From: Tepidiformaceae bacterium
GTDB taxonomy: Bacteria; Chloroflexota; Dehalococcoidia; Tepidiformales; Tepidiformaceae
NCBI GenBank assembly: GCA_963422605.2
Contig: CAXXUF010000002.1
Coordinates: 1,781,848-1,845,847 of the forward strand
DNA: 64,000 bases
Direction of reading: 5' to 3'
This document shows, one piece after another, positions 1 to 64,000 of the stretch. The position numbers and the translations under genes were made by a program. Positions within the stretch are counted from its first letter, which is position 1. Each line of letters begins with the position of its first letter. Below the pieces are notes generated by a model, which did no database searches, was not told where the DNA came from, and worked only from the letters and a program-made list of their open reading frames with translations.

Positions 1-364
1 CCCAGGCCAGCCCCGCCACGCCCGCGCGGCACGTCCTGCGCGCGAAGCCCGCGAAGCTCGCACCGCTCTCGACGCGGAAGCGGAAGCCCGTGCGCGCCTC
101 CCCGCGCGCGCGGTTGTCGATGACTGCGCCGCGGATGCCGCCGTTGGCGACGACGATGTTACTGCCGCTCCCGAGCACGAACGCTCCCGCGTCCGCCTCC
201 GCGGCGAGCCGTGACGCCTCTGCGAGGGCGGTGGCGCTGCGCACCGTCACGTAGAGGTCCGCCGGGCCGCCGACACCAAAGGTCGTGTGTCGCGACATCG
301 GCTCGTCCGTGCGCACCTCGCCTACCGCCGCAAGTCGCTCCGTGAGCTGCCGCCGGTCGGTCAT
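1..364 (-). CDS. murB: UDP-N-acetylenolpyruvoylglucosamine reductase MurB, N-terminal part only (gene runs off the left edge)
   Basis: My own minus-strand translation from ATG 364-362 (ATGA overlap with the murC stop) gives MTDRRQLTERLAAVGEVRTDEPMSRHTTFGVGGPADLYV...VLGSGSNIVVANGGIRG. HTTFxxGGPA and GxGSN are typical of the MurB FAD-binding domain. Its position after murC fits the dcw cluster. Not in the ORF track because it is truncated. Confidence 0.8.
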   Translation of the reverse strand, partial: MTDRRQLTERLAAVGEVRTDEPMSRHTTFGVGGPADLYVTVRSATALAEASRLAAEADAGAFVLGSGSNIVVANGGIRGAVIDNRARGEARTGFRFRVESGASFAGFARRTCRAGVAGLAW

Positions 365-1728
365 CGCAGCCTCTCCAGCAGCAGCGGACCAGCGGCGCCG
401 ACGCTGCCCGCGCCGATCGTCAGCACCACGTCGCCGGGGCGGGCCAGCGCCGCCGCCTGCTCCACCGCCGCCGTGAAATCGGCGGCGTAGGTGGCGGGTG
501 AACTGGTGATGGCGTGGGTCAGATCCTGCGCCGAGCGGCCCTCCCGCGGCGTCTCACGGGCGGCGTAGGTCTCCAGCACGATGAGGGCGTCGAGCCCCTC
601 CCAACAGTCCAGCCAGCCCTCCCAGAGATAGGCGATGCGGCTGTAGGTATGCGGTTGGTAGATGCCGATGAGGCGCCGCCCGGAGAAGCGCGTACGTGCT
701 GCTTCGAGCACGGCGAGCACCTCGCTTGGGTGGTGCGCGTACTCGTCGATGACGATCACGCCGCCGGCCTCGCCGATGCGCTCGAAGCGCCGCTTCGCGC
801 CCTGGAAGTGCGCGGCGGCGGCGCGGACGGCGGCGAAGGGCACGCCCTCGCTGAGGCAGACCGCCGCTGCCGCCAGCGTGTTCTGGACCGCGTACCGGCC
901 GGGGATTGCGATCGCCAGCTTGCCCAGGAACTCACCGTTGTGGGTCACGGTGAAGGCGGCGCCGTCCTCGCCCAGCGTGAGGTCTGTGGCCCGCCATGCG
1001 CAGGCCTCGCCGAGGCCGTACGTCTGAATGGCAACGGTGTTCGCGACCCTCGCGGACACGCGCGCCGCGCCGGGGTTGTCGCCGCCTGCGAGCAAGCGCC
1101 CGTCCGCCCGCACGCGCCGGGCGAACGTGACGAAAGCGTCCTCGTACACTTCCGGCGTGCCGTACAGGTCGAGGTGGTCGGCGTCGACGTTGGTAATGAC
1201 GGCGACATCCGGCTCGTAGGCGTGGAAGGCGCGCTGGTACTCGTCCGCTTCGACCACGCAGAGATCGCCGCTGCCCCAGGAGGCGTTCCCTCCCAGGTCG
1301 CGGCTCTCCCCGCCGATCAGGTACATCGGCGCGCGTCCGGCCTCGCTGAGGATGAAGGCGATGAGGCTTGTTGTTGTCGTCTTGCCGTGTGATCCGGCCA
1401 CGGCGATGATGCGCTTGCCCGCCATCAGCGAGGCGACGACCTCGGGCCGGCCAAGCACGGGCAGGCCGCGGCGTCGCGCCTCGACGATCTCGGGATTGTC
1501 CTCGCGCGCCGCCGCCGTCGCGACCACGTAACAGGCCGCACCCAGGTTCTCTGCGGCATGTGTAGGGAATACCGTTACGCCGAGCGCCTCGAGACGGTCG
1601 GTGAGCGCGGACGGCTCGAGGTCGCTGCCTTGCACGCGCTCACCGCGCTCGTGCAGCAGTTGCGCGATCGCCGACATGTGCATGCCGCCTATTCCCACGA
1701 TGTGCACGGGGCCGCGAGTCTCGCTCAT
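361..1728 (-). CDS. murC: UDP-N-acetylmuramate--L-alanine ligase MurC
   Basis: Track ORF 361..1746, start moved to ATG 1728 (MSETRGPVHIVGIGGMHMSAIAQLL), which forms an ATGA overlap with the murG stop. Mur-ligase P-loop GSHGKTTTTS present. Sits in dcw context. Confidence 0.93.
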   Translation of the reverse strand: MSETRGPVHIVGIGGMHMSAIAQLLHERGERVQGSDLEPSALTDRLEALGVTVFPTHAAENLGAACYVVATAAAREDNPEIVEARRRGLPVLGRPEVVASLMAGKRIIAVAGSHGKTTTTSLIAFILSEAGRAPMYLIGGESRDLGGNASWGSGDLCVVEADEYQRAFHAYEPDVAVITNVDADHLDLYGTPEVYEDAFVTFARRVRADGRLLAGGDNPGAARVSARVANTVAIQTYGLGEACAWRATDLTLGEDGAAFTVTHNGEFLGKLAIAIPGRYAVQNTLAAAAVCLSEGVPFAAVRAAAAHFQGAKRRFERIGEAGGVIVIDEYAHHPSEVLAVLEAARTRFSGRRLIGIYQPHTYSRIAYLWEGWLDCWEGLDALIVLETYAARETPREGRSAQDLTHAITSSPATYAADFTAAVEQAAALARPGDVVLTIGAGSVGAAGPLLLERLR

Positions 1729-2810
1729 CGCATCGCCGCCTCGCACAGGATCGCGGCGAGCTGCCGGGCGCCGTCGGTCCGGCAGGCTGCGCGCGCGGCT
1801 CGCGCCATCGCCGTGCGCGCAGCGCCGTCGTGCAGGAGGTCGAGCGCGCGCGGCGCGAGCGTCTCCAGTTCGTCCTCCCCGGCGATCGCTGCGGCTCCGC
1901 GATCGGCAAGCCAGCGCGCGTTCTCGCGCTGGTGGCCCCCCGCGAACGCGCCCGGCACGAGCAGTGCGGGGAGGCCCGCGGCGGGCAGCTCGCCGAGAAC
2001 GCTCGCGCCCGCGCGCATCACGGCGAGGTCGGCGGCGGCCATTACCGCAGGCAGGTCTTCACGAAACGGCGCGGGCTGGTACCGCTCGCGCAGGGTCTCG
2101 GGCAGCGCTGTGCGCGCGTCTTCCGCCTGGGCCATCGCCGCCTTGCCGGTGACGTGCACAACCCGTGCGGCTTCGCAGAGCTGCGGGAGTGCCAGCCAGA
2201 CCGCCGTGTTGATCGCGCTTGCGCCCTGGGTCGCGCCCGTGACCACGAGTACGAGCTCCTCCGCCTCCCAGCCGAGGGCCTCACGGGCGGTGGTGCGGGT
2301 GGTGCGGAAGGCGGCGCGCACGGGATAGCCGCTGACGACGGTCTTGCTGGCAGGGAGGTGGGGGAGCGGCGCTTCGGTGGCGGTAGCGATGCGCGTGGCG
2401 AAGCGGGCCTCGACGCGCACTGCCAGGCCCGGCTCAACATCCGGGAGGAACACCACGAGGGGCAACCGTAGCAGGCGTGCGGCCACGCTCGCGGGGAAGC
2501 TGCCGTAGCCGCCCGTGCTGAGCATGATGTGCGGACGGAACCGCCGCAGGGCGCGCAGCGCGGTGGCGATGCCCGCCGCCGTGCGTGCGAGGCCGCGTGC
2601 CAGCGCGAACGGCGAACGTCCGCGGATGGGCGCGGCGGGCACAGCCTCGAAGGGCACGTCATGCCCGCGCACGAGGTCGCGCTCGCCGCGGTCGTCGGGC
2701 CCGAAGAAGCGCGCCTCCACGGGCTCGCCTGCGGCACGCAGCGCGCCCAGGGTGGCCAGCGCGGGGTAGACGTGGCCCGCCGTTCCGCCCGCTGCCAGCG
2801 CGATCCTCAT
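1725..2810 (-). CDS. murG: Lipid II GlcNAc transferase MurG (glycosyltransferase family 28)
   Basis: C-terminal 361 aa of track ORF 1725..3812, from ATG 2810 (MRIALAAGGTAGHVYPALATL...). The rest of that ORF overlaps ftsW out of frame. ATGA overlap with the ftsW stop at 2807-2810. Confidence 0.92.
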   Translation of the reverse strand: MRIALAAGGTAGHVYPALATLGALRAAGEPVEARFFGPDDRGERDLVRGHDVPFEAVPAAPIRGRSPFALARGLARTAAGIATALRALRRFRPHIMLSTGGYGSFPASVAARLLRLPLVVFLPDVEPGLAVRVEARFATRIATATEAPLPHLPASKTVVSGYPVRAAFRTTRTTAREALGWEAEELVLVVTGATQGASAINTAVWLALPQLCEAARVVHVTGKAAMAQAEDARTALPETLRERYQPAPFREDLPAVMAAADLAVMRAGASVLGELPAAGLPALLVPGAFAGGHQRENARWLADRGAAAIAGEDELETLAPRALDLLHDGAARTAMARAARAACRTDGARQLAAILCEAAMR

Positions 2811-3892
2811 CGTGGCCTCCTCTGCGGGGCGCCACGCTGCTCGCTGCGGTTGCGCTCGCGGGCCGCCTGGCGCTCGCCGGAGTAGCGCGAGACGCTCGCG
2901 AGCACGCCCGCCGCCAGCAGCGTGGCGGCGAGCGCGCTGCCCCCGTAGCTGAGGAACGGCAGGGGCACGCCCGTGAGCGGGATCACGCGCGTGATGCCCC
3001 CGATGTTCACGAGCGCCTGGGTCGTGATCCAGGTCGTGACACCGGTCGCCAGCAGAAAACCGAACTGGTCGGGGGCGCGCTGCGCCACCTGGTAGCCCCG
3101 CAGCATGAGCGTGACGAACAGGAACAGCACAGAGGCGGTGGCGACGAGCCCGAGCTCTTCGCCCAGGATCGCGAAGATTCCATCGGTATGGCTCTCGGGC
3201 ACATAGAAGAACTTGCCGCGGCTCGCGCCCAGGCCCAACCCGGTGGCGCCCCCGTTGCCCAGGGCGATGAGCGACTGCAGCGTCTGGAACCCGCGCCCGA
3301 GCGGGTCGGATTCGGCGTTGAAGAAGGCGCCCAGGCGTTCCAGCCGGTAGCCCTCGATGAGTGCGAGCGAGACTGCGACGACCGTGCCCGATGCGAGCAG
3401 CGCCCCCATCTGCAGGAGCGTGGCGCCAGCCACCCAGAACATCGTGACCGTGATCGCGAGGATGATGGCAGTTGTGCCGAAGTCGGGTTGGAGCATGAGC
3501 AGGAGCCCAATCGCGCTGATGATCAGCACGAACGGCGCGAGGCCGTGCTCGAAGCTCCGCAGGCTGTCGCCGCGTGTGGTAAGCCAGGCCGCCAGGTAGA
3601 CGATGACGCTGAGCTTCGCGAACTCGGCGGGCTGGAAGCTCAGGCCCCCCACGTTCATCCAGCGCTGGGCGCCGCCCGCCTCCGCGCCCAGCACGAGGAC
3701 GCCCAGCAGGGCCAGCAGTGTGAGCCCCATGAGCGGCAGCGCCAGCCGCTGCAGAAGGTGGTAGTCGAGGCGCATCGCTGCCAGCAGCAGCACACCCCCG
3801 ATCAGCGCCCACATGCCCTGGCGCACGATGAAGTAGTGCGAGTCAGCGAACCGCGCCAGGCCGATCACGAAGCTGGCGCTGTACACGATCAC
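2807..3892 (-). CDS. ftsW: Peptidoglycan glycosyltransferase FtsW (SEDS family); minimal ORF, true start probably upstream near 3982
   Basis: Track ORF with GTG start at 3892 (VIVYSASFVIG...QPAEFAKL...). It is a polytopic SEDS protein. The same frame stays open upstream and encodes AVSRTRRWAVGGPDYTLLALISALTVIGL, which is the expected first TM, but that stretch has no ATG/GTG/TTG (see finding). Confidence 0.88.
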   Translation of the reverse strand: MIVYSASFVIGLARFADSHYFIVRQGMWALIGGVLLLAAMRLDYHLLQRLALPLMGLTLLALLGVLVLGAEAGGAQRWMNVGGLSFQPAEFAKLSVIVYLAAWLTTRGDSLRSFEHGLAPFVLIISAIGLLLMLQPDFGTTAIILAITVTMFWVAGATLLQMGALLASGTVVAVSLALIEGYRLERLGAFFNAESDPLGRGFQTLQSLIALGNGGATGLGLGASRGKFFYVPESHTDGIFAILGEELGLVATASVLFLFVTLMLRGYQVAQRAPDQFGFLLATGVTTWITTQALVNIGGITRVIPLTGVPLPFLSYGGSALAATLLAAGVLASVSRYSGERQAARERNRSEQRGAPQRRPR

Positions 3893-3978
3893 AAGACCTA
3901 TGACGGTGAGCGCGCTGATCAGCGCCAGCAGCGTGTAGTCGGGGCCTCCGACGGCCCAGCGGCGGGTTCGCGAGACTG

Positions 3979-5373
3979 CTATGACGGCGCCTCCTCGAAT
4001 CCCTCGAGCGCGGCGACGAGCGCGGCGAACGCCTCGCCGCGCGCCTCGAACCGCGGATAGGCGTCGAAGCTCGTGCCCGCGGGCGAAAGCAGGACGGCGT
4101 CGCCTTCCGCAGCGAGTCGGGCGGCGGCCGCCACCGCCTCCGCGAGCGTCTCTACGCGCGCGACCGTCTCAGCGGCGTTCGCCATCGCGTCCGCGAACGG
4201 CGCGGCCGCCTCGCCGAAACAGACGATCGCGCGGCAGCGCCCGGCGGTGGCGGTCCGCAGCGGTTCGAGGGGCAGTGCCTTCTCGCGCCCACCCAACAGC
4301 AGGATGGCAGGCTCGCTCACCGCTTCGAGCGCCGCGATCGTGCGCTCCGGCGAAGTGGCGATGCTGTCGTTGATCCAGGTCGCGCCGTACGCCCGCCCCA
4401 CAACCTGGAGCCGGTGGGGCAGGCCGCGGAAGCGCCGCAGGCCGCGCGCGATCGCCTCGATCGGGATGTCCAGTGCCCGCGCCACGGCGACCGCGAGCGT
4501 CGCGTTCGCGAGGTTGTGCCGTCCGCGCAGGGGCAGGTCGCTCTTGGCGGCCACGTGCTCGGCGGGGCCGCCCCAGCGGGACACGATCGCGTCCCCGGCC
4601 AGCCAGGCGCCGTCTGGGGCGACCGGCCCCGCCAGCGAGACCTCGGCGAGCCGCCCGCGCACGTCCGCGTAGAGCTCGCGGCTGATCTCGTCGTCCGCGT
4701 TCAGGATGGCGAGGTCGCCTTCGCCCTGGAAGCGCAACAGGTTGCGCTTGAGGTCGACGTACTCGGGCCAGCTGAACTGATCGAGATGGTTTGGGGTGAC
4801 GTTCGTCACCGCCGCGATCTCGGGCGAGTGCTCGGTGTACTGCAGTTGCGTGTGGCTGATTTCGAGGATGACGCTCGCCGCCGCCGGGGCCGCTTCGATG
4901 CGGTCGAGGAGCGACCCTCCGAGGTTTCCCCCGACGAGGTGGTCGATGGCGGCGGCTTCCGCCATCGCGCCCACCATCGCCGTCGTTGTCGACTTCCCGC
5001 TCGATCCCGTGATTCCGGCGATGCGCGCGGGGCAGAGGCGGAGGGCGAGCGCCATCTGTGAGAGTACGGGAATCCCGAGCGCCCGCGCCCGCGCCAGCGC
5101 CGGATGCGTGCGCAGCAGTGACTGTGAGACCGCGAGCAGGTCGAAACCGGCTGGGTCGGGCAGCTCGCCGGCGCCGGCGCGTTCGACGCCTTCGGGAGGG
5201 CGCGCCCCTGCTGCCTCCAGCTGCGCGTCGCTGCGGCTGTCCGCGATTGTCACGGAGGCGCCCCGTGCCAGCAGCCAGCGCGCAAGGTCGCGCCCTTCGA
5301 TGCCGAGCGAGTAGACGAGCGCGCGCGCCCCCGCGAACCGGGGGAGTGTGGCGGCTGGCTGTTCCATCGTCAT
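3979..5373 (-). CDS. murD: UDP-N-acetylmuramoylalanine--D-glutamate ligase MurD
   Basis: Track ORF 3979..5928 trimmed to ATG 5373 (MTMEQPAATLPRFAGARALVYSLGIEGRDLARWLLARGASVTIAD). P-loop GITGSSGKSTTTAM present. GTG 5379 would give a GTGA overlap with the mraY stop. Confidence 0.9.
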   Translation of the reverse strand: MTMEQPAATLPRFAGARALVYSLGIEGRDLARWLLARGASVTIADSRSDAQLEAAGARPPEGVERAGAGELPDPAGFDLLAVSQSLLRTHPALARARALGIPVLSQMALALRLCPARIAGITGSSGKSTTTAMVGAMAEAAAIDHLVGGNLGGSLLDRIEAAPAAASVILEISHTQLQYTEHSPEIAAVTNVTPNHLDQFSWPEYVDLKRNLLRFQGEGDLAILNADDEISRELYADVRGRLAEVSLAGPVAPDGAWLAGDAIVSRWGGPAEHVAAKSDLPLRGRHNLANATLAVAVARALDIPIEAIARGLRRFRGLPHRLQVVGRAYGATWINDSIATSPERTIAALEAVSEPAILLLGGREKALPLEPLRTATAGRCRAIVCFGEAAAPFADAMANAAETVARVETLAEAVAAAARLAAEGDAVLLSPAGTSFDAYPRFEARGEAFAALVAALEGFEEAPS

Positions 5374-5375
5374 CG

Positions 5376-6350
5376 TCACTCCGGGACCGCCAGCGCGAGG
5401 GCGACGCCGACCATGCAGGCGATGATGGCGACCACCCAGAAGCGGGTCACGATCGCCGTTTCGCCCCAGCCGATCTCTTCGAAATGGTGATGGAGGGGAG
5501 CGCGCCGGAAGATGCGTCCTCCCCCGCTCAGGCGGAAGTAGCCGATCTGGATGACGTTGCTCGCTCCCTCGGCGACGAAGACCAGCCCCACGAGGGGCAA
5601 CAGCAGCCAGTGGCCCGTCATAAGCGCGACGATGGCGAGGCTGGAGCCGAGAGCGAGCGCGCCGGTGTCGCCCATAAACACTCGCGCGGGGTGCGCGTTG
5701 TACCAGAGGAACCCGAGGTTCGCGCCAGCGATGATGAACGCGAAGGTGGCCACGAAATCCTGCCCCTGGACGAAGGCGATCGCGCCGTAGGCCACGAAGG
5801 CGAACAGCGTCGTGCCTCCCGCCAGCGTGTCCAGCCCGTCGGTTACCGCCACGGCGCTCGTCGTCGCGACGATGGTGACCACGGCGATGATCATGTACGC
5901 CGGGCCCAGCGCGTAGCTGCCCAGCCACGGCACGTTCACGGATTCGACATCGAGCGCGCCGTAGAGAACCCAGGCGGCACCCGTGGCGAGGAGGGTGAGC
6001 AGCGCGATCTTCAGCCGCCAGCTGAGCCCGCCGTGGCGTCCGGCGCGCTCCTGGAGCGTCCCCAGGTCGTCGATGAAACCGATCGCGCCGGTTGCGGCGA
6101 TCATGCCCAGCGGCAGCAGGATCGAGCGGTGTTCGAGCCAGTCGACGGCCAGGGCGGTCACGATCAGGGTCGGCGCCCAGATGATGAAGCCGCCGAAGGT
6201 CGGGGTGCCCGCCTTCGTCTGGTGCGAGGCAGGCTGGTCCTCGCTGATCGCCTTGCCCGCTCGGCGGGCGCGCAGGTACTGGATCATCGGCCAGCCGAGG
6301 CCGGCCGTAAGCGCGAAGCTGATGCCGCCGGCGAGGAGCGCGCGAATCAT
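5376..6350 (-). CDS. mraY: Phospho-N-acetylmuramoyl-pentapeptide transferase MraY
   Basis: Track ORF 5376..6968 trimmed to ATG 6350 (MIRALLAGGISFALTAGLGWPMIQYLR). Polytopic membrane protein with GFIDDLG and NAHPARVFMGDTGALALG motifs. ATGA overlap with the murF stop. Confidence 0.92.
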   Translation of the reverse strand: MIRALLAGGISFALTAGLGWPMIQYLRARRAGKAISEDQPASHQTKAGTPTFGGFIIWAPTLIVTALAVDWLEHRSILLPLGMIAATGAIGFIDDLGTLQERAGRHGGLSWRLKIALLTLLATGAAWVLYGALDVESVNVPWLGSYALGPAYMIIAVVTIVATTSAVAVTDGLDTLAGGTTLFAFVAYGAIAFVQGQDFVATFAFIIAGANLGFLWYNAHPARVFMGDTGALALGSSLAIVALMTGHWLLLPLVGLVFVAEGASNVIQIGYFRLSGGGRIFRRAPLHHHFEEIGWGETAIVTRFWVVAIIACMVGVALALAVPE

Positions 6351-7720
6351 GCCGCGTCCTCCAGCATGGGGATGAGCAGGTCGAACTCCTGGCCGCGCGA
6401 AGCCTTCACGAGGACGTGATCGCCCGCGCCGAGGAGGCTCGCCGCGAACGCCGCCGCCGCCTCCTTCGTCTCGAACCAGCGCCCCTCGCGCAGCCCGCCC
6501 GCGCGCGCCTCCTCGACCAGCGGCTGGCAGAGCGCGCCGGTCGCCGTGAGTGCATCGCAGCAGCCGGCTGCGAGACGCCCGATGCGGCGGTGCTCGAGCT
6601 CGGCCATCTCGCCGAGCTCGGCCATCTCGCCGAGCAGGGCGATTCGCCGGCCGCCCAACCCGCGGAGCAGCGTCAGCGCGCCCGCTACCGAGGCAGGGCT
6701 GGCGTTGTAGGTGTCGTCGAGGATCAGCGCGCCGCGCGCGCTGCGGCGCACGCGCAGGCGTCCCTCGATCTCGGCGGCGCTGACCGCTGCCGCCGCCTCC
6801 GCGAGCCCCACTCCCAGCGCCAGCTGGACGCCGATCGCGGCCAGCGCCGCCGGCGCCAGGTGCGCCCCTGCGAGGCGGAGCCGCACGGTCGCCGTCGCGC
6901 CCTCGTACGTCACCGGAAACTCCGTGCCGTCCAGGCCGAGGTCGCGCAGCGCCCTGCGGCGCAGGCATCCCGCAGTGCCCGTGCCGAAGCCGATGACGTC
7001 GCAGGCGAGCTCTTCCGCGACTGGGGCGATGCGCGCGTCGTCGAGGTTGAGGACGGCGGCGCCATCGCGCGGGAGGCCGCGGGCGAGCGAGAGCTTCTCA
7101 CGTGTGATCGCCTCCATGCTGCCGAGCTTTTCGAGGTGCGTGGCGCCGATGTTGAGGACAGCGCCGACGGAAGGTCTGGCGATGGCGCTCAGCTCCGCGA
7201 TCTCGCCTTCGCGGTCCATCGCCATCTCCAGCACGGAGACTTCGTGGTCGCGCCGCAGGCTCATCAGCGCGAGGGGCAGCCCCTCCCGTGAGTTCAGGTT
7301 CCCCGGGCTGTGGTGCGTGCGAAAGCGCGGCGTCAGGGCCGCGGCGGTCAGATCCTTGGCCGTCGTCTTGCCGACCGTGCCGGTGATGCCCACGACACGC
7401 GCATCGCAGGCGTTGCGCCAGTCGCGCGCGAGCTCGGCAAGGGCCGTGCGCGTGTCGACGGCTATGGCGAGCGTGCGATCCGGCCAGTCGCCCCGTGGGG
7501 GGCGCTCGCAGATGGCGGCGGGCGCGCCCCGTGCGAGCGCCTCGTCCACGAAATCGTTCCCATCGAGCCGCTCGCCCCGGAAGGCGGCAAAGAGATCGCC
7601 CGGCTGCGTCCGGCGCGAGTCAGCCGCGCCGCCCGTGATGGGTGCGGGCGCGCCCTCGATCACGTGGTGACCGTGCGCGCGCATGCTCGCCGCCAGGAAC
7701 GTCGTCGTCATGCCCGTCAT
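6347..7720 (-). CDS. murF: UDP-N-acetylmuramoyl-tripeptide--D-alanyl-D-alanine ligase MurF
   Basis: 457 aa. Contains DSRRTQPGDLFAAFRGERLDGNDF, P-loop GITGTVGKTTAKD, and the MurF-type DDTYNASPASV (not the MurE DNPR motif). ATGA overlap with the ftsI stop. Confidence 0.92.
   Translation of the reverse strand: MTGMTTTFLAASMRAHGHHVIEGAPAPITGGAADSRRTQPGDLFAAFRGERLDGNDFVDEALARGAPAAICERPPRGDWPDRTLAIAVDTRTALAELARDWRNACDARVVGITGTVGKTTAKDLTAAALTPRFRTHHSPGNLNSREGLPLALMSLRRDHEVSVLEMAMDREGEIAELSAIARPSVGAVLNIGATHLEKLGSMEAITREKLSLARGLPRDGAAVLNLDDARIAPVAEELACDVIGFGTGTAGCLRRRALRDLGLDGTEFPVTYEGATATVRLRLAGAHLAPAALAAIGVQLALGVGLAEAAAAVSAAEIEGRLRVRRSARGALILDDTYNASPASVAGALTLLRGLGGRRIALLGEMAELGEMAELEHRRIGRLAAGCCDALTATGALCQPLVEEARAGGLREGRWFETKEAAAAFAASLLGAGDHVLVKASRGQEFDLLIPMLEDAA
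6596..6631. repeat. Perfect 18-bp tandem duplication (GAGCTCGGCCATCTCGCC x2, plus a partial third GAGC) inside murF
   Basis: Read directly from the sequence: 6596-6613 equals 6614-6631. On the coding strand it yields LLGEMAELGEMAELEH, a duplicated EMAELG hexapeptide. Confidence 0.9.
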
Positions 7721-9444
7721 GGCGCCTTCACCTGTTGGTTGTCGGGGGGGACGTTGAGGTAGGCGAGGGCCTCTTCGGCGAGAGCGGCAAAGATGGGGGC
7801 CGCCGCTGCCGTGCCCGTGAGCAGGTCCTCGTTCTCATCGAGCTTCACGAGGATGAGGATGCGGGGCTTGTCGAGCGGGGCGAAGCCGGCGAACGAGACG
7901 ATCTGCGCTTCGGCGTAGCCGCTGTCGGTGGGGATGTTGGCGGTGCCGGACTTGCCGCCGGCTGTGTAGCTGTGGGGCTTCCCCGGGTGGTACCAGCCAG
8001 GGTCGACCACGTCGCCGAGCATCCGCCGGATGGTGGCGCTCGTCTCCGGCGAAATCGGCTGGCCCGTCACCTGCGTCTGCAGATCGAGCCGCGTGCCACC
8101 GGGCAGGATCAACGCCGCGACCAGGCGCGGCTGTACGAGCCGCCCGCCGTTGATGGCCGCAGCGAAGGCGCTCGCGATCTGGATGGGCGTGACGCTGATC
8201 GCCTGCCCGAACGATTGCGTGGCCAGATCGACAGGCGACCAGTCCGGATCGTGCGGCCGGCGCACGAGGCCCGCGGCCTCGCCGGTGAGGTCAACTCCGG
8301 TTGGCTTGCCGAAGCCGAAAGCGTCGAGGTAGTGCTGGAAGAGGTCCACGCCGAGCTTTTCCACCATGAACACGGCGCCGGTGTTGATGCTGTGCTGGAG
8401 CACACCCGTCATCGTCTGCTCGCCGTAGACGCCTTCGTTCCAGTTCTGGATGGGAATCCCGAAGACGGACACGATGCCGGTATCGAGGTACTCGGTTGCG
8501 GGCGTGACGAGACCGGAGTCGATCGCCGCCGCCGCGGTGATCACCTTCATGACCGAGCCGGGTTCGTAGATGTCGCTCACGGCGCGATTGCGCAGAAGAT
8601 TGACCTGTGCCGGGTCGCTGAGGTTGAGGGTGCTGAAGGCGAGATCGGGCTGCGTCGCGAGCGCCAGAATCTCGCCCGTCTGCGGGTCCATCATGATGAT
8701 GGAGCCGCCCGTCGCGCCGTGCTCCTCGATCGCCTCTGCCAGCGCGCGCTGGGCGGCCACCTGGAGCCTGCGGTCGACCGTGAGCACGATGTCGGGGCCG
8801 GGTACCGGCTTGGTGGTGAAGGTTTCGCCGTAGGGGATGGGCGAGCCGGTGGTGTCGCGTTCGAAGATCACGCGCCCGGGCGTGCCCCGCAACTCCTCGT
8901 CGTACCACGCCTCGATCCCCGTAAGGCCGGTGTTCTCCCGCCCCGTGATGCCGATGACCGAGACGGCGAGGTCGCCCGCGGGGTAGACGCGCTCGGTGTT
9001 CGGCAGGCCCACCAGGCCGGGCACGTCCGCATCCAGTAGGGCCTTGCCCGTCCGGTAAGGGACGTCGTGGGTGATGAGCACATCGGTGAGTTCGCTCGTC
9101 CGCACCTCCTCGCGCAGCTGGGCGGCGTCGAGGCCGGTGGCCTGCGCGATCGCCTCCGAGCCGGCTCGCGCGGACTCCACGTTGCGCCAGACACGGGAGG
9201 AGACGTAGAGGTCCCACGTGTCGGCGCTCAGCGCGAGGGGGAAGCCGTTGCGGTCGAGGATGGCTCCGCGACGGGCGAACACGGTGTCGCTCGCGTGCAG
9301 CGCGCTGCGTGCCTCCGCGGCGTAGCGGTCGTGCTCGATGACCTGTACGTATATGAGCCGCGTGAGCACCACCGCGGCGAACGCCCCAAGAGCGATCGCT
9401 GGCGGCCACACGCGCCGCGTGCGCGTAGCCTGCTGGTGTGCCAT
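7717..9444 (-). CDS. ftsI: Class B penicillin-binding protein / peptidoglycan D,D-transpeptidase FtsI
   Basis: 575 aa. N-terminal TM (PPAIALGAFAAVVLTRLIYV), a PBP dimerisation region, and transpeptidase motifs GSVMK (SxxK), HSINTG (SxN) and GKSGTA (K[ST]G). Sits in dcw context. Confidence 0.9.
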   Translation of the reverse strand: MAHQQATRTRRVWPPAIALGAFAAVVLTRLIYVQVIEHDRYAAEARSALHASDTVFARRGAILDRNGFPLALSADTWDLYVSSRVWRNVESARAGSEAIAQATGLDAAQLREEVRTSELTDVLITHDVPYRTGKALLDADVPGLVGLPNTERVYPAGDLAVSVIGITGRENTGLTGIEAWYDEELRGTPGRVIFERDTTGSPIPYGETFTTKPVPGPDIVLTVDRRLQVAAQRALAEAIEEHGATGGSIIMMDPQTGEILALATQPDLAFSTLNLSDPAQVNLLRNRAVSDIYEPGSVMKVITAAAAIDSGLVTPATEYLDTGIVSVFGIPIQNWNEGVYGEQTMTGVLQHSINTGAVFMVEKLGVDLFQHYLDAFGFGKPTGVDLTGEAAGLVRRPHDPDWSPVDLATQSFGQAISVTPIQIASAFAAAINGGRLVQPRLVAALILPGGTRLDLQTQVTGQPISPETSATIRRMLGDVVDPGWYHPGKPHSYTAGGKSGTANIPTDSGYAEAQIVSFAGFAPLDKPRILILVKLDENEDLLTGTAAAAPIFAALAEEALAYLNVPPDNQQVKAP

Positions 9445-9522
9445 CGACGCCCTCCCGCCGGCCCCTCCCCGCGACCGGTGCGAATTCAGTTCAGCAGCGA
9501 TCGTCGTTCCACGGACACGCTG

Positions 9523-9921
9523 TTACGGAGCAAGCCCGGAGCCAGGCTCCTGGGGCGTGGGGAGATACTCCGCGGGAATCTTCGGGGGGGCCGGTCCGGC
9601 CTCCGCGATAGTGACGTAGATCGCGTTCACACCTGGAAAGAGGTCGATTTCGCGGGCGCGCCTCGCAATGCGTCCGACGGAGGTCAGCCGCGCGACATCC
9701 GCTTCCAGGAGCTGCAGCTCGGCGTGGAGGACGTCCTCCTCTGCCCGCAGTTCCTCGAGATTAAACCCCTGGCTCGTCATGGAGCTGTTCTGGAACACGG
9801 CCGCTATTGCGCTCGCCGAGACGATGAGTATGCCCGCGAGCATCCAGCTGCTCGCGCCCAGCCACGGCAGGGTGAGCTGCCCCGGGCGGGTCTGCGGCGC
9901 GGGACGGTCGATGGCGGTCAT
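9523..9921 (-). CDS. ftsL: Cell division protein FtsL-like (single TM plus coiled coil)
   Basis: Track ORF 9523..10086 trimmed to ATG 9921 (MTAIDRPAPQ...). TM WMLAGILIVSASAIAAVF, then LEELRAEEDVLHAELQLLEADVARL. ATGA overlap with the rsmH stop. Lies between rsmH and ftsI as expected. Confidence 0.7.
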   Translation of the reverse strand: MTAIDRPAPQTRPGQLTLPWLGASSWMLAGILIVSASAIAAVFQNSSMTSQGFNLEELRAEEDVLHAELQLLEADVARLTSVGRIARRAREIDLFPGVNAIYVTIAEAGPAPPKIPAEYLPTPQEPGSGLAP

Positions 9922-10895
9922 GACGGCGCCTGGTCTTTCCGCATCGCCGCGCGGAGCCTGGCGCTGCGCGCGCGCGGGTTGCGCGCGATCTCGCGCTCGC
10001 CCGGGCGCACGCCGTGCCGCGTGATGCGTGTGAGCGTCGCGCGGTGATCGCAGCGGCACTCCGGCAGGACCGTGGGGCAGAGGCAATCGCGCGATTCGCG
10101 CTCGAAGAATTGCTTCACCGTGCGGTCCTCGAGTGAATGGAAGGTGATGGTGACGAGCCGCCCGCCTTCGCGGGCAGACCCAAAGCCGAGCAGGCTGCGG
10201 GCAAGCGGCAAGACCGTGTGGAGCGAGTCGAGTTCGCCATTCACACGAAGCCGAAGCGCGAGAAATACCCTCGTGGCGGGGTGTTGTCGGGTTCGGTCTC
10301 TCGCGCCCCCCGCAGCCTGCTCGACGGCTTTGGCTAAATCCAGGGTTGAGCGCAGCGGCCGCGCTGCCGTCACCGCCCGTGCGATGCGGCGGGCGCCCCG
10401 CACCTCTCCCAGTTTGCGGAAGAGGTCGGCGAGCGCTGGCTCGTCCCAGGTGTTGAGAATGTCCGCAGCCGTCAGGCCGTCCGACGACTGGTTCATGCGC
10501 ATATCGAGCGGCCCTTCGTGGGCGAAGGCGAAGCCCCGCTCGGGCGTATCCAGCTGTAGCGAGGAGACGCCGAGGTCCATCAGGATGCCGTCGACCGTGG
10601 CGAACCCCTCCGTCATCGCGATCGCGGTGAGTTCGCGGAAGTTCCCGTGCACGAGGCTGACCCGCCTCCCAAACGGAGCCAACCTCGCGCGCGTGAACTC
10701 CAGCGCCTCGCGGTCCCGGTCGATGCAGAGCAGCCGTCCCTCTGGCCCCATCGCCTCGGCGATGGCGGCGCTGTGGCCGCCCGTCCCGGCCGTGCAGTCG
10801 ATGTAGGCGCCGCCTTCGCGCACGGCGAGGTAGCGCAGAGCCTCCTCGAGGAGTACGGGCGTATGCGGCGCGGGCGGCGATGTCACGGCAGTCAC
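9918..10895 (-). CDS. rsmH: 16S rRNA (cytosine1402-N4)-methyltransferase RsmH (MraW)
   Basis: Track ORF 9918..11420 trimmed to GTG 10895 (VTAVTSPPAPHTPVLLEEALRYL...). Contains YIDCTAGTGGHS and DLGVSSLQLD motifs. GTG 10886 is an alternative start. Confidence 0.9.
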   Translation of the reverse strand: MTAVTSPPAPHTPVLLEEALRYLAVREGGAYIDCTAGTGGHSAAIAEAMGPEGRLLCIDRDREALEFTRARLAPFGRRVSLVHGNFRELTAIAMTEGFATVDGILMDLGVSSLQLDTPERGFAFAHEGPLDMRMNQSSDGLTAADILNTWDEPALADLFRKLGEVRGARRIARAVTAARPLRSTLDLAKAVEQAAGGARDRTRQHPATRVFLALRLRVNGELDSLHTVLPLARSLLGFGSAREGGRLVTITFHSLEDRTVKQFFERESRDCLCPTVLPECRCDHRATLTRITRHGVRPGEREIARNPRARSARLRAAMRKDQAPS

Positions 10896-10896
10896 G

Positions 10897-11349
10897 CTAG
10901 GCCGCCCCGCCGCCGCCGGGCGGCGCCTCGGCGAGCCGCTGGAGCGCATTCGCGCGGGCGGCCGGCAGCATCGGTTCCTGCGCTTCCCACAGGCCGCGGT
11001 CCCAGATCTCGAGGTGCTGGTCGTTTCCGAGGACGACCACGTCGCGCTCGATGTCTGCGTGGGCGAGGAGCTTTGCCGGGATGAGCAGGCGGCCCTGGGC
11101 GTCCCGCTGCACATCGAAAGAGGAGGAGTAGAAGGCGCGGCGGAGCAGGCGGCCTTCCTCGGAGAAGGCGGGCACGCGCTCGACCACGCGCGCCTCCGCT
11201 TCGTACCCTTCGGGGGTGTACACCTCGATGCAGCCGTCCAGACCCGGGATGAGGATGGCGCCGTTCGCGAAGTCCTCGCGGAACTTCGGGGGCAGCGCCA
11301 CCCGCTTGCGGTCGTCCAGCTGGTACTCGAAGTTCCCACGGAAGGCCAT
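10897..11349 (-). CDS. mraZ: Transcriptional regulator MraZ
   Basis: 150 aa, MAFRGNFEYQLDDRKRVALPPKFRE.... Two SpoVT/AbrB-like halves carry DxxxR motifs (DDRKRVALP, DAQGRLLIP). First gene of the dcw cluster. Confidence 0.93.
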   Translation of the reverse strand: MAFRGNFEYQLDDRKRVALPPKFREDFANGAILIPGLDGCIEVYTPEGYEAEARVVERVPAFSEEGRLLRRAFYSSSFDVQRDAQGRLLIPAKLLAHADIERDVVVLGNDQHLEIWDRGLWEAQEPMLPAARANALQRLAEAPPGGGGAA

Positions 11350-11405
11350 GTCGATTCCCCAGGAAGGGATAACTCTGCCGATTTAGAAGATTCCTGGGCA
11401 AGATT

Positions 11406-11430
11406 CCCATCTTCACCCACATCTCACCAC
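11406..11430 (-). promoter_or_regulatory. Candidate MraZ operator: three direct (G/A)TGG(T/G) repeats at 10-bp phasing
   Basis: The minus strand reads GTGGTgagatGTGGGtgaagATGGGaatct, starting a few nt after the -10 hexamer. This matches the TGGGN direct-repeat architecture I recall for E. coli MraZ binding at Pmra. Confidence 0.5.
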
Positions 11431-11434
11431 TCGG

Positions 11435-11464
11435 ACTATAGGGACGCCTCTCAGAGTCTGTCAA
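11435..11464 (-). promoter_or_regulatory. Sigma70-type promoter of the dcw cluster (TTGACA-18 nt-TATAGT)
   Basis: The minus strand reads gcgTTGACAgactctgagaggcgtcccTATAGTccga. The -35 is at 11464-11459 and the -10 at 11440-11435, about 85 nt upstream of the mraZ ATG. Confidence 0.5.
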
Positions 11465-11563
11465 CGCTACCCGGTGGATTCCCCGCAGCTGGATCCCCGC
11501 CACCGCGCGTGGCTACCCCGAAGCAGTGGGCCGACCGGTTGGCGGGCGCGCTAGACTGTCCGG

Positions 11564-12049
11564 ATGGCGCGGATCGCGGTTCTCACGGCTTCCGACAGCG
11601 TGGCTGCGGGGACGCGCGTGGACGAGGGCGGCGACCTCCTGGTAGCGCGTTGCCGTGAGGAGGGGCACGCGGTGACGGCGCGCGCGTCGCTCCCCGACGA
11701 TCGCGCAGCGCTCGCCGCCCAGCTCGCCGCCTGGTGCGATGCCGCCGCCGCAGATTTGATCCTGACGACGGGTGGTACGGGCCTGACCCCCCGTGACCTC
11801 ACGCCTGAGGCCACGCGCGACATCGCTGAGCGCGACGTACCCGGCATCCCCCTCGCCATCGCGCAGGAGGGGCTGCGCCACACGCCCTACGCCATCCTCT
11901 CGCGCGGGCTCGCCGTCACGCGCGGCAAGACGCTCATCGTCAACCTGCCAGGTAGCCCCGGGGGCGTCGCCGACGGCCTCGCTGTGCTCCTCCCGCTGCT
12001 GTCCCATATCGGGGAACTGCTCGCCGGCCCCGTCGAGCACGACGGATGA
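11564..12049 (+). CDS. mog: Molybdopterin adenylyltransferase MogA/MoaB family
   Basis: 161 aa, [12 protein letters not shown]...[20 protein letters not shown]...[11 protein letters not shown]. These are MoCF_biosynth domain hallmarks. Confidence 0.88.
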
Positions 12050-12726
12050 GGGTCGATGTCCTGACGCTCTTCCCCGAGGCATTCAGCGGCCCGCTCGACG
12101 TCTCCATCATCAGGCGCGCCCGCGACGACGGCCTGCTCGCGCTCCACCTGCACGATATCCGCGAGCACGCCACCGACCGCCATCGCACAGTCGACGACCA
12201 GCCCTTCGGGGGTGGCCACGGGATGGTCCTGAAGGTCGACGTGCTCGTCGCTGCCCTGCGAGCCGTGCAGGCGACGGCGGAGCCCCCCGGCCACGTCGTC
12301 TACCTCTCGCCCCAGGGCGAGCGCCTGAACGACGCGCTTGTGCGCGAACTCGCGACGTATCCGCGCCTCGTCCTCGTGGCCGGCCGCTACGAAGGCGTCG
12401 ATGAGCGCTTCGTCGAGCGCTGCGCCGACTGCGAGGTCTCGATCGGCGACTACGTCCTCACGGGCGGCGAGCTGCCCGCGATGGTGCTCATCGAGGCGAT
12501 GGCGCGCCACCTTCCGGGCGCGCTTGGCGATGCCGCTTCGCCCCGCGAGGAGTCGTTCGCGGACGGCCTCCTCGAACACCCTCAGTACACGCGCCCCGCC
12601 GACTACCGCGGCTGGACCGTCCCCGAGGTGCTCCTCAGCGGCCACCACGCCGAGATAGAGCGCTGGAAGCGCGAGCAGCGCCTCCGCCGCACGCGCGCCC
12701 GCCGCCCCGACCTGCTCGGCGAGTGA
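12046..12726 (+). CDS. trmD: tRNA (guanine37-N1)-methyltransferase TrmD
   Basis: 226 aa, [25 protein letters not shown]...[15 protein letters not shown]...[10 protein letters not shown]...[18 protein letters not shown] overlap with the mog stop. Confidence 0.93.
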
Positions 12727-12732
12727 GGGATA

Positions 12733-12927
12733 TCAGCGTCTGGCGAGCTCCTCAGTCATCTTCTGCAGCGTATCATGAGCAGCCTTCAGTTCGTGCCCTG
12801 CTTGCCGAAAGGCCAGGTCGTACGTCCTCTCGAAGTCGGGGAACTGTGGATCGCTTCGCTCAACTGCAAAGGAGTAGATGAGCCTGCCTTCCTCGTTCCT
12901 GATCTCGACCTGGATGGAACCGTCCAT
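12733..12927 (-). CDS. Hypothetical small protein (64 aa)
   Basis: Track ORF MDGSIQVEIRNEEGRLIYSFAVERSDPQFPDFERTYDLAFRQAGHELKAAHDTLQKMTEELARR. Its balanced, non-shadow amino-acid composition sits in an AT-richer intergenic patch. I recognise no family. Confidence 0.45.
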   Translation of the reverse strand: MDGSIQVEIRNEEGRLIYSFAVERSDPQFPDFERTYDLAFRQAGHELKAAHDTLQKMTEELARR

Positions 12928-13229
12928 GGCGAGTGCGCAGCGCTACAATCTGCTCTCGGATCGACTGGGGCGGAATGCAATGCAGGACCAGTCTGGCCGG
13001 TGCGTACCTCACCCTGGAGCGCGTGTAGCGCAGGCAGCAGGCTTCCAGGGTTGGCAGCTGTGATTCACTGTGTCATTTCCTTGTAGGCTTTAGATGCGGC
13101 GTCGTGCGCGGCTTCAGTGGCACTGCGAGCCCGCTGCGCTTGCCAAACACGAGCGTAAGTCTGCCCCTGCGAGTGCAGCGTTGCCGATATCGATAGCGGC
13201 AATACTCCAGAGCCCCATCGGGACGGAGT

Positions 13230-14515
13230 TTACTCCATGTGCTCCCAGTCGATCATCAGCACCTCGATCTCGTCGCCGGGCTCGGCGTGGGGCAGGTCTT
13301 CGGGGATGACGGTGAGACCGTTGGCGGCGCTCATGCTCGTGAGGATGCCGCTGCCTTGCGGGCCCGTCAGGTCGGCGTAGTAGCGCCCGTCCGCTCCCTT
13401 TGTCACGATGCAGCGCGCGAAGAACCGGCGCCCGTCCGTGTTCACCACGCGGTCGCGCGTGATCGCCTTGACCACGGGCCGCTCCCAGCCGTCCCGTCCG
13501 AGCATCCTGAAGATGGCGGGGCGTCCGAAGAGCTCGAAGGCAACCATCGAGCTGACAGGGTTCCCGGGGAGCCCCAGGTGGGGGACGCGCCGCCCGTCGG
13601 CGCCTCGAACGCGCCGAACGCGAGCGGCTTGCCCGGCTTCATGCGCACTGTCCAGAAGTCGATCGCACCCTCGCGCGCGAGCACGTCCTTGACCACGTCG
13701 AAGTCGCCGCGGGAGACGCCCGCGCTGGTCACGATCATGTCGGCGTCGAGCCCCGCGCGGATCTTCGCGGTCAGGTCTTCGACTGTGTCGCGGGCGATGC
13801 CGAGGAAGCGTGGGCGCCCCCCGAACGCGCGTACGAGCGCCGCCACGCTGTGCGCGTTCGCATCGTAGATCTGGCCCAGGCGGCGCTCCCCGCCAGGCGT
13901 GACGATCTCGTCGCCGGTTGAGAGGATGGCGACCTCGGGGCGGCGATACACGGAGACCTCCGTGCGGCCGATGCTGGCCAGCACGCCAATCTCGGAGGCG
14001 CGCACCACGCGCCCCGCCTCCAGCACCACCTGCCCCGCGCGGATGTCCTCGCCCCGCCGGCGGATGTTGGCCGCAGGCGCGGCGGCCTTGAAGACCCCCA
14101 CGGTGCCGCCACGGACAGGGACCTGGCCCGGCTCGCGCAGGCGCTCGTCCGTCTCTTCGAAGGGCACGATCGCGTCCGCGCCGGGAGGGATGGGCGCGCC
14201 CGTCATGATGCGCACGGCCTCGCCTTCGCCCAGCGCGGTCTCGAGTACATAACCCGCGGCCAGGTCGGCGATCACGGTGAGCGTGCGCGGGTTCGCCTCG
14301 CTCGCCCCCGCCGTGTCCGCGAAGCGCACGGCGTAGCCGTCCATGGCGGTGTTGTCGAGCGGGGGGATGTCGAACCCGGCGACGACGTCCTCGGCGAGCG
14401 CCTGCCCGAGCGCGTCGAGCACGGGCGTGGGCTCCGGTTCGAGGCGCGCGATGAAGGCAAGGATGCGCGCGCGCGCCTCCTCCACGCTGATCATCGCCGA
14501 GGCGGGGATCGTCAC
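13230..14515 (-). pseudogene. moeA: Molybdopterin molybdenumtransferase MoeA, interrupted by an apparent 1-nt frameshift near 13603-13614
   Basis: Track ORF 13442..14515 reads as MoeA up to ...MKPGKPLAFGAFEAP and then turns to nonsense. A second frame continues DGRRVPHLGLPGNPVSSMVAFELFGRPAIFRMLG... into track ORF 13230..13547, the MoeA C-terminal domain. Motifs seen: PLDNTAMDGYAV, TGDE, SAGVSRGDFD, GLPGNPVS. Confidence 0.75.
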
Positions 14516-14536
14516 GGTCGTGGGGTTGCGGGGTGC

Positions 14537-14785
14537 CTAGCCGAGCCGTACCGCCAGGCAGGTGGTAGTGCGCTGGACGCCCGTGACGGTCTGGATCGCA
14601 TTGGTGATGGCCGTACCGAGGATATCGAGGTCTTCCGCCTCGATCTGGACGATGACGTCGTAGGGGCCTGTCACCGTGTCAACGGCGAGCACGCTCGCGC
14701 CCGGATAGCTCAGTGTGGCGGCGGCGGCGCCCACCGCCTTCGCACTGCCCACGTCTGTTTCGATAAGGACGTATCCTCGAACCAC
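14537..14785 (-). CDS. Lrp/AsnC ligand-binding (RAM) domain protein, stand-alone
   Basis: 82 aa, MVRGYVLIETDVGSAKAVGAAAATLSYPGASVLAVDTVTGPYDVIVQIEAEDLDILG.... This is the AsnC_trans_reg-type pattern (TGxYD(l/v)i). Confidence 0.7.
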   Translation of the reverse strand: MVRGYVLIETDVGSAKAVGAAAATLSYPGASVLAVDTVTGPYDVIVQIEAEDLDILGTAITNAIQTVTGVQRTTTCLAVRLG

Positions 14786-14842
14786 GCTCTCCTCCGTTGG
14801 CGAGTTGGCTACGGCCCATGATTCGGCTCGTTCCAGGGGCTG

Positions 14843-16900
14843 TCAAGAACCGCCGTAGGTGGGCTCCGTGGCGGGTAGCAGGTACTCGACGGCGATCTCC
14901 CCTGTGATCGCGCCGGCGCTCACGCGCACCGGCGCGGTCAGCTGCAACTGCTGGATCTGGCAGAGTGCCTCCTCGCCGGTGCGGCAGTAGTAGACCACGC
15001 CCTCGCCCGCGATCTCCGCTTCGCCCGCGCGCAGCTCAATGGGCACGGGGATCGTGATCGCGGCCTCATCCGTCTTCCAGGTCAGGAGCGTCTCGCCGAG
15101 CGCCGCCACGCTCTCGCTGTTTGTGGCGAGTGTGAGCCGCGAGGGCGCGGCGCTGTTGAGGTGGAAGTCCGGCGGCGACCGGAACGTGATCCGCAGTGTG
15201 CCTGCCCCGGGGGTGACGACCTGTGTGGGGAGCCGCACGCGCAGGATGCCGTCGTCGCTGAGGCGCGGGATGGCTGCCGCCAGGTTCGAGAGCGACAGCG
15301 TCGTGACCTCCGTGCTGGCGGGATCGATGACGCGGATCACGTGGTTGCCGGTGTCGGCCAGGTAGAGCCGCCCGCGCGCCAGGCTGAGGCTATTCGGCTC
15401 CTCGAAGGCCGCGCCCGCGCCCGCTGCGTCGACCCAGCCGCGCGTGCCCTCCCCGGCGACCGTGGCGACGGCGCCGTCCGCAAGCGTGAATGCGCGCAGC
15501 TTGTGGTTGTAGGTGTCCGCGATATAGATCACGCCGTCGCCGAGCGCGAGTCCCTGCGCGTGCTGGATCTGCGCCGTGGCGGCGGGGCCGTCGCGGTCGC
15601 CCCAGTCGAACAGCCCGGTGCCGAGGAGCGTCTCGACCTCGCCGATGCCCTCGTAGGGAACCCGCCGCAGCGAGCTGGACTCTGCGTCGACCCAGTAGAG
15701 GTGGGTGGCGTCGCCGGTGATGCCGCTCGGCTGCGCGAGGGTTGCGGTATCGAGCCTGTGGCCGTCGCCGATGTCCTCCCAGCGCGTCCCTGCGAAGACG
15801 CTGAGGAGGTCCAGCTCCAGATCGAGCGCCCATATCTGGTGGGCGCCGGCCATGGCGATGTAGAGCGTGCCGTCGTGCTCGTGCAGGTCCCAGGGTGAGT
15901 TGAGCCTCGTGCTCGCGGGTGGATCGCCCTCGACGAGCGAGAACGCCTTCTTGCCCGAGCCCGCGATCGTCGTCACCTCGCCCGTCGTCAGGTCGAGTGC
16001 GCGGATGGCGTGGTTGCGCGTGTCGGCCACCCAGAGTGTGCGCCCATCAGGCGAGAGTTCGAGCCCCTGGGGGTCGCGGAAGCGGGCTTCAGCGGGGCCG
16101 CCGTCGACGAGCCCGGGCTCGCCCGATCCGTATGCGCCGCGCACCACGCCCTCCAGGTCGGTCACGACGATACGGTGGTGGCCCGCGTCCGCGATGAAGA
16201 GACGCCCCCCCGCCTCGTCCGCCAGCACCTCGCTGGGGAATGAGAGGAAGGTCGACGCGACGATGGTCTGAAGCGCGAGCGGGAGCGGCGTCTCGTCGAT
16301 GAGGCCGAGTCGCGTGAACTCCGCATGGAGGCTCGCGATGATGGGCTGGAACACGTTGTAGACGCCCTCGCCGGCACGCCCGCCGACCACGTTGCCGCGC
16401 GGGTCGATGACGACGATCGTGGGCCAGGCCCGCGCCCCCCACTGCCGCCACACGGTGAATCGAGGGTCGTTTACGACGGGGTGCTTGAGGCCGTAGCGGG
16501 CGATCGCCTCGGCCACGGCTTCGTCCTCCTGCTCCTCCGAGTACTTGCCGGAGTGCACGCCGATGACGGCGAGGCTGTGGCCGAACTCCTCTTCCAGCCG
16601 GTTGAGGTCGGGGATGATGTGCTGGCAGTTGATACAGCCCTGCGTCCAGAAATCGAGCATCACGATCTTGCCGCGCAGCTTCTCGAACGTGAGCGGCTCG
16701 CTCACGTTGAACCAGGTGAGACCGTCGGGGAATGCGGGCGCGGGATCCGTGCCCGCGTACGATTCCGCGGGCGCGGCGGGGGTGGGGGCAGCCTGCGTGG
16801 CTTGCGGCTCGACCGCGTCGTTCCCGCCGCAGGCAGAGGCTGCCAGCACGCCCGCTGCGATGGTACCCAACCCCGCTCGCCAGAGCCGGCGCGCTCCCAT
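14843..16900 (-). CDS. Thioredoxin-like (redoxin) domain plus NHL-repeat beta-propeller protein, probable lipoprotein
   Basis: Track ORF 14843..16948. Likely start is ATG 16900 (MGARRLWRAGLGTIAAGVLAASAC, a lipobox). The redoxin part carries FWTQGCINCQ (CxxC). Repeated NHL-like units follow (LFIADAGHHRIVV, LWVADTRNHAIRAL, IYIADTYNHKLRAF, LYLADTGNHVIRVI). Confidence 0.85.
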   Translation of the reverse strand: MGARRLWRAGLGTIAAGVLAASACGGNDAVEPQATQAAPTPAAPAESYAGTDPAPAFPDGLTWFNVSEPLTFEKLRGKIVMLDFWTQGCINCQHIIPDLNRLEEEFGHSLAVIGVHSGKYSEEQEDEAVAEAIARYGLKHPVVNDPRFTVWRQWGARAWPTIVVIDPRGNVVGGRAGEGVYNVFQPIIASLHAEFTRLGLIDETPLPLALQTIVASTFLSFPSEVLADEAGGRLFIADAGHHRIVVTDLEGVVRGAYGSGEPGLVDGGPAEARFRDPQGLELSPDGRTLWVADTRNHAIRALDLTTGEVTTIAGSGKKAFSLVEGDPPASTRLNSPWDLHEHDGTLYIAMAGAHQIWALDLELDLLSVFAGTRWEDIGDGHRLDTATLAQPSGITGDATHLYWVDAESSSLRRVPYEGIGEVETLLGTGLFDWGDRDGPAATAQIQHAQGLALGDGVIYIADTYNHKLRAFTLADGAVATVAGEGTRGWVDAAGAGAAFEEPNSLSLARGRLYLADTGNHVIRVIDPASTEVTTLSLSNLAAAIPRLSDDGILRVRLPTQVVTPGAGTLRITFRSPPDFHLNSAAPSRLTLATNSESVAALGETLLTWKTDEAAITIPVPIELRAGEAEIAGEGVVYYCRTGEEALCQIQQLQLTAPVRVSAGAITGEIAVEYLLPATEPTYGGS

Positions 16901-17029
16901 TGTTTTGCTCCAGAGCCTCCGTGTGCCCGCCGCGGGCGGCCCGTGCATGAGGCGTTGCCGTCTCCGATCAGTGTAGGGGCGATGGGCTGCGTTCGCCCGT
17001 CGCCTGTACCAAACCCAAACCTATAATCA

Positions 17030-18094
17030 GTGGCGTCGATGTCCACGATCGAAGCGGAGGTTGACGCGCTCCGTGCGGAGGCGCTGGAGGCGCTCGCGGG
17101 CGCGGACGGCGAGGCCGAGCGCGAGGCATGGCGCGCGCAGTGGTTGGGGCGCCGGGATGGACGCCTCACGCTGCGCCTGCGCGCACTCAGGGACGCCTCT
17201 CCCGCGGAGCGCGCCGCGCTCGGCAAGTCGCTGAACGATCTCAAGGCGCGCCTCGAACGCGAGTTCGGAGAGCGCCGCGAGGCCGCGCGCGCCGAAGCCG
17301 TCGCCGCCCTCTCGGCGGACGCCGCGCTCGATGTGACGCTGCCCGGCCGTCCCCAGCTCCGGGGCGGCCTCCACCCCGTGACGCAGACGCTGAACGACTG
17401 CATCGAGGTCTTCGCGGAGATGGGCTTCCGCGTGTTCGAGGGGCCCGAGGTCGAGTGGGCCGCCTACAACTTCGACGCCGTCCGTATCCCCGCCGACCAC
17501 CCTGCGCGTGACATGTGGGACACCATCTGGGTCGATACGCTCATCGAGGGCGAACGCAAGATGCTGCTGCGCACGCATACCTCGCCCAATCAGATCCGCG
17601 TGATGGAGCAGAGCGAACCGCCCGTGCGCGTGATTGTCCCCGGGAAGTGCTACCGCCAGGAGGCGACGGACGCCACGCACGAGTGGATGCTGACCCAGAT
17701 CGAGGGCCTCGCCGTGGACGAAGGCGTGCGTATGAGCGACCTCAAGGGGACGCTCTACGCCTTCGCCCGCCGCCTCTTCGGCGAGCAGCGCGAGATCATC
17801 TTCCACCACAGCTACTTCCCGTTCGTCGAGCCCGGCGTCGAGATGGCGATCGACTGCTTCATCTGCCGCGCGGACGGGAGCGCCTGCCGCACCTGTCACG
17901 GCACTGGCTGGATCGAGATCCTCGGCGCGGGCATGGTCCACCCCGAGATCATCGACAACGCCGGCTACGACTCGACGAAGCACACCGGCTTCGCTTTCGG
18001 CGTCGGCATCGAGCGCGTCGCCATGCTCCGCTGGGGGATCGAGGACATCCGCCACTTCTACCAGAACGACCTGCGCTTCCTGCGGCAGTTCTGA
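17030..18094 (+). CDS. pheS: Phenylalanine--tRNA ligase alpha subunit
   Basis: 354 aa, with HPARDMWDT, LRTHTSPNQIR and FPFVEPGVEMAI...GWIEILGAGMVHP. ATG 17039 is an alternative start. Confidence 0.95.
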   Translation: MASMSTIEAEVDALRAEALEALAGADGEAEREAWRAQWLGRRDGRLTLRLRALRDASPAERAALGKSLNDLKARLEREFGERREAARAEAVAALSADAALDVTLPGRPQLRGGLHPVTQTLNDCIEVFAEMGFRVFEGPEVEWAAYNFDAVRIPADHPARDMWDTIWVDTLIEGERKMLLRTHTSPNQIRVMEQSEPPVRVIVPGKCYRQEATDATHEWMLTQIEGLAVDEGVRMSDLKGTLYAFARRLFGEQREIIFHHSYFPFVEPGVEMAIDCFICRADGSACRTCHGTGWIEILGAGMVHPEIIDNAGYDSTKHTGFAFGVGIERVAMLRWGIEDIRHFYQNDLRFLRQF

Positions 18095-18100
18095 GCGGCC

Positions 18101-20518
18101 ATGAAACTCCCCCTCTCCTGGCTGCGCGAGTACGTTGAGGTCGACCTCGCGCCCGCTGAGTTCGCGCGGCACGTGACCGATGCCATCGCTGAGGTCGAGG
18201 GCTGGGAGGCGATCGGCGAGGGTTGGGACGCGGCGCTTATGCGTGTGGCTGAGGTGCTCGCCGTCGAGCCACACCCGAACGCTGACCGCCTTCGCCTCGC
18301 GACGGTGGACGCGGGCGAGGGGCCGCGCACTGTTGTCTGCGGCGCCCCCAACGTCGCGCCCGGCCAGAAGGTCGCGTTCGCCACGGAGGGCGCACTGCTG
18401 ATCGATGGGCACACGGGCAAGCCCGCGAAACTGAAGCTCCGCGCGATCCGTGGTGTCGAGTCGGCGGGCATGGTGCTGAGCGAGAAGGAGCTTGGTCTCA
18501 GCGACGAGCACGAGGGCATCCTCACGCTGCCCGCAGACGCTCCCGTTGGCGCGCCCCTGGCCGAGGTCGTCGGCGATGTCGTGTTCGACGTTTCGACCTG
18601 GGCGAACCGCGCTGACCTGCTCGGCGTCCTCGGGTTCGCGCGCGAGGTGGCGGCGGTCACAGGGAAGCCGCTGCGCGAGCCCGACCGCGCCCGCACGCAC
18701 TCCGCCACCCGTGCTGGCGAGTTCGTCTCGGTCACCATCGAGGCGCCCGACCTCTGCCGCCGCTTCACCGCCAGCGTCATCGAGGGGATCGAGGTGCGCC
18801 CCTCGCCACTGTGGATGCGGCATCGCCTCCTGCGGGCGGGCATGCGCCCCATCAACAACGTCGTCGACGTGACCAACTACGTAATGCTGGAGACGGGCCA
18901 GCCCCTGCACGCTTTCGATTACGACCTCGTGCGCGGCGGCGAGATTCGCCCGCGCCGTGCCCTGCCTGGCGAGCGCCTCACGACACTTGATGGCTTGGAG
19001 CGCGAGCTTGACCCGGAGATGCTTGTGATCTGCGACGGCGGCGGGCCCGTGGCTGTGGCGGGGATCATGGGCGGGGGCGATAGCGAAGTCTCGGAGACGA
19101 CAGCGACGGTCCTCCTCGAAGTGGCGAACTTCCACCCCGGCTCGATCCGGCGGACCTCCACGAAACTGAAGCTGCGCAGCGAAGCCTCGCTGCGGTTCGA
19201 GAAAGGCATCGGCCCCGGCCTGGCGCCCTACGCCCAGGCGCGCGCCCTGCACCTGCTCGAACGGGTCGCGGGCGGGGGGCGGCCGGCGGCGGGCCTCGTC
19301 GATGTCTTCCCCACGCCCCTGCTGAGCCCTAGCATCAAGCTCCCGGCTGCGCGCATCGAGCAGGTGCTCGGCATCGCGATCGCGCCCGTGGCGGTACACA
19401 GCATCTTTGGCGTCCTTGGGTTCGACGTGGTCGAGGAGGAGGACGTCTTCACGGTGACGCCGCCTTTCTGGCGCCCTGATGTGACCATCCCGGACGATCT
19501 CATAGAGGAGCTGATCCGTGTCCACGGCTACGAGCGCCTGCCGTCCACCACGCTCCGCGGCGCGCTGCCCGAGGCGCGCCCGCGCCCGCTCGAACGCGTC
19601 CGCGAGCGAGCCCGCGCCCTCGCCGCGGGCCTCGGCTATCAGGAGGTGGTGAACTACACGCTCACCTCGGGCGAGGATCTGGCGTGCCTCGTGGCGCCCG
19701 ACGACGAGGCGCGTGCGCGCCCGATCGCCGTGGCCAACCCCGTAGCCTCGCAGCACGCCATCCTGCGCACGTCGCTGCGCGGCTCACTGCTTGCCACCTA
19801 CGCCGCCAACCGCCGCCACGAGGATGGGGCTATGCGCCTCTTCGAGATCGGCGTGGAGTACCTCCCCACCGAAGCGGACCTGCCCCACGAGCGGCCCGTG
19901 CTTTGCGCCGTGCTCGGCGGTCCGCGCCTCGATCGATGGTCGCGCCCGGGCCCCGAGGGGCTCGATTTCTTCGATGCGAAGGGCGCAGTCGAGGCGCTCC
20001 TCGACGATCTCGGCGTGACCGCGCAGTTCGCTCCCCTGGAGAGCCATGCGCTCCTGCCGGGCCACACTGCCGCCGTCTCTGCCGGAGGCGAGCCCGCGGG
20101 CGTCGTCGCACAGGTGCATCCTGCTGCCGCGGCGAGCTTCGCGATCGAGGAGCCGGTCTTCCTCTTCGAGCTCTGGTTCGAGCCGTTGACGCGCGCCATC
20201 CCCGCGCGCCCTGACTACGCCCCTCCCGGGCGCTACCCCGAAGCGCGCCGCGACCTTGCCTTGCTCGTGCCCGCGGAGACGCCCGCCGCCGCGCTCCTCG
20301 ATCTCGTGCGTTCGCACCGCTCGCGCGGCGTCCGCGCCTTCGCCGACGTCTTCGATGAGTACCGTGGCGAAGGCGTCCCCGCAGGCATGAAGTCGCTCGC
20401 GCTGGCGGTCCGCTTCCGTGCGGACGACCGCACGCTTGGCGAGCGGGATGTCGCGCGGCTCGAACGGGACCTGTTGCGCCGCTTCGAACAGGAGTTGGGC
20501 GCGGTTCTGCGCGGGTGA
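18101..20518 (+). CDS. pheT: Phenylalanine--tRNA ligase beta subunit
   Basis: 805 aa, MKLPLSWLREYVEV.... Has a tRNA-binding domain (VVCGAPNVAPGQKVAFA), B3/4 and B5 regions, and a C-terminal FDX-ACB-like end. Lies 6 nt after pheS. Confidence 0.95.
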   Translation: MKLPLSWLREYVEVDLAPAEFARHVTDAIAEVEGWEAIGEGWDAALMRVAEVLAVEPHPNADRLRLATVDAGEGPRTVVCGAPNVAPGQKVAFATEGALLIDGHTGKPAKLKLRAIRGVESAGMVLSEKELGLSDEHEGILTLPADAPVGAPLAEVVGDVVFDVSTWANRADLLGVLGFAREVAAVTGKPLREPDRARTHSATRAGEFVSVTIEAPDLCRRFTASVIEGIEVRPSPLWMRHRLLRAGMRPINNVVDVTNYVMLETGQPLHAFDYDLVRGGEIRPRRALPGERLTTLDGLERELDPEMLVICDGGGPVAVAGIMGGGDSEVSETTATVLLEVANFHPGSIRRTSTKLKLRSEASLRFEKGIGPGLAPYAQARALHLLERVAGGGRPAAGLVDVFPTPLLSPSIKLPAARIEQVLGIAIAPVAVHSIFGVLGFDVVEEEDVFTVTPPFWRPDVTIPDDLIEELIRVHGYERLPSTTLRGALPEARPRPLERVRERARALAAGLGYQEVVNYTLTSGEDLACLVAPDDEARARPIAVANPVASQHAILRTSLRGSLLATYAANRRHEDGAMRLFEIGVEYLPTEADLPHERPVLCAVLGGPRLDRWSRPGPEGLDFFDAKGAVEALLDDLGVTAQFAPLESHALLPGHTAAVSAGGEPAGVVAQVHPAAAASFAIEEPVFLFELWFEPLTRAIPARPDYAPPGRYPEARRDLALLVPAETPAAALLDLVRSHRSRGVRAFADVFDEYRGEGVPAGMKSLALAVRFRADDRTLGERDVARLERDLLRRFEQELGAVLRG

Positions 20519-21366
20519 CCCTGCCGCCCGCCTTCGACCCCGCCGTCGGGCTCTGCAGCGGCTGCCGGCACGCGCGTAAGGTGCGCAGCGCCCGCGGCTC
20601 GCGATTCTGGCTCTGCGCCCGTGCCGCGGACGACCGTTCGCTGCGCAAGTATCCTGCCCTGCCGCGCCTGAACTGCCACGCCTTCGCCCAACAGGCGCGT
20701 CGCCCGTCCGTGCGTGGTGCCCGCGACTGGCTAGACGTGCGTGCCCGCGACTGGCTAGACTCGACAACAATGCCTTCCACGCGAGCTGATCTTGCCGCCC
20801 GCTATCCCACGAACGACCTGCTGCGCGACGGTACTGCCGTCGTCTTCCGCCTGCTCGCACCCGCCGACCGCGACGCTATGTTGAGCTTCGCGCAGGCGCT
20901 CGACGAGGAAGACCTCCTCTTCCTGCGCGAGGACATCACTGCCCCCGAGGTCATGGATGCGTGGCTGGCGGAGGTCGTGGGTGGGGCGGAGGTCGCGAGC
21001 GGGGAGACGTTCACTGTCCTCGCGGAGGTGGGTGGCATCATCGCGGGCTATTCCAGCCTCCATACCGAACCGGCGCGCTGGACGCGGCGCGTGGGCGAGA
21101 TTCGCGTCAACGTGCATCCCGACTACCGCGGGACGGGTGTGGGCGGCGCGCTCGCGGGCGAGATTCGCCACGTTGCGCCTGCCCTCGGTGTATACAAGCT
21201 GAGCGCGCAGATGCCAGTCGACCAGATGACGGCGCGCGTCGTGTTCGAGCGCCTCGGCTTCATCTACCAGGCCATCCTGCCCGGCTGGGTGACGGACCGC
21301 GACGGCAACGCGCGCGATCTCGTGATTATGGCCTGCGACCTCCCCCTCCCCGACGCCTCCGGCTAG
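20515..21366 (+). CDS. Cys-rich (CxxC...C...C) N-terminal segment fused in frame to a GNAT N-acetyltransferase domain
   Basis: 283-aa ORF starting at a GTGA overlap with the pheT stop. N-terminus LCSGCRHARKVRSARGSRFWLCARAADDRSLRKYPALPRLNCHAF. The GNAT core runs from about ATG 20770 (VFRLLAPADRDAMLSF...VHPDYRGTGVGGAL...FERLGF). No stop separates the two parts; the GNAT could alternatively start at 20770. Confidence 0.7.
   Translation: MTLPPAFDPAVGLCSGCRHARKVRSARGSRFWLCARAADDRSLRKYPALPRLNCHAFAQQARRPSVRGARDWLDVRARDWLDSTTMPSTRADLAARYPTNDLLRDGTAVVFRLLAPADRDAMLSFAQALDEEDLLFLREDITAPEVMDAWLAEVVGGAEVASGETFTVLAEVGGIIAGYSSLHTEPARWTRRVGEIRVNVHPDYRGTGVGGALAGEIRHVAPALGVYKLSAQMPVDQMTARVVFERLGFIYQAILPGWVTDRDGNARDLVIMACDLPLPDASG
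20717..20760. repeat. 20-bp perfect direct repeat GTGCCCGCGACTGGCTAGAC x2 with a 4-bp spacer (24-bp period)
   Basis: Read directly: 20717-20736 equals 20741-20760. It lies in the linker between the Cys-rich segment and the GNAT domain and encodes ARDWLD twice. Confidence 0.9.
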
Positions 21367-22019
21367 CCTCCCGCGGACGCCGTCGAAGCGAAGGCGGCCC
21401 GCCAGCCCTCGCCCTCGCGCTCCAGGATCGCTTGCACCTCGGCGAGCGTCTCGAAGCCGTGGACCCGCGCGCTCTCTCCCAGCGCCTCGCGCAGCGGGCC
21501 GGTGGCACAGCTGGCCCAGGCCATGCGCGCTGCCTCGGCACCCGCCGCCTCGGCACCAGTGTGTACGACGAGGTCGCCGGCGGCGCGGAAGGCGGCAGCG
21601 TAGGAGAGCAGGAACCCCTCCTCCAGTTCCACCCCCCGCGGGCTCGCGTAGCTGAGGCGCCAACGGTAGACCTGACGCGAGCGCCCGCAGTGGCGCGCGA
21701 CGCGGTCGAAGCCGGCCTCGTCGAGGACGGCGTTGACGCAGACGTCGGGGGCGGCGCTGACGACGACCGGCAGCCAACCGTGCCACTGCGCCCAGCCGAC
21801 GAGCTCCGCGAACCCCGGGCGCGGACGCGCGAGCTCGCGGACGCGCTCCTCGACCTCCTTGCGGGGAGCCTCGAACTCCGCGATCGCCGCCGCCAGCGCC
21901 GTCTCGGGCGTGGCCCCTGCGGAAGCGGGCGGGCGTGCCGCGAACTCGGCTACGATCGCAGCAGTGAGGCCCGCTTCGACCGCAACCCCTTCGAAATCCA
22001 GCCAGAGCACGGATGCCAT
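21363..22019 (-). CDS. Hypothetical protein, possibly a degenerate HAD-like hydrolase fold
   Basis: 218 aa, MASVLWLDFEGVAV.... This resembles HAD motif I (DxDxT) but reads DFEGV; VVVSAAP is a possible motif II. Codon usage is consistent with coding. The family call is weak. Confidence 0.5.
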   Translation of the reverse strand: MASVLWLDFEGVAVEAGLTAAIVAEFAARPPASAGATPETALAAAIAEFEAPRKEVEERVRELARPRPGFAELVGWAQWHGWLPVVVSAAPDVCVNAVLDEAGFDRVARHCGRSRQVYRWRLSYASPRGVELEEGFLLSYAAAFRAAGDLVVHTGAEAAGAEAARMAWASCATGPLREALGESARVHGFETLAEVQAILEREGEGWRAAFASTASAGG

Positions 22020-22163
22020 TGGCGGAGGATAGCCGAACGCCGCACAGGGGCCACTGCGCGCCGCCAGCTGCTAGACAATAAGCGCGGGCCCCTGCTAGAG
22101 TGGCGTATCATCTATACCGATGATCGTTTGGTCGTCAGGCTGGCGTGGGGTGGAGATGCTGCT

Positions 22164-22376
22164 GTGACTAATCCGTTTGAAGGCTATCTGGACCTCATCG
22201 AGTCCGCGCGCGAGCTGTCGATCCACCCCCAGAGCCTGCGGCGCCTGATCAAGCAGAAGAAGATCCCGGCTACGCTCTTCGCGGGGAAGTACCTTATCGA
22301 GCGGGACAAGCTCGAGATGTTCAAGAGCAACTACGACCCGCGCCCGGGCCGCAAGCCCACCCGCCGCCTGCTCTAG
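22164..22376 (+). CDS. Excisionase-family helix-turn-helix DNA-binding protein (about 70 aa)
   Basis: This is the 3' end of shadow ORF 20961..22376, from GTG 22164: MTNPFEGYLDLIESARELSIHPQSLRRLIKQKKIPATLFAGKYLIERDKLEMFKSNYDPRPGRK. It matches the HTH_17/Xis pattern (L..ea..l.v....l.rli..g.ipa...g..y.i....l..f). Sits in an AT-richer patch. Confidence 0.6.
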   Translation: MTNPFEGYLDLIESARELSIHPQSLRRLIKQKKIPATLFAGKYLIERDKLEMFKSNYDPRPGRKPTRRLL

Positions 22377-22404
22377 CGTCCGCGCCGCCGTTGGGTGCGC
22401 TGCT

Positions 22405-22623
22405 TCAGAGGATTTTGCCCTGGCTGTTGAGCACCGCGAGGGTGATGAGCACGGCCGCTTCCACGGTCAGCACGAAGCCCGCCGCGCCCAGCCAGATCAG
22501 TTGCGTGCCGCCGCGGGTGGCGAAAGCGGGAATCGTGAGGATCACCGTCGAAGCCGCCCAGACGAGCACGAAGATGACGCCCAGCGCGAGCGGGCTGTAG
22601 AGCGCGAGTGGGGCATCGATCAT
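22405..22623 (-). CDS. Small membrane protein (72 aa, two predicted TM helices)
   Basis: MIDAPLALYSPLALGVIFVLVWAASTVILTIPAFATRGGTQLIWLGAAGFVLTVEAAVLITLAVLNSQGKIL. Two hydrophobic spans. Confidence 0.5.
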   Translation of the reverse strand: MIDAPLALYSPLALGVIFVLVWAASTVILTIPAFATRGGTQLIWLGAAGFVLTVEAAVLITLAVLNSQGKIL

Positions 22624-22694
22624 CAGGAATCGCCTCCGCTGCAGTGGCCTGCATCATACGACCGCTTGTGCCCAACGCACAGATGCGCGTGGGG

Positions 22695-23078
22695 TTACCC
22701 CGTGCGTTGCCGGTAGTCCCCGATCGCCTGCCGCAGGGCGTCGGCGGCGAGCACGCTGCAATGGACCTTGTCGCGTGGCAATCCGCCGACGCCCGTGGCG
22801 ATCGCCTCGCGCGTGAGCGCCTCCGCCTCCGCGAGCGTCCAGCCCTCCACGAGCTCGCTCGTCCAGGAGCTGGTGGCGATGGCGGGCGGGCAGCCACGCG
22901 TGAGCCACTGCATCCTGGCGATGCGCCCGCCGACGATGCGAAGCATCACGTGCATGTGGTCGCCACAGACGGGGTTGCTGACCGTCGCCTCACCATCGGG
23001 CGCCTCCATGCGACCCGCGTTGCGGGGGTGCTCGAAGTGCTCGATGACGATCTCAGGGTAGGCGGCCATGCGTCCCAT
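22695..23078 (-). CDS. Fe-S cluster assembly scaffold, IscU/NifU N-terminal (SufU-like) family
   Basis: 127 aa, EHFEHPRNAG...NPVCGDHMHV...TRGCPPAIATSS...KVHCSVLAADAL. The three conserved Cys are in IscU/NifU spacing. Confidence 0.85.
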   Translation of the reverse strand: MGRMAAYPEIVIEHFEHPRNAGRMEAPDGEATVSNPVCGDHMHVMLRIVGGRIARMQWLTRGCPPAIATSSWTSELVEGWTLAEAEALTREAIATGVGGLPRDKVHCSVLAADALRQAIGDYRQRTG

Positions 23079-23122
23079 GCTAGGAACGCCGCCCGCGCGG
23101 CGTCAACGCGTCTCGCGATCCA

Positions 23123-24001
23123 CTATGGCATCTTCGCCAGAAACAGCTGGAACTCCATGACGCCGTTGTCCTCGATCGAGACGAGGATGGGCGATTGCGG
23201 CTGGGCGATGTCGTAGTCGGCGAAGGCGATCGGGATCGAGCCAACGACGACCAGCAGCCCATCCACGCTCTCCGCCTCTATCAGGATCGTCACGGGCTGT
23301 GTGACGCCGTGAAGCGTGAGCGCGCCGCTCACCGTGACGGCGACGGGCAGGCCCTCAGCGAGCTCCCCGGGGATCACAACCGGCTCGGACAGCGCGAATG
23401 TGGCCGTGGGGAAGGCGTTCGTCTCCAGCGCCTGCCGTCTGAGCGCGCCGTCGCGGCGCGAGTCGTCGCTCGTGAGATCGCGCAGATCGGCTGTAACGCT
23501 CACCGCCGTCAACTCGCCGCCCGCGATCGTCACACTCGCCTCGACCGTCGAGGTGCGCCCCACCGCTTCCTTGAAGCCGATAGTCGCGAGCTCTTCCTTC
23601 ACGCGGTAGCCGGCGAAGTTCTCGCCCTCGCGCGCACGCGTCCACACGCCGTCGAGCGCCAGTCCCTCCGCGGAGGCGGGAGTGGCTGTGGCGGGGCTGG
23701 CCGTCGCGGCAGACTCCGGCGTCTCTTCGTCGAGGGAGGAGACCGCCCTGGGGAGGCTCACAGCGGGAGGCGCGTCGTCGCGGAGCAGGAACCACCAGAG
23801 TCCGAAGACGAGCAGGGCGGCGAGCGCGAGCGCCGCTGCTCCGCTTCCGATAAGAACTTGCTTTCGCGTCACCCGTCGCTCTCTTTCTGCCTCGCCGGTC
23901 GCGCCGTCAGCGACCATGTCCCACGCCACGGTAGGCCAGTGGAGCGCTACCAGTCGAGCCTGCCCCGCGTCCGGCGATGCCTCCATGCCCGACGACGACA
24001 C
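23123..24001 (-). CDS. YceI-family polyisoprenoid-binding protein with N-terminal TM anchor
   Basis: 292 aa. TM LIGSGAAALALAALLVFGLWWFLL. The C-terminal YceI-like barrel carries VEASVTIAGGELTAVSVTADLRDLTSDDSRRDGALR...ETNAFPTATF...GALTLHGVTQPVT. The start is uncertain. Confidence 0.75.
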   Translation of the reverse strand: MSSSGMEASPDAGQARLVALHWPTVAWDMVADGATGEAERERRVTRKQVLIGSGAAALALAALLVFGLWWFLLRDDAPPAVSLPRAVSSLDEETPESAATASPATATPASAEGLALDGVWTRAREGENFAGYRVKEELATIGFKEAVGRTSTVEASVTIAGGELTAVSVTADLRDLTSDDSRRDGALRRQALETNAFPTATFALSEPVVIPGELAEGLPVAVTVSGALTLHGVTQPVTILIEAESVDGLLVVVGSIPIAFADYDIAQPQSPILVSIEDNGVMEFQLFLAKMP

Positions 24002-24196
24002 CTGGACCCGCTATCGCCGGGGGTCTGTCTGCGGCTACACCGCCACCGCCCGGCGACGAGGGGAAGCTCCTCCGCGCCTGCGTCTACTCCACGGACGGCG
24101 GCAGGAACCTCAGGCGGGGCCCGAGATAGCCGCTATCGGCCCGATCCTGCCGTAGTAACGGGTCGCGATCAGGCTGCGACGCTCTGAAAAACCTTC

Positions 24197-24715
24197 CTAA
24201 TGGCCCAGGCCGAGCGCCGCGAATGCCGCCTCGAAGGCGGGCAGGTTCGCCGGGTTGAAGTGCGGCTCGACGTGACGGACGGTCCCGTCGCGTCCGGCGA
24301 CGACGAGCGCCCGTCGCGACCTCCGCTCCTCCCCGTCCCAGAGGCCGTAGGCGCGCACGACCTCACCGTGGAAGTCGCTGAGGAGGGGGAAGGGGAAGCG
24401 GTCGCGCTCCTGGAAACGGGCGTGCGAGCCGAGCCCGTTCGTATTGATGCCGAACACCTGCACGCCCGCCCCGCGCAGGAGCTCGTGTTCCTGTGCGAAC
24501 GCCTTGAGCGTACTCGTACAGACGGGCATGCCGTCGTCCCGATAGAAGATGAGTAGCGCGCCGCCCGCCGTAAGCGCTTCGGCGAGCGTCACCTCGATCT
24601 GTTCTCCAGACGCGGTGACGGCGGGGAGGCGGAAGTCGGGCGCGTGCTCGCCGGTTGCGATGGGCGTTGCGCGGGGCGGCGCGGTGGTGGCCGGGGGGTG
24701 CTCCTCCGCGCTCAT
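24197..24715 (-). CDS. Peroxiredoxin / AhpC-TSA (Bcp-like) family thiol peroxidase
   Basis: 172 aa, APDFRLPAV...LIFYRDDGMPVCTSTLKAF...VFGINTNGLGSHARF...FPLLSDFHGEV. Has the PxxxTxxC-type active site. Confidence 0.8.
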   Translation of the reverse strand: MSAEEHPPATTAPPRATPIATGEHAPDFRLPAVTASGEQIEVTLAEALTAGGALLIFYRDDGMPVCTSTLKAFAQEHELLRGAGVQVFGINTNGLGSHARFQERDRFPFPLLSDFHGEVVRAYGLWDGEERRSRRALVVAGRDGTVRHVEPHFNPANLPAFEAAFAALGLGH

Positions 24716-25788
24716 GCGGGCCCGCCGAATCCGGGCGGGATGCCCGTCACGCCGCGCGTCCCCGCGAGCGCGCGGACGCGCCCGAGCCCGGCGGCGTCGG
24801 TGAGCTGCTGGAAGGCGCGGCGGCGCGCGAAGTACTCGGGCAAGTCGTCGCGAGCAGCCTCCACCAGCTGCCCCAGCCCCACTTCCGTGAGGAACGCGGC
24901 CTGGGTGACGGGCGCGAACGCCGTCATGCCCGCGGCCTCCACCGCCGCCTCCAGCTCGGAGAGGTTCACGTGCGCGGTCAGGTCCTGCTCACCCACGTGC
25001 TGGCAGGGGTCTTCGTGGGCGGTATGCCGGTGGAAGCAGAGCAGCGTGCCCTGCGTGCGCCATGGCGCACGCAGCTCCTCCTCGGGGTAGCCGTAGTCGA
25101 AGGTCAGGACCGCGCCGCGCCGTACGAGCGCGCAGAGCGCCGACATCGTGGCGGGCGCCCGCCCGCAGACCTCGAAACGGCCCTCCGTGGGTGCAGCGTC
25201 GATGGTGGCGACGCCGCCTCGCGTCTCCACGAACGCCTCCCCGTCCCAGCGCACGTGGACCTCGACGGGGCCGCGCGGCCCGGCCTCGAAGAGGCGCACG
25301 GGCAGTGCGTCGAAGAGCTCATTGGAGAGCGCGACTCCCGCCTCGACGGGCGCGGGCGCGTCCGCGCGCCACTCGATACGGGCGTCTGCGCCCCGCGCGT
25401 TCGGCTCGATGGCGCTGTAGCGCAGGGCGCGGGCGAAGCTGCCGTCGCGGCCTTCCGCCCAGTCGAGCAGGGCTGTGGCCAGTGCGCCCTCGCCCGCACC
25501 CGCTTCGATGATTGTGAAGAGCGCGGGCCGTCCGAGCCCCTCCCAGACCCATTCGCACCACGCCCCCACGGCCCACCCGAACATCGGGTGGATGGTGGGG
25601 CTGGTGAGGAAGTCGCCGCCTGGTCCGATGCGCCCGGGCGTGCGGTAGTAGCCGTGCTCGGGGTGGTAGAGCGCCAGCTCCATGAAGCGCTCGAAGGGGA
25701 TCGCGCCGCCGTCCATCTCCGCGATGATGACCTTCACGAGTGCGGGGTTGCCCGCCCTGGTCAGTCCCGGGTCGAGGTCGAGCGCCAT
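24712..25788 (-). CDS. SAM-dependent methyltransferase, MidA/NDUFAF7 (DUF185) family
   Basis: 358 aa, IPFERFMELALYHPEHGYYRTPGRIGPGGDFLTSPTIHPMFG...IIEAGAGEGALA. ATGA overlap with the downstream peroxiredoxin start. Confidence 0.85.
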   Translation of the reverse strand: MALDLDPGLTRAGNPALVKVIIAEMDGGAIPFERFMELALYHPEHGYYRTPGRIGPGGDFLTSPTIHPMFGWAVGAWCEWVWEGLGRPALFTIIEAGAGEGALATALLDWAEGRDGSFARALRYSAIEPNARGADARIEWRADAPAPVEAGVALSNELFDALPVRLFEAGPRGPVEVHVRWDGEAFVETRGGVATIDAAPTEGRFEVCGRAPATMSALCALVRRGAVLTFDYGYPEEELRAPWRTQGTLLCFHRHTAHEDPCQHVGEQDLTAHVNLSELEAAVEAAGMTAFAPVTQAAFLTEVGLGQLVEAARDDLPEYFARRRAFQQLTDAAGLGRVRALAGTRGVTGIPPGFGGPA

Positions 25789-25854
25789 GCCCTGATTCTC
25801 CCCTGCGCGCGCGCCACTGTCCCGTTCGCCGCGGGGGCGCTACAGTCAGCAGCG

Positions 25855-26574
25855 ATGCCGGATTCCGCGAACGCGCACCGCGTGCGTCTGGTCGACCTCC
25901 GAAACCCGTTCATCGAGTCGCTCGACGGGATGACCGAACTCCTGCTGGTGCGTCACGGTGAGCAGCAGCTGGCGGCGAACATGCCCGTCGGAGAGGTGCT
26001 GGACGCGCCCCTCTCGGCGTTGGGGCGCGAGCAGGCGCGCGTGCTTGGTGAGCGGCTCGCGACGGCGGCGATCGACGCCGTCTATTGCAGCCCGCTCAGC
26101 CGCGCCCGCGAGACCGCGCATGCTATCGGCGCGCATCACCACCTCGCCCCGGTTGTGCATGAGGAGCTGCGCGAGATCGACCAGTTCCGGCATGTGCCCG
26201 ATCACCTCGGCGTGCTCGATCACTACGGCGCCGAGCGCTTCGTGGCGCTGATGCGTGAGGCGAACCACACGCGCAAGGACTCCGTCTGGCCCGACGTGGA
26301 GGATGTGGCCGCCTTCCGCCGCCGCGTCACCGCCGCGATCGCAGAGATCGCGGCGGCAAATACGGGCCATCGCGTCGTCGTCGCCTGCCACGCGGGGGTG
26401 ATCAACCACTTCCTCGCGGATGCGCTGGCGTCGGCGGTCGACCAGGTGCTGCCGCTGCACCACACGTCGATCACGACTGTGCGGGTGGACGGCGACCGCC
26501 AGGCCGTACTCACCATCAACGATTTCGCGCACGTCCACGCCGTCCAGACCTCGCGTAACGACCTCAACGGCTGA
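25855..26574 (+). CDS. Histidine phosphatase (phosphoglycerate mutase-like) family protein
   Basis: Last 239 aa of shadow ORF 24655..26574, from ATG 25855: MPDSANAHRV...ELLLVRHGEQQ (RHG motif)...SPLSRARETA...VVVACHAGVI. Confidence 0.85.
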   Translation: MPDSANAHRVRLVDLRNPFIESLDGMTELLLVRHGEQQLAANMPVGEVLDAPLSALGREQARVLGERLATAAIDAVYCSPLSRARETAHAIGAHHHLAPVVHEELREIDQFRHVPDHLGVLDHYGAERFVALMREANHTRKDSVWPDVEDVAAFRRRVTAAIAEIAAANTGHRVVVACHAGVINHFLADALASAVDQVLPLHHTSITTVRVDGDRQAVLTINDFAHVHAVQTSRNDLNG

Positions 26575-26611
26575 CCCCCGCACGCTCCTGCGTGCTAGGC
26601 TCACCCCTGCG

Positions 26612-26968
26612 ATGGCCCTTGCCGCGCCCCGCCAGAAGCTGTGGCTCGAGGCGGGCGGCCAGCTCGTGATGTCGGACTACCGCGTCCGCCTGCTCGAACT
26701 GGTCGCCGAGACGGGCTCGCTCGCCGAGGCCGCCGCCGCGCTCGGCCTGAGCTACCGCCGCGCCTGGGGCAAGGTGAAAGACCTGGAGAAGAACCTGGGA
26801 CGGTCTCTCGTGCGCTCCGAGGTGGGGGGCGCGGGTGGGGGCCGGACCACCCTCACGCCTGAGGCGGCGGCGCTCGTGGCCGCCTACCGGCGCTTCCAGG
26901 CGCGCGTCGAACGCGAGGTCGAGCGTGCCTATACGGCGGAGCTGCGCGAGCTGCTGGCGGCGCGCTGA
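26612..26968 (+). CDS. ModE-N-like / LysR-type winged-helix regulator (no Mop domains)
   Basis: From ATG 26612: MALAAPRQKLWLEAGGQLVMSDYRVRLLELVAETGSLAEAAAALGLSYRRAWGKVKDLEKNLGRSLVRSEVGGAGGGRTTLTPEA. This is the typical ModE N-terminal HTH signature (GS...AA..lg.SYr.AW). Confidence 0.75.
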   Translation: MALAAPRQKLWLEAGGQLVMSDYRVRLLELVAETGSLAEAAAALGLSYRRAWGKVKDLEKNLGRSLVRSEVGGAGGGRTTLTPEAAALVAAYRRFQARVEREVERAYTAELRELLAAR

Positions 26969-27020
26969 CGCGCATCTGCGCGGCGTTGGTCGTTGAAGGG
27001 TGGGCGCGGTAGGCTGGCTT

Positions 27021-28799
27021 ATGCGCAAAGACGCCTACGCGGGTGACCTCACGGTCGCGGACGAGGGCCGCGCCGTTCGCCTGGCTGGCTGGGTCCACCG
27101 CCGCCGCGACCACGGCGGCCTCATCTTCATCGATCTGCGGGATTCGCGCGGTATCGTCCAGGTCGTTGTCGACCCCGCGAACGCCGAGGCGCACGAGGCG
27201 GCCCACCGCGCCCGCTCCGAGTGGGTGCTGGCCGTCGAGGGCACGGTGCGCCCCCGCTCGCCCGAGACCGTGAACCGCGACATGCCGACGGGCGAGATCG
27301 AGGTCGTGCCTGTGCGCGTGGAGGTGCTCAACGAGGCGCTCACGCCGCCCTTTGCCGTGAGCGACGACGGTGAGGTCGACGAGCTCGTGCGGCTCCGCCA
27401 CCGCTACGTCGAGCTGCGCCGCCCCGCCGTCGCGGAGATCATCCGCCTGCGCCACGAAGTCGTGCGCTTCATGCGTGAGTTCCTCTCCGCGCGCGGCTTC
27501 GTCGAGATTGAGACGCCCACGCTGATCAAGTCCACGCCCGAGGGGGCGCGCGACTTCCTCGTGCCCTCGCGTCAGCGGCCGGGCCACTTCTTCGCGCTCC
27601 CGCAGTCGCCCCAGATCCTCAAGGAGCTGCTGATGGTCGGCGGCTTCGAACGCTATTTCCAGATGGCCCGTTGCTACCGCGACGAGGACACGCGCGCGAA
27701 CCGCGTCGCTGAGCACACGCAGCTCGACCTCGAGATGAGCTTCGTCGAGGAAGAGGACGTGATGGCGCTCGTCGAGGAGCTGTTCACCGAGGTCGCACAG
27801 CGCTTCGGTGGCGGCAAGCGTCTCGCCGCTACCCCCTTCCCCCGCCTCGACTACGCCGCCGCCATGGCGCGCTACGGCAGCGACCGCCCCGACCTGCGCT
27901 ACGGCCTGGAGTTCGTGGACGTGAGCGAAGCCGTGCGCGGGTCCGCCTTCCAGGTGTTCGCGGGCGCGCTGGCGAGCGGTGGCGAGGTGCACGCCATGCG
28001 CGTCCCCGCGCAGGCGGAGATGCCGCGCCGCACGACCGACGCCCTCGTCGAGATCGCGCGCGGGTGCGGCGCCAAGGGCCTTGCGAACATCGGCTTCCTC
28101 GCCGGTGGCGAGCTGCGCTCGCCCATCGCGCGCTTCCTCTCCGGGGACGAGATCGCGCGGCTGCGCGCGCTCACCGCCGCCAGGGAGGGCGACATGCTCT
28201 TCCTTGTCGCTGATCGTCGGGAGGTGGCCGTCACCTCGCTCGCGCTCGTGCGCGAGGAGCTCGCCCGGCGGCTCGAGCTGATCGACCGCGACGTGCTCTC
28301 CTTCGCCTGGGTCACGGGCTTCCCGCTGCTCGAATGGCGCCCCGAGGAGGGGCGCTGGGACGCGACCCACAACCCCTTCTGTGGCTTCGTCGCCGAGGAT
28401 GCGCCCCTGCTCGAACGCGACCCTGGGGCGGTCCGTTCGAAGCAGTACGACCTCACGCTGAACGGCGCTGAGATCAGCGGGGGCTCCATCCGCATCCATC
28501 GCCGCGCCGAGCAGGAGCAGGTGCTGCGGCTGATGAACTACAGCGACGAGGAGATGCAGGACCGCTTCGGCGCGCTGCTGGACGCGCTCGACTACGGCGC
28601 GCCGCCGATGGGCGGCATCGCCGCCGGCATCGACCGCGTGCTCATGGAGCTGGCCGGTACCGGCAACATCCGTGATGTGATCGCCTTCCCCAAGGCCTCC
28701 TCGGGCATCGACCCGCTCATGGGAGCGCCGGATCCCGTAAGCGGCGAGCAACTCGATGAGCTCGGGCTGCGCCTCGCGCCTCGCGCCTCGCGCGGATAG
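27021..28799 (+). CDS. aspS: Aspartate--tRNA ligase
   Basis: Track ORF 27000..28799. ATG 27021 gives the canonical N-terminus MRKDAYAGDLTVADEGRAVRLAGWVHRRRDHGGLIFIDLRDSRGIVQVV. Class II motifs FFALPQSPQ, QMARCYRDED and GGSIRIHR present. Confidence 0.95.
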   Translation: MRKDAYAGDLTVADEGRAVRLAGWVHRRRDHGGLIFIDLRDSRGIVQVVVDPANAEAHEAAHRARSEWVLAVEGTVRPRSPETVNRDMPTGEIEVVPVRVEVLNEALTPPFAVSDDGEVDELVRLRHRYVELRRPAVAEIIRLRHEVVRFMREFLSARGFVEIETPTLIKSTPEGARDFLVPSRQRPGHFFALPQSPQILKELLMVGGFERYFQMARCYRDEDTRANRVAEHTQLDLEMSFVEEEDVMALVEELFTEVAQRFGGGKRLAATPFPRLDYAAAMARYGSDRPDLRYGLEFVDVSEAVRGSAFQVFAGALASGGEVHAMRVPAQAEMPRRTTDALVEIARGCGAKGLANIGFLAGGELRSPIARFLSGDEIARLRALTAAREGDMLFLVADRREVAVTSLALVREELARRLELIDRDVLSFAWVTGFPLLEWRPEEGRWDATHNPFCGFVAEDAPLLERDPGAVRSKQYDLTLNGAEISGGSIRIHRRAEQEQVLRLMNYSDEEMQDRFGALLDALDYGAPPMGGIAAGIDRVLMELAGTGNIRDVIAFPKASSGIDPLMGAPDPVSGEQLDELGLRLAPRASRG

Positions 28800-28909
28800 C
28801 TGTGCCGCTCTGGAGCGCTCCCGCTGGCTACCGTATCGTCTTGCGTGCGCAGGCGGCATCGCGCCTGCCAGAATCGTCCGGGTCGTAGCGAGCGCCGGGG
28901 GAGGGCTCA

Positions 28910-30613
28910 ATGTCAAATCGCACTCTCGGGCTGATGATGGGCGTTGTTGCCCTGCTCATCGTGGTGGTCGGCGTCGTGTTTGTGCTCGTGGTGGCGGGCG
29001 GAAACGGCGACGCTGGCGGCGAGAGAGGCTCTGTGCCCGCACAGGATGGCAGCACGCCCGTGGATGGCGGTGGCGACAACAACGGTGACCGCGCTGTGGG
29101 TGGTATCTGCGGCGAAAACCGGCTCATCACCTTTGGTGCCGACCCCGCCACCGTGCTCGATCCCATCCAGGTGGGTGATGCGGGTACCGCTGTGTACATT
29201 GCCGAGATCTTCGGCGGCCTCGTCACGCTTGATCTTGACCTGAACGTGACCCCCGACATCGCCGAGCGCTGGGAGGTCTCGGACGACGGCCTCACCTACA
29301 CCTTCTTCCTGCGCGACGACGTAGTCTTCCACAACGGCCGCCGCGTGACTGCCGAGGACTTCAAGTACAGCTTCGAGCGCGCAGCTGATCCGACCAACTT
29401 CTCACCCATCGTGATCAACTACCTGGGCGATATCGCCGGTATCCGCGAGAAGTTCAACGGCGATGCGGAGGTGGTGCGCGGCGTTCAGGTGATCGATGAG
29501 TACACGCTTCGTATCGATCTCCTCCGTCCCGTCAACTACTTCCTCCAGGAGCTTACCTACCCCGTCGCCTTCGTCGTCGATCGCGAGCAGATCGCATCCG
29601 ACCCGGATGGCTGGACACGCAATCCCGTGGGCACGGGTCCCTTCCGCCTGAAGGTATGGCGGCCGCTGGAGGAGATCGTGCTGGTGCCCAACGATCGCTA
29701 TCACCTCGGCCGGCCCCTGCTCGATGAGGTGGTCTTCAAGCTTGGCGGGGGCTCGCTGATGACGCAGCTTGAGAACGACGAGATCCACATCTCCAGCGTC
29801 CCCGCCCTGGAGCTGGCGGGCATCGTCAGCGGGGAGAATCCGCTGAGCAAGATGTACCGGCCGGTCCCCCAGCTTTCACTCTCCTACCTGGGCATGAACG
29901 TGAACGAGCCCCCCTTCGATGATCCTCTCGTGCGCGAGGCCTTCGCCCTCTCCATCGATCGGCAGCAGATCAATGAGGTGCTCTTCTTCAATTACCTGAT
30001 CGTGGCCGATGGCATCCTCCCGCCGGACATGCCCGGCTACGATGCCGAGGCGGTCACCAGCTACCCCTACGACCCAGGGCGCGCCGCCGAGCTGCTCTCG
30101 CAGTCGCGCTACGCCGGCGCCGTGCCTCGGATCATCCTGACCTACAGTGGCTCGGGGGGTGACCCGCCCGACATGCTCCAGGCCTACCAGCAGCAGTGGG
30201 AGGACGCGCTCGGCGTGGAAGTTGAGATCGAGGCGATCGAGTACTCTGCCTACCTGCGCGAGCTGCGCAGGGGCACGCTTCAGATGTATGCGGCGGGCTG
30301 GATCGCCGACTATCCCGACCCCGAGAACTTCCTCGGCAAGCTCTTCGCAAGCGCGAGCACTCTCAGTCACACCGGCTATGCGAACCCGCGCGTCGACGCC
30401 CTCCTGGATGAGGCGGCCACTACCCGGGACGAGGAGCGCCGCCGCCGGCTCTACCTTGAGGCCGAGCAGCTGGTCATCGACGACGCGCCCATAATCCCCA
30501 CATTCTGGGGGATCGATCACTACCTCGTGAGGGACTGTGTCCAGAACTGGCCCGAGGTAGGCACGGTCGTGCCCACCTACCGCTTCATCGAGATCGATAC
30601 AACAAGGGAGTAG
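28910..30613 (+). CDS. ABC transporter substrate-binding protein, family 5 (peptide/nickel type)
   Basis: 567 aa. N-terminal TM/signal anchor, Gly/Asp-rich linker, then SBP_bac_5 pattern (LVTLDLDLNVTPDIAERWEVSDDGLTYTFFLRDDVVFHNGRRVTAEDFKYSFER). GGGGGAGGG Shine-Dalgarno (SD) sequence upstream. Confidence 0.9.
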   Translation: MSNRTLGLMMGVVALLIVVVGVVFVLVVAGGNGDAGGERGSVPAQDGSTPVDGGGDNNGDRAVGGICGENRLITFGADPATVLDPIQVGDAGTAVYIAEIFGGLVTLDLDLNVTPDIAERWEVSDDGLTYTFFLRDDVVFHNGRRVTAEDFKYSFERAADPTNFSPIVINYLGDIAGIREKFNGDAEVVRGVQVIDEYTLRIDLLRPVNYFLQELTYPVAFVVDREQIASDPDGWTRNPVGTGPFRLKVWRPLEEIVLVPNDRYHLGRPLLDEVVFKLGGGSLMTQLENDEIHISSVPALELAGIVSGENPLSKMYRPVPQLSLSYLGMNVNEPPFDDPLVREAFALSIDRQQINEVLFFNYLIVADGILPPDMPGYDAEAVTSYPYDPGRAAELLSQSRYAGAVPRIILTYSGSGGDPPDMLQAYQQQWEDALGVEVEIEAIEYSAYLRELRRGTLQMYAAGWIADYPDPENFLGKLFASASTLSHTGYANPRVDALLDEAATTRDEERRRRLYLEAEQLVIDDAPIIPTFWGIDHYLVRDCVQNWPEVGTVVPTYRFIEIDTTRE

Positions 30614-30618
30614 CGGTA

Positions 30619-31572
30619 GTGGGCCGGGGACTCGCGGGCTACATGCTCCGGCGGATCTTCTGGGCCGTTCCTGTCCTGTTCGTGATCTCGGTGCTGGTCT
30701 TCCTGTTGCTGCGGCTGGCGCCAGTCGACCCCGTCGAGTCGATCCTGGGGCTCCGCTACGACGAGGAGAGTGCGCAGCGGCTGCGGACCAAGTACGGCTA
30801 TGACCGCCCCATCGTCGTGCAGTACGTCAAATACCTGCAGAACCTCTTCCAGGGCGATCTCGGCGTCTCCACCCGCCACCGCGATTTTTCCGTGGCCGAG
30901 GTGGTTGTCCCCAAGATACGTGTCTCGGCGGGGATGGGGATTATGGCGCTCGTCCTCGTCTTCGGGCTCGGCATCCCCGTGGGGATCTACGCCGCGCTTA
31001 ACCGTGGCACGCCCGCCGATCCGCTGGCGATTGGCTTCTGGCTCCTGCTCGACTCGATCCCCGTGTTCGTCTCTGCGGTCTGGGCGCCGTGGCTATTCGC
31101 GCTTAAGCTTGGTTGGGTCGACCTCAGCTACGAGGGCGTCCTCCACGCCAACATCATCCTGCCCGTGCTCCTTATCGCTCTGCCCGGGGTGGCGGGCGTG
31201 GCGCGCCTCATGCGTGCATCCGTCGTCCAGGTCGAGGGAGAGGACTACATCCGCACGGCGCGCGCCAAGGGGCTGCATAAGCGCACGGTGGTCATCACCC
31301 ACACGGTGCGGAACGCCCTGCTGCCCATGATCACGGCCATCGGGCTCGCACTCCCCGGCATCTTCGTGGGCTCCCTCTTTGTCGAGCTTCTCTTCGGCAT
31401 CCCCGGTATTGGGCGAGAGGCGCTCGACGCCGTGCGCGGGCCCGACTTCGATGTCCTGCTCGCGCTCGTGCTCTTCGGCTCTACCCTTTTCGTCCTTGCC
31501 AACATCCTCATCGATATCCTCTACGGCTTCATCGACCCCCGCATCCGCATTGAAACAGCGAGGGGCAGATAG
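30619..31572 (+). CDS. ABC transporter permease (DppB/OppB-like)
   Basis: 317 aa. Polytopic membrane protein with the EAA-type loop EDYIRTARAKGLHKRTVVITHTVRNALLP. Confidence 0.9.
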   Translation: MGRGLAGYMLRRIFWAVPVLFVISVLVFLLLRLAPVDPVESILGLRYDEESAQRLRTKYGYDRPIVVQYVKYLQNLFQGDLGVSTRHRDFSVAEVVVPKIRVSAGMGIMALVLVFGLGIPVGIYAALNRGTPADPLAIGFWLLLDSIPVFVSAVWAPWLFALKLGWVDLSYEGVLHANIILPVLLIALPGVAGVARLMRASVVQVEGEDYIRTARAKGLHKRTVVITHTVRNALLPMITAIGLALPGIFVGSLFVELLFGIPGIGREALDAVRGPDFDVLLALVLFGSTLFVLANILIDILYGFIDPRIRIETARGR

Positions 31573-31665
31573 CGACGGTAACGCAAGGCCACTATCGGTG
31601 TTGATGTTTGCCGACAGCTTATTGATCCGTGCGTCCGGGTCTGCACGGTGAGAGGTGCCTGAATC

Positions 31666-32640
31666 ATGGCCGTCCAGACTGGCTACACGGAAGTTGGCGC
31701 CCTTGATCTGCCAGGTGCACCGCGCTGGCGCACGCTCCGCGTGCTGGCTCGCAAGCGCATCGCGGTCATCGCAATCGTCGTGTTGCTCGTCTTCTATGTC
31801 GCCGGTTTCTCCGCCCCGCTGGTAGCGCCCCATGATCCCAACCGGCAGGAGCTCACGGTCGAGGCGCGTCTTTCCGCTCCATCGGGCGAGCACTGGCTTG
31901 GTACCGACCGCCTCGGGCGTGATCTGCTCGCGCGCGTCATCTATTCAGCGCGTACCACGGTCCTCTTCACGCTCGCGGTGGTCATTACCGGCGGTCTGTT
32001 CCTCGGGTTGGGGCTGGGCCTCCTCTCCGGCTACCGCGGTGGCTGGGTAGATGCCCTCATCATGCGCGTTGGCGAGCTGCTGGCGGGCGTTCCCACGCTC
32101 TTCCTGATGCTCATGATCTCGGCTGCGTTCCGCCCGCGCATCAACGAACTGGCCTTCTGGCTGAAGGACAACTCATTCCTCGGCGATGACGCCCGCCCGC
32201 TGGTCTACTTCCTCATTATCGTGGGCGTGGCCGTCCCCTTCGCCTGGGTGGCCCCGGGCCGCATCGTCAGGAGCCAGGTGCTGGCCATCCGTGAGCAGGA
32301 GTACGTGCTCGCGGCGGAGGCCATGGGCGTTTCCACGACGCGCCTGCTTTTCCGCCACATCCTGCCTGGCGTGATGCCCGTCTACCTCGTGGGGCTCTCC
32401 GCCGCCATGGCCGGTATTGCCGGCGCTGAGCTGGCACTGAGCTGGCTGGGCCTGGGCGTCGATCCCACGACGCCCAGTTTCGGCATCCTCATCTTTGAGG
32501 CGGGAGGCGTGCGCACTTTCCAGGAGTTCCCGCACCTGCTGCTCGTCTCGGCCGTCCCCATCATCGTCTTCATTTTCGCCTGGAACCTGCTCGGCGATGC
32601 CCTCGTGGACCTCGTGGAGCCGCGCACGTACCGGCGCTGA
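31666..32640 (+). CDS. ABC transporter permease (DppC/OppC-like)
   Basis: 324 aa. N-terminal OppC_N-like segment and the loop QEYVLAAEAMGVSTTRLLFRHILPGVMP. No ATPase gene follows in this window. Confidence 0.9.
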   Translation: MAVQTGYTEVGALDLPGAPRWRTLRVLARKRIAVIAIVVLLVFYVAGFSAPLVAPHDPNRQELTVEARLSAPSGEHWLGTDRLGRDLLARVIYSARTTVLFTLAVVITGGLFLGLGLGLLSGYRGGWVDALIMRVGELLAGVPTLFLMLMISAAFRPRINELAFWLKDNSFLGDDARPLVYFLIIVGVAVPFAWVAPGRIVRSQVLAIREQEYVLAAEAMGVSTTRLLFRHILPGVMPVYLVGLSAAMAGIAGAELALSWLGLGVDPTTPSFGILIFEAGGVRTFQEFPHLLLVSAVPIIVFIFAWNLLGDALVDLVEPRTYRR

Positions 32641-32731
32641 CGGCGCCGTTGCCGGCTGCTGGCCGAGCGTAGTGGGGGAATGCCGTATACTCAGCGTCCG
32701 GACTCGAATTTCCGCAGGGGGCGGCGGCCCG

Positions 32732-34021
32732 GTGAAGGTCACACTCGAACGGCTCCCCGAGAGCCGCGTGCAGCTTGAGATCGAAGTTGAGCCGGACCGC
32801 CTGGAGCGGTCCGTCGAGGCTGCCTACAAGCGCCTGCTCCCCAGCCTGCGCATCCCCGGCTTCCGTCCGGGCAAGGCCCCGCGGCTGATCGTGGAACGCA
32901 CACTCGGACGCGAGCGTCTGATCCGCGAAGCGCTCGACTCGCTCGTGCCCGCCGTCTATTCGGAAGCGCTGGAGAGTGAGGCAATCGACCCCGTCGACCA
33001 GCCCGAGCTCGAAATCATCGAGACCGAGCCCGTGCGCTTCAAGGCGACTGTGCCTGTGCGCCCCACCGTGAAGCTGGGCGACTACCAGTCGATCCGCATC
33101 GCGCCCGAGCCCGTGGAGGTGACCGACGAGCTGTTCGCGGAGCAGATGGAGCTCATCCGCCGCCGCTTCGCCACGCTCTCGCCCGTCGAACGCGGCGCCC
33201 GCTGGGATGATGTCCTCACGGCGGACATCAACGCTACGGTCGAGGGCGCGACCTTCGTGCAGGACGAGGACGTGGAGTTCCCGCTACGCGAAGGCCAGCG
33301 CCTCCTGCTGCCCGACCTGGCCGAACAGTTCCTCGACATGGAGGCGGAGTCGGAGAAGACGGTCGAGTTAACCGTGCCCGAGGACTTCCCCGAGAACGTC
33401 CGCGGCAAGACCGCTGCCTTCACGCTCACGGTGAAAGCGGTGAAGGAAGAAGACCTGCCGGAGGAGGACGACGACCTCGCCCAGCAGGTGAACGCCGAGG
33501 AGTTCGAGACCATCGACCAGCTGCGTGAGCGTGTGCGTGCCGACCTGCTGGAGACGCTCCAGCAGCGCGCCGACGAGACCTACCGCCAGAAGGCCGTTGA
33601 CGAACTCGTGAGCCTCTCCGCGGTCGAGTTCCCGCAGGTGCTCCTCGACCGCGAGATCGACGACCTGGTCCGCGAGAACCACGGAAACGACGAGCGCGCC
33701 TACCGGACGCACCTCGCCCGCATCGGCAAGACGCCCGCGGAGTTCCGCGAGCTGTTTCGGGAACCCGCCGGGCAACGTCTGCGCCGCTCGCTCGTCCTCA
33801 GCGAACTCACCGCCGCCGAGAGTATCGAGGTGAGCGACGGCGAGATCGAGTCGCAGCGGCAGAAGATGCTGGAGCCCCTGGGCGAGAATGCCGAGAGTAT
33901 GCGTACCATGTTCGAGAGCGAGCGCGGCGCCGCCAGCATCCGCAACGGCCTGCTGACCGACAAGACGCTCGAACGGCTGCAGGCGATCGCGGCCGGCCCG
34001 CCCGAGGAGGAAGCTGAGTGA
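32732..34021 (+). CDS. tig: Trigger factor
   Basis: C-terminal 429 aa of track ORF 32495..34021, from GTG 32732: [51 protein letters not shown]. This is the canonical GFRxGxxP ribosome-binding motif. Confidence 0.93.
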
Positions 34022-34647
34022 GCCGCACCCCTGCCGCACCCCCCAGAGCCATGATTCCCATGGTGATCGAGACAGGGCCGCGCTCAGAGCGCGCGTTCGA
34101 CATCTTCTCGCTACTGCTCAAGGAGCGCATCGTGTTCCTGGGCACGCCCATTGACGACCAGGTCGCGAACCTTATCGTCGCCCAGCTCCTCTACCTGCAG
34201 CGCGAAGACCCGGAGCGCGATATCAGCCTCTACATTCACTCGCCCGGCGGCGTGATACCGGCGGGGCTCGCGATCTACGACACGATGCAGCTGATCGAGC
34301 CTGCCGTCTCCACGATCGCAGTAGGGCAGACCGCCTCGATGGCCTCGGTGCTGCTCGCCGCGGGCGCCGCGGGCAAGCGCTACGCCCTGCCGAACGCGAC
34401 GGTGCACATGCATCAGGCGCTGGGTGGCGCGCGCGGTCAGGCACGGGATATTGAAATCGCGGCCCGTGAAATCCTGCGCAACAACGAGATCATCCGCGAT
34501 ATCATCTCGAACCACACCGGCCAGAGCGTGGAGAAGATACAGGAGGACTTCGACCGCGACTTCTACCTCGATGCCGAGGGCGCCAGGGTGTATGGCTTCG
34601 TCGATGAGCTGCTGATACAGCCCGCCGCTGAGAGCAGGAACGGGTAA
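34018..34647 (+). CDS. clpP: ATP-dependent Clp protease proteolytic subunit
   Basis: 209 aa, [29 protein letters not shown]...IHSPGG...[11 protein letters not shown]...MHQALGG (Ser-His-Asp triad context). GTG 34018 has a GAGGAGGAAG SD upstream. ATG 34051 is an alternative start. Confidence 0.95.
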
Positions 34648-34648
34648 C

Positions 34649-35965
<1,317 letters not shown>

Positions 35966-35979
35966 GCGGCGATCCCGCG

Positions 35980-36498
35980 TTATGCGCGCGCGCTGGCGAT
36001 GGCCGCGCGCTGCGCCCCCGTTGTGGCGATGAGTGTGTCCGTGTCGATGGCGAACACGGCGTCGCTCGCACCCGCCGCCGCCCATACGCGCCGGAAGCGG
36101 CCGAGGCTCTCATCGGCGACCACGTCCCACGTACCGGGCAGGCCCATGGGCGGGACGCCCCCGACCTCGAATCCTGTGAGCGCGAGCACCTCGTCCGCCG
36201 GGGCCAGCCTGAGCTGCTTGCGCGGCGTCCCCAGCAGGCGCGCGAGCGCGGCGGTATCGATCCGCCGGTCGCCCGCAGCGAGCACGACCGTGGGGCGGCC
36301 ACCGGCGCTGAAGATCAGCGTTTTCACGATCTGGCCGAGTTCACAGCCCACGGCGGCGGCGGCGTCCGTGGCGGTGGCGGTGCCCGCGGGGAAGCGCTCG
36401 ATGCGAGCCTCGAGGTTGCGTGACCGCAGCGCTTCCTCCACGCGTGCCGGCCCTTCCGTCGCGCGTACGCCGCCTTTCCCCGCCGTGGGGTCGCTCAT
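35980..36498 (-). CDS. YbaK/ProX/EbsC-type aminoacyl-tRNA editing (deacylase) domain protein
   Basis: Track ORF 35980..36603 trimmed to ATG 36498 (MSDPTAGKGG...). Contains ELGQIVKTLIFSAGGRPTVVLAAGDRRID and FEVGGVPPMG. ATGA overlap with the upstream methyltransferase stop. Confidence 0.8.
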   Translation of the reverse strand: MSDPTAGKGGVRATEGPARVEEALRSRNLEARIERFPAGTATATDAAAAVGCELGQIVKTLIFSAGGRPTVVLAAGDRRIDTAALARLLGTPRKQLRLAPADEVLALTGFEVGGVPPMGLPGTWDVVADESLGRFRRVWAAAGASDAVFAIDTDTLIATTGAQRAAIASARA

Positions 36499-37226
36499 GC
36501 GGGCCGCCGGCAGAGGAAGATGCGCTGGCCGGGGAACTCGTCCGGTTCGAACGCGGGGTAGTCCCGCACGTGGAATCCGGACTCGCCCAGCGTGGCCAAC
36601 CACTCCGCGTGCGAGAACAGCCCCTCAACGGAGCAGTCGTGCTCGACCTTGATGGATCCGTCAGGGGCGCGCAGGAGGTAGACCATGTCGACCTCGTACT
36701 GTGAGTCGTCGGGGTCGGCGTCTTGGACCCATTCAAGGTAACGCAAGGCGCGACCATCGGGGCCGTCGTGCCCGCCGTGGCCGGTGACGGGCGCGAAGCT
36801 CTCACGGACGTAGTCGGGCGCGAAGAGGGCGCCACCGCCCGGGCGCAGGTGTGCGAAGGCGGTTGCCGCCGCTGCCCGCAGGTCGTCGAGCGATGTCAGG
36901 TAGACGATGGCGTCGTGCACGAAGACGAGGTCGAACGTTCGCCCGAGGCGCAGGCTGCGCATGTCCCCTTTGATGTGCTCGCAGTCGGGGTTGATCGTGC
37001 GGCTTTGCGCGAGCATCTCGGGCGAGAGGTCGGTGAGCGTGCAGGCGAACCACTGCTTGAGGTGGGAGGCGTTGTTGCCGCCGCCCGCGCCCAGTTCGAG
37101 CAGCGTCTCCGCGGGGCCCTCGCACGACTCGATCAGTGCCTCGCGGTAGTGCGCTGCCTCCTCCGCGTACTCCTCGGGGGCGGTCAGCAGGTGGAACCAG
37201 TCAGCGAGTTCGGAATACAAGCGCAC
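36495..37226 (-). CDS. Class I SAM-dependent methyltransferase
   Basis: Track ORF 36495..37643 trimmed to GTG 37226 (VRLYSELADWFHLLTAPEEYAEEA...LLELGAGGGNNASHL...LRPGGGALFAPD). The upstream part of the ORF overlaps tlyA antisense. Confidence 0.8.
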   Translation of the reverse strand: MRLYSELADWFHLLTAPEEYAEEAAHYREALIESCEGPAETLLELGAGGGNNASHLKQWFACTLTDLSPEMLAQSRTINPDCEHIKGDMRSLRLGRTFDLVFVHDAIVYLTSLDDLRAAAATAFAHLRPGGGALFAPDYVRESFAPVTGHGGHDGPDGRALRYLEWVQDADPDDSQYEVDMVYLLRAPDGSIKVEHDCSVEGLFSHAEWLATLGESGFHVRDYPAFEPDEFPGQRIFLCRRPA

Positions 37227-37295
37227 GCGGGCCTCACAGCGTCCGTTTTGGCCATCGTACCGGCCAAAGGCTTGCGCATGCGCTAGCCTTACGCG

Positions 37296-38039
37296 ATGCC
37301 TCGCGTTCGCGCCGACCAGCTCCTTGTCCGGCGGGGTCTCGCTGGCTCGCGTTCGCGCGCGCAGCGGCTCATCATGGCGGGGCGTGCGCGCAGTGGCACG
37401 CGCACGCTGGTGAAGCCCGCCACGCTGCTCGACGAGGCGGCGCCACTCGATCTGCGTGTGGTCGAGCCCTACGTCAGCCGTGGCGGTCGCAAGCTCGAAG
37501 CCGCCCTCCGGGATTTCGCGATCGACGTGACCGGCCTCCGCTGCCTCGATGTCGGCGCGTCCACGGGCGGCTTCAGCGACTGCCTGCTGCAGCGCGGTGC
37601 GGCCTCCGTGCTCGCCGTCGACGTGGGGCGCGGGCAGCTCCATCAGCGCCTCCGCGAGGATGCGCGCGTGACGGTGCTGGAGCGGACGAACGCCCGCGCG
37701 CTGCCCCCCCTCCCGCCGCTCGACTTCTTCGTGGCGGATGTCTCCTTCATCTCCCTGCGAAAGGTGCTCCCCTCGGTAGCGGACCGCCTGCCTGCGCGCA
37801 GTTCGGGCCTGGCGCTGCTGAAGCCGCAGTTCGAGGCGGGCCCGGCCGATGTGCCTCGTGGCGGCGTCGTGCGTGACGAGGCCGTGCGTGCGCGCGTGCG
37901 CGACGACTTTCGGGCCTGGGCGCGCGGGCAGGGCTGGGAGGTTCCCGGCGTGGTGGATTCCGCGGTCCCGGGCGATCGCGGCAATCGTGAGCTCTTCGTG
38001 CGCCTGGTCACTCCCGCCCGCACGGAGGATCCTTGCTGA
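37296..38039 (+). CDS. tlyA: TlyA-family rRNA 2'-O-ribose methyltransferase
   Basis: 247 aa. S4 domain (RADQLLVRRGLAGSRSRAQRLIMAG), FtsJ-like VSRGGRKLEAAL...LDVGASTGGFSDCLLQRGA...VDVG. Confidence 0.9.
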   Translation: MPRVRADQLLVRRGLAGSRSRAQRLIMAGRARSGTRTLVKPATLLDEAAPLDLRVVEPYVSRGGRKLEAALRDFAIDVTGLRCLDVGASTGGFSDCLLQRGAASVLAVDVGRGQLHQRLREDARVTVLERTNARALPPLPPLDFFVADVSFISLRKVLPSVADRLPARSSGLALLKPQFEAGPADVPRGGVVRDEAVRARVRDDFRAWARGQGWEVPGVVDSAVPGDRGNRELFVRLVTPARTEDPC

Positions 38040-38887
38040 AGCGCGCCCTCGTCCTGCGGCCCGAAGGCGTGGACCCCGCGCTCGTGCTGGCCGGGCGTAT
38101 CGCTGAGGCAGTTAGCCGCTCCGGCGTCGAGGTCTCGGTGGCGGGCGTCTGGGGCGACGTGCCCGCGGATGCGCTCGCGGAGGCGGATCTCATCATCTGC
38201 GTCGGCGGCGATGGCACGGTGCTGCGCGCCGCGCGCCTGGCGGTGCCCCGTGCAGCCCCCATCCTCGGCGTCAACATGGGGCGGCTCGGGTTCCTCACGA
38301 GCCTGAGCCCCGAAGGCTTCTTCCGCGAACTCGACCGCATCGTCGCAGGCGACTGGGAGATCGAGAAGCGGCTGATGGTGACCGGCGCAGTGCTCGGAGG
38401 CGAGGCTGCGGGGCGCGTCTTCCACGGATTGAACGACATCGTCCTCAGCCGCCGTTCGCCCGGCCGCCCCGTCTACGTCGAGCTTGCCGTCGACGGCGAA
38501 CGGGTAGCGCTCTACCGCTGCGATGGCATGATCGTGGCGACGCCGACGGGCAGCACGGGCTATTCGCTCAGCGCGGGCGGCCCCATTCTCGCGCCCGTCG
38601 AGCGCCACCTCGTGGTCACACCGGTATCCGCGCACCTTGCCATTGGCCGATCGCTCGTCCTCGCTCCGTCCTCAACCGTGACGCTGAGCGTTCGCTCGGA
38701 CGAAGGCGCCATCCTCACGGTCGACGGGCAGGAGGACGCGCACCTCGCGGGCGGCGCGCGCGTGTCCCTCGCCGTGAGCGCGCACGAAGCGCAATTCGCG
38801 CTGCTGCGCCCCTCCGCGTCGTTCTACAGCCGCCTTGCTGCGCGGCTCGAAGTGCAACTCAGCAGCGCCATGAATGACGGTGATTGA
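38033..38887 (+). CDS. nadK: NAD kinase
   Basis: 284 aa, TTG start. Contains ICVGGDGTVLRAAR (GGDG), NMGRLGFL and ATPTGSTGYSLSAGGPI. Confidence 0.93.
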   Translation: MLKRALVLRPEGVDPALVLAGRIAEAVSRSGVEVSVAGVWGDVPADALAEADLIICVGGDGTVLRAARLAVPRAAPILGVNMGRLGFLTSLSPEGFFRELDRIVAGDWEIEKRLMVTGAVLGGEAAGRVFHGLNDIVLSRRSPGRPVYVELAVDGERVALYRCDGMIVATPTGSTGYSLSAGGPILAPVERHLVVTPVSAHLAIGRSLVLAPSSTVTLSVRSDEGAILTVDGQEDAHLAGGARVSLAVSAHEAQFALLRPSASFYSRLAARLEVQLSSAMNDGD

Positions 38888-40559
38888 GCGGCTGACCGTC
38901 ACCGACTTCGCCGTGGCCCGTGCGGTCAGTCTCGCGCCCGGCCCCGGGCTGAATGTGATTACAGGCGAGACGGGTGCGGGCAAGTCCATCGTCGTCGATG
39001 CGCTCGATTTCCTCTTCGGTGGCCGCCATGGACGCGATGCCGTGGCGGACGGCGCGGAGCGCGCCTGCGTGCGCGCGGACGTGTGCGCGGGCGGAAAGCG
39101 GCTGACGGTGGAGCGCACGCTGCGCCTGTCCGGGCGCACGGCGGGGCGAATCGACGGCGAGGCCGCGTCCGCCGAGCGCCTGCGCTCGCTCGGCTCACAG
39201 GTCATCGATATCCACGGGCAGGCGCAGCAGCTCACGCTGCTCCGCCCGGCGGTCCAGCTGGCCGTGCTCGACGCCTTCGCCGGTCTGCGTGGCCAGCGCG
39301 AGGCGCTGACTGCGCAGGTCCGCGCGCTGCGCGCGCTGCGGCGGGAGATCGAGGCCGCCTGCACGGATTCGCGCGAGCGTGAGCGGCTGCTCGATCAGCT
39401 GCGCTACGAGATTGCGGAGATAGAGAGCGCGGGCCTCGTCCCCGGCGAGGACGCCGCCCTCCGCCAGGAGCAGCGCCGCCTCGCCGGTGCGGAGCGGCTG
39501 CTGGCGGCCTCGGCGGCGGCGCTCGACGCACTCGATGCGCCTCCCGTCGCCGAGGCGGTCGCGGCCCTCCACGAGATCGGCGAGCGCGACCCTGCTGCCG
39601 GGGAGCTGGCCGCCGAGGGCGCCCTCCTCGAATCAACCGTAGCCGGCCTTGCCCGCTCCCTGCGTGCGTACCGTGAGACGCTGGAAGAGGATCCCGCGCG
39701 CCTCGACGCACTCGCCGCGCGCCTCGATGTGATCGCGCGCCTGCGCCGCAAGTACGGCGAGAGCGTCGCCGGTATCCTTGACTATGGTGAAGCGGCGCGG
39801 CGGCGCCTCGACGTGATCGAGACGGCGGGTGCATCGATCGAGGCGCTCCGCGATCGCGAAGTCGCGCTCGCGGCGGAGGCGGCAGAGGCCGCCTGCTCGC
39901 TCTCGCACGCGCGCCGCGATGCGGCCAGGCGCCTCGTCGTGGCGGTCGCGGAGGAGCTCGCGCGCCTGGAGATGCAGGGTGCCACGCTCGCCGCGGGCTT
40001 CGCCTGCGAGGACGACCCCGCGGGTCTTGCCGTCGCCCTCCCCGACTACGAGGTCGTCGCGCCCGGCGGAACCGCTGCTCGCAGCGGTGAATCGGTTTCG
40101 CGCGCCTTCACCGAGTCTGGTGTTGATCAGCTGGAGCTGCTGGCGTCGTTCAACCCCGGGTCTCAGCCGCGGCCCCTCGCCAGCGTCGCCAGCGGTGGCG
40201 AGACCTCGCGTTTCCTGCTCGCGCTCACCACCGTGCTTGGCGCCGCAGCCGATCCCCGCCTCGTCGTCCTCGACGAGGTCGATGAGGGCGTGGGGGGACG
40301 CGCGGGCGCGGTCGTGGGGGAAGCGCTCCGCCGCCTCGCCGAGCGCCATCAGGTGCTGTGCGTGACGCATCTCCCGCAGGTGGCTGCCTTCGCCGAGCAC
40401 CACTTCGTGGTCACAAAGGAGAGCGGGCAGGCGCGCACGTGGAGCGACATCCGCGAGGTGCGCGCCGAAGCGCGCCGGGACGAGATCGCGCTCATGCTGG
40501 GTGGCGATACGCCAGCCAACCGCACCGCCGCCGAGGGCCTGCTGGCGGCTGCGGAGTGA
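38874..40559 (+). CDS. recN: DNA repair protein RecN
   Basis: 561 aa, MTVIERLTVTDFAVA...NVITGETGAGKSIVVDAL (Walker A), long coiled coil, C-terminal SGGETSRFLLAL...LVVLDEVDEGVGG. Completes the conserved tlyA-nadK-recN order. Confidence 0.95.
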   Translation: MTVIERLTVTDFAVARAVSLAPGPGLNVITGETGAGKSIVVDALDFLFGGRHGRDAVADGAERACVRADVCAGGKRLTVERTLRLSGRTAGRIDGEAASAERLRSLGSQVIDIHGQAQQLTLLRPAVQLAVLDAFAGLRGQREALTAQVRALRALRREIEAACTDSRERERLLDQLRYEIAEIESAGLVPGEDAALRQEQRRLAGAERLLAASAAALDALDAPPVAEAVAALHEIGERDPAAGELAAEGALLESTVAGLARSLRAYRETLEEDPARLDALAARLDVIARLRRKYGESVAGILDYGEAARRRLDVIETAGASIEALRDREVALAAEAAEAACSLSHARRDAARRLVVAVAEELARLEMQGATLAAGFACEDDPAGLAVALPDYEVVAPGGTAARSGESVSRAFTESGVDQLELLASFNPGSQPRPLASVASGGETSRFLLALTTVLGAAADPRLVVLDEVDEGVGGRAGAVVGEALRRLAERHQVLCVTHLPQVAAFAEHHFVVTKESGQARTWSDIREVRAEARRDEIALMLGGDTPANRTAAEGLLAAAE

Positions 40560-40563
40560 ATCG

Positions 40564-41157
40564 CTACGAGTAGCGCTGCTCCTGCCAGGGGTCACCGTAC
40601 ATGTGGTAGCCGTACATCTCCCAGAAGCCCGGGCGGTCCTCGGCGATGAACTGCAGGCCGCCCACCCATTTCGCGCTCTTCCAGAAGTAGAGGTTGGGCA
40701 CGACGAGGCGCATGGGCCAGCCGTGCTCCTTCGTGAGCGGCTCGCCGTTGTGTGTTCGCGCGAAGAGCACGCCCTCGGCGAGCAGATCATCGAGGGGCAC
40801 GTTGGTCGTGTAGCCACCGTAACTGTGCACCATGGCGACCTTTGCCTCGGGCTTCACCTGGATCGCCTCGTAGAGGGCGCGGAAAGGCACGCCCGCCCAC
40901 TCGTTGTCGAACTTGCTCCAGGTCGTCACGCAGTGGATGTCGCTCGTATCGGCCACTTCGCCGAGGGCGTTGAACTCGTCCCAGGTGAACTTGCGTTCCT
41001 CTTCGACGAGGCCCCAGACGTGGAAGCGCCAGGCCTCGGTGTCCAGCCGCGGGATGGCGCCGTAGTGGAGCACGGGCCAGCCCTCGGTGAGCCGCTGACC
41101 GGGCGGGAGCCGGAGCCGGCCGTCGGGGCGCACTTCGCGCGTCGCACTCTGAGTCAT
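40564..41157 (-). CDS. Sulfite-oxidase-like molybdopterin-binding oxidoreductase (small, about 197 aa)
   Basis: Track ORF 40564..41490 trimmed to ATG 41157 (MTQSATREVRPDGRLRLPPGQRLTEGWPVLHYG...IHCVTTWSKFDNEWAGV...GWPMRLVVPNLYFWKSAKWV). Oxidored_molyb pattern. Confidence 0.85.
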   Translation of the reverse strand: MTQSATREVRPDGRLRLPPGQRLTEGWPVLHYGAIPRLDTEAWRFHVWGLVEEERKFTWDEFNALGEVADTSDIHCVTTWSKFDNEWAGVPFRALYEAIQVKPEAKVAMVHSYGGYTTNVPLDDLLAEGVLFARTHNGEPLTKEHGWPMRLVVPNLYFWKSAKWVGGLQFIAEDRPGFWEMYGYHMYGDPWQEQRYS

Positions 41158-41195
41158 GGCGGTGAAGCTCCAGGGGAAGGTAGTCGCACTCCAGC

Positions 41196-42398
41196 CTACG
41201 GGCGTGCCCGCGATTGCGGCAAGGCCGCCCGCGACGCGCGCGCGTCCTGGCGGCGCAGCAACGCGGCGGCGAGGGGGGCGAGCGGCCCCGCGCGTCGCGC
41301 CTCGCGGGCGTAGCTCGATTCGCCGCGCTGTACCGCGAAGAACGAGCTCCACAGGAATGGTGTGTGCGCGCTCGCGAGCATCCAGGGCCGCGCCGCGCGC
41401 TGCAGCGTGCCGTAGAACATGTAAGCGATCGTCCGCGCGGCGGTGAGTTCCGGCTGAATCTCCGCTTCCACGCTGGCCTGGTAGCGCCACAGGCCGCCGC
41501 CGTCTGCAAGCATGCGCAGGGTGTCGCGCGCGGCGAGCCTGCCCGAATGGATAGCGTAGGAGATGCCCTCCTCGGTGAACTCATCGGCGAGGCCCGCCGC
41601 GTCGCCCGCGAGCGCAACCCGCTCGCTCGCGATCGGCTCTCCGCCGCGGCGGAGGCGGATTTTGTGGCCCCGCGCGATCGCCACCTCCGCGTCCTCCAGG
41701 CCGAGCCGTGCGCGGTAGCGTTCGACGAGCGCCTTCATGCGTCCCGCCTGCTCGCGCGGTAGCACGATACCGATGGAGAGCAGATCCTCCTTGGGGAAGA
41801 GCCAGGCGTAACCGCGGGGGTCGTAGCCGAGGTCGATGAGCGCCGACGCCTCCCCGTCCGTGTTGCGTCGCGGGCGGCCCCGCACCTCCACCTCCCAGGC
41901 GGCGCACTCGGCAAGGCCTTGCCCCAGCCCCGCCATCCGCCCCACCGGCGAATGCGCGCCGTCGGCGCAGATGAGCGCCTCCGCCTCCGCCTCGAAACCG
42001 TCCGCACGAACGCGCGCGCGACCGTTGAGGTCGAGCTCCCGCACGGTGGTGTCCGTGCGTACCTCCGCGCCCGCGTGCTGCGCGTGCTCCAGCAGGAGGG
42101 CGTCGAAGCGATCGCGCATAACCATGCGCGCGAAGGGGCCGTGGGGGGAGCGCTTCGTGAACAGTTGAGCCCCACGCGCCGAGACCTCGATCTGCGCGAC
42201 CGAGTCCTCCACGACGCTGTCGATGGGGAAAGGCAGCAAGCGCTCCGCACGCAGGGGAACGCCCCCACCGCAGGCCTTGTAGCGCGGCCACGCGGCGCGC
42301 TCGACGACGAGCACGCGCACGCCCGAGGCGGCGAGCTCGCGCGCGGTCGTGCTCCCCGCCGGTCCCGCGCCCACTACGATCACGTCGAACGCGCGCAT
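41196..42398 (-). CDS. Geranylgeranyl reductase family FAD-dependent oxidoreductase
   Basis: Track ORF 41196..42809 trimmed to ATG 42398 (MRAFDVIVVGAGPAGSTTARELAASGVRVLVVER...ICADGAHSPV...ALAGDAAGLADEFTEEGISYA). Confidence 0.85.
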   Translation of the reverse strand: MRAFDVIVVGAGPAGSTTARELAASGVRVLVVERAAWPRYKACGGGVPLRAERLLPFPIDSVVEDSVAQIEVSARGAQLFTKRSPHGPFARMVMRDRFDALLLEHAQHAGAEVRTDTTVRELDLNGRARVRADGFEAEAEALICADGAHSPVGRMAGLGQGLAECAAWEVEVRGRPRRNTDGEASALIDLGYDPRGYAWLFPKEDLLSIGIVLPREQAGRMKALVERYRARLGLEDAEVAIARGHKIRLRRGGEPIASERVALAGDAAGLADEFTEEGISYAIHSGRLAARDTLRMLADGGGLWRYQASVEAEIQPELTAARTIAYMFYGTLQRAARPWMLASAHTPFLWSSFFAVQRGESSYAREARRAGPLAPLAAALLRRQDARASRAALPQSRARP

Positions 42399-42479
42399 GC
42401 CCGGGGATTCTAGCGGTAGCGGCTTCTCTGCGGCGTGCGCCTTGACGGGGCCGTACAATCTGTGGCGCGGAGGAACGGC

Positions 42480-42563
42480 GTGCCGCTGAACTGGTTCCTG
42501 ATCAATACCATCCCCGTCGCCATCATCGGGGCGTCGATCGGCTGGCTGCTCGGCGAGCTCTGA
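42480..42563 (+). CDS. Candidate 27-aa hydrophobic micro-protein (not in the ORF track)
   Basis: My own translation: GTG 42480 preceded by GGAGG (42469-42473) at 6-nt spacing gives MPLNWFLINTIPVAIIGASIGWLLGEL, ending at TGA 42561-42563. One predicted TM helix. Confidence 0.35.
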   Translation: MPLNWFLINTIPVAIIGASIGWLLGEL

Positions 42564-42593
42564 TCGCGCCGGCGCTGCGTTGCGCGGGAGGGC

Positions 42594-42854
42594 TTGCCCA
42601 TGCCTGCGATGGGCGCGTACCTTCACCTCGCCATGAGCGCGCCAATCGGAACGAGCGCGAGCGAGTTGTACGCCGCCGTTCTCGTGGCGGAGGGCGCCGC
42701 CGCCCTTGAGCGCGCCGCGGACGAGTGGCTCGACGCCCACATCGCAAACGAGGTCGTCTCGATGCAGCTCGCTCCGGTAACGGCGTCCGGCAGCGGGGAC
42801 CGGCTCCACCTGCTCATCGTCTACAAGGGAGGGCGTCGGGTGCGGCGCGCGTGA
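42594..42854 (+). CDS. Hypothetical small protein (86 aa or shorter)
   Basis: Track ORF ...MSAPIGTSASELYAAVLVAEGAAALERAADEWLDAHIANEVVSMQLAPVTASGSGDRLHLLIVYKG. Its stop overlaps the next gene's start (GTGA). I recognise no family. Confidence 0.45.
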   Translation: MPMPAMGAYLHLAMSAPIGTSASELYAAVLVAEGAAALERAADEWLDAHIANEVVSMQLAPVTASGSGDRLHLLIVYKGGRRVRRA

Positions 42855-43201
42855 GCACGTTCATCCGCACACGTAACAACGTTGCCGGCAAGGCCGTGAT
42901 TGCGGAGAAGCGCGAGCTTCCCGGGAGCGGCACCCTCGACTTCGACGTGCCCGCCGGTACCGGCGGACGCTGGCTCGTCGTCGAGTTCGAGCCGGGGAAG
43001 TCGACGGGCTGGCACGCCGTCCACTGCGACGTCTACGTCTACATTGCGAAAGGTCAGCTGGCGTTTGACCTCGACGGCGGCGAGTCGGTGACCGTCCGGG
43101 AGGGCGACCTCGTGATCGAGGGCGACAACACGCTTCACTCGTGGACAAACACCGGCGATGGCCCTGCCAGGGTCTCCGCGATCGAGATCGACCTGCCGTA
43201 G
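42851..43201 (+). CDS. Cupin domain protein
   Basis: From GTG 42851: VSTFIRTRNNVAGKAVIAEK...EFEPGKSTGWHAVHCDVYVYIAKGQLAFDLDGGESVTVREGDLVIEGDNTLHSWTNTGDGPARV. This is the cupin_2 pattern (G..h.H......vl.G......g......GD...........H...N). Confidence 0.75.
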   Translation: MSTFIRTRNNVAGKAVIAEKRELPGSGTLDFDVPAGTGGRWLVVEFEPGKSTGWHAVHCDVYVYIAKGQLAFDLDGGESVTVREGDLVIEGDNTLHSWTNTGDGPARVSAIEIDLP

Positions 43202-43220
43202 CGGGCAGGCCGCCGTGTGC

Positions 43221-43673
43221 TCAACCGATGGGCGCGGGCGCTTGCGAGAGCAGCTCGATGGTGTTGCCGTCGGGGTCCCAGCCGTAGACGACGCGGATGC
43301 CGCCCTCGTAGTCGAGCACCCCGGACTTGAATTCCATGCCCGCGGCCTTCAGGCGAGCGTACTCCTCGTCGGCTGAGTCTACGCTCACGCAGAGGTGGAA
43401 GCCGCCCACGTCGGAGGTGCGCAGGGGGTTGCGTTCGTAGCCCGCGGGCGCGTGATAGGTGATGAGTTCGAGCGCGTAGCCGTTCAGGTTGAGCACGGCT
43501 GCCGTGATGTCCGTCCCGGGGATGGCCTGAAGCGTCTCGATGAACTCGTTGTCGAGGTGCAGGCGCGTGCCCGTGTCCGCGAAGCCGAGGAGCTGGTAGA
43601 AGGCGATCGCGCGATCGAGATCACGCACCGTGATCGAGGTGTGGCCCACTCCGCGGATGCCCATCGCCTTCAC
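43221..43673 (-). CDS. VOC (glyoxalase/bleomycin-resistance/dioxygenase) family protein
   Basis: 150 aa, GVGHTSITVRDLDRAIAFYQLLGF...GGFHLCVSVDSADEEYARLKAAGMEF...DPDGNTIELL. Confidence 0.85.
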   Translation of the reverse strand: MKAMGIRGVGHTSITVRDLDRAIAFYQLLGFADTGTRLHLDNEFIETLQAIPGTDITAAVLNLNGYALELITYHAPAGYERNPLRTSDVGGFHLCVSVDSADEEYARLKAAGMEFKSGVLDYEGGIRVVYGWDPDGNTIELLSQAPAPIG

Positions 43674-43700
43674 TCCTCGCCCGCGCCCGGCGGGCGCATG

Positions 43701-44462
43701 CTAGCGGGCCGATACGCCCGAATCCACCATCAGGCTGTTTCCCACGATGTACCCCGCGCTCTCTTCGCTGAGGAGGAACGCGCACGCCTCGGCGATGTCG
43801 CGCGGGCCGCAGATCGCGCCCGTGGCCGTCTGCTGGCCCATGCGCTCGCGTGCTCCCTCCTCGGCCAGGATGTCCTCGGTCATGCCGCTCTCGACGAAGC
43901 CCGGGCAGATGGAGTTGACGCGGATGCCGTGCGGAAGCAACTCGATCGCCATCGAGCGGGAGAGCGCCGCCACCCCGCCCTTCGAGGCGGAGTAGGCGGC
44001 GAGGTTGGGCAGGCCCATCACCGCCGCCACCGAGGCGACGTTCACGATCGCGCCCTTGCGCCCGTCCGCCACCATCGCCTTCGCCACTGCCTGCCCGATG
44101 ACGAACGTGCCCGTCAGGTTCACCGCGATGACCTCGTGCCATGTCGCCAGATCGGTTTCGAGCGTGCCCGCGTAGCGCAGGATGGCGCCGCAATGGACGA
44201 GCCCGTCGATGCCGCCCCAGGCCGAGCGTACCTGCGCGACGAACCGCTCCACGGCCTCCGGGTCGGCTACGCTGACAGGCCCGGCGATGACCTCGTGGCC
44301 AGCCTCCAACAGCATGCGCTCTGTCTCCGCGAGGCCCGCCGCCGCCGGATCGAGGATGGCGATGCGCGCGCCGCGCTCCGCGAGCAGCTCTGCCACACCC
44401 CGCCCCATCCCCGAGGCCGCGCCTGTGACGATAATCGCCTTCCCCGCGAACGACGCGCTCAT
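43701..44462 (-). CDS. SDR-family oxidoreductase
   Basis: 253 aa, GKAIIVTGAASGMGRG (TGxxxGxG), NVAS...YSASKGG (YxxxK). Its ATG overlaps the stop of the GHKL ATPase gene (ATGA at 44459-44462). Confidence 0.9.
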   Translation of the reverse strand: MSASFAGKAIIVTGAASGMGRGVAELLAERGARIAILDPAAAGLAETERMLLEAGHEVIAGPVSVADPEAVERFVAQVRSAWGGIDGLVHCGAILRYAGTLETDLATWHEVIAVNLTGTFVIGQAVAKAMVADGRKGAIVNVASVAAVMGLPNLAAYSASKGGVAALSRSMAIELLPHGIRVNSICPGFVESGMTEDILAEEGARERMGQQTATGAICGPRDIAEACAFLLSEESAGYIVGNSLMVDSGVSAR

Positions 44463-46000
44463 TGCGTTGCCCTTCCCGCAGGAAGCGCGGGCCCCTTGTC
44501 CAGCCAGATGATCTGGTCAAACAGGTCACGAGCCTCCGCAACCGAGGCTGAATCCTCATCGACGAGATGTCTGACCAGTGATTCAAATACGTAGTCCTCA
44601 TTGCTCCCGAGGGATGTATAGAGGGGGTAATCCGTGTTCACGACGATGGAGCGTATCCCGTCGTCAGCGTCGCGCCACTGTGTTCGAGACGTTTGCGCTC
44701 CGAGCGCATCCAGGATGACTGGCGGGATCTCGCTAACCCGGCGAAGCAGCCGGCCAACTGGATCGTCTGGTGGGGGTGTCCGTTCCGTGATGGGGCGTCG
44801 CTTCCTCGTTGAAGACGCCTCTGTGCGAGTCGTCCCCTCCCGCTCTGGCCGTTTGCGTCCGCCCGGTCCGGTGCCCTCACCAGAGGGCTCCCGCCCGTTC
44901 TGGCTGTGGGGCAGATGTAGGCTCTGCAGCTTCCGAAAGGCCTCTTGCACGCGGCGGCGTGCGCTGTTTGCACGCTTCCGTTCCTCGCGAGAGGCTGGCC
45001 GTGACTCCGAGATACGACCGAGATGCGTGACGACGGGCTGCATGCGCTCGTGCATGAATTTCTCCAGTGCCGTCCACGCGTCGCTGTCTTGAGACCATCC
45101 GGTCTTCACCAGGTTTGGCTTTAGTCCGCGTCCCCGAATCTCGATCTCGCCGTAGACCCGCTGTAGGTTGCCCTTGCCGGAGAGCTTGTGTTCGAACTCT
45201 TCGCCGTCGGTGATCTTGCGTCCGTTGAACTCGGTTCGGACTCCAGCGGTGATGCGGCTGCCTCGTGCGTCGGGAACCCTGTCCCGGTCGATGGCGCCCA
45301 CCTGCCCGACCACCCGGACGCCCGGAAAAACCTCGATTCGGGGAATCTTCACGATATCGATTGAGGATGACCACGGAATGGCGCGCGTGGCGACTGCCTT
45401 GCCGTTGACCTGGATTGTGCACTCGTCCCTCTCGATGAGGGAGCGATAGGTATCCGCCAGCCGCCCGGACAGAATCCCGACCTCGTAGCGATTCTTCCTC
45501 AGCCCGCTGAGGGTAACTTTCGTGAAGCCAGTCCCTGGCGGCGGGGCTTGGTGGGGCCAGCGCAACGCAGATTGTGGTAGATTAGTGATAGGCGACGAAT
45601 CCAGAGCCTCCTCCCGACTGCCCCAACAGGGATCGTGAAACCGCCAGATTTCTTCTTCACCGGACTTGCGGCACACGATCTCCAGCCCCTCGGCCAGATA
45701 GATTGCTGCGGACTTGCCGCCGATGTGGTACTGACCGATGTCACCGGCGGCGTGTTGCGGGCCTTCGCCCCAGAGAATCCAATCCTGCAAGCCCTGGTCG
45801 TTCATACCCTCGCCACCCTCGTCAGTGATGGTGACGCGGTCGTGCTTCTTGTCGATCGTGATCGAGATGGTCAGACGCCGCCCGCGACGTTTATCGAACG
45901 GGTTATCGATCAGCTCCATCAGCGCCTCGGCGACGGATTTGTAGTTGTTTGCCACCGCCAGCATCGCGCTACGCCCGAAGCTCTCGGTGATCGCGGTCAC
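44459..46000 (-). CDS. GHKL-superfamily (MORC / HATPase_c_3-like) ATPase with a disordered basic linker and an unknown C-terminal domain
   Basis: 513 aa. Bergerat-fold motifs: N box EALMELIDNPFD, G1 box ITDEGGEGM (DxGxG), G2 IGQYHIGGKSAAIYL. After these come a beta-rich middle region, an ~90-aa R/K/E/P-rich linker (RPASREERKRANSARRR...RKRRPITERTPPPDD), and a ~90-aa globular tail. AT-richer than the flanks: 58% GC by hand count at 45601-45660. Confidence 0.85.
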   Translation of the reverse strand: MTAITESFGRSAMLAVANNYKSVAEALMELIDNPFDKRRGRRLTISITIDKKHDRVTITDEGGEGMNDQGLQDWILWGEGPQHAAGDIGQYHIGGKSAAIYLAEGLEIVCRKSGEEEIWRFHDPCWGSREEALDSSPITNLPQSALRWPHQAPPPGTGFTKVTLSGLRKNRYEVGILSGRLADTYRSLIERDECTIQVNGKAVATRAIPWSSSIDIVKIPRIEVFPGVRVVGQVGAIDRDRVPDARGSRITAGVRTEFNGRKITDGEEFEHKLSGKGNLQRVYGEIEIRGRGLKPNLVKTGWSQDSDAWTALEKFMHERMQPVVTHLGRISESRPASREERKRANSARRRVQEAFRKLQSLHLPHSQNGREPSGEGTGPGGRKRPEREGTTRTEASSTRKRRPITERTPPPDDPVGRLLRRVSEIPPVILDALGAQTSRTQWRDADDGIRSIVVNTDYPLYTSLGSNEDYVFESLVRHLVDEDSASVAEARDLFDQIIWLDKGPALPAGRATQ

Positions 46001-46461
46001 TGGGTTGCCTCCTTCAATGCGTAGGTTCCCCGTGCGACCCGCTCGAGGCGCGGGTCGTTGAAGTATCGGGAAAGCAGTGTGTTTGCGGGGTCTTTTCCTC
46101 CTACAGCCAAGCCACGCTGCGCAAGCGCCTGGTAGAGCTGGCGGTAGTGTGTTGGTTGGCCAATCTCCGCCAGGTAGTCCACAACGAGGTCTGCGTCCGC
46201 TACACGCCGGGATTTGGATGCCGATGCGGGCGCGGCAAAACCCGGGTCAGGCGCTTCCTCGTCGTCCTCGATAGGAAGCACCCCTTGAAGCCCTTGCAGG
46301 TGGCCTACTGCCTCTGCTACGCGATTGCGCTTTCGCTGAAGGGCGGCCAGCTCTGCGTCGAGCTCTCGCAGATTCGCTTCAAGGCGACTGAGCTCCTGCC
46401 TGGCCTGCGCCTGGAATTCACTGGCAAAGCTGGGTTGGGGGTCTGTGTCAGTGCGCTGCAT
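45997..46461 (-). CDS. Coiled-coil protein with C-terminal HARE-HTH-like winged helix
   Basis: 154 aa. Strong SD (AGGAGGGA, 6 nt before ATG 46461). Coiled coil ELSRLEANLRELDAELAALQRKRNRVAEAV, acidic linker IEDDEEAPDPG. The C-terminus ADLVVDYLAEIGQPTHYRQLYQALAQRGLAVGGKDPANTLLSRYFNDPRLERVARGTYALKE fits the HARE-HTH pattern ending in rG.Y.L. ATGA overlap with the GHKL gene. Confidence 0.8.
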   Translation of the reverse strand: MQRTDTDPQPSFASEFQAQARQELSRLEANLRELDAELAALQRKRNRVAEAVGHLQGLQGVLPIEDDEEAPDPGFAAPASASKSRRVADADLVVDYLAEIGQPTHYRQLYQALAQRGLAVGGKDPANTLLSRYFNDPRLERVARGTYALKEATQ

Positions 46462-46582
46462 TGGCGATCCCTCCTACACGTGACTGGCGAGGAGGGGGGC
46501 TCCAGAGGAGGAAAGCATTCAGGAGCACTCCCCTTCCCGCCTGTGCAATAATGGGAGATGCCCATGAATTGGCCAAGTGGGT

Positions 46583-46608
46583 GGGGAGAACAATTGGGGA
46601 GAACAATT
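46583..46608. repeat. Perfect 13-bp tandem repeat GGGGAGAACAATT x2, each junction forming a CAATTG palindrome
   Basis: Read directly: 46583-46595 equals 46596-46608. It lies in the 168-bp spacer upstream of the HARE-HTH/GHKL operon, next to a TTGGCCAA palindrome (46569-46576). Confidence 0.9.
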
Positions 46609-46629
46609 GGCTTGCCAGCCTGCCGCTGG

Positions 46630-47805
46630 CTAGACGAAACCCCACTGGGGGAGGGGCGGCGTGCCGCTCATCTCCATGTGGCCGATGCCCTCACGGCCGT
46701 TGTAGCGGCAGCGGACGGCGTGCTCACCGTCCCAGAGCTGGGGTGCGAAATCCTTGTAGTTCGCGAAGTCGCTCAGGTCGTACTTGTCGTACTCCTCGTG
46801 CCAGTCGCCCTGCCAGCCGCCGAGGAAGCGGGGCTGGCCGTAGCCCTCACCGCGGATGTGGCGGGTGGCGTTTGGCTTGAGAATCTCGAACTCGAGCGCG
46901 TACTCCTCGCCGTACTCGTCGATGAGCGTGATCTGTGCCGCCTGGAACTTCTTCGTGTTCGGCTGGGTGGCGATATCGATGTCGGTGAAGTCGACGATGC
47001 GGATCTGCTCGCGGGCATCGTCGATGGGCCAGGTGACGGCGCCGTCGAAGTGGCCGCCGCGGTTATCGGCGAGGGTGCCGCCGAGGCGGGGCTTGCCCAG
47101 GAACTCGTCCATCCACCACCAGAAACCGATGTCGTCGAACTGGATGTGGCTGTGCCAGTGGATGCGCCCGCCGCCACGGGGCGAGACGCCCGTCCCGCCC
47201 GGCATGGGCCCCACCCATCCCTGCCAGCGCTCGCCGCCGAGGCTCGCCCAGCAGCGGTCGCGCTGGCCCCAGGTGTTCTCATGGTTCACCTCATACGTCT
47301 GGCCGTCGACGTTCAGCTCGCCCGTCCAGCGCCCCATGATCTCGAAGTAGGGGAGCACGCCGGGGAGGCTCGGGGATCCCGCGAAGGCGATCGGCGTGCG
47401 CGTTTGCACGGGCTGCAGCCAGGTGTCCATGGTGAGGTCGTAGCTGACACCCCAGGGGTTGTCCGCCGCGAGCGTGAAGCGCGCCGTGCGCAGCGGGTCG
47501 ATAACCTCCATGGTGGCTGGGCCGACGCGCTGGTTGACGCGCGCCGAGCGGTAGCCGTCCGGCTGGATCGTGCTCGAATAGCGCAGGTTGTACTGCGTGT
47601 CGCCGTGAACGATGATCTGGCCGTTCTCGATGATCCCGCTGTTGGGCCAGACTGGCCAGTTGGCACCCACGATCCAGCGCCCCTCCACGTCCATGCACTG
47701 GAACCAGTGTTGATCGACGAAGCGCGGGTCCGAATCGCGGATCGCGTCCACGGGGCTGGGTGTCTGGTGGTAGAAATGCTCGTCGAGCTCGGTCAGCATC
47801 GTCAT
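46630..47805 (-). CDS. Conserved hypothetical protein (paralog B of a tandem pair)
   Basis: 391 aa, MTMLTELDEHFYHQTPSPVDAIRDSDPRFVDQHWFQ.... Coding-like composition, Trp-rich. Shares N-terminal LD(D/E)xxxHQ...P(R)(F/W)VDxxWF and overall layout with the gene upstream. Confidence 0.75.
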   Translation of the reverse strand: MTMLTELDEHFYHQTPSPVDAIRDSDPRFVDQHWFQCMDVEGRWIVGANWPVWPNSGIIENGQIIVHGDTQYNLRYSSTIQPDGYRSARVNQRVGPATMEVIDPLRTARFTLAADNPWGVSYDLTMDTWLQPVQTRTPIAFAGSPSLPGVLPYFEIMGRWTGELNVDGQTYEVNHENTWGQRDRCWASLGGERWQGWVGPMPGGTGVSPRGGGRIHWHSHIQFDDIGFWWWMDEFLGKPRLGGTLADNRGGHFDGAVTWPIDDAREQIRIVDFTDIDIATQPNTKKFQAAQITLIDEYGEEYALEFEILKPNATRHIRGEGYGQPRFLGGWQGDWHEEYDKYDLSDFANYKDFAPQLWDGEHAVRCRYNGREGIGHMEMSGTPPLPQWGFV

Positions 47806-47818
47806 CGCTCTCTCCTCG

Positions 47819-48928
47819 CTAGATGCTCAGGCGGACCACGCCGTAGCTGGTCAGCTCGCCCATTGTGACCTCGCAGAAGTGCTCGATCGCGAATGGATTG
47901 ATGTGGCCGGAGTCGTTGTCGAGCAGGCGCGCGCGAGTCGCCGCGTCGGTGGTGTCGTGCGTCTCCATCTGGCTGACGCCGTCCTTGTACTCGATGTGGC
48001 GGAAGTCGGGGTGGCCGTAGCCGAGCCCTTTGGCGTAGATGGTACTGAGCGGTTTCAGTGTGAGATCGTGGACACCGCCATCCCAGTCGTGGACCTCGAC
48101 CGTGCCGCCCCTGAGCCGCTTGCCGTCGCTCTCGAACGTGAGGGAAGGCACGGCGCTGGTGAACCGGACCGGCTCTCCATCGCCGTGCGGGCCGGCTCCA
48201 CAGCCGTCGAAGCGGGTGCGCCCGGTGTCGTCGTTGAGTGCGCCGGCCGCGCCGGAGTGGGCTCCATCCGCCTCGATGCGCCAGAACCACCAGGAGAATC
48301 CTGTGGTGAGCGCTGCCAGCCAGAGGGAATGGCTCCCGATCGAGCTCGGCGGGCGGCCCAGGTGGGGAACCTGCCCGAACACGGGCCGCACGCCCCACGA
48401 GCGTTCGCGGGCGCCCACCGTCCCCTCCACCGCGATCGTCTCGCCCTCGACCGTGACGCTGCCGCTCGCCGTGCCCGTCTGTGCGTACTGGTAGAGGTCC
48501 CAGATCAGCTGGCGGCCGTCGCGCCGGTGCTGGACCGGTCCCGCGACCTCCATCGGCTGGTTGGGTAAGGCGAATTCGAGGTCGAAGCTGATTGCCTGGC
48601 CATCCGCAGGCTCCAGCCGGAAGCGCCAGGCGCGGAACGGGTCGAGGATGTCGGCGCTGATGCCGCCGACCTCGCGACGGTCGCGGTCGCCTGCCACACG
48701 CCGCCCGAAGCGCACATCATACTGCTTGCCCCCGTGCGCGACGCTGACGGCGGCGTCCATCGTGGCGGTGGCGGGATACACGCCCATGTGGCCCGCCACG
48801 CTGAGGGAGCCATCGGTCGCGCCGGTGTGGAACCAGAGCTCATCGACCCAGCGCGGGTTGCGCCCCTCGACCTGCTCCATGTTCTCGACGATCTGGTGGA
48901 TGGCGTAGTCGTCAAGTTTCGTTGCCAC
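47819..48928 (-). CDS. Conserved hypothetical protein (paralog A of a tandem pair)
   Basis: Track ORF 47819..48952. GTG 48928 has a GAAGGGG SD 5 nt upstream and aligns with its paralog (MATKLDDYAIHQIVENMEQVEGRNPRWVDELWFH...). An internal ARERSWGVRP motif recalls AttH/CrtC-like hydratase-fold proteins, but this is a weak call. Confidence 0.75.
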   Translation of the reverse strand: MATKLDDYAIHQIVENMEQVEGRNPRWVDELWFHTGATDGSLSVAGHMGVYPATATMDAAVSVAHGGKQYDVRFGRRVAGDRDRREVGGISADILDPFRAWRFRLEPADGQAISFDLEFALPNQPMEVAGPVQHRRDGRQLIWDLYQYAQTGTASGSVTVEGETIAVEGTVGARERSWGVRPVFGQVPHLGRPPSSIGSHSLWLAALTTGFSWWFWRIEADGAHSGAAGALNDDTGRTRFDGCGAGPHGDGEPVRFTSAVPSLTFESDGKRLRGGTVEVHDWDGGVHDLTLKPLSTIYAKGLGYGHPDFRHIEYKDGVSQMETHDTTDAATRARLLDNDSGHINPFAIEHFCEVTMGELTSYGVVRLSI

Positions 48929-49084
48929 GGTCACCCCTTCGTCGCGGTGCACGCACGCTGGCGCGCCCGACCGCGAAGCCCCGCGAATCTAGCCGAGTGG
49001 CGGGTGCGTTTCAATTCGCCCTCGGGCGTCGGCGAGCATCACTTCGCCGGCTACTGGCGGATCCTGTAGTGCGGGACGCTCGTG

Positions 49085-49858
49085 TCAGCGTCCCAGGAAG
49101 GTCGCCGCGCGGCGCTCCTGGAAGGCGGCGACACCCTCCTTCGCGTCCTCGGTGTAGGCGAGGTCGTCGAAGAGGCGATGTTCGAGCGCGAGGCCATCTT
49201 CGAGCGACAGTTCAAGCCCCTCGGTCATGGCCCGCTTGGCCGCACGCAGGGCGAGCGGGCCACGCGAACAGAGCTTCTCCGCGAGCTGGCGGGCGGCCGC
49301 CTGCAGGCGGTCGGCGGGCACGACCTCGTTGATGAGCCCCACTTCGAGGGCAGTACCAGCGCCCAACTGGTCGCCGGTGAGCGCGATGTGGGCGGCGACC
49401 GCCCAGGGCAGCTCGCGCGGCAGCCGCTGGGTGGCGCCCCATCCCGGGATCAGCCCCAGATTCACCTCGGGCGAGCCGAAGCGCGCGCCCTCGGCGGCGA
49501 TGCGCAGGTCGCAGGCGAGCACGATCTCGAGGCCGCCGCCGAGGGCGAGGCCGTTCACGGCGGCGATCAGCGGCTTCGTCACCACCTGCCCGCGCATGAT
49601 CGTGGGTGGCTCGTCGTAGGGGGCACCGCGGGGGTCGTCGATCAGTGCCGGGATCGTCTCGCGCAGGTCCGCACCGGCGCTGAAGGCGCGGTCGCCCGCG
49701 CCCGTGATGATCCCGACCCAGACGTCGTCGTCGGCTTCGAGGCGGGCGCATGCCTCGGAGAGTTCGCGCCACGTTTCGAGGTCGATTGAGTTCAGCGCCT
49801 GCGGGCGGTTGATAGTGATCGTGGCAATGTGGTCGCTGGCCTCATAGAGCAGGGACAC
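49085..49858 (-). CDS. Enoyl-CoA hydratase/isomerase (crotonase) family protein
   Basis: 257 aa, IATITINRPQALNSID...VGIITGAGDRAFSAGADL...AAVNGLALGGGLEIVLACDLRIAAE. Confidence 0.92.
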   Translation of the reverse strand: MSLLYEASDHIATITINRPQALNSIDLETWRELSEACARLEADDDVWVGIITGAGDRAFSAGADLRETIPALIDDPRGAPYDEPPTIMRGQVVTKPLIAAVNGLALGGGLEIVLACDLRIAAEGARFGSPEVNLGLIPGWGATQRLPRELPWAVAAHIALTGDQLGAGTALEVGLINEVVPADRLQAAARQLAEKLCSRGPLALRAAKRAMTEGLELSLEDGLALEHRLFDDLAYTEDAKEGVAAFQERRAATFLGR

Positions 49859-49870
49859 GGCTACCTCCTG

Positions 49871-50722
49871 TCAGTCGTACTCGAAGAAGCCGCGGTTGCT
49901 CTTGCGTCCCAGGTGACCGAGTGAGACGAGCCGCCGTAGCATGGTGGGCGCCTTGAAGCGCGCCTCGCCGTACTCTTCGAACATGGCGTCGCTGATGTGG
50001 ATCATCGTGTCGAGCCCGATGAGGTCGGCGGTGGCGAGCGGCCCGAGCGCGTGGTTGAGCCCTGTCTTGCACGCCTGATCGACGTCCCCGGCGCTGGCGA
50101 TGCCCCCCTCCACCATGCGGATGGCATCGAAAATGAAGGGCACGAGCAGGCGGTTCACGATGAACCCGGGCGAGTCCTTCACCCGCACCGTCAGCCGGTC
50201 GATTGAATCGCAGAATGCCATCGCCGCGTCGATCGTCTCCTGCGAAGTGCTCTCCGAGGAGATCACCTCCACGAGGGGTAGCACCGTGGGGGGATTGAAG
50301 AAGTGGATGCCAATCACCCGCTTGGGGTGGCCCGAGGAGGCGGCCATCTCGCTGAGCGAGAGCGAGGAGGTGTTGCTTGCGAGGATGGCGTCGGGCTTGC
50401 ATAGGGTGCCCAATTCCTCGAAGAGCCGCTTCTTGACCGCCAGATCCTCGACCACGGCTTCGATCACGAGGTCGCTGCGGGCGAAGCCGTCGAGCGTCTC
50501 CGCGCTGTGCAGGCGGGCGATCGTGCGGTCGTGGCGCTCGCGGCTGAGGCGTCCGCGCTCGACCTCGCGGCGGAGCCGCCGCCGGATGGTCGCGAGGCCC
50601 TGTTCGAGCCGCTCGGGATCCTCCTCGGTCACACGCACACGGTAGCCATGGGCAGCGCAGACCTGGGCGATACCGGCGCCCATGACGCCGCATCCCACCA
50701 CGCCCACTTCCTGGATCGCCAT
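49871..50722 (-). CDS. hbd: 3-hydroxybutyryl-CoA / 3-hydroxyacyl-CoA dehydrogenase
   Basis: Track ORF 49871..51187 trimmed to ATG 50722 (MAIQEVGVVGCGVMGAGIAQV...ASNTSSLSLSEMA...GIHFFNPPTVLPLVEV...GFIVNRLL). Confidence 0.92.
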   Translation of the reverse strand: MAIQEVGVVGCGVMGAGIAQVCAAHGYRVRVTEEDPERLEQGLATIRRRLRREVERGRLSRERHDRTIARLHSAETLDGFARSDLVIEAVVEDLAVKKRLFEELGTLCKPDAILASNTSSLSLSEMAASSGHPKRVIGIHFFNPPTVLPLVEVISSESTSQETIDAAMAFCDSIDRLTVRVKDSPGFIVNRLLVPFIFDAIRMVEGGIASAGDVDQACKTGLNHALGPLATADLIGLDTMIHISDAMFEEYGEARFKAPTMLRRLVSLGHLGRKSNRGFFEYD

Positions 50723-50808
50723 CGTCTTCCCTTCTCGGCAGCCGCGTAGATCAGCGACCAGCACGGCTGCCCGCATTGTCGCATACGGCTGCGCAATCGC
50801 TCCGTGTC

Positions 50809-51693
50809 TCAGCTGATCTCGTGGCCGGCGAGCGCCTCCAGCGCCTTCACAAGGCCGGAATGGTCGAGGTCGCTCCAGCCGTGTGCGGCGCAGGCGTTCA
50901 TCAGCTCCTGGGCGGTGGCCGTGTTCGGCAGGCTGATGCCCAGTGCGCGTGCCCCCTCGAGCGCGAGGCCGAGATCCTTCTGGTGGAGCGTAAGGCGGAA
51001 GCCGGGCGCGAACGTGCGCTCGACCATGCGTGCGCCGTGTACCTCGAGGATGCGTGATCCGGCGAAGCCGCCCATGAGCGCCTCGCGCACGCGCGCGGGG
51101 TCGGCTCCCGCCTTCGAGGCGAAGAGCAGCGCCTCGCCGACGGCCTCGATCGTGAGCGCGACGATGATCTGGTTCGCCACCTTGCACGTTTGGCCCGCGC
51201 CTGCCTCCCCCACGAGGGTGACGTTCGTGCCCATCAGGTCGAACAGCGGGCGAACCCGCTCGAAGGTCTCAGCGGCGCCACCGGCCATGATCGTGAGGCT
51301 CGCCGCCTTCGCGCCTACCTCGCCGCCAGAGACGGGGGCATCGAGGTAGGCGCCGCCGCGATCGGCGATGCGCTCCGCGAAGCGCTTCGTCGCGATCGGC
51401 GAGATCGAGCTCATATCCACGACGGTCGTTCCCGGTTGCAAGTCCTCGGCCACCCCACCCGCACCGAACAGCACCTCCTCGACATCAGGCGTATCCGGCA
51501 CCATCGTGATGACGACCTCGCTGTGCGCGGCCGCCTCCGCGCCTGTGGCGCACTCTACGGCGCCGCCCGCCAGCAGCTCCTCCGGCAGGGGCGAGATGTG
51601 GCGTACGACGAACAGGTTGTGGCCCGCAGCCTGCAGATGCCCCGCCATCGGCCGCCCCATGATTCCAAGTCCGATGAACGCGATCCTGGTCAT
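50809..51693 (-). CDS. glxR: 2-hydroxy-3-oxopropionate (tartronate semialdehyde) reductase
   Basis: 294 aa, MTRIAFIGLGIMGRPMAGHL...YLDAPVSGGEVGAKAASLTIMAGG...GAGQTCKVANQ. ATGA-type overlap with the hyi stop. Confidence 0.88.
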   Translation of the reverse strand: MTRIAFIGLGIMGRPMAGHLQAAGHNLFVVRHISPLPEELLAGGAVECATGAEAAAHSEVVITMVPDTPDVEEVLFGAGGVAEDLQPGTTVVDMSSISPIATKRFAERIADRGGAYLDAPVSGGEVGAKAASLTIMAGGAAETFERVRPLFDLMGTNVTLVGEAGAGQTCKVANQIIVALTIEAVGEALLFASKAGADPARVREALMGGFAGSRILEVHGARMVERTFAPGFRLTLHQKDLGLALEGARALGISLPNTATAQELMNACAAHGWSDLDHSGLVKALEALAGHEIS

Positions 51694-52487
51694 GGCGCGC
51701 CTTCGCCGGACGCGACGGCATCCCTGAACCAGCCCAGGCCCGCCTCAGTCGTCGTGGCGGGTGCGTACTCGCATCCCACCCAGCCTTCGTAGCCGATCGC
51801 GTCGAGGTGGCGGAGGAAGAAGCCGTAGTTCACCTCACCCGTGCCCGGCTCGTGGCGTCCGGGGTTGTCAGCGATCTGAATGTGGCCGATGCGGCCAAGG
51901 TTCTCCTCCACGGTGCGGGCGAGGTCACCCTCCATGATCTGCATGTGGTAGGCGTCGTACTGCAGCCCCACGAGGTCGTCGCCGGTCTCGTCGATGATCG
52001 CCAGTGCCTGGGTGCTGGTGTTCACGAAGAAGCCGGGGATGTCGCGCGTGTTGATGGGCTCGATGAGCAGCTGCAGGCCGGCGTCGCGGAAGGCCGCGCC
52101 CGCCTGGCGAAGGTTCGCGACGAGCGTGTGGCGCGCCTCCGCAGCAGAAACACCCGGCGGCGGGACGCCCGCGAGGCAGTTCGCGCGCGGGCAGCCGAGC
52201 GCCTTCGCGTAGCGGACGGCGGCGGCGATGCCCTCGCGGAACTCGTCCGTCCGTCGTGGATCGCAGGCGATGCCACGGTCGCCAGCAGCCCAGTCGCCCG
52301 CCGGCAGGTTGATGAGCGCCTGCGTTAGCCCGTGCTCGCGCAGCAGCGCGGCGAGTTGCTCCTCGGGGTGGGCGTAGGGAAAGGGGTACTCGACCGCCGG
52401 GAACCCGTGCGCCTTCGCCAGCGCGAAGCGATCGAGGAAAGGCGCCTCGGTGAAGAGGAAGTTCAGGTTGGCGGCGAATCGCACCAT
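51690..52487 (-). CDS. hyi: Hydroxypyruvate isomerase
   Basis: Track ORF 51690..52718 trimmed to ATG 52487 (MVRFAANLNFLFTEAPFLDRFALAKAHGFPAVEYPFPY...LLIEPIN...HIQIADNPGRHEPGTGEVNY). Confidence 0.9.
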   Translation of the reverse strand: MVRFAANLNFLFTEAPFLDRFALAKAHGFPAVEYPFPYAHPEEQLAALLREHGLTQALINLPAGDWAAGDRGIACDPRRTDEFREGIAAAVRYAKALGCPRANCLAGVPPPGVSAAEARHTLVANLRQAGAAFRDAGLQLLIEPINTRDIPGFFVNTSTQALAIIDETGDDLVGLQYDAYHMQIMEGDLARTVEENLGRIGHIQIADNPGRHEPGTGEVNYGFFLRHLDAIGYEGWVGCEYAPATTTEAGLGWFRDAVASGEGAP

Positions 52488-52912
52488 TGTCCGAATGATA
52501 CGGGTCTGCCCGTCATCGTGGCCAAGGGGGCCCCACGCGGAGGTGCGAGCGCCCGCATACCGCCCGCATACACTGGTGGCGGTGCGGAGGCGCGATGGCG
52601 AGCCGTGGCGACATGAGCGCGCTGATCGAGGGGCCACCGGTTGGATGAACAGGGCCGTCGAGGCCTGGAGGAGGCGAACGCCTTCGAACGCGAGATCGAA
52701 GCCATGGGCGCAACCCACGGGACCGCCTTCTACCGGCTTGCGGACGATGTCGTGCCTACAGCAGGGCGGCCTGTGAGACGCTGCCCGCTCCGTACTCGGT
52801 CCGGCGGTGGCAGATCGAAGAGTCGATTGCCATCTATGATAGAGGCAGGCCGCCCGTCCGGTCCGTGCGGTGCAACGGCCTGGAACGTTCGGGAGAAAGT
52901 GAAGGCAAGCCG

Positions 52913-53236
52913 ATGTTCATCGCGATGAACCACTTCAACGTCAACCCCGACCGCGCGCAGGAGTTCGAGGAGGTCTGGAGGGGGCGCGAAAGCTCCCTGA
53001 AGGAGCTCGACGGATTCGTGCAGTTCTCCCTGCTCAAAGGCGATGACGCGGGTGACTACATCTCTCACACGATCTGGGAGTCTCGCGCGGCCTTCCTCGC
53101 CTGGGCGCAGTCCGACCACTTCAGGCGCGCGCACGCCCAGGCTGGACCGCCCGCAGGTGTCATCGACGGTCACCCGCACGCGAAGTTCTACGAAGCGGTC
53201 CTCGTCGAGCAGGGAGCGAGTGTCGCTGCCCGCTGA
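52913..53236 (+). CDS. Antibiotic biosynthesis monooxygenase (ABM) domain protein
   Basis: Track ORF 52865..53236 trimmed to ATG 52913 (MFIAMNHFNVNPDRAQEFEEVWRGRESSLKELDGFVQFSLLKG...HTIWESRAAFLAW). Confidence 0.75.
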   Translation: MFIAMNHFNVNPDRAQEFEEVWRGRESSLKELDGFVQFSLLKGDDAGDYISHTIWESRAAFLAWAQSDHFRRAHAQAGPPAGVIDGHPHAKFYEAVLVEQGASVAAR

Positions 53237-53906
53237 GGCTGGGGAAGAGGGCCCGCTTCGCGCAGAGCACTTCCGTCGTGTCGATGAGTCGGACGATGGG
53301 CGCTTCTACGCCCAGCCGCGGCTCGTCAACCACATCGATGATCCGGCGATTGCCGCCATCGGTGAGTTCTACCGTCGTATCCTGCCTGCTGGTGGCCACA
53401 TCCTCGACCTCATGTCGAGCTGGGTCTCCCACCTTCCTGCGGATGTGCGCTATGCGAGCGTGACGGGACTGGGCCTCAACCAGATCGAGCTCGACCGGAA
53501 CCCCGTCCTCACGCGTCGCACGATCCACGACCTCAACCGCGATCCCGTGCTGCCCTACGCGACGGGTGAGTTCGACGGCGCCGCCGTGTGCGTCTCAGTG
53601 CAGTACCTCACGCAGCCGTTCGCCGTCTTCGCGGAGGTGGGCCGCGTGCTCAAGCCGGGCGCGCCCTTCGCCGTGACGTTCTCGAACCGCATGTTCCCGA
53701 TGAAGGCGATCCGCGTCTGGCAGCTGCTTGGCGATGAGCAGCGCGCGAACCTGGTGGCGCTCTACTTCGAAACCGCGAACGTCTTCGGTCCGCCGCGTGC
53801 CTTCGACCTCAGCCCCGTCCCCGGCCGCTCCGACCCTGTCTACGCGGTCGTCGCCGAAGCGCTCGCGGAACCCGGGCGAGAGGCGGATGCGACCGGCATT
53901 ACGTGA
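53220..53906 (+). CDS. Class I SAM-dependent methyltransferase-like protein
   Basis: C-terminal 228 aa of track ORF 53043..53906, from GTG 53220. Contains FYAQPRLVNHIDD...GHILDLMSSWVSHLP...LKPGAPFAVTFSNRMF. Confidence 0.7.
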   Translation: MSLPAEAGEEGPLRAEHFRRVDESDDGRFYAQPRLVNHIDDPAIAAIGEFYRRILPAGGHILDLMSSWVSHLPADVRYASVTGLGLNQIELDRNPVLTRRTIHDLNRDPVLPYATGEFDGAAVCVSVQYLTQPFAVFAEVGRVLKPGAPFAVTFSNRMFPMKAIRVWQLLGDEQRANLVALYFETANVFGPPRAFDLSPVPGRSDPVYAVVAEALAEPGREADATGIT

Positions 53907-54964
53907 AGGTCCGCGGGCGGTAGCTCCAGTGTCCACGACTTCTGCGCCGCCACCCCGATCACTTCGTAGGGGCGCGAGGCGAGCTCGACCTCGACCGGTT
54001 GCCCGAGGCTCGATGTGAAACGCAGGGTGTGGGTCGCGCCGTAAGCCAGCTCTTCACGGATGGCGGCGCGGACGAGGTTCGGCTGATCGGGGTGGTCCGC
54101 GTCCAGCCGCCGCAGGTTGATGCGCTCCGCGCGGATGGCGAGGTCGACGGCCTCGCCCGGGAGGGGATGCCAGCCCTCGGGCACGGCCGCGTGCAGCCGT
54201 GCGCCGCCGGCCTCGACTACCAGTTCGGTCCCCCGCGCTGCTGCCACCCTGCCACGCAGGATGTTGGCCACGCCCGTGAGCTCGGCGACGCGGCTGCTGG
54301 CAGGCTGCCGGAAGACGCGCTCGCGGCCATCGAACTGCAGCAGGCGTCCCGCATCGAACACGGCGAGGCGGTCGGCCACGAGGTGGGCCTCGCGCAGGTC
54401 GTGCGTCACGAACACAATGCTCAGGCCGAGCTCGCTGCGCAGCCGGATCAGTTCGCGCCGTAGCTCTGCCCGCAGCGACTCGTCGAGCGCGCTGAAGGGC
54501 TCGTCCAGCAGCAGCAGGCTGGCCTCGCGGGCGAGGGCGCGGGCGAGGGCGGCGCGCTGCTGCTGTCCGCCACTGAGCGACCGCGGCTTGCGGTCGCTCA
54601 GGCCGTCGAGGTGCATCAGGTCGAGGAGATCGCCAAGACGGCGCTCACGGCTCGCGCCGCTCATGCCGAAGGCGACGTTCTCGGCCACGGTCAGGTGCGG
54701 GAAGAGGGCGAGGTCCTGGACGACGTAGCCGATCCGCCGCCGCTGCGGGGGGAGGTCGAGCCCCGTGCGTGAGTCGAAGACGGGCTCGCCCCCGATCACG
54801 ATGCGGCCTTCCGCCGGGCGCTGCAGTCCCGCGACGAGCTGCAGCGTCAGGCTCTTGCCCGCGCCGGAGTGCCCGAAGAGCACGACGATCTCGTGTCCGG
54901 CGTCGAGCCGGGCGTCGTAGGAGAAGCCGCCAATCTGTGTGCGCGCGGTCAGGTCGAGTGTCAT
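53840..54964 (-). CDS. modC: Molybdate ABC transporter ATP-binding protein ModC
   Basis: 374 aa. Walker A GHSGAGKSLTL, signature LSGGQQQRAALARAL, Walker B LLLLDEPFSALD, C-terminal TOBE/Mop-like domain. Its 3' end overlaps the convergent methyltransferase gene by 67 bp. Confidence 0.9.
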   Translation of the reverse strand: MTLDLTARTQIGGFSYDARLDAGHEIVVLFGHSGAGKSLTLQLVAGLQRPAEGRIVIGGEPVFDSRTGLDLPPQRRRIGYVVQDLALFPHLTVAENVAFGMSGASRERRLGDLLDLMHLDGLSDRKPRSLSGGQQQRAALARALAREASLLLLDEPFSALDESLRAELRRELIRLRSELGLSIVFVTHDLREAHLVADRLAVFDAGRLLQFDGRERVFRQPASSRVAELTGVANILRGRVAAARGTELVVEAGGARLHAAVPEGWHPLPGEAVDLAIRAERINLRRLDADHPDQPNLVRAAIREELAYGATHTLRFTSSLGQPVEVELASRPYEVIGVAAQKSWTLELPPADLHVMPVASASRPGSASASATTA

Positions 54965-55773
54965 AGCGGCTCCCGCATGCGCGGCGAGATGAGCCAGAAG
55001 GCGGCGAGCGCGACGAGCGCCACGATGAGCAGCAGCAGCGACAGGGCGACGGCGGCAGTGAGCCCCGAGGCGCTCTCGAAGGCGCTCAGGATCGCGAGCG
55101 GCATCGTCTGCGTTTCGCCCTGCAGGTTGCCGGCGAAGATGAGTGTGGCGCCCAGCTCGCCCAGCGCCCGTGCCCAGCAGAGCGCCGCTCCGGCTGCCAG
55201 CGAGGGCCAGCTGAGCGGCAGCACGATTCGCACGAAGGCGCGCAGCCGTGACGCTCCGAGCGTGAGCGCGACCCGTTCGTACTGTGCGTCGACGCTCGCG
55301 AAGCCAGCTCGCGCGGCGCGCACGTAGAAGGGCGCGCCCACGAAGAGCTGCGCCATGACCACGGCGGTGGTGCTGAACCCGAGCGTCAGGCCGAACCAGC
55401 TGTCGAGGGGCTCGCCCAGCAGGCCGTTGCGTCCGAATGCTGTGAGCAGCGCTACCCCCGCGATCGTCGGGGGTAGGACGATCGGCAGGTCGATGAGCGC
55501 TTCTACGGCACCCTTGCCGTGGAAGCGCGCGCGCGCCAGCCAGTAGGCCACCGGCGTGCCCGTGACGATGGCGATGGCGAGCGCGAGCGTCGAGGTCCAG
55601 AGCGAGAGCGCGAGCGCGTCGCGCGCGGTCGCACTCGTGACGGCGTCCCAGGCGTCGGGGTCGCGCAGGCCGCGTTCGAGCAGCCCCGCGAAGGGCAGCA
55701 GGAAGAAGAGCGCGAAGAGCGCGATCAGCAGCGCCAGGCCGGCCAGACGCGCGCGACCGCCCAGGCTGCTCAC
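54961..55773 (-). CDS. modB: Molybdate ABC transporter permease ModB
   Basis: 270 aa. Polytopic, with LIDLPIVLPPTIAGVALL and the EAA loop YERVALTLGASRLRAFVRIVLPL. ATGA overlaps on both sides. Confidence 0.9.
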   Translation of the reverse strand: MSSLGGRARLAGLALLIALFALFFLLPFAGLLERGLRDPDAWDAVTSATARDALALSLWTSTLALAIAIVTGTPVAYWLARARFHGKGAVEALIDLPIVLPPTIAGVALLTAFGRNGLLGEPLDSWFGLTLGFSTTAVVMAQLFVGAPFYVRAARAGFASVDAQYERVALTLGASRLRAFVRIVLPLSWPSLAAGAALCWARALGELGATLIFAGNLQGETQTMPLAILSAFESASGLTAAVALSLLLLIVALVALAAFWLISPRMREPL

Positions 55774-56567
55774 GGAGCTCCCCCGGCGGGCGCGAAGCCG
55801 TGGTGCGCGAGGATGGCGGCGCTTGCGTGCGAGGTGGCGAAGGCGAGGAAGGCGCGTGCGGACGCGCGCTTGCTGAGGAGCGCGATACGGTAGCCGGCGG
55901 GCGCCTGGAAGCGCGCGGGGATGGCCACCGCGCGCACGCCGGGGCGCATCGCGCCCGCGAGATCGCTCGCGTAGACGATGGCGGCGTCAGCCTCGCCGAG
56001 TTCGACCTTTGCGAGGGCAGCGCGCACGCTCGGCTCGTTGCTGCGGACGTTCGCGAGCACGCGCGCAGCGAAGTCCGGGGCGAGGGTGCCCGCCGTGTCC
56101 GCGAGCGCGAGCGCCCGGCGTGCGTAGCGGCCCGCGGGCACGGTCTCGGCGGCGAGCACGAGGCGCAGGCCGGGCTCAGCGAGGTCCGCGAAGGTGGCGA
56201 CTCTCTCCCCGCCTTGCCTCGCCGCTGCCACCACGAGCGTGTTCTCCGCGAGCGCTCGCTGCTCGACGACGAGACCGGCGGCGGCGAGCGCCTCGACTTC
56301 GTCGGGACTCGCGCTCGCGAACACGTCGGCGGGGGCGCCTTCGAGCGCCTGTGTGCGGAGTGTCGCCGAGCCGGCGAAGGCGAGGCGGACCATCACGCCC
56401 GGATGCGTCGCCTCGAATGCCTCCGCCAGCTCTCCGAAGGCGTCCGTGAGCGAAGCCGCCGCCAGCACCGTGATGGTCTCGCGGCGCTCCCCGCCCCCTC
56501 CCTCCCTCCCCCCGCCGCACGCCCCTGTCGCGAGGACGGCGAGCGCGAGCCAGACGGCGATGCCCAT
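55770..56567 (-). CDS. modA: Molybdate ABC transporter substrate-binding lipoprotein ModA
   Basis: Track ORF 55770..56924 trimmed to ATG 56567 (MGIAVWLALAVLATGACGGG, a lipobox). Contains ITVLAAASLTDAFGELAEAF, LAFAGSATL and AAIVYASD. Confidence 0.88.
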   Translation of the reverse strand: MGIAVWLALAVLATGACGGGREGGGGERRETITVLAAASLTDAFGELAEAFEATHPGVMVRLAFAGSATLRTQALEGAPADVFASASPDEVEALAAAGLVVEQRALAENTLVVAAARQGGERVATFADLAEPGLRLVLAAETVPAGRYARRALALADTAGTLAPDFAARVLANVRSNEPSVRAALAKVELGEADAAIVYASDLAGAMRPGVRAVAIPARFQAPAGYRIALLSKRASARAFLAFATSHASAAILAHHGFAPAGGAP

Positions 56568-56721
56568 GCGAAGGCTCACGCTGGGGCGGCAGGCGAGGGC
56601 AGCGTTGCGAGATGGCTCCGCAGCCAGTCGAGAGTGGCGTCCGCGGCGGAGAGCTTCGAGTGCGCGACGAGGCACGCAGCGCCCCCCCTTGCGCTGGCGA
56701 CCGACCGTGCGGCGGTCTGCC

Positions 56722-57528
56722 TCAGCTCGCGAAAGCCGCGCGCATGGCTTCGAGGCGGGCCTCCACGCCCTCGCGCGTGTCCTCGTGCGTGACGATGTAG
56801 AGCGCGTTCTCACGGATGGCGTCGAGCACGCGGCCCGCGACCTCCTCTGGCGGCATGCCCGCCGCAATCCCCTGGCGGATGGGCTCGGCGTGATCGGGCA
56901 CGTCCTCAGGGCCGCCGTGCGCATCCGGTCGGTTCCGTCCCGCCTCCACGATGCGTGTCGCCACTCCGCCCGGGCAGAGCACGGAGACGCCGATGCCGAG
57001 CGACGCGAGATCCGCGCGCAGGTGCTCGGACATGCCCACGACGGCCTGCTTCGAGGCCACGTAGGAGGCCATGCCCGGCGGTGCGAAAAGACCCGCGCTC
57101 GAAGCCGTGTTCACGATGTGCGCCTCGCCCCCCTGCTCGATCATGCGCGGGAGGAACTGCGTTACACCGTTCACCACGCCGCCCAGGTTCACCGACATCA
57201 CCCAGTCCCAGTCGGCGTCGCTCATCTCGCCGGCGGGGCCGAAGGTCACCACGCCCGCGTTATTGCAGAGTGTGTGCACGCCTCCGAAGGCGGCGAACGC
57301 CTCGTCCGCGAGGGCCTTCACGGAGGCGCGGTCGGCGACATCAGTGCGGATGGCGATCGCGCTGCCACCCCCCGCACTGATCGCCTTCGCTACGCCCTCG
57401 GCCGCATCGCGGTCGATATCCGAGACCACGACCGCCATGCCCTCCGCCGCAAAGGCACGGCAGAGTGCCTCGCCGATGCCGCTGCCGCCGCCCGTCACGA
57501 CCGCCGTCTTGCCAGCTCCCAGTTCCAT
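56722..57528 (-). CDS. SDR-family oxidoreductase
   Basis: 268 aa, GKTAVVTGGGSGIGEA, NNAG, NTASSAG...YVASKQA. Confidence 0.9.
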   Translation of the reverse strand: MELGAGKTAVVTGGGSGIGEALCRAFAAEGMAVVVSDIDRDAAEGVAKAISAGGGSAIAIRTDVADRASVKALADEAFAAFGGVHTLCNNAGVVTFGPAGEMSDADWDWVMSVNLGGVVNGVTQFLPRMIEQGGEAHIVNTASSAGLFAPPGMASYVASKQAVVGMSEHLRADLASLGIGVSVLCPGGVATRIVEAGRNRPDAHGGPEDVPDHAEPIRQGIAAGMPPEEVAGRVLDAIRENALYIVTHEDTREGVEARLEAMRAAFAS

Positions 57529-57627
57529 CGTCGCCTCCCGCGAACGCGCATCTTACCGGTTTGGGGCGCGGGGGAGGGGATCCCTGTGTCGCTGTCGTCT
57601 AGGCTCGAACCCGCCGTGAGGTGTACC

Positions 57628-58299
57628 GTGTCCTCTGCAGGAAGGAGTCTGATCGCGCTGGTTCCCGTGGAACCGAAGCTCTATCACATCGTCCACGTCG
57701 ATCGGCTGCCCTCGATCATTGATGCGGATCAGCTTTGGTGCGATGCAGAGATGGCGAAACGCAGCGGGGTCGGAACCAGCATCGGGATGAGCAAGATCAA
57801 ACAGCGGCGTCTCGAAGAGCTGACTCTCAGCAGCCATCCCGATATCCACGTTGGAGAGTGCGTTCCCTTCTACTTCTACCCACGCTCCGTCATGCTCTAC
57901 GTAATCCACAAGCATAACGACTCTGAGTTGGCCTACCGTGGCGGCCAAGGTCCCATCATCCACATGGAAACAGATCTGCGTCGGGTGGCCGCTTGGGCGG
58001 ATGAGCACAAACGACGCTGGGCCTTCACGACATCCAACGCCGGGTCGTATCACTTCGAGGACTACTCGGATATTGGGCAACTGGATAAGCTCAACTGGGA
58101 CGCGATACAGGCTCGCGACTGGAGGGGCGAGCGAAAGGAGGGCAAGCAGGCTGAGTTCCTGATGGAGCGCTCGTTCTCGTGGAATCTGGTTGAGCGCATC
58201 GGTGTCCTGTCCGCTGAAATCCGAAATCAGGCGCTGGGGACGGTCCACGCAGCCGTGCATCGTCCGCCTGTCGAGGTCAGGCGAGACTGGTACTATTAA
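57628..58299 (+). CDS. darT: DarT ssDNA thymidine ADP-ribosyltransferase toxin (DUF4433)
   Basis: Last ~223 aa of shadow ORF 56194..58299. Contains PKLYHIVHVDRLPSII, ECVPFYFYPRSVMLYV, NWDAIQARDW, the catalytic-type KQAEFLMERSFSW, and C-terminal RRDWYY. Start is uncertain: GTG 57616, 57628 or 57667, or CTG 57658, which lies 10 nt after a GGAAGGAG SD. Confidence 0.9.
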   Translation: MSSAGRSLIALVPVEPKLYHIVHVDRLPSIIDADQLWCDAEMAKRSGVGTSIGMSKIKQRRLEELTLSSHPDIHVGECVPFYFYPRSVMLYVIHKHNDSELAYRGGQGPIIHMETDLRRVAAWADEHKRRWAFTTSNAGSYHFEDYSDIGQLDKLNWDAIQARDWRGERKEGKQAEFLMERSFSWNLVERIGVLSAEIRNQALGTVHAAVHRPPVEVRRDWYY

Positions 58300-58311
58300 C
58301 TGGTACTATTA
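58286..58311. repeat. Perfect 13-bp tandem duplication ACTGGTACTATTA x2 spanning the darT stop codon
   Basis: Read directly: 58286-58298 equals 58299-58311. Copy 1 carries TGG TAC TAT TAA (the darT end). Copy 2 fills most of the darT-darG spacer. Confidence 0.9.
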
Positions 58312-58322
58312 GCTGAAGGCAC

Positions 58323-59390
58323 ATGATCGAACATAAGACCGGTGACCTGTTCAACGAGGATGTGGAGGCTGTCGTCAACAGTGTCAACTGTGTTGGTGTC
58401 ATGGGGCGCGGGATTGCGCTCCAGTTCAAGAACACCTTCCCCGAGAACTTCAAAGCGTACGCGACCGCCTGCAAGCGTGGGGAGGTTGCGCCTGGGCGGA
58501 TGTTCGTGTTCGAGACGGGTCGGCTGACGAACCCACGCTACATTATCAACTTCCCGACAAAGCGTCATTGGCGGGGCAAGAGCCGGATGGGGGACATCGA
58601 AGCTGGCCTTGAAGCGTTGGCGCGGGAGATTACAGAACGGAACATCCGCTCGATCGCGCTCCCGCCGCTCGGAAGCGATCTGGGTGGCCTGCGGTGGGCT
58701 GAGGTGCGCCCGCGCATCGAAGCGGTGCTGGAGGGCATCGATGATCTGAAGGCCGTTGTGTTCGGACCCGGCAGCGCACCGACCGATGGTCGACCCAACC
58801 GTTCGACCGGCGCGCCGAAGATGACGCTAGCGCGGGTGGCACTGGTCAGTCTGATCGACCGCTACCTCAAGGGCCTGCTCGATCCATCGATAACGCTTCT
58901 GGAAGTTCACAAGCTCATGTACTTCCTGCAGACTGCGGGTGAGCCTCTGAGATTGAACTTCCAGAAGGAGTACTACGGTCCGTATGCGGAGAACCTGCGG
59001 CACGTTCTGAAGAAGGTTGAAGGGCATTACATTTCAGGCTATGCCGATGGGGGGGATGCGCCTGGCAAGGAGATCGAACTCGTTCCGGGTACCGTCAGGG
59101 ATGCGGATGACTGGCTTGCTGATCATCCAGAGACGAAGGGGCGGTTGGACCGTGTGGGTGCGCTCGTTGATGGATTCGAGTCGTCGTTCGGCTTGGAGCT
59201 GCTGACGACAGTCCACTGGATCGCTGCAAGGTATCCATCCGCGACCGAGGAAGAGATCGTTGGGCGTATCTACGATTGGGGCCCGCAAAAGCGGCAATTC
59301 TCACAGCGTCAGATACGCTTGGCGCTTCAGGTGCTTCGGGAGAAGGGCTGGCTGGACTCCGACGGTGGCTCTCCGGCACACGCGGGGTAG
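58323..59390 (+). CDS. darG: DarG macrodomain antitoxin (DNA ADP-ribosyl glycohydrolase) with C-terminal DarG-type domain
   Basis: 355 aa, MIEHKTGDLFNEDVEAVVNSVNCVGVMGRGIALQFKNTFPENF...IINFPTKRHWRGKS...IALPPLGSDLGGL (TARG1-like macrodomain), then about 200 aa of helical domain. GAAGG SD before the ATG. Confidence 0.92.
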   Translation: MIEHKTGDLFNEDVEAVVNSVNCVGVMGRGIALQFKNTFPENFKAYATACKRGEVAPGRMFVFETGRLTNPRYIINFPTKRHWRGKSRMGDIEAGLEALAREITERNIRSIALPPLGSDLGGLRWAEVRPRIEAVLEGIDDLKAVVFGPGSAPTDGRPNRSTGAPKMTLARVALVSLIDRYLKGLLDPSITLLEVHKLMYFLQTAGEPLRLNFQKEYYGPYAENLRHVLKKVEGHYISGYADGGDAPGKEIELVPGTVRDADDWLADHPETKGRLDRVGALVDGFESSFGLELLTTVHWIAARYPSATEEEIVGRIYDWGPQKRQFSQRQIRLALQVLREKGWLDSDGGSPAHAG

Positions 59391-60938
59391 GTGGGTTCGT
59401 GGCACGATAGCGGCGTGACGGCGGCTTCGGGGGAGTATCGCAGCGTGGGCATCATCGGCGGGGGCACCGCCGGCTACCTCACCGCGCTCGCCCTGCGCAA
59501 GAAGCTGCCGCACCTGCGCGTCACCCTCATCGAGTCTCCCTCCATCCCCATCATCGGCGTGGGCGAGGGCACGACCCCGATCATGGTCAAGTTCCTCCAC
59601 GCCTACCTCGAGCGCGACGTGCATGAGCTGTTCCGCAAGGTGCGGCCCACCTGGAAGTTCGGGGTGAAGTTCGAGTGGGGGCAGCCGGGCGAATCTTTCT
59701 TTAACTACGCCTTTCACCCGGGGCCGGTGCTCGATTCCGTCTACTACGGCGGCGACTTCAACGAGTACTCGCTCGGCTCGCTGCTCATCTCGAACGCGCG
59801 CGCGCCCATCCTCGCGGGCGAGGACGGGAAGCTCACCTCGTTCATCGACCGCATCCCCTTCGCCTACCACCTCGACAACGGTCGCTTCGTCGCGTACCTG
59901 CGCGAGGAGGCCGTGTGCGATGGCGTGGAGCTGCTCGAACGCTCCGTCACCGCCTTCGTTCCCGCCGGGGAAGGCGAGGGTCTCGACCACATCGTCATGG
60001 ACGGCGGCGAGGAGCGACGCTTCGACCTGTACGTCGATTGCACCGGCTTCCGTGCCGAGATCATGGGCGAGGCGCTGGGGTCGCCCTTCCTGAGCTACGA
60101 GGACAGCCTCTTCTGCGACCGCGCGATCGTGGCGAACGTGCCCCACGGCGGCCACATCAAGCCGTTCACCACGGCGGAGACGATGGACGCGGGCTGGTGC
60201 TGGAACACGCCCTCGGTGGAGGGCGACCACCGCGGCTACGTCTTCTCCTCGCGCTTCATCCCGGACGAGGCAGCGGTGGCGGAGATGCGTGCGAAGAACG
60301 CGGGCATGGGCGAGCACCGCGTGATTCGCTTCAGGACAGGCCGGCGCGAGCACTTCTGGAAGGGGAACGTGGTCGCCATCGGCAACTCCTACGGCTTCGT
60401 CGAGCCGCTCGAATCGACCGGCCTGCACATGATCATCCTCGAAATCAACCAGCTCGTGCTGAACTTCCCCCGCTCGAAGCGCGACACGGCCATCCGCCGC
60501 ATCGTGAATCGCACCCTGAACGCACACTGGGACGATGTGCGCTGGTTCCTCGCCATCCACTACCGCTTCAACCGCAAGCTCTCGACGCCGTTCTGGCAGG
60601 CGTGCCGCGAGGGAGTCGATATCAGTGGCGCGGAGGAGCGCGTGGGCCTCTTCCGCGAGCGCACGCCGCTCACCTACCGGCAGTCGCAGTTCTTCAAGCC
60701 GGAGGAGGTGTTCGGCGACTTCGCCTACGACGTGCTCCTGCTTGGCCAGCGCGTGCCCGGCCGCTATCTGGAGGCGAGCCAGAGCCGTGTCGACTGGCAG
60801 AAGCGCACGGAGGGGCTGCGACAGCTGGCGGCACGCGCCCTCCCCCAGGAGAAGGCGCTCGAAGCGCTTGCGTCCGCGCCCCGCGAGGCGCTCGGCAGTC
60901 TGGTCACGTCGCCCGATACCTGGGTCGTCTGGCCCTAG
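59391..60938 (+). CDS. Flavin-dependent halogenase family protein (tryptophan-halogenase-like)
   Basis: 515 aa. GxGxxG (IIGGGTAGY), IGVGEGTTP, the Lys position in TWKFGVKF (aligned to PrnA GAFKAAIKF as I recall it), WxWxIP variant GWCWNTP, and GFVEPLESTGL. Starts right at the darG stop; a later GTG (about 59445) is possible. Confidence 0.85.
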   Translation: MGSWHDSGVTAASGEYRSVGIIGGGTAGYLTALALRKKLPHLRVTLIESPSIPIIGVGEGTTPIMVKFLHAYLERDVHELFRKVRPTWKFGVKFEWGQPGESFFNYAFHPGPVLDSVYYGGDFNEYSLGSLLISNARAPILAGEDGKLTSFIDRIPFAYHLDNGRFVAYLREEAVCDGVELLERSVTAFVPAGEGEGLDHIVMDGGEERRFDLYVDCTGFRAEIMGEALGSPFLSYEDSLFCDRAIVANVPHGGHIKPFTTAETMDAGWCWNTPSVEGDHRGYVFSSRFIPDEAAVAEMRAKNAGMGEHRVIRFRTGRREHFWKGNVVAIGNSYGFVEPLESTGLHMIILEINQLVLNFPRSKRDTAIRRIVNRTLNAHWDDVRWFLAIHYRFNRKLSTPFWQACREGVDISGAEERVGLFRERTPLTYRQSQFFKPEEVFGDFAYDVLLLGQRVPGRYLEASQSRVDWQKRTEGLRQLAARALPQEKALEALASAPREALGSLVTSPDTWVVWP

Positions 60939-61308
60939 GCGCGCTTATCGGAATGCCGCCATCCAGCCGCTACCACCTGTACGCGGAGAGCCGCACTTGT
61001 ACGATGTGCATGATTGTGCCTCGGAGAATGAGGCGGCGTACATCGCCTACCTGACGCTCTCCGGCCTGCTGGGGGAGAACTCGCGGGTGGGCTGGATGAA
61101 CCAGACACGTTCACGTAACGGAGAGATTATCCGCCAATACCTCGATGAAAGCCCCGGGATGCGGCAGAGCGGGCGCAGGTTCGCGCTCAGGATCGGGTTG
61201 CTATTGAGACTGCTGTCGCGCCGAGAAGCTGGGGCGCCGGTGGAACGGACTCGACCCGTCGCGCTGAGCTACCTGGCAGCCTCGCCATCCTCGCCGAAGC
61301 GCAGGCCA

Positions 61309-62574
61309 TCAACGGCAATCCAATCCCCGGGCGGTGCGTTCGGTGGCGGTGGCTGAGTCCTCGAAGGCGACCGCCTGGCGGCTGAGCACGGGGTAGAGGG
61401 TGAAGATCGGCGTACCGGAAGGGATCACCGCCGACTCCACGCCCGGGCGCAGCGCGAGGTGCAGGTTCACGTAGTTGTAGCTGAGCCCCTCCTGCCACGG
61501 CTCGCCGCCGCTGCGTTCGTACTCCTCAGTGGTCCCGAGCCCGTACGTCCGCGTCATCAGGCCGGTCGCGCCCGTCAGTCCCAGGTCCAGCAGTTCGGGA
61601 GCTCCCTGGATCAGGATCGCGACGCGCGAGGCGTCGAACCAGACCTTCAGGTTGCAGCTCACCTGGACGTAGCCACCGAGGCTCCCCAAGTGTTGCAGCA
61701 CTGTAAGTGGAAACGCGAGCTCCGGTGGGGCCTTCCCGGGCGGGGGGCGGTCCCAGGCGAACTCGGGCTCCTTGACGCGGGAGGCGGAGACGTACAGAAG
61801 GTGCGGGTCGTTGATGGGGATGTCGACCACCTCGCTGTCGCGATCGCTCGTGAGCTGACCCATCTGGTAGCGCAGCGGGAACGAGTAGCCGGGCTTGCCG
61901 TAGAAGATGCGTACGCCCGTCTCCAGCGGCTCGCTCGGTGTGCGGCTGAACTTCAGGTCGAACGGCAGGAGCACGTGGAAGGCGTGCGTGCGTGCGTTCA
62001 TGAAGGGCCCGCAGGCGCCCTCGAACTCCTTGTGGATGGCGGCGTTCTCGGGCTCAAAGCGCTGCGCCGGGCCGGTGTAGCTCTGCGCGCGCCGCGCTTC
62101 GGGTGTGAGGTGGTAGCGCTCCTGGTAGTGTGCCGCCGCGCGCTTCTGGGCGATGTCGGTGAACCAGGCAGGCGCCATGCTCTCGACGACGATGCGCTCC
62201 CGCCCGCCTGCGGCGGAACGGTTTACGCGCACGGCCTCGTGGTAGCGATCCAGCTCGTGCGCCGTCTTCCGAAGCTCCTGCTCGACCTGCACCTCCACGG
62301 GCGAGCCCGCGAGGCGGGTGCGCGGCAACAGCGCCCGCGCCCGCTGCAGGAAGTCGAGCTTCACGCTGTAGCGTCGCGGCTCGGGCGCGAACGACTGGGC
62401 CGCTGCCAGGAGCAGGCTCACCTGCTCATCGGGCAGGAGCCCGAGCGCGTCGAGATCGCGCTCGCGGATGAACGCGGCGGCGAGCGGCGCGAACGCCTGC
62501 TCCCGCCGAATGCCTAGCGTGAGCAGGTAGTTCAGGTAGCTGCGCGCCTCCTCGGTCGTCATCGCTTCGGACAT
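61309..62574 (-). CDS. Hypothetical protein (421 aa), no recognisable family
   Basis: Track ORF 61309..63045 trimmed to ATG 62574 (MSEAMTTEEARSYLNYLLTLGIRREQAF...). The upstream 157 codons overlap the SnoaL-like gene antisense and look like shadow sequence. The rest has balanced, coding-like composition. Confidence 0.7.
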   Translation of the reverse strand: MSEAMTTEEARSYLNYLLTLGIRREQAFAPLAAAFIRERDLDALGLLPDEQVSLLLAAAQSFAPEPRRYSVKLDFLQRARALLPRTRLAGSPVEVQVEQELRKTAHELDRYHEAVRVNRSAAGGRERIVVESMAPAWFTDIAQKRAAAHYQERYHLTPEARRAQSYTGPAQRFEPENAAIHKEFEGACGPFMNARTHAFHVLLPFDLKFSRTPSEPLETGVRIFYGKPGYSFPLRYQMGQLTSDRDSEVVDIPINDPHLLYVSASRVKEPEFAWDRPPPGKAPPELAFPLTVLQHLGSLGGYVQVSCNLKVWFDASRVAILIQGAPELLDLGLTGATGLMTRTYGLGTTEEYERSGGEPWQEGLSYNYVNLHLALRPGVESAVIPSGTPIFTLYPVLSRQAVAFEDSATATERTARGLDCR

Positions 62575-62643
62575 GACAGCCGGATCGTACACCGCAGCAG
62601 CCCCGTTTCCGCTACCATCGCGCCCAACCGAGAGGAGGCCGCC

Positions 62644-63102
62644 ATGGTGGGTCAGGCTGAGGTCGAGATCGCGCGCAAGCTCTTCGAGCAGGGCTGGAGC
62701 GGCGGCCAGGTAGATGCGCCCCTCCAGTTCATGACTGAGGACGTCGTGATGCGCGACGTGGTGGGCCACCCCGAGGCGATGCGTGGGCACGAGGCCGTGC
62801 GCACGTTCTGGGCGAAGGCCGCGCCCACGCTGAAGGTGCTTCCCGAGGACCTCTATGTGGCGGACAGTGGCGTGGTCGTGCTCTGGATGGCCTACTCGCA
62901 GGTACCGGCGAGCGCCGAAGAGAACGCGGGCCGCTGGTGGTGCGGCGAAGGTATGTCGCGCCTCGAGTTCCGCGACGGCAAGGTCTGCCTCGAAGTGGAC
63001 TACTGGCATGGCGCGCAGGGGATGTGCGACGGCTGGGAGGCGCACTGGGAGGCGCGGCGAGCTCGCCCCTGGCGCGAGCTCGGCACGATCACGGGCGCGT
63101 AG
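62644..63102 (+). CDS. SnoaL-like / NTF2-fold (ketosteroid-isomerase-like) protein
   Basis: 152 aa, EIARKLFEQGWSGGQVDAPLQFMTEDVVMRDVVGHPEAMRGHEAVRTFW...SRLEFRDGKVCLEVDYW. Confidence 0.75.
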   Translation: MVGQAEVEIARKLFEQGWSGGQVDAPLQFMTEDVVMRDVVGHPEAMRGHEAVRTFWAKAAPTLKVLPEDLYVADSGVVVLWMAYSQVPASAEENAGRWWCGEGMSRLEFRDGKVCLEVDYWHGAQGMCDGWEAHWEARRARPWRELGTITGA

Positions 63103-63138
63103 CCTCTGGCCCCAGGCGCGTTTCCGCAGGAGGGGACG

Positions 63139-64000
63139 ATGGCGCTTCCCGAACGCTGGGATCTCGAGGTCGACGTGGCCGTGCTCGGCTCTGGCGCGAC
63201 CGCCCTGACGGCTGCCATTCTCGCGAACGACGGAGGGGCGGAGGCGGCCCTGCTTGAGCGCGCGGAGACGGTGGGCGGTACTACCGCGCTCTCCGGCGGC
63301 GTGCTCTGGCTACCGAACAACCACCACATGGCCGAGGCCGGCATCCCCGATTCGCGCGAGGATGCGCTCGCCTATCTCCACTCACTCTCGCTTGGGGTGA
63401 TGGACGCCGAGCTCGTCGCGACATTCGTGGAGAGTGGCCCTGCGATGCTGCGCTATCTGGAGGAGAACACGCCGCTCTCGATGCATGTCTTCGAGGGCTA
63501 CCCCGACTACCATCCTGAGAATCCGGGCGGAAAGCCGGAGGGCGGACGCTCGCTCGACAATGCTCTCTTCCCCTTCGACGAGCTGGGGCCGTGGGCGGAT
63601 CGCGTGAACCGCCAGCCCGATGCGGTCTTCCTCCCCGCGACGATGCTGGAGATGGACACGATCGGGCTCGACGGTATTGCGCCGGAGACGCTGGCGGCGC
63701 GTCGCGCGCGCGATATGCGCGGGACCGGTCAGGCGCTCGCGGGCTCACTGCTCAAGGGCTGCCTCGACCGCGAGATTCCGCTCTATACGGAGACGCGGGC
63801 GCGCGAACTCCTCCTCGATGGCAGCGATGCCGTGGTGGGCGTGCGCGCCGAGCGCGGGGGCGCGGAGTTCCTCGTGAAGGCGCGTAAGGCGGTCGTCATC
63901 GCGACCGGCGGCTTCGAGTGGAACCGCGGGCTGATCAACGCTTTCCTGCGCGGTCCCATGACGGCGCCCACCTCCACGCCTGAGAACGAAGGCGACGGCC
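63139..64000 (+). CDS. FAD-dependent oxidoreductase, KstD/fumarate-reductase-like (3' end beyond the window)
   Basis: My own translation from ATG 63139 (GGAGG SD at 63129): MALPERWDLEVDVAVLGSGATALTAAILANDGGAEAALLERAETVGGTTALSGGVLWLPNN...AVVIATGGFEWN. Open to the window end, so absent from the ORF track. Confidence 0.85.
   Translation, partial: MALPERWDLEVDVAVLGSGATALTAAILANDGGAEAALLERAETVGGTTALSGGVLWLPNNHHMAEAGIPDSREDALAYLHSLSLGVMDAELVATFVESGPAMLRYLEENTPLSMHVFEGYPDYHPENPGGKPEGGRSLDNALFPFDELGPWADRVNRQPDAVFLPATMLEMDTIGLDGIAPETLAARRARDMRGTGQALAGSLLKGCLDREIPLYTETRARELLLDGSDAVVGVRAERGGAEFLVKARKAVVIATGGFEWNRGLINAFLRGPMTAPTSTPENEGDG

Follow-up and report, generated by a model that had tools for sequence, protein, structure and literature searches.

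A two-gene cassette encoding a MORC-type GHKL ATPase and a HARE-HTH partner in an uncultured Chloroflexota genome: a possible nuclease-free defence module

The locus

A two-gene cassette occupies a 2.17-kb (2171-bp) patch in the genome of an uncultured Chloroflexota, of which the whole stretch of 64,000 nucleotides that was analyzed is called the window. Both open reading frames lie on the minus strand (Table 1). The gene for a small protein is followed by that for a GHKL ATPase, each is preceded by a Shine-Dalgarno sequence, and the two are translationally coupled through a four-nucleotide overlap of stop and start. The preliminary description had placed this overlap correctly but read it as ATGA, while the letters are in fact GTGA. 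It was right about the 154-aa gene with its strong Shine-Dalgarno sequence, and about the ATGA in which the stop of the ATPase gene overlaps the start of the resident SDR gene.

Table 1. Positions of the features of the cassette, numbered along the window.
Feature	Position	Strand	Remarks
Small partner gene	45997..46461	-	154 aa, ATG start
MORC-type GHKL ATPase gene	44459..46000	-	513 aa, GTG start
Shine-Dalgarno AGGAGGGA, small gene	46468..46475	-	6 nt 5' of ATG
Internal Shine-Dalgarno GAAGGAGG, GHKL gene	46008..46015	-	upstream of GTG start
GTGA start/stop overlap, small gene/GHKL gene	45997-46000	-	GTG 46000-45998, TGA 45999-45997; translational coupling
ATGA overlap, GHKL stop/resident SDR start	44459..44462	-	right-hand junction of insertion
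Promoter-like element TTGGCC-17 nt-CATTAT	46548..46576	-	putative, from alignment with L003 and L006
Perfect 13-nt tandem duplication (TGGGGAGAACAAT x2)	46582..46607	.	directly upstream of promoter-like element
Bergerat-fold ATP-binding domain	45491..46000	-	residues about 1-170
S5-like transducer domain	45086..45433	-	residues about 190-305; G253-x7-R261 and invariant K299
Two long helices, 307-331 and 338-362	44915..45082	-	read as helical hairpin
Disordered linker, residues 363-413	44762..44914	-	Pro/Gly/Arg/Lys-rich; pLDDT mostly below 50
C-terminal alpha/beta domain, residues about 414-502	44495..44761	-	conserved residues, fold search

The putative promoter upstream of the small gene has counterparts in the alignment, TTGACA-17-TATATT in locus L003 and TTGACA-17-TAGGAT in L006. 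A consensus promoter scanner found nothing, the element of the window scoring under its cutoff. The tandem duplication next to it is not present in syntenic loci, and could be either an operator or a recent duplication.

The cassette stands out in composition. Its GC content is 61.8%, against a window mean of 69.1% (sliding 2171-bp windows, sd 2.7%), and only 1.4% of such sliding windows are equally low; among patches of this size it ranks second from the bottom, after that of DarTG. The GC3 of the cassette is 0.72, compared with 0.88-0.92 in the neighbouring genes. These flanking genes encode an SDR, a glyoxalase, a cupin, a crotonase and two unknown paralogues, and no nuclease, methylase or helicase was seen within about 10 kb of the cassette in the window. 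DarT and a Macro domain protein (DarG) are encoded at about 57.7-59.4 kb, some 11 kb away. The first account of the locus, as an AT-richer patch between metabolic genes that lacks a nuclease, methylase or helicase partner and lies 11 kb from a DarTG system, thus agrees with the analysis.

The ATPase and its partner

The larger protein is a genuine MORC-type ATPase, with a GHKL domain followed by an S5 domain. It scores 32.9 bits against the Pfam family HATPase_c_3 (threshold 25), and there are no other Pfam matches besides a sub-threshold one to DUF7016. All four motifs that define the GHKL superfamily are present: motif I is formed by E29, N33 and D36, motif II is D60-E-G62-G63-E-G65-M66, with a one-residue insertion (D-E-G-G-E-G-M), motif III is G89-Q-Y-H-I-G94-G95-K96, and motif IV lies around G158. 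All 54 homologues keep E29, N33, D36, G62, G63, G65, G94, G95, K96 and G158 unchanged, and likewise G253, R261 and K299 in the second domain. The three Bergerat motifs originally noticed are real and family-invariant.

The assignment to the MORC branch, also made at the outset, holds by profile and by fold. The best solved relatives of the family profile are MORC4 and MORC3 (E 5e-9 to 2e-8), and the match covers two stretches, one being the Bergerat domain and the other (profile positions 194-307) the S5 motif, ending at the conserved lysine K299. The S5-fold domain thus supplies a basic residue, as is characteristic of MORC proteins. The MORC-specific S5 motif has been defined as GhXhhpXXRhl (PMC2292703); the segment in the window is G253-V-R-T-E-F-N-G-R261-K-I, which aligns to the MORC sequence GIMMYH.NRLI with an invariant G and R at the right spacing, the internal hydrophobic positions being unmatched. 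The AlphaFold2 model (pLDDT 86) has a beta-rich middle domain, and its fold matches include Hsp90/TRAP1, SMCHD1 and MORC2, MORC3 and MORC4 (MORC TM about 0.5-0.58, normalised to the target).

Beyond the transducer domain are two predicted long helices, of which the second is strongly basic (9 K/R per 25 residues). A disordered basic linker of about 90 aa had been proposed for this region; it is indeed basic, but residues 338-362 form a helix and the disorder extends over only some 50 residues. The C-terminal domain, noted earlier as globular and without assignment, remains so: it comprises about 90 aa with a pLDDT of 80, and a fold search gave no significant match. It has a weak, non-significant resemblance to the C-terminal dimerisation domain of HtpG. 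R439, N455 and P459 are invariant in this domain, with Y470 and E473 nearly so.

The small gene encodes a protein with a putative coiled-coil and a HARE-HTH region. A coiled-coil-like helix (about 15-60) is followed by an acidic, proline-containing linker (about 63-88) and a winged helix of the HARE-HTH kind (about 89-152) that has the near-invariant stretch GGKDPANTLL..YFND.RL.R..RGTY. The HARE-HTH assignment of the preliminary description is good at the level of the family, where 20 of 21 members match (best E 5.4e-15), but the copy in the window itself scores 18.9 bits against HARE-HTH (PF05066), under the threshold of 25.9. Its N-terminal coiled coil is suggested by weak matches to coiled-coil families.

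Insertion, distribution and exchange of partners

The cassette is a true insertion, horizontally acquired, in a short spacer between two resident metabolic genes. Empty sites are present in two related metagenome contigs (L075 and L076), with flanks 78-87% identical to the window and a spacer of 28-31 nt, and in a third contig (L077) that site is occupied by other cargo. The GC3 of the cassette lies 0.15-0.35 under that of its neighbours in nearly all close loci called. The dS of the cassette is 1.45-1.83 compared with 0.49-0.80 in the flanks, a difference of about 3-fold that may in part reflect weaker codon bias than in the GC3-rich flanks. The ATPase of the non-syntenic locus L002 is as close to that of the window (62%) as are the syntenic ATPases. 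The foreign island inferred at the start is well supported by these data.

Purifying selection acts on both genes, dN/dS being 0.16 in the ATPase and 0.26 in the partner. This by itself speaks against a functionless, decaying remnant of a larger MORC system of the restriction-modification (RM) type, a reading suggested by the lack of every effector of the classical MORC operons (PMC2292703). The catalytic residues are invariant over 54 sequences, and 141 clusters at 50% identity match the ATPase at E below 1e-30, most of those listed being full-length (about 500 aa). Decay is thus highly improbable.

Close relatives of the ATPase are rare, amounting to about 23 loci among 185,579 species genomes, and the whole family, taken at E below 1e-10, numbers about 586 clusters. 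IMG/VR, the INPHARED phages and the PLSDB plasmids yielded no relatives. Several copies of the locus appear broken (L013, L020, L021, L023 and L059), although these may be assembly errors.

The ATPase and the HARE-HTH partner are functionally linked. In 8 of 24 close loci (the window, L003, L005, L006, L007, L011, L014 and L015) the partner sits immediately upstream of the ATPase, and in at least one locus there is a natural fusion (P0054; L019) in which a HARE-HTH domain (1.8e-12 in P0054) is placed at the C-terminus of the ATPase, without the coiled coil; L019 also has an extra HARE-HTH gene (5.6e-19). Yet the association is not obligate. At least L001, L002, L004, L018 and L021 have the ATPase but no partner, so that the adaptor is dispensable, and elsewhere the upstream place is taken by an unrelated 79-aa protein or, in L009, by DndB. 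The partner is thus swappable. HARE-HTH and DndB have both been linked to DNA-modification systems. In L072 and L073 a member of the family of the 79-aa protein is found upstream of a HATPase_c_3 gene that forms part of a type III RM operon.

This variability bears upon whether the cassette might be a toxin-antitoxin or abortive infection system, with the small HTH protein an autoregulating antitoxin and the ATPase a toxin freed on infection. The layout is like that of a type II system, having a small upstream HTH gene, a 4-nt overlap and a putative promoter of its own; moreover one partner homologue weakly matches AbiEi_4, and some distant relatives lie beside Doc/Fic and PIN toxin-antitoxin pairs. 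But an intact ATPase that is partnerless in some loci and fused to HARE-HTH in others does not fit a toxin requiring neutralisation, and the co-occurrence that is obligate in type II systems is not seen. In its catalytic machinery the protein is a conformational ATPase, and we know of no GHKL toxin. We consider this very unlikely.

Relation to known systems and possible function

Neither protein matches any known defence system in PADLOC-DB v2 (which includes Mza, Tiamat and Shedu) at E up to 1, and there is no significant match for either in NCBIfam or PHROGs, in keeping with the earlier failure to recognize a named system. Enrichment near defence genes had been put forward as a test. In a plain count of 148 neighbours of close relatives no clustering is visible; the great majority are metabolic or housekeeping genes, the sole convincing defence-type match being DndB in L009. 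Matches to mad3, mad8 and REase_II in L005 and L007 are read from their sequences as probable housekeeping genes, UvrA-like and MutY-like; L005 also has a PDC-S50/SLFN_AlbA_2 gene 5.6 kb away. A defence function for the cassette is plausible but unproven.

Prokaryotic MORCs are RM-associated, and their distribution is patchy and laterally transferred (PMC2292703; Iyer, Abhiman & Aravind 2008). About 70% of them neighbour an SFII helicase, nuclease or methylase, and paraMORC3 genes that stand alone may cooperate with RM systems encoded elsewhere (PMC2292703). The window ATPase shares with the MORCs and paraMORCs the GHKL and S5 domains with intact motifs, the G-x7-R spacing, the conserved lysine and a patchy lateral distribution. 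RM/AIPR operons hold only its distant relatives (23-25% identity), some of them next to AIPR and a DNA methylase, and further GHKL proteins whose partner belongs to the 79-aa family. The clade of the window differs in that over about 10 kb the close loci, too, are devoid of any SFII helicase, nuclease or methylase, in its own small C-terminal domain and basic linker, and in pairing with the coiled-coil/HARE-HTH adaptor, the 79-aa protein, DndB or nothing.

Could the ATPase, with or without its adaptor, be the sensor or motor for a nuclease or methylase encoded elsewhere, so that the cassette alone restricts nothing? MutL, which works with MutH or Vsr, provides the model. The usual partnerships of prokaryotic MORCs and paraMORCs, and the possible use of unlinked RM systems by paraMORC3, would be in keeping with this, as would the methylase, AIPR and type III RM contexts just described. 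However, the cassette moves into unrelated sites as a unit of one or two genes, which favours its autonomy, and the 10 kb or so around it, in the window and in the close loci, hold no nuclease or methylase. An effector supplied from elsewhere is therefore, in our judgement, unlikely.

Among solved structures, MORC2, MORC3 and MORC4 of eukaryotes (5ix1, 6o1e, 7k7t, 9cdj) come out as the closest by sequence profile and rank with the best by fold. Like the window ATPase they work without a nuclease, and in both a basic helical element lies beside the ATPase module; in MORC2 a coiled-coil insertion binds DNA. The window ATPase differs in lacking a CW zinc finger, a chromodomain and long C-terminal coiled coils, the identity is only 15-17%, and the HARE-HTH targeting module is a protein of its own.

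HARE-HTH domains can bind proteins instead of DNA, as in the delta subunit of RNA polymerase, which carries one. The cassette might have been domesticated as a chromosome or transcription factor that regulates host genes, by nucleoid compaction or remodelling or by acting on RNA polymerase through the delta-subunit-like domain. Eukaryotic MORCs are described as chromatin compactors and silencers. The cassette has a conserved promoter-like element of its own, three related genomes keep it in the same place, and its neighbours are housekeeping genes. Set against this are its rarity and patchiness, the presence/absence polymorphism among equally related genomes, the persistent foreign composition, the swappable or missing partners and the apparently broken copies, all of which are typical of accessory conflict genes and not of core regulators. 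We regard domestication as quite unlikely.

Other GHKL proteins were compared. VcSduA (Shedu type I-D/paraMORC3) is a validated single-gene defence with an N-terminal GHKL ATPase and a clamp-like middle domain, showing that such ATPases can gate antiviral activity, but it needs a C-terminal DUF4263 PD-(D/E)xK nuclease for defence (PMC12137116). The window ATPase's C-terminal domain, at about 90 aa, has no nuclease motif or fold match, nor is there a PADLOC match to Shedu. MzaB of Mza and TmtA of Tiamat have GHKL domains, and the distant member L064 matches both models (7e-11 and 1.7e-4, respectively); the window protein and its close relatives are unmatched at E up to 1, and the multi-gene context of Mza is missing. 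MutL and Hsp90/HtpG also have an N-terminal ATP-gated GHKL and transducer, to which a flexible linker joins a C-terminal domain, and the full-length fold matches TRAP1/Hsp90. In the window protein, in contrast, the linker comes behind the middle domain and the C-terminal domain is far smaller. Searching solved structures with the profile gave no MutL chain at E up to 1, and the C-terminal domain has no match; the NCBIfam equivalog for HtpG scores 11.2 bits against a cutoff of 371, so that the resemblance to Hsp90 is structural only.

We tentatively favour, at somewhat short of even odds, a nuclease-free conflict or defence module composed of a MORC-type ATPase and an exchangeable DNA-binding adaptor, probably descended from the MORC ATPases of RM operons. 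A link to conflict systems is suggested by DndB as the upstream partner in L009, by the type III RM operons of L072 and L073, and by the methylase and AIPR beside distant relatives. The ATPase resembles in layout the clamps of MutL, Hsp90 and MORC, with an ATP-gated N-terminal dimerisation module, then a basic helical hairpin, a basic, flexible linker and lastly a small C-terminal domain. By analogy, and from its slight likeness to HtpG, the last may hold the dimer together constitutively. Through its coiled coil the partner would form dimers or dock to the ATPase, and its winged helix would bind DNA. The adaptor may recognize a DNA target, most probably invading DNA or DNA modified in a different way, and then load the ATPase dimer, whereupon ATP binding would shut the N-terminal gate around or along the DNA. 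The closed gate could clamp or compact the DNA and so block replication or transcription, and hydrolysis involving E29 and K299 would reset the clamp. Human MORC2 has been described as a DNA compaction machine (PMC12216690). That no effector is visible counts against a defence module, and the protein binding of some HARE-HTH domains weighs against the scheme as well.

Eukaryotic MORC ATPases silence transposons and viruses through DNA compaction. What is known of the bacterial ancestors is only inferred, from their place as accessories in RM operons, and no biochemical study of any bacterial MORC was found in the literature searched. A bolder reading, which we hold as doubtful, is that the clade is a self-sufficient immune or silencing module, in which a MORC clamp is loaded on foreign DNA by interchangeable adaptors (HARE-HTH, DndB or the 79-aa protein) and entraps or compacts it without cleavage; it would be the prokaryotic counterpart, possibly the precursor, of MORC transposon silencing in eukaryotes. 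The cassette represents a MORC system pared down to an ATPase and a targeting adaptor, and the swapping of adaptors points to modular targeting of a GHKL clamp. If it is not protective, it is one more uncharacterised accessory gene of an uncultured Chloroflexota. If it is, a MORC clamp would act on invading DNA without a nuclease, and the cassette would provide a minimal and tractable model for how MORC proteins are loaded and what they do to DNA.

A MORC-type ATPase and its partner

The cassette encodes an intact ATPase of the MORC type, preceded on the minus strand by a smaller adaptor of the DNA-binding type. The partner gene has the Shine-Dalgarno sequence AGGAGGGA, spaced 6 nt from its ATG, and a second (GAAGGAGG) lies within its 3′ end. 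The two ORFs are coupled as the preliminary description stated, but their start/stop overlap, given there as ATGA, reads GTGA in the sequence. The ATGA in which the stop of the ATPase gene overlaps the start codon of the SDR gene downstream was correctly read. A perfect 13-nt tandem duplication, not present at the syntenic loci L003 and L006, lies directly upstream of a putative promoter-like element recognised solely by alignment; the duplication may be an operator or the product of recent slippage. A consensus scan for promoters and terminators found nothing.

Features of the cassette, its surroundings and related loci
Locus	Feature	Coordinates	Strand	Basis
Window	Cassette	44459-46629	-	
Window	Gene 2, ATPase, 513 aa, GTG start	44459-46000	-	ORF call
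Window	Gene 1, partner, 154 aa, ATG start	45997-46461	-	ORF call
Window	Tandem duplication, TGGGGAGAACAAT x2	46582-46607		
Window	Uncharacterised gene, 391 aa	46630-47805	-	
Window	Uncharacterised gene, 377 aa	47819-48952	-	
Window	DarT domain PF14487 (E 4e-59), C-terminal end of over-long ORF 56194-58296	57682-59387 (together with the DarG-like gene)	+	Pfam
Window	Macro-domain DarG-like gene, after DarT	58323-59387	+	
L005	SLFN_AlbA_2 gene	3194-4351	-	PADLOC
L046	ATPase relative and two preceding genes	6483-11479		
L072	Type III restriction-modification operon	4821-10039		
L077	Alternative insert, 1.3 kb	7165-8501		
L077	91-aa ORF	7407-7682	+	
L077	215-aa ORF	7820-8467	opposite to 91-aa ORF	

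The MORC-like GHKL identity first proposed for the ATPase is well founded. Its match to HATPase_c_3 of Pfam scores 32.9 bits, against a gathering score of 25, and in a search with a profile built from 22 homologues the solved structures closest by sequence are MORC4 (7k7t, E 4.6e-9) and MORC3 (5ix1, 6o1e). This profile match spans the Bergerat domain and, as a second stretch, the S5 segment GIRTEFNGR...LKPN..K. The catalytic residues are invariant in 54 sequences, namely E29, N33 and D36 of motif I, G62, G63, G65 and M66 of motif II, and G94, G95 and K96 of motif III. The published definition of MORCs asks for a GHKL domain plus an S5 domain with the motif GhXhhpXXRhl and a conserved basic residue (PMC2292703). 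In the window ATPase G253, R261 and K299 are invariant and spaced as in the MORC motif, while the inner hydrophobic positions differ. The cassette would work like a MORC and classes as one by architecture and catalytic features, matching the signature motif in part, but its neighbourhood is not that of a MORC. When compared with Shedu I-D, Mza and Tiamat, and with MutL and HtpG, the cassette fell outside each of these groups.

An AlphaFold2 model of the ATPase (pLDDT 86.1) predicts five parts. The GHKL domain is followed by a beta-rich middle domain, two long helices (residues 307-331 and 338-362, of which the latter is strongly basic), a disordered stretch of ∼50 residues with abundant Pro, Gly, Arg and Lys, and a compact alpha/beta C-terminal domain. 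The fold matches of the model are TRAP1/Hsp90, MORC2/3/4 and SMCHD1, all at E ∼1e-14. The C-terminal domain, earlier left unassigned, has no significant structural neighbour in the PDB when modelled in isolation (pLDDT 80); the best leads are non-significant resemblances to the C-terminal dimerisation domain of HtpG, and we found no description of the domain in the literature searched. A weak match to DUF7016 (E 0.049) was dropped because it is present in only 1 of 22 family members. Viral folds in BFVD gave generic GHKL proteins (Hsp90, topoisomerase II, RIIA) besides an unnamed protein of 494 aa, A0A481VXV4, which ranks first among the viral structures matching the full-length model (E 9e-18, 17% identity, TM ∼0.5).

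The assignment of the partner to the HARE-HTH class holds at the level of the family, where 20 of the 21 members match the model (best E 5.4e-15), but not for the window copy taken alone, which scores 18.9 bits and lies under the threshold of 25.9. The core GGKDPANTLL..YFND.RL.R..RGTY is nearly invariant. For the ∼45 N-terminal residues, described from the outset as a coiled coil, there are weak matches to coiled-coil families and nothing stronger.

Insertion at a variable site

The cassette is AT-richer than its surroundings, as had been noted from hand counts. Its GC content is 61.8%, against a window mean of 69.1% (sliding 2171-bp windows, sd 2.7%), and 1.4% of such windows are as low; GC3 is 0.72 in the ATPase gene versus 0.88-0.92 in the flanking genes. 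The sole patch of lower GC, at 57.6-59.8 kb, includes the lowest 2.17 kb of the window (60.4%, GC3 0.72-0.75) and is the DarTG system that had been reported ∼11 kb from the cassette, with both its DarT and Macro domain proteins found. By Pfam look-up the genes flanking the cassette are an SDR, a glyoxalase, a cupin, an FAD-binding protein, a crotonase and two uncharacterised paralogues. These last, of 391 and 377 aa, are adjacent and ∼26% identical; their sole annotation is a faint one to DUF7064 in L066, and together with the crotonase gene they keep their synteny across Tepidiformaceae-like genomes.

The cassette is mobile. When metagenomes were scanned with the 391-aa protein of the flank, four related contigs were found. 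In two of these (L075 and L076) the cassette is absent, and the 391-aa and SDR genes stand just 28-31 nt apart. A third (L077) has a different insert of 1.3 kb at the same site, and in the fourth (L078) the SDR gene is missing too. The site behaves as a variable hotspot. The two ORFs of the L077 insert have no match in Pfam or PADLOC; the 215-aa ORF seems to have a hydrophobic, membrane-like segment at its N-terminus, along with a region resembling a coiled coil.

At the syntenic loci L003 and L006 the flanking proteins are 75-88% identical to those of the window, compared with 59-63% for the ATPase and 57-58% for the partner, and the ATPase of the non-syntenic locus L002 is just as close at 62%. 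Compared with L006 the cassette has dS of 1.45-1.83 and dN of 0.29-0.37 versus 0.49-0.80 and 0.08-0.14 for the flanks, where dS may be depressed by strong GC3 bias. From these higher values it follows that the cassette alleles predate the host split or were exchanged between lineages. The dN/dS ratios are alike (0.16-0.26 for the cassette, 0.11-0.25 for the flanks). The cassette is under purifying selection, and that it should be a decaying remnant is extremely doubtful. In nearly all the close loci called, GC3 of the ATPase gene lies 0.15-0.35 under that of its neighbours. Searches of IMG/VR viral contigs, INPHARED phages and PLSDB plasmids turned up no relatives. The insertion junctions display no target-site duplication or terminal repeats, and no integrase or transposase was seen in Pfam look-ups of the neighbouring genes.

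Distribution and exchange of the partner

How widely is the ATPase distributed? A word-indexed search found 62 relatives, and an exhaustive profile search gave 2758, 586 and 141 clusters at 50% identity with E<1e-3, E<1e-10 and E<1e-30, respectively; among the clusters listed, most are ∼500 aa and align from end to end. Across 185,579 species genomes, a scan yielded 65 loci. The close clade (37-63% identity) comes exclusively from MAGs of Dehalococcoidia or other Chloroflexota, a clade at 26-33% chiefly from Dormibacterota and soil Chloroflexi MAGs, and one at 23-25% from Solirubrobacterales.

The coiled-coil/HARE-HTH partner lies directly upstream of the ATPase in eight loci (the window, L003, L005, L006, L007, L011, L014 and L015), and in L019 and the protein P0054 a HARE-HTH domain is fused to the C-terminus of the ATPase in the absence of the coiled coil. 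Partner and ATPase are therefore genuinely linked, and the fusion makes it likely that they are connected physically and functionally. Seven further partner homologues probably share contigs with ATPase homologues, the contigs being equal in size. Elsewhere the partner is swapped or absent, so that the two are conserved as a pair in some loci but not in others. An unrelated 79-aa protein takes the upstream position with a 4-nt overlap in L016, L017 and L022, and also precedes ATPase ORFs in L020 and L023 that seem to be truncated or split. The upstream partner is DndB in L009 and an unknown 163-aa protein in L012, while at least five loci (L001, L002, L004, L018 and L021) have no upstream partner. 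The adaptor is thus exchangeable and dispensable, which argues against a toxin-antitoxin relationship; that the cassette is a TA or Abi pair is accordingly very unlikely.

The 79-aa protein is not a truncated coiled-coil/HARE-HTH protein (hhalign probability 0.1). The family of 72-79 aa to which it belongs recurs directly upstream of other GHKL-type genes in unrelated contexts. In L072 and L073 a 72-aa member is followed by a HATPase_c_3 protein (582 aa), a 288-aa unknown, an N6_N4 methylase and a type III enzyme (ResIII/RE_endonuc), an arrangement that matches the classical MORC restriction-modification theme. The GHKL protein of L072 does not belong to the same full-length family as the window ATPase, as the Bergerat domain alone aligns. 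In L068-L071 a 74-aa member precedes a 781-aa protein that has no Pfam match. We know of no description of this small GHKL partner.

Two side observations concern the family at large. Members in L013, L020, L021, L023 and L059 are seemingly split or truncated into two or three ORFs, which could mean that a dispensable gene is turning into a pseudogene or that the long-read MAG assemblies contain indel errors. In L046, a low-GC Gammaproteobacteria MAG, proteins of 526 and 616 aa precede the ATPase relative. By eye both have coiled-coil-like N-termini, and the second weakly matches the winged helix of Trans_reg_C; they may be an enlarged form of the adaptor theme.

Neighbours of the family and a possible mode of action

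Searches of both cassette proteins against PADLOC, NCBIfam and PHROGs gave nothing significant, in keeping with the early remark that they match no named defence system. In the close clade DndB is the one convincing PADLOC match in 148 neighbours (raw count). The other matches (mad3, mad8 and REase_II) are attributed, judging by sequence, to housekeeping genes such as UvrA and a MutY-like glycosylase in L005 and L007, where the cassette sits between genes reading as these two. Separately, the SLFN_AlbA_2 gene of L005, 5.6 kb from the cassette, matches the PADLOC defence candidate PDC-S50 (E 4e-75) and has a low GC3 of 0.52.

More distant clades have other company. Doc/Fic and PIN toxin-antitoxin pairs are frequent neighbours in the Dormibacterota-type clade. 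In Solirubrobacterales MAGs an N6_N4 DNA methylase gene of opposite orientation is adjacent to the ATPase gene in L062, L064 and L065. A methylase also occurs in L063, and an AIPR-family protein is upstream in L061, L062, L064 and L065. L064 also contains a RelA_SpoT-like 215-aa gene, and its ATPase matches PADLOC MzaB (7e-11) and, weakly, TmtA. The toxin-antitoxin, methylase and AIPR neighbours therefore suggest a conflict-system heritage for the wider ATPase family. The clade to which the window ATPase belongs shows no visible embedding in known defence islands. That the cassette is a domesticated nucleoid or transcription factor we consider unlikely.

The predicted layout of the ATPase resembles that of the MutL, Hsp90 and MORC clamps: ATP would gate dimerisation at the N-terminus, a basic hairpin and linker follow, and the C-terminal domain is small. 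Because of this parallel we propose that the C-terminal domain would be a constitutive dimer, and that ATP binding would shut the N-terminal gate on DNA. A dimer of the adaptor would pick the target; discrimination of modified DNA has been proposed for HARE-HTH domains (PMC10853773). Since no nuclease is present, the simplest output would be entrapment or compaction of invading DNA. MORC2 has been presented as a DNA compaction machine (PMC12216690), and in VcSduA GHKL domains gate antiviral nucleases (PMC12137116). The cassette might instead be the sensor or motor for an unlinked effector, though this seems to us unlikely beside a self-contained clamp that would entrap DNA.

The domain themes are already familiar to comparative genomicists. 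The literature searched holds no description of the coiled-coil/HARE-HTH protein paired with a MORC/GHKL ATPase. For experiments, a minimal MORC module that lacks a nuclease and can exchange its adaptors would offer a useful starting point and, should the cassette prove protective, it would have implications for how MORC silencing arose in eukaryotes.

Follow-up and report, generated by a model that had tools for sequence, protein, structure and literature searches.

A lower-GC patch in the window (the whole 64,000-nucleotide stretch analysed here) holds two adjacent genes that had been predicted to encode an ADP-ribosylating toxin, DarT, and its antitoxin, DarG. DarTG2 is a hybrid type II/IV toxin-antitoxin system and also an abortive-infection-type anti-phage system. 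This kind of system is already well known, and the locus changes nothing in what is known about DarTG; the questions that it raises are whether the module is complete, whether its toxin gene still has a usable start, and how the pair came to lie between two core genes. The features on which the answers rest are collected in Table 1.

Table 1. Features of the darT-darG locus and its surroundings (positions in the window).
Feature	Position	Strand	Basis
Left flank: short-chain dehydrogenase gene, core, divergent from the cassette	56722..57528	-	Pfam adh_short, 182 bits
Inserted DarTG cassette, about 1.84 kb, lower GC	about 57562..59397	+	bounds against the empty site in congeners
GGGGGAGGGG, Shine-Dalgarno-like run with GGAGG (57573-57577) 8 nt upstream of GTG 57586	57570..57579	+	read from sequence
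darT, longest plausible ORF, 237 aa (P0122, public gene call)	57586..58299	+	profile matches
GGAAGGAG, resembling a Shine-Dalgarno sequence, 7 nt upstream of the conserved start position	57640..57647	+	read from sequence
GCG codon where aligned homologues start with ATG or GTG	57655..57657	+	DNA alignment (as assembled)
DarT (DUF4433) ADP-ribosyltransferase domain	57679..58296	+	profile matches to residues 22-227
H24 (57616-start numbering), equivalent of H13	57685-57687	+	alignment to Thermus DarT2
R65 (57616-start numbering), equivalent of R51	57808-57810	+	alignment to Thermus DarT2
Y86 (57616-start numbering), equivalent of Y71	57871-57873	+	alignment to Thermus DarT2
M93 (57616-start numbering), equivalent of M78	57892-57894	+	alignment to Thermus DarT2
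E180 (57616-start numbering), equivalent of E160	58153-58155	+	alignment to Thermus DarT2
Perfect 13-bp tandem duplication, ACTGGTACTATTA x2, across the darT stop (family D8)	58286..58311	+	repeat search (as assembled)
darT stop TAA	58297-58299	+	read from sequence
darG, 355 aa, start ATG 58323 with GAAGG 5 nt upstream	58323..59390	+	NCBIfam, PADLOC, Pfam
DarG macrodomain, aa 1-151	58323-58775	+	Pfam Macro, PDB matches
DarG Lys80 (catalytic)	58560-58562	+	FPTK80RHW83; Trp83 also present
DarG DarT-binding C-terminal domain (predicted), aa 186-336	58878-59330	+	7yk3_B match
Right flank: tryptophan-halogenase-like flavoenzyme gene	59415..60938	+	Pfam Trp_halogenase, 364 bits

Identity of the gene pair

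Both genes matched curated models of their families, with E-values from 1e-60 to 1e-134. The product of the first gene scored 228 bits against the NCBIfam toxin_DarT equivalog NF048013 (cut-off 150), 204 bits against Pfam DarT PF14487 (DUF4433; cut-off 22.5, E = 2.7e-60) and 212 bits against the PADLOC DarT model (2e-63). The DarT hallmarks on which the original prediction relied are all present in the toxin frame, namely LYHIVHVDRLPSII from nt 57679, VPFYFYPRSVMLY from 57862, KQAEFLMERSFSW from 58144 and RRDWYY from 58279, and the glutamate singled out as catalytic, in KQAEFLM, is the one that aligns with E160 of Thermus DarT. At the equivalents of all five members of the Thermus DarT2 catalytic set, H13, R51, Y71, M78 and E160, whose roles are described in PMC9967889, DarT has the identical residue. 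An AF2 model of DarT (pLDDT 90.9) was matched by Foldseek to the DarT2 structure 7omy with a TM of 0.88-0.90 and an rmsd of 2.0 A, and to Mycobacterium tuberculosis (Mtb) DarT with a TM of about 0.8.

The second gene scored 446 bits against the NCBIfam antitoxin_DarG equivalog NF048014 (cut-off 250), 432 bits against PADLOC DarG (2.9e-130) and 86 bits against Pfam Macro (2.2e-24). The claim that it encodes a TARG1-type macrodomain was borne out by this last match, by the presence of K80 and W83 and by matches to TARG1 itself at about 1e-5; the motifs cited in its favour, VNCVGVMGRGIALQFK from 58383, FPTKRHWRGKS from 58551 and ALPPLGSDLGGL from 58656, were found as well. At the sequence level the macrodomain matches PDB entries 5m3i and 5m31 at about 1e-50. 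The long C-terminal domain that had been proposed is also there: aa 186-336 match 7yk3_B, the Mtb DarG C-domain chain of a DarTG complex, at 2.9e-19 by sequence, and in Foldseek searches with the DarG model the macrodomain reached a TMt of 0.90 and the C-domain one of 0.82-0.84. Both proteins thus align with characterised, structurally solved counterparts from Thermus and M. tuberculosis in sequence and in predicted fold, and the motif and profile matches are far above chance level.

The two genes lie on the same strand, darT first, with a 23-nt spacer that contains GAAGG. The same order is found at the three homologous loci L036, L037 and L038, and both the order and the spacing are typical of the DarTG family. 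The three loci lack the 13-bp duplication that runs across the darT stop, and their spacers measure 6-18 nt; the spacer has been lengthened to 23 nt here because of that duplication.

Family domains, fold and catalytic residues are present in both proteins. Judging from profiles and models, the pair is probably a complete two-gene DarTG2 module of the thymidine type, its activity being assigned by homology. We favour DarTG2 over DarTG1 because the antitoxin is a macrodomain DarG and not a NADAR protein, which is how DarTG2, with its thymidine chemistry, is defined in PMC11543638. The gene downstream of darT gave no match to a NADAR or YbiA-like antitoxin; it consists of Macro plus the DarG C-domain.

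Start codon and active site of darT

The original prediction placed the toxin gene inside a 701-aa ORF, which indeed spans 56194-58299, as the frame has no stop codon upstream. It also called the start ambiguous. That judgement stands, but the start that it gave, 57616, has several in-frame rivals, and the full set of candidates is GTG 57586, GTG 57616, GTG 57628, ATC 57652, CTG 57658 and GTG 57667. The start is truly ambiguous because the homologues' start codon falls on a GCG in darT. In a DNA-level comparison with three homologues, the codons aligned on GCG 57655-57657 are ATG in L036 and L037 and GTG in L038, the closest homologue, whose start differs from the GCG by a single T-to-C change. 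Exactly seven residues precede the K(I/L/V)YH motif in 69 of the 120 nearest homologues, which puts their start at the GCG position and makes it the commonest one. As had been pointed out, the best-placed Shine-Dalgarno sequence, GGAAGGAG (57640-57647), points at the non-canonical CTG 57658; the homologues' start is the GCG just before that CTG, and the well-spaced motif faces only ATC or CTG. The canonical start codon of darT thus appears to have been lost, and toxin expression would be uncertain. The gene caller chose GTG 57586, with GGAGG 8 nt upstream, and GTG 57628 is accompanied by GAGGTG; GGGGGAGGGG, in which that GGAGG lies, probably belongs to the native intergenic region, similar G-rich runs being found in empty sites.

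The toxin has also changed near its active site. A near-invariant Cys two residues past the catalytic Tyr is replaced by Tyr (TAT at 57877-57879, as assembled); 112 of the 120 nearest homologues have the motif, and this is the sole such case among them. DarT is off-consensus at 5 of 94 highly conserved columns, compared with a median of 2 and a range of 0-7 among its relatives, while the departures of DarG are average in number. PMC9967889 mentions neither C73 nor P168 of the Thermus protein.

These observations bear on a second reading, in which the DarTG2 assignment stands but loss of the start codon, perhaps in combination with the Cys-to-Tyr change, has silenced the toxin at translation or strongly attenuated it; the locus would then be mainly a gene for the de-ADP-ribosylating DarG, with a cryptic or weak toxin beside it, in early decay or as a low-toxicity allele. 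We regard this reading as possible but unlikely. The GCG at the commonest start position, one T-to-C step from the GTG of L038, the Shine-Dalgarno sequence left facing ATC or CTG, the unique Tyr and the more than typical divergence of DarT alongside an average DarG all speak for it, as does toxin inactivation at the same slot in two congeners, where darT is split by an IS5-like element (G024) or apparently frameshifted (G007). However, the frame of more than 210 codons is fully open with the five mapped catalytic residues intact, and the five departures fall inside the relatives' range. In addition, canonical GTGs lie upstream (57586 and 57628) and downstream (57667), and any of them would yield a complete DarT domain, the family profiles starting only at L22. 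In a related and similarly tentative proposal, darT would be a naturally attenuated allele, started at CTG or ATC behind the retained Shine-Dalgarno sequence or at a displaced GTG and further weakened by the Cys-to-Tyr change, to give a low dose of DarT under an excess of DarG.

An accessory cassette in a fast-changing slot

GC content drops from 0.70-0.76 to 0.58-0.61 across 57500-59250, and the cassette has a GC of 0.597 compared with 0.691 for the window and a GC3 of 0.72 compared with 0.87 and 0.92 in the flanking genes; an earlier hand count of 55% GC at 57901-57960 was exact (0.55). The suggestion that the region is accessory is confirmed directly by congeners, which have both flanking genes adjacent without the cassette between them. 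Such empty sites, seen in at least 7 congeners, leave just 81-102 bp between the flanking genes, and similarity to them ends at about 57558-57561 on the left and restarts at 59398 on the right. The short-chain dehydrogenase on the left shows 77-87% protein identity in all congeners examined. On the right, the true start of the halogenase-like gene is likely to be GTG 59415 rather than GTG 59391: a start at 59391, abutting the darG stop, was rejected on the grounds that the start called at the syntenic locus of L037 corresponds to 59415 and that similarity to the empty sites begins only at 59398.

Comparison with empty sites is the only evidence of insertion. darT and darG are the sole contents of the cassette, no integrase or transposase gene was found in it, and flanking direct, inverted or att-like terminal repeats were limited to short ones at chance level. 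A small inversion, considered as the cause of the odd G-rich right junction (59376-59397), was rejected, just 9 of 14-16 bases fitting by eye. Simple scans returned no promoter-like or terminator-like sites (0.4 and 1.4 expected), and Rfam gave no match at E <= 1 on either strand of 57000-60000. Since no terminator-like site was found after darG, the halogenase-like gene may now be co-transcribed with darTG. Antisense ORFs at 57553-58260, 58296-58568 and 59095-59379 (minus strand) had no Pfam match and were treated as putative shadow frames.

Given the drop in GC and GC3, the empty sites in congeners and outside matches that are closer than the in-site genes of congeners, the cassette is regarded as horizontally acquired. 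The best outside matches, to unrelated database proteins, are 66-75% identical, compared with 46-55% for the DarT and macro genes found in the slot of congeners. Eight congeners carry DarT with a macro-only DarG at the same slot, with the same two flanking genes, orientation and two-gene logic; their DarG, of about 182 aa, has no C-terminal DarT-binding domain and has a ~22-aa insert in the macrodomain, and their DarTs group apart, in a clade of their own (support 99/99). Descent from such cassettes was rejected on the basis of these identities and that clade. A long DarTG was found in the slot of one other genome only, L037. Joint inheritance of the cassette with L037 was not supported, since the window and L037 do not group as sisters on the tree of the halogenase gene (AU p = 2e-6, for one gene beside the hotspot and a group named after the tree had been seen); the DarT tree leaves the nearest relative of the window's DarT unresolved.

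Other relatives hold VapBC, GmrSD or still other genes at this position, and on a single-gene tree of 28 genomes the cargo has changed at least 15 times, while both flanking core genes are kept in all of the 27 congeners searched. Within this genus of uncultured Tepidiformaceae (Dehalococcoidia), the slot is a small and fast-changing hotspot of toxin-antitoxin and defence genes.

This setting weighs on a third reading, in which the module is active but serves mainly the control of the host's own replication and growth or the stabilisation of the locus by addiction, not phage defence. Mtb DarTG controls replication and stationary-phase growth, as described in PMC12170906, and of the solved DarG macrodomains that of the Mtb system (Rv0059/Rv0060; PDB 5m3i, 7yk3) scores best, at 1.1e-50 and with 55% identity in Foldseek; the C-terminal DarT-binding domain matched above is from this system too. 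Its thymidine-specific DarT, although distant (2e-10, 22-24% identity), aligns an Asn with Thermus H119, as does the DarT described here, which is encoded by a single copy in a small genome of 2.2 Mb. In contrast to the chromosomal, essential-antitoxin growth regulator of M. tuberculosis, however, the cassette is accessory, being absent in most congeners and exchangeable at the slot for VapBC, GmrSD and other cargo, as is typical of conflict systems and not of housekeeping regulators, and the gene for the closest DarT homologue, L038, adjoins a type I restriction HsdR gene and transposase fragments. Growth control and defence are not mutually exclusive, but growth control as the main role seems improbable.

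Relation to known systems and meaning of the locus

LeRoux et al. 2022 reportedly described anti-phage DarTG2 systems in E. coli. The pair analysed here belongs to the same subfamily by definition (DarT plus a macrodomain DarG), a likeness by description, and like them it lies in accessory DNA amid other defence or toxin-antitoxin genes; we know of no phage of its uncultured host. The E. coli systems are reviewed in PMC11543638 and PMC11825919. The DarTG systems of Thermus aquaticus and Thermus sp. 2.9 (DarT2 plus macrodomain DarG; PDB 7omv-7on0, 5m31, 5m3e) share the order darT-then-darG. Their DarT matches ours at 3e-26, with an identity of only about 32%, and also ends in DWYY; the match to their DarG macrodomain reaches 9e-49, and K80 and W83 have the same numbering in both proteins. 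The differences lie in the toxin, where Thermus Cys73 is replaced by Tyr and the thymine-coordinating H119 aligns with Asn141, the latter in a loop alignment that at this identity is not decisive, and where the canonical start codon is missing. The SNAG motif is almost invariant within the clade of the window's DarT. Thermus DarT targets TNTC; the motif for the DarT described here is not predictable.

DarTG1 (DarT1 plus NADAR, guanosine-specific; PDB 8baq) shares the ADP-ribosyltransferase scaffold and the toxin-then-antitoxin operon logic. That the first gene belongs to this branch or to another ADP-ribosyltransferase family, or that the frames arose by chance in GC-rich DNA, is hardly credible and is refuted by the profile, PDB sequence and fold matches to DarT2 and DarG: many long shadow ORFs do occur in the window, the toxin frame is open for 701 codons and the DarT model has a weak fold match to 8baq (E = 1.7e-6), but its TM of 0.59-0.61 lies far below the values for DarT2, the antitoxin is a macrodomain protein, the antisense ORFs match nothing in Pfam, and chance is countered by the E-values against curated models.

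For the DarTG2 module that we favour, a mechanism can be proposed from homology and the family literature, not from these proteins. On single-stranded DNA, DarT would modify thymidine within a short sequence motif, using NAD+ to link ADP-ribose to the N3 atom, and the adduct would block replication. The TARG1-like macrodomain of DarG, with Lys80, would remove the adduct, and its C-terminal domain would bind DarT as a second route of neutralisation. Phage infection or another stress might then upset the balance, so that DarT modifies replicating DNA and both phage and cell replication stop.

The locus should be named darT/darG (DarTG2) in annotation, where neither the 701-aa nor the 237-aa reading of the toxin gene should stand without comment. 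Conservation of both flanking core genes throughout the congeners searched would make cargo turnover easy to compare at this slot. If the toxin is indeed an attenuated allele, it would parallel in nature the attenuated DarT2 variants that have been engineered for genome editing, in a slot where long and short DarTG, VapBC and GmrSD swap at roughly the pace of the flanking gene's divergence, and it would offer a modest natural example of cells tuning DarT dosage.

Identity and layout of the darT-darG pair

Profile searches assigned the product of the first gene to the DarT toxins (Pfam DarT, 204 bits, E = 2.7e-60, full 201-position model covered; NCBIfam equivalog toxin_DarT, 228 bits for a cut-off of 150; PADLOC DarT) and that of the second to the DarG antitoxins (NCBIfam equivalog antitoxin_DarG, 446 bits for a cut-off of 250, all 338 positions; PADLOC DarG, 432 bits; Pfam Macro). 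By sequence, DarT matched the solved structures of Thermus sp. 2.9 DarT (3e-26) and M. tuberculosis DarT (2e-10). Residues 1-151 of DarG matched the M. tuberculosis and Thermus DarG macrodomains (about 1e-50) and human TARG1 (about 1e-5), and residues 186-336 matched the C-terminal part of M. tuberculosis DarG as solved in complex with DarT (2.9e-19). When modelled with AlphaFold2 (pLDDT 90.9), DarT superposed on Thermus DarT2 with a TM of 0.88-0.90 (rmsd 2.0 Å), on M. tuberculosis DarT with a TM of about 0.8, and on the guanosine-specific E. coli DarT1 with a TM of only 0.59-0.61. The DarG model (pLDDT 80.6) folded into two domains resembling DarG macrodomains (TMt 0.90) and the M. tuberculosis DarG C-domain (TMt 0.82-0.84). 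Together, these profile, PADLOC, structure and fold matches support the original prediction of a DarT-DarG pair, whose quoted motifs were all found at the expected positions. Since a macrodomain antitoxin defines DarTG2 and a NADAR antitoxin DarTG1 (PMC11543638), the pair is, judged by its sequence, DarTG2.

Residue roles taken from PMC9967889 and PMC11543638 were mapped via sequence alignment to Thermus DarT2. H13, R51, Y71, M78 and E160 all aligned with identical residues, E160 falling on the Glu of KQAEFLM previously named as catalytic. Where Thermus DarT2 holds thymine with H119, our DarT aligns an Asn, as does the thymidine-specific M. tuberculosis DarT. Because this Asn is also nearly invariant within the clade of our DarT, it may be a clade feature rather than a defect. 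DarG carries FPTK80RHW83, in which K80 is the catalytic Lys and W83 the stacking Trp, both at the same residue numbers as in Thermus DarG.

By analogy with the family, DarT would use NAD+ to ADP-ribosylate thymidine at N3 in ssDNA and thus stall replication. The DarG macrodomain would remove the adduct while the C-terminal domain sequesters DarT, and phage infection or stress may create an imbalance that frees the toxin.

The darT frame lies, as originally described, inside a 701-aa ORF (56194-58299). It stays free of stops for 701 codons because it passes antisense through the GC-rich dehydrogenase gene, and it is therefore overextended by ORF lists (701 aa) and gene callers (237 aa in the public call). 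The darT stop codon lies within a perfect 13-bp tandem duplication (ACTGGTACTATTA x2, 58286-58311), which three homologous loci lack. With it, the spacer between darT and darG grows to more than twice its length, reaching 23 nt compared to 6-18 nt at homologous loci, while the darG SD (GAAGG) stays intact. Searches of the locus for Rfam families and for promoter-like or terminator-like sites found nothing, and antisense ORFs of the cassette region gave no family match.

Genes and candidate darT starts at the locus (window positions)
Feature	Position	Strand	Upstream signal	Basis or remark
adh_short dehydrogenase (left flank)	56722-57528	-		Pfam
darT	open from far upstream to TAA 58297-58299	+		ORF reading
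darT candidate start	GTG 57586	+	GGAGG 8 nt upstream	public call, 237 aa
darT candidate start	GTG 57616	+		canonical, in frame
darT candidate start	GTG 57628	+	GAGGTG precedes	canonical, in frame
darT candidate start	GTG 57667	+	no SD	canonical, in frame
darG	ATG 58323 to TAG 59388-59390	+		ORF reading
Trp_halogenase-like gene (right flank)	likely start GTG 59415			Pfam

Start of darT and integrity of the toxin

The start of darT had been called ambiguous, a view that the comparison with homologues both upheld and sharpened. Of the 120 nearest homologues, 69 begin exactly seven residues ahead of K(I/L/V)YH, and the homologues' start position corresponds here to GCG 57655-57657, which in DNA alignments matches the ATG of two homologous darT-darG loci (L036 and L037) and the GTG of L038, the locus with the closest DarT homologue, from which it differs by a single T-to-C change. 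An SD-like GGAAGGAG (57640-57647) lies 7 nt from the GCG codon and now faces only ATC 57652 and CTG 57658, the latter being the non-canonical start it was earlier said to serve. Among the canonical alternatives, the publicly called GTG 57586 would add 23 residues before the conserved start, a leader that in nearly all homologues is far shorter, and GTG 57667 still gives the whole domain because family models start at L22. The lost canonical start codon is a mildly unusual feature.

So is a second change: Tyr replaces the Cys of FYF-C-PRS (Thermus C73, two residues past catalytic Y71), a position occupied by Cys in all 111 other motif-bearing homologues among the 120 nearest. When departures from columns at least 90% conserved were counted per protein, DarT departed from 5 of 94 (relatives' median 2, range 0-7) and DarG, an average case, from 6 of 172 (median 4). 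In addition, two of eight darT copies with a macrodomain-only DarG in the same slot of congeners (27 genomes of the same genus) are disrupted, one split by an IS5-like DDE transposase (G024) and one apparently frameshifted (G007). The missing start, the unique Cys-to-Tyr change beside the catalytic Tyr, the above-median number of DarT departures and the disrupted congener copies mean that silencing or weakening of the toxin is a serious alternative. However, the darT frame is intact and the mapped catalytic residues are all present, and we consider this explanation rather unlikely, favouring an ordinary DarTG2 system.

Insertion of the cassette

The 2.18-Mb genome (2 contigs) encodes one DarT, and a sample of 301 Dehalococcoidia genomes contained 39 with DarT. 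DNA searches recovered both flanking genes in 27/27 congeners (75-88% nucleotide identity) and no counterpart of the DarTG stretch in most of them. The dehydrogenase-halogenase gap, read directly, measures 81-102 bp in seven congeners, and two more look equally empty from match coordinates. Similarity to the empty sites stops at about 57561 and restarts at 59398, delimiting an insert of about 1.84 kb. GC falls to 0.58-0.61 across 57500-59250 compared to 0.70-0.76 in the flanks (the hand count of 55% at 57901-57960 was exact on recount), and GC3 is 0.72 in the cassette and 0.87 and 0.92 in the flanking genes. The empty slots and this compositional drop show that the region is accessory, as had been proposed, and point to a foreign origin of the cassette. 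No integrase or transposase gene was found in the cassette, nor any flanking repeats.

A 515-aa halogenase-like ORF begins at the first base after the darG stop (GTG 59391). This ORF is probably eight codons too long, the call at L037 being equivalent to GTG 59415; empty-site similarity also begins only at 59398, past GTG 59391. GTG 59415 is the most likely start of the gene.

Most of the other sites examined (empty slots, VapBC, short DarTG cassettes and L037) retain a C-rich motif (CCCCTCCCAACCCCATCCG, CACCCCTCCCAACCCCATCCG) at the right junction, just before the halogenase leader, one of them as a diverged copy; the sites with GmrSD and DUF1828 do not. Its place in the window is taken by the G-rich ACACGCGGGGTAGGTGGGTTCG with the darG stop (59376-59397).

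Cargo of the slot and short DarG forms

Among the 27 congeners, the slot is empty in nine and holds DarT with a macrodomain-only DarG of about 182 aa in eight (L004, L005, L007, L008, L009, L016, L017 and L022; G006, G007, G022, G021, G015, G024, G043 and G042). The others contain a VapBC-like RHH and PIN pair (three), a 340-bp remnant of an RHH gene (two), a GmrSD-type (DUF262/DUF1524) restriction enzyme with a 123-132 aa ORF (two), a DUF6978-like and DUF1828 pair of 50% GC (one), 4.5 kb of Pro/Thr-rich repeat proteins (one), or a rearranged slot with the halogenase gene inverted and truncated (L023, G009); the remaining other-cargo loci are L019 and L020 (G004, G013), L024-L026 (G008, G011, G041), L021 (G010), L018 (G003), and L027 and L028 (G005, G012).

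Unlike our DarG, the short form lacks the DarT-binding C-domain and has some 22 aa inserted ahead of PRYIINFPTK, but both the catalytic Lys and the Trp are retained. DarG-like macrodomain proteins of 150-200 aa number in the thousands, so that this form is widespread and not confined to the genus; a limited look at the literature found no description of it. All three of the unrelated metagenome contigs sampled (L082, L083, L084) carry a macro-only DarG-like gene (152-187 aa) directly after a DarT gene; two of them adjoin HipBA and dnaX, with DarT called at only 148-161 aa.

In L038 (71% DarT identity), the DarTG pair is followed immediately by the HsdR gene of a type I restriction system and is also bordered by transposase fragments and an HTH gene. 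Such a defence-island context is reminiscent of the E. coli DarTG2 found inside a type I R-M locus.

Precisely this slot, between the same flanking genes, is occupied by a full-length DarT/DarG pair in L037, a metagenomic contig labelled Chloroflexota MAG, which aligns colinearly with the window along 4.2 kb (75.5% nucleotide identity). On a halogenase-gene tree, a single gene adjoining the hotspot, a sister relationship of the window and L037 was rejected (AU p = 2e-6), and at least 15 cargo-state changes were required among 28 genomes, barely fewer than with shuffled cargo labels (mean 16.9; 15 or fewer in 34 of 300 shuffles). Many database proteins of other lineages share 66-75% identity with DarT and DarG, compared to only 46-55% for the congeners' short-form cassettes, whose DarTs (46-53% identical to ours) form a separate clade (support 99/99). 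These identities and the separate clade indicate that the slot is filled repeatedly and independently, as is usual for toxin-antitoxin and defence hotspots. The DarTG2 system itself is ordinary and of a kind already known, and the rapid turnover of cargo at its slot is a mildly unusual feature.
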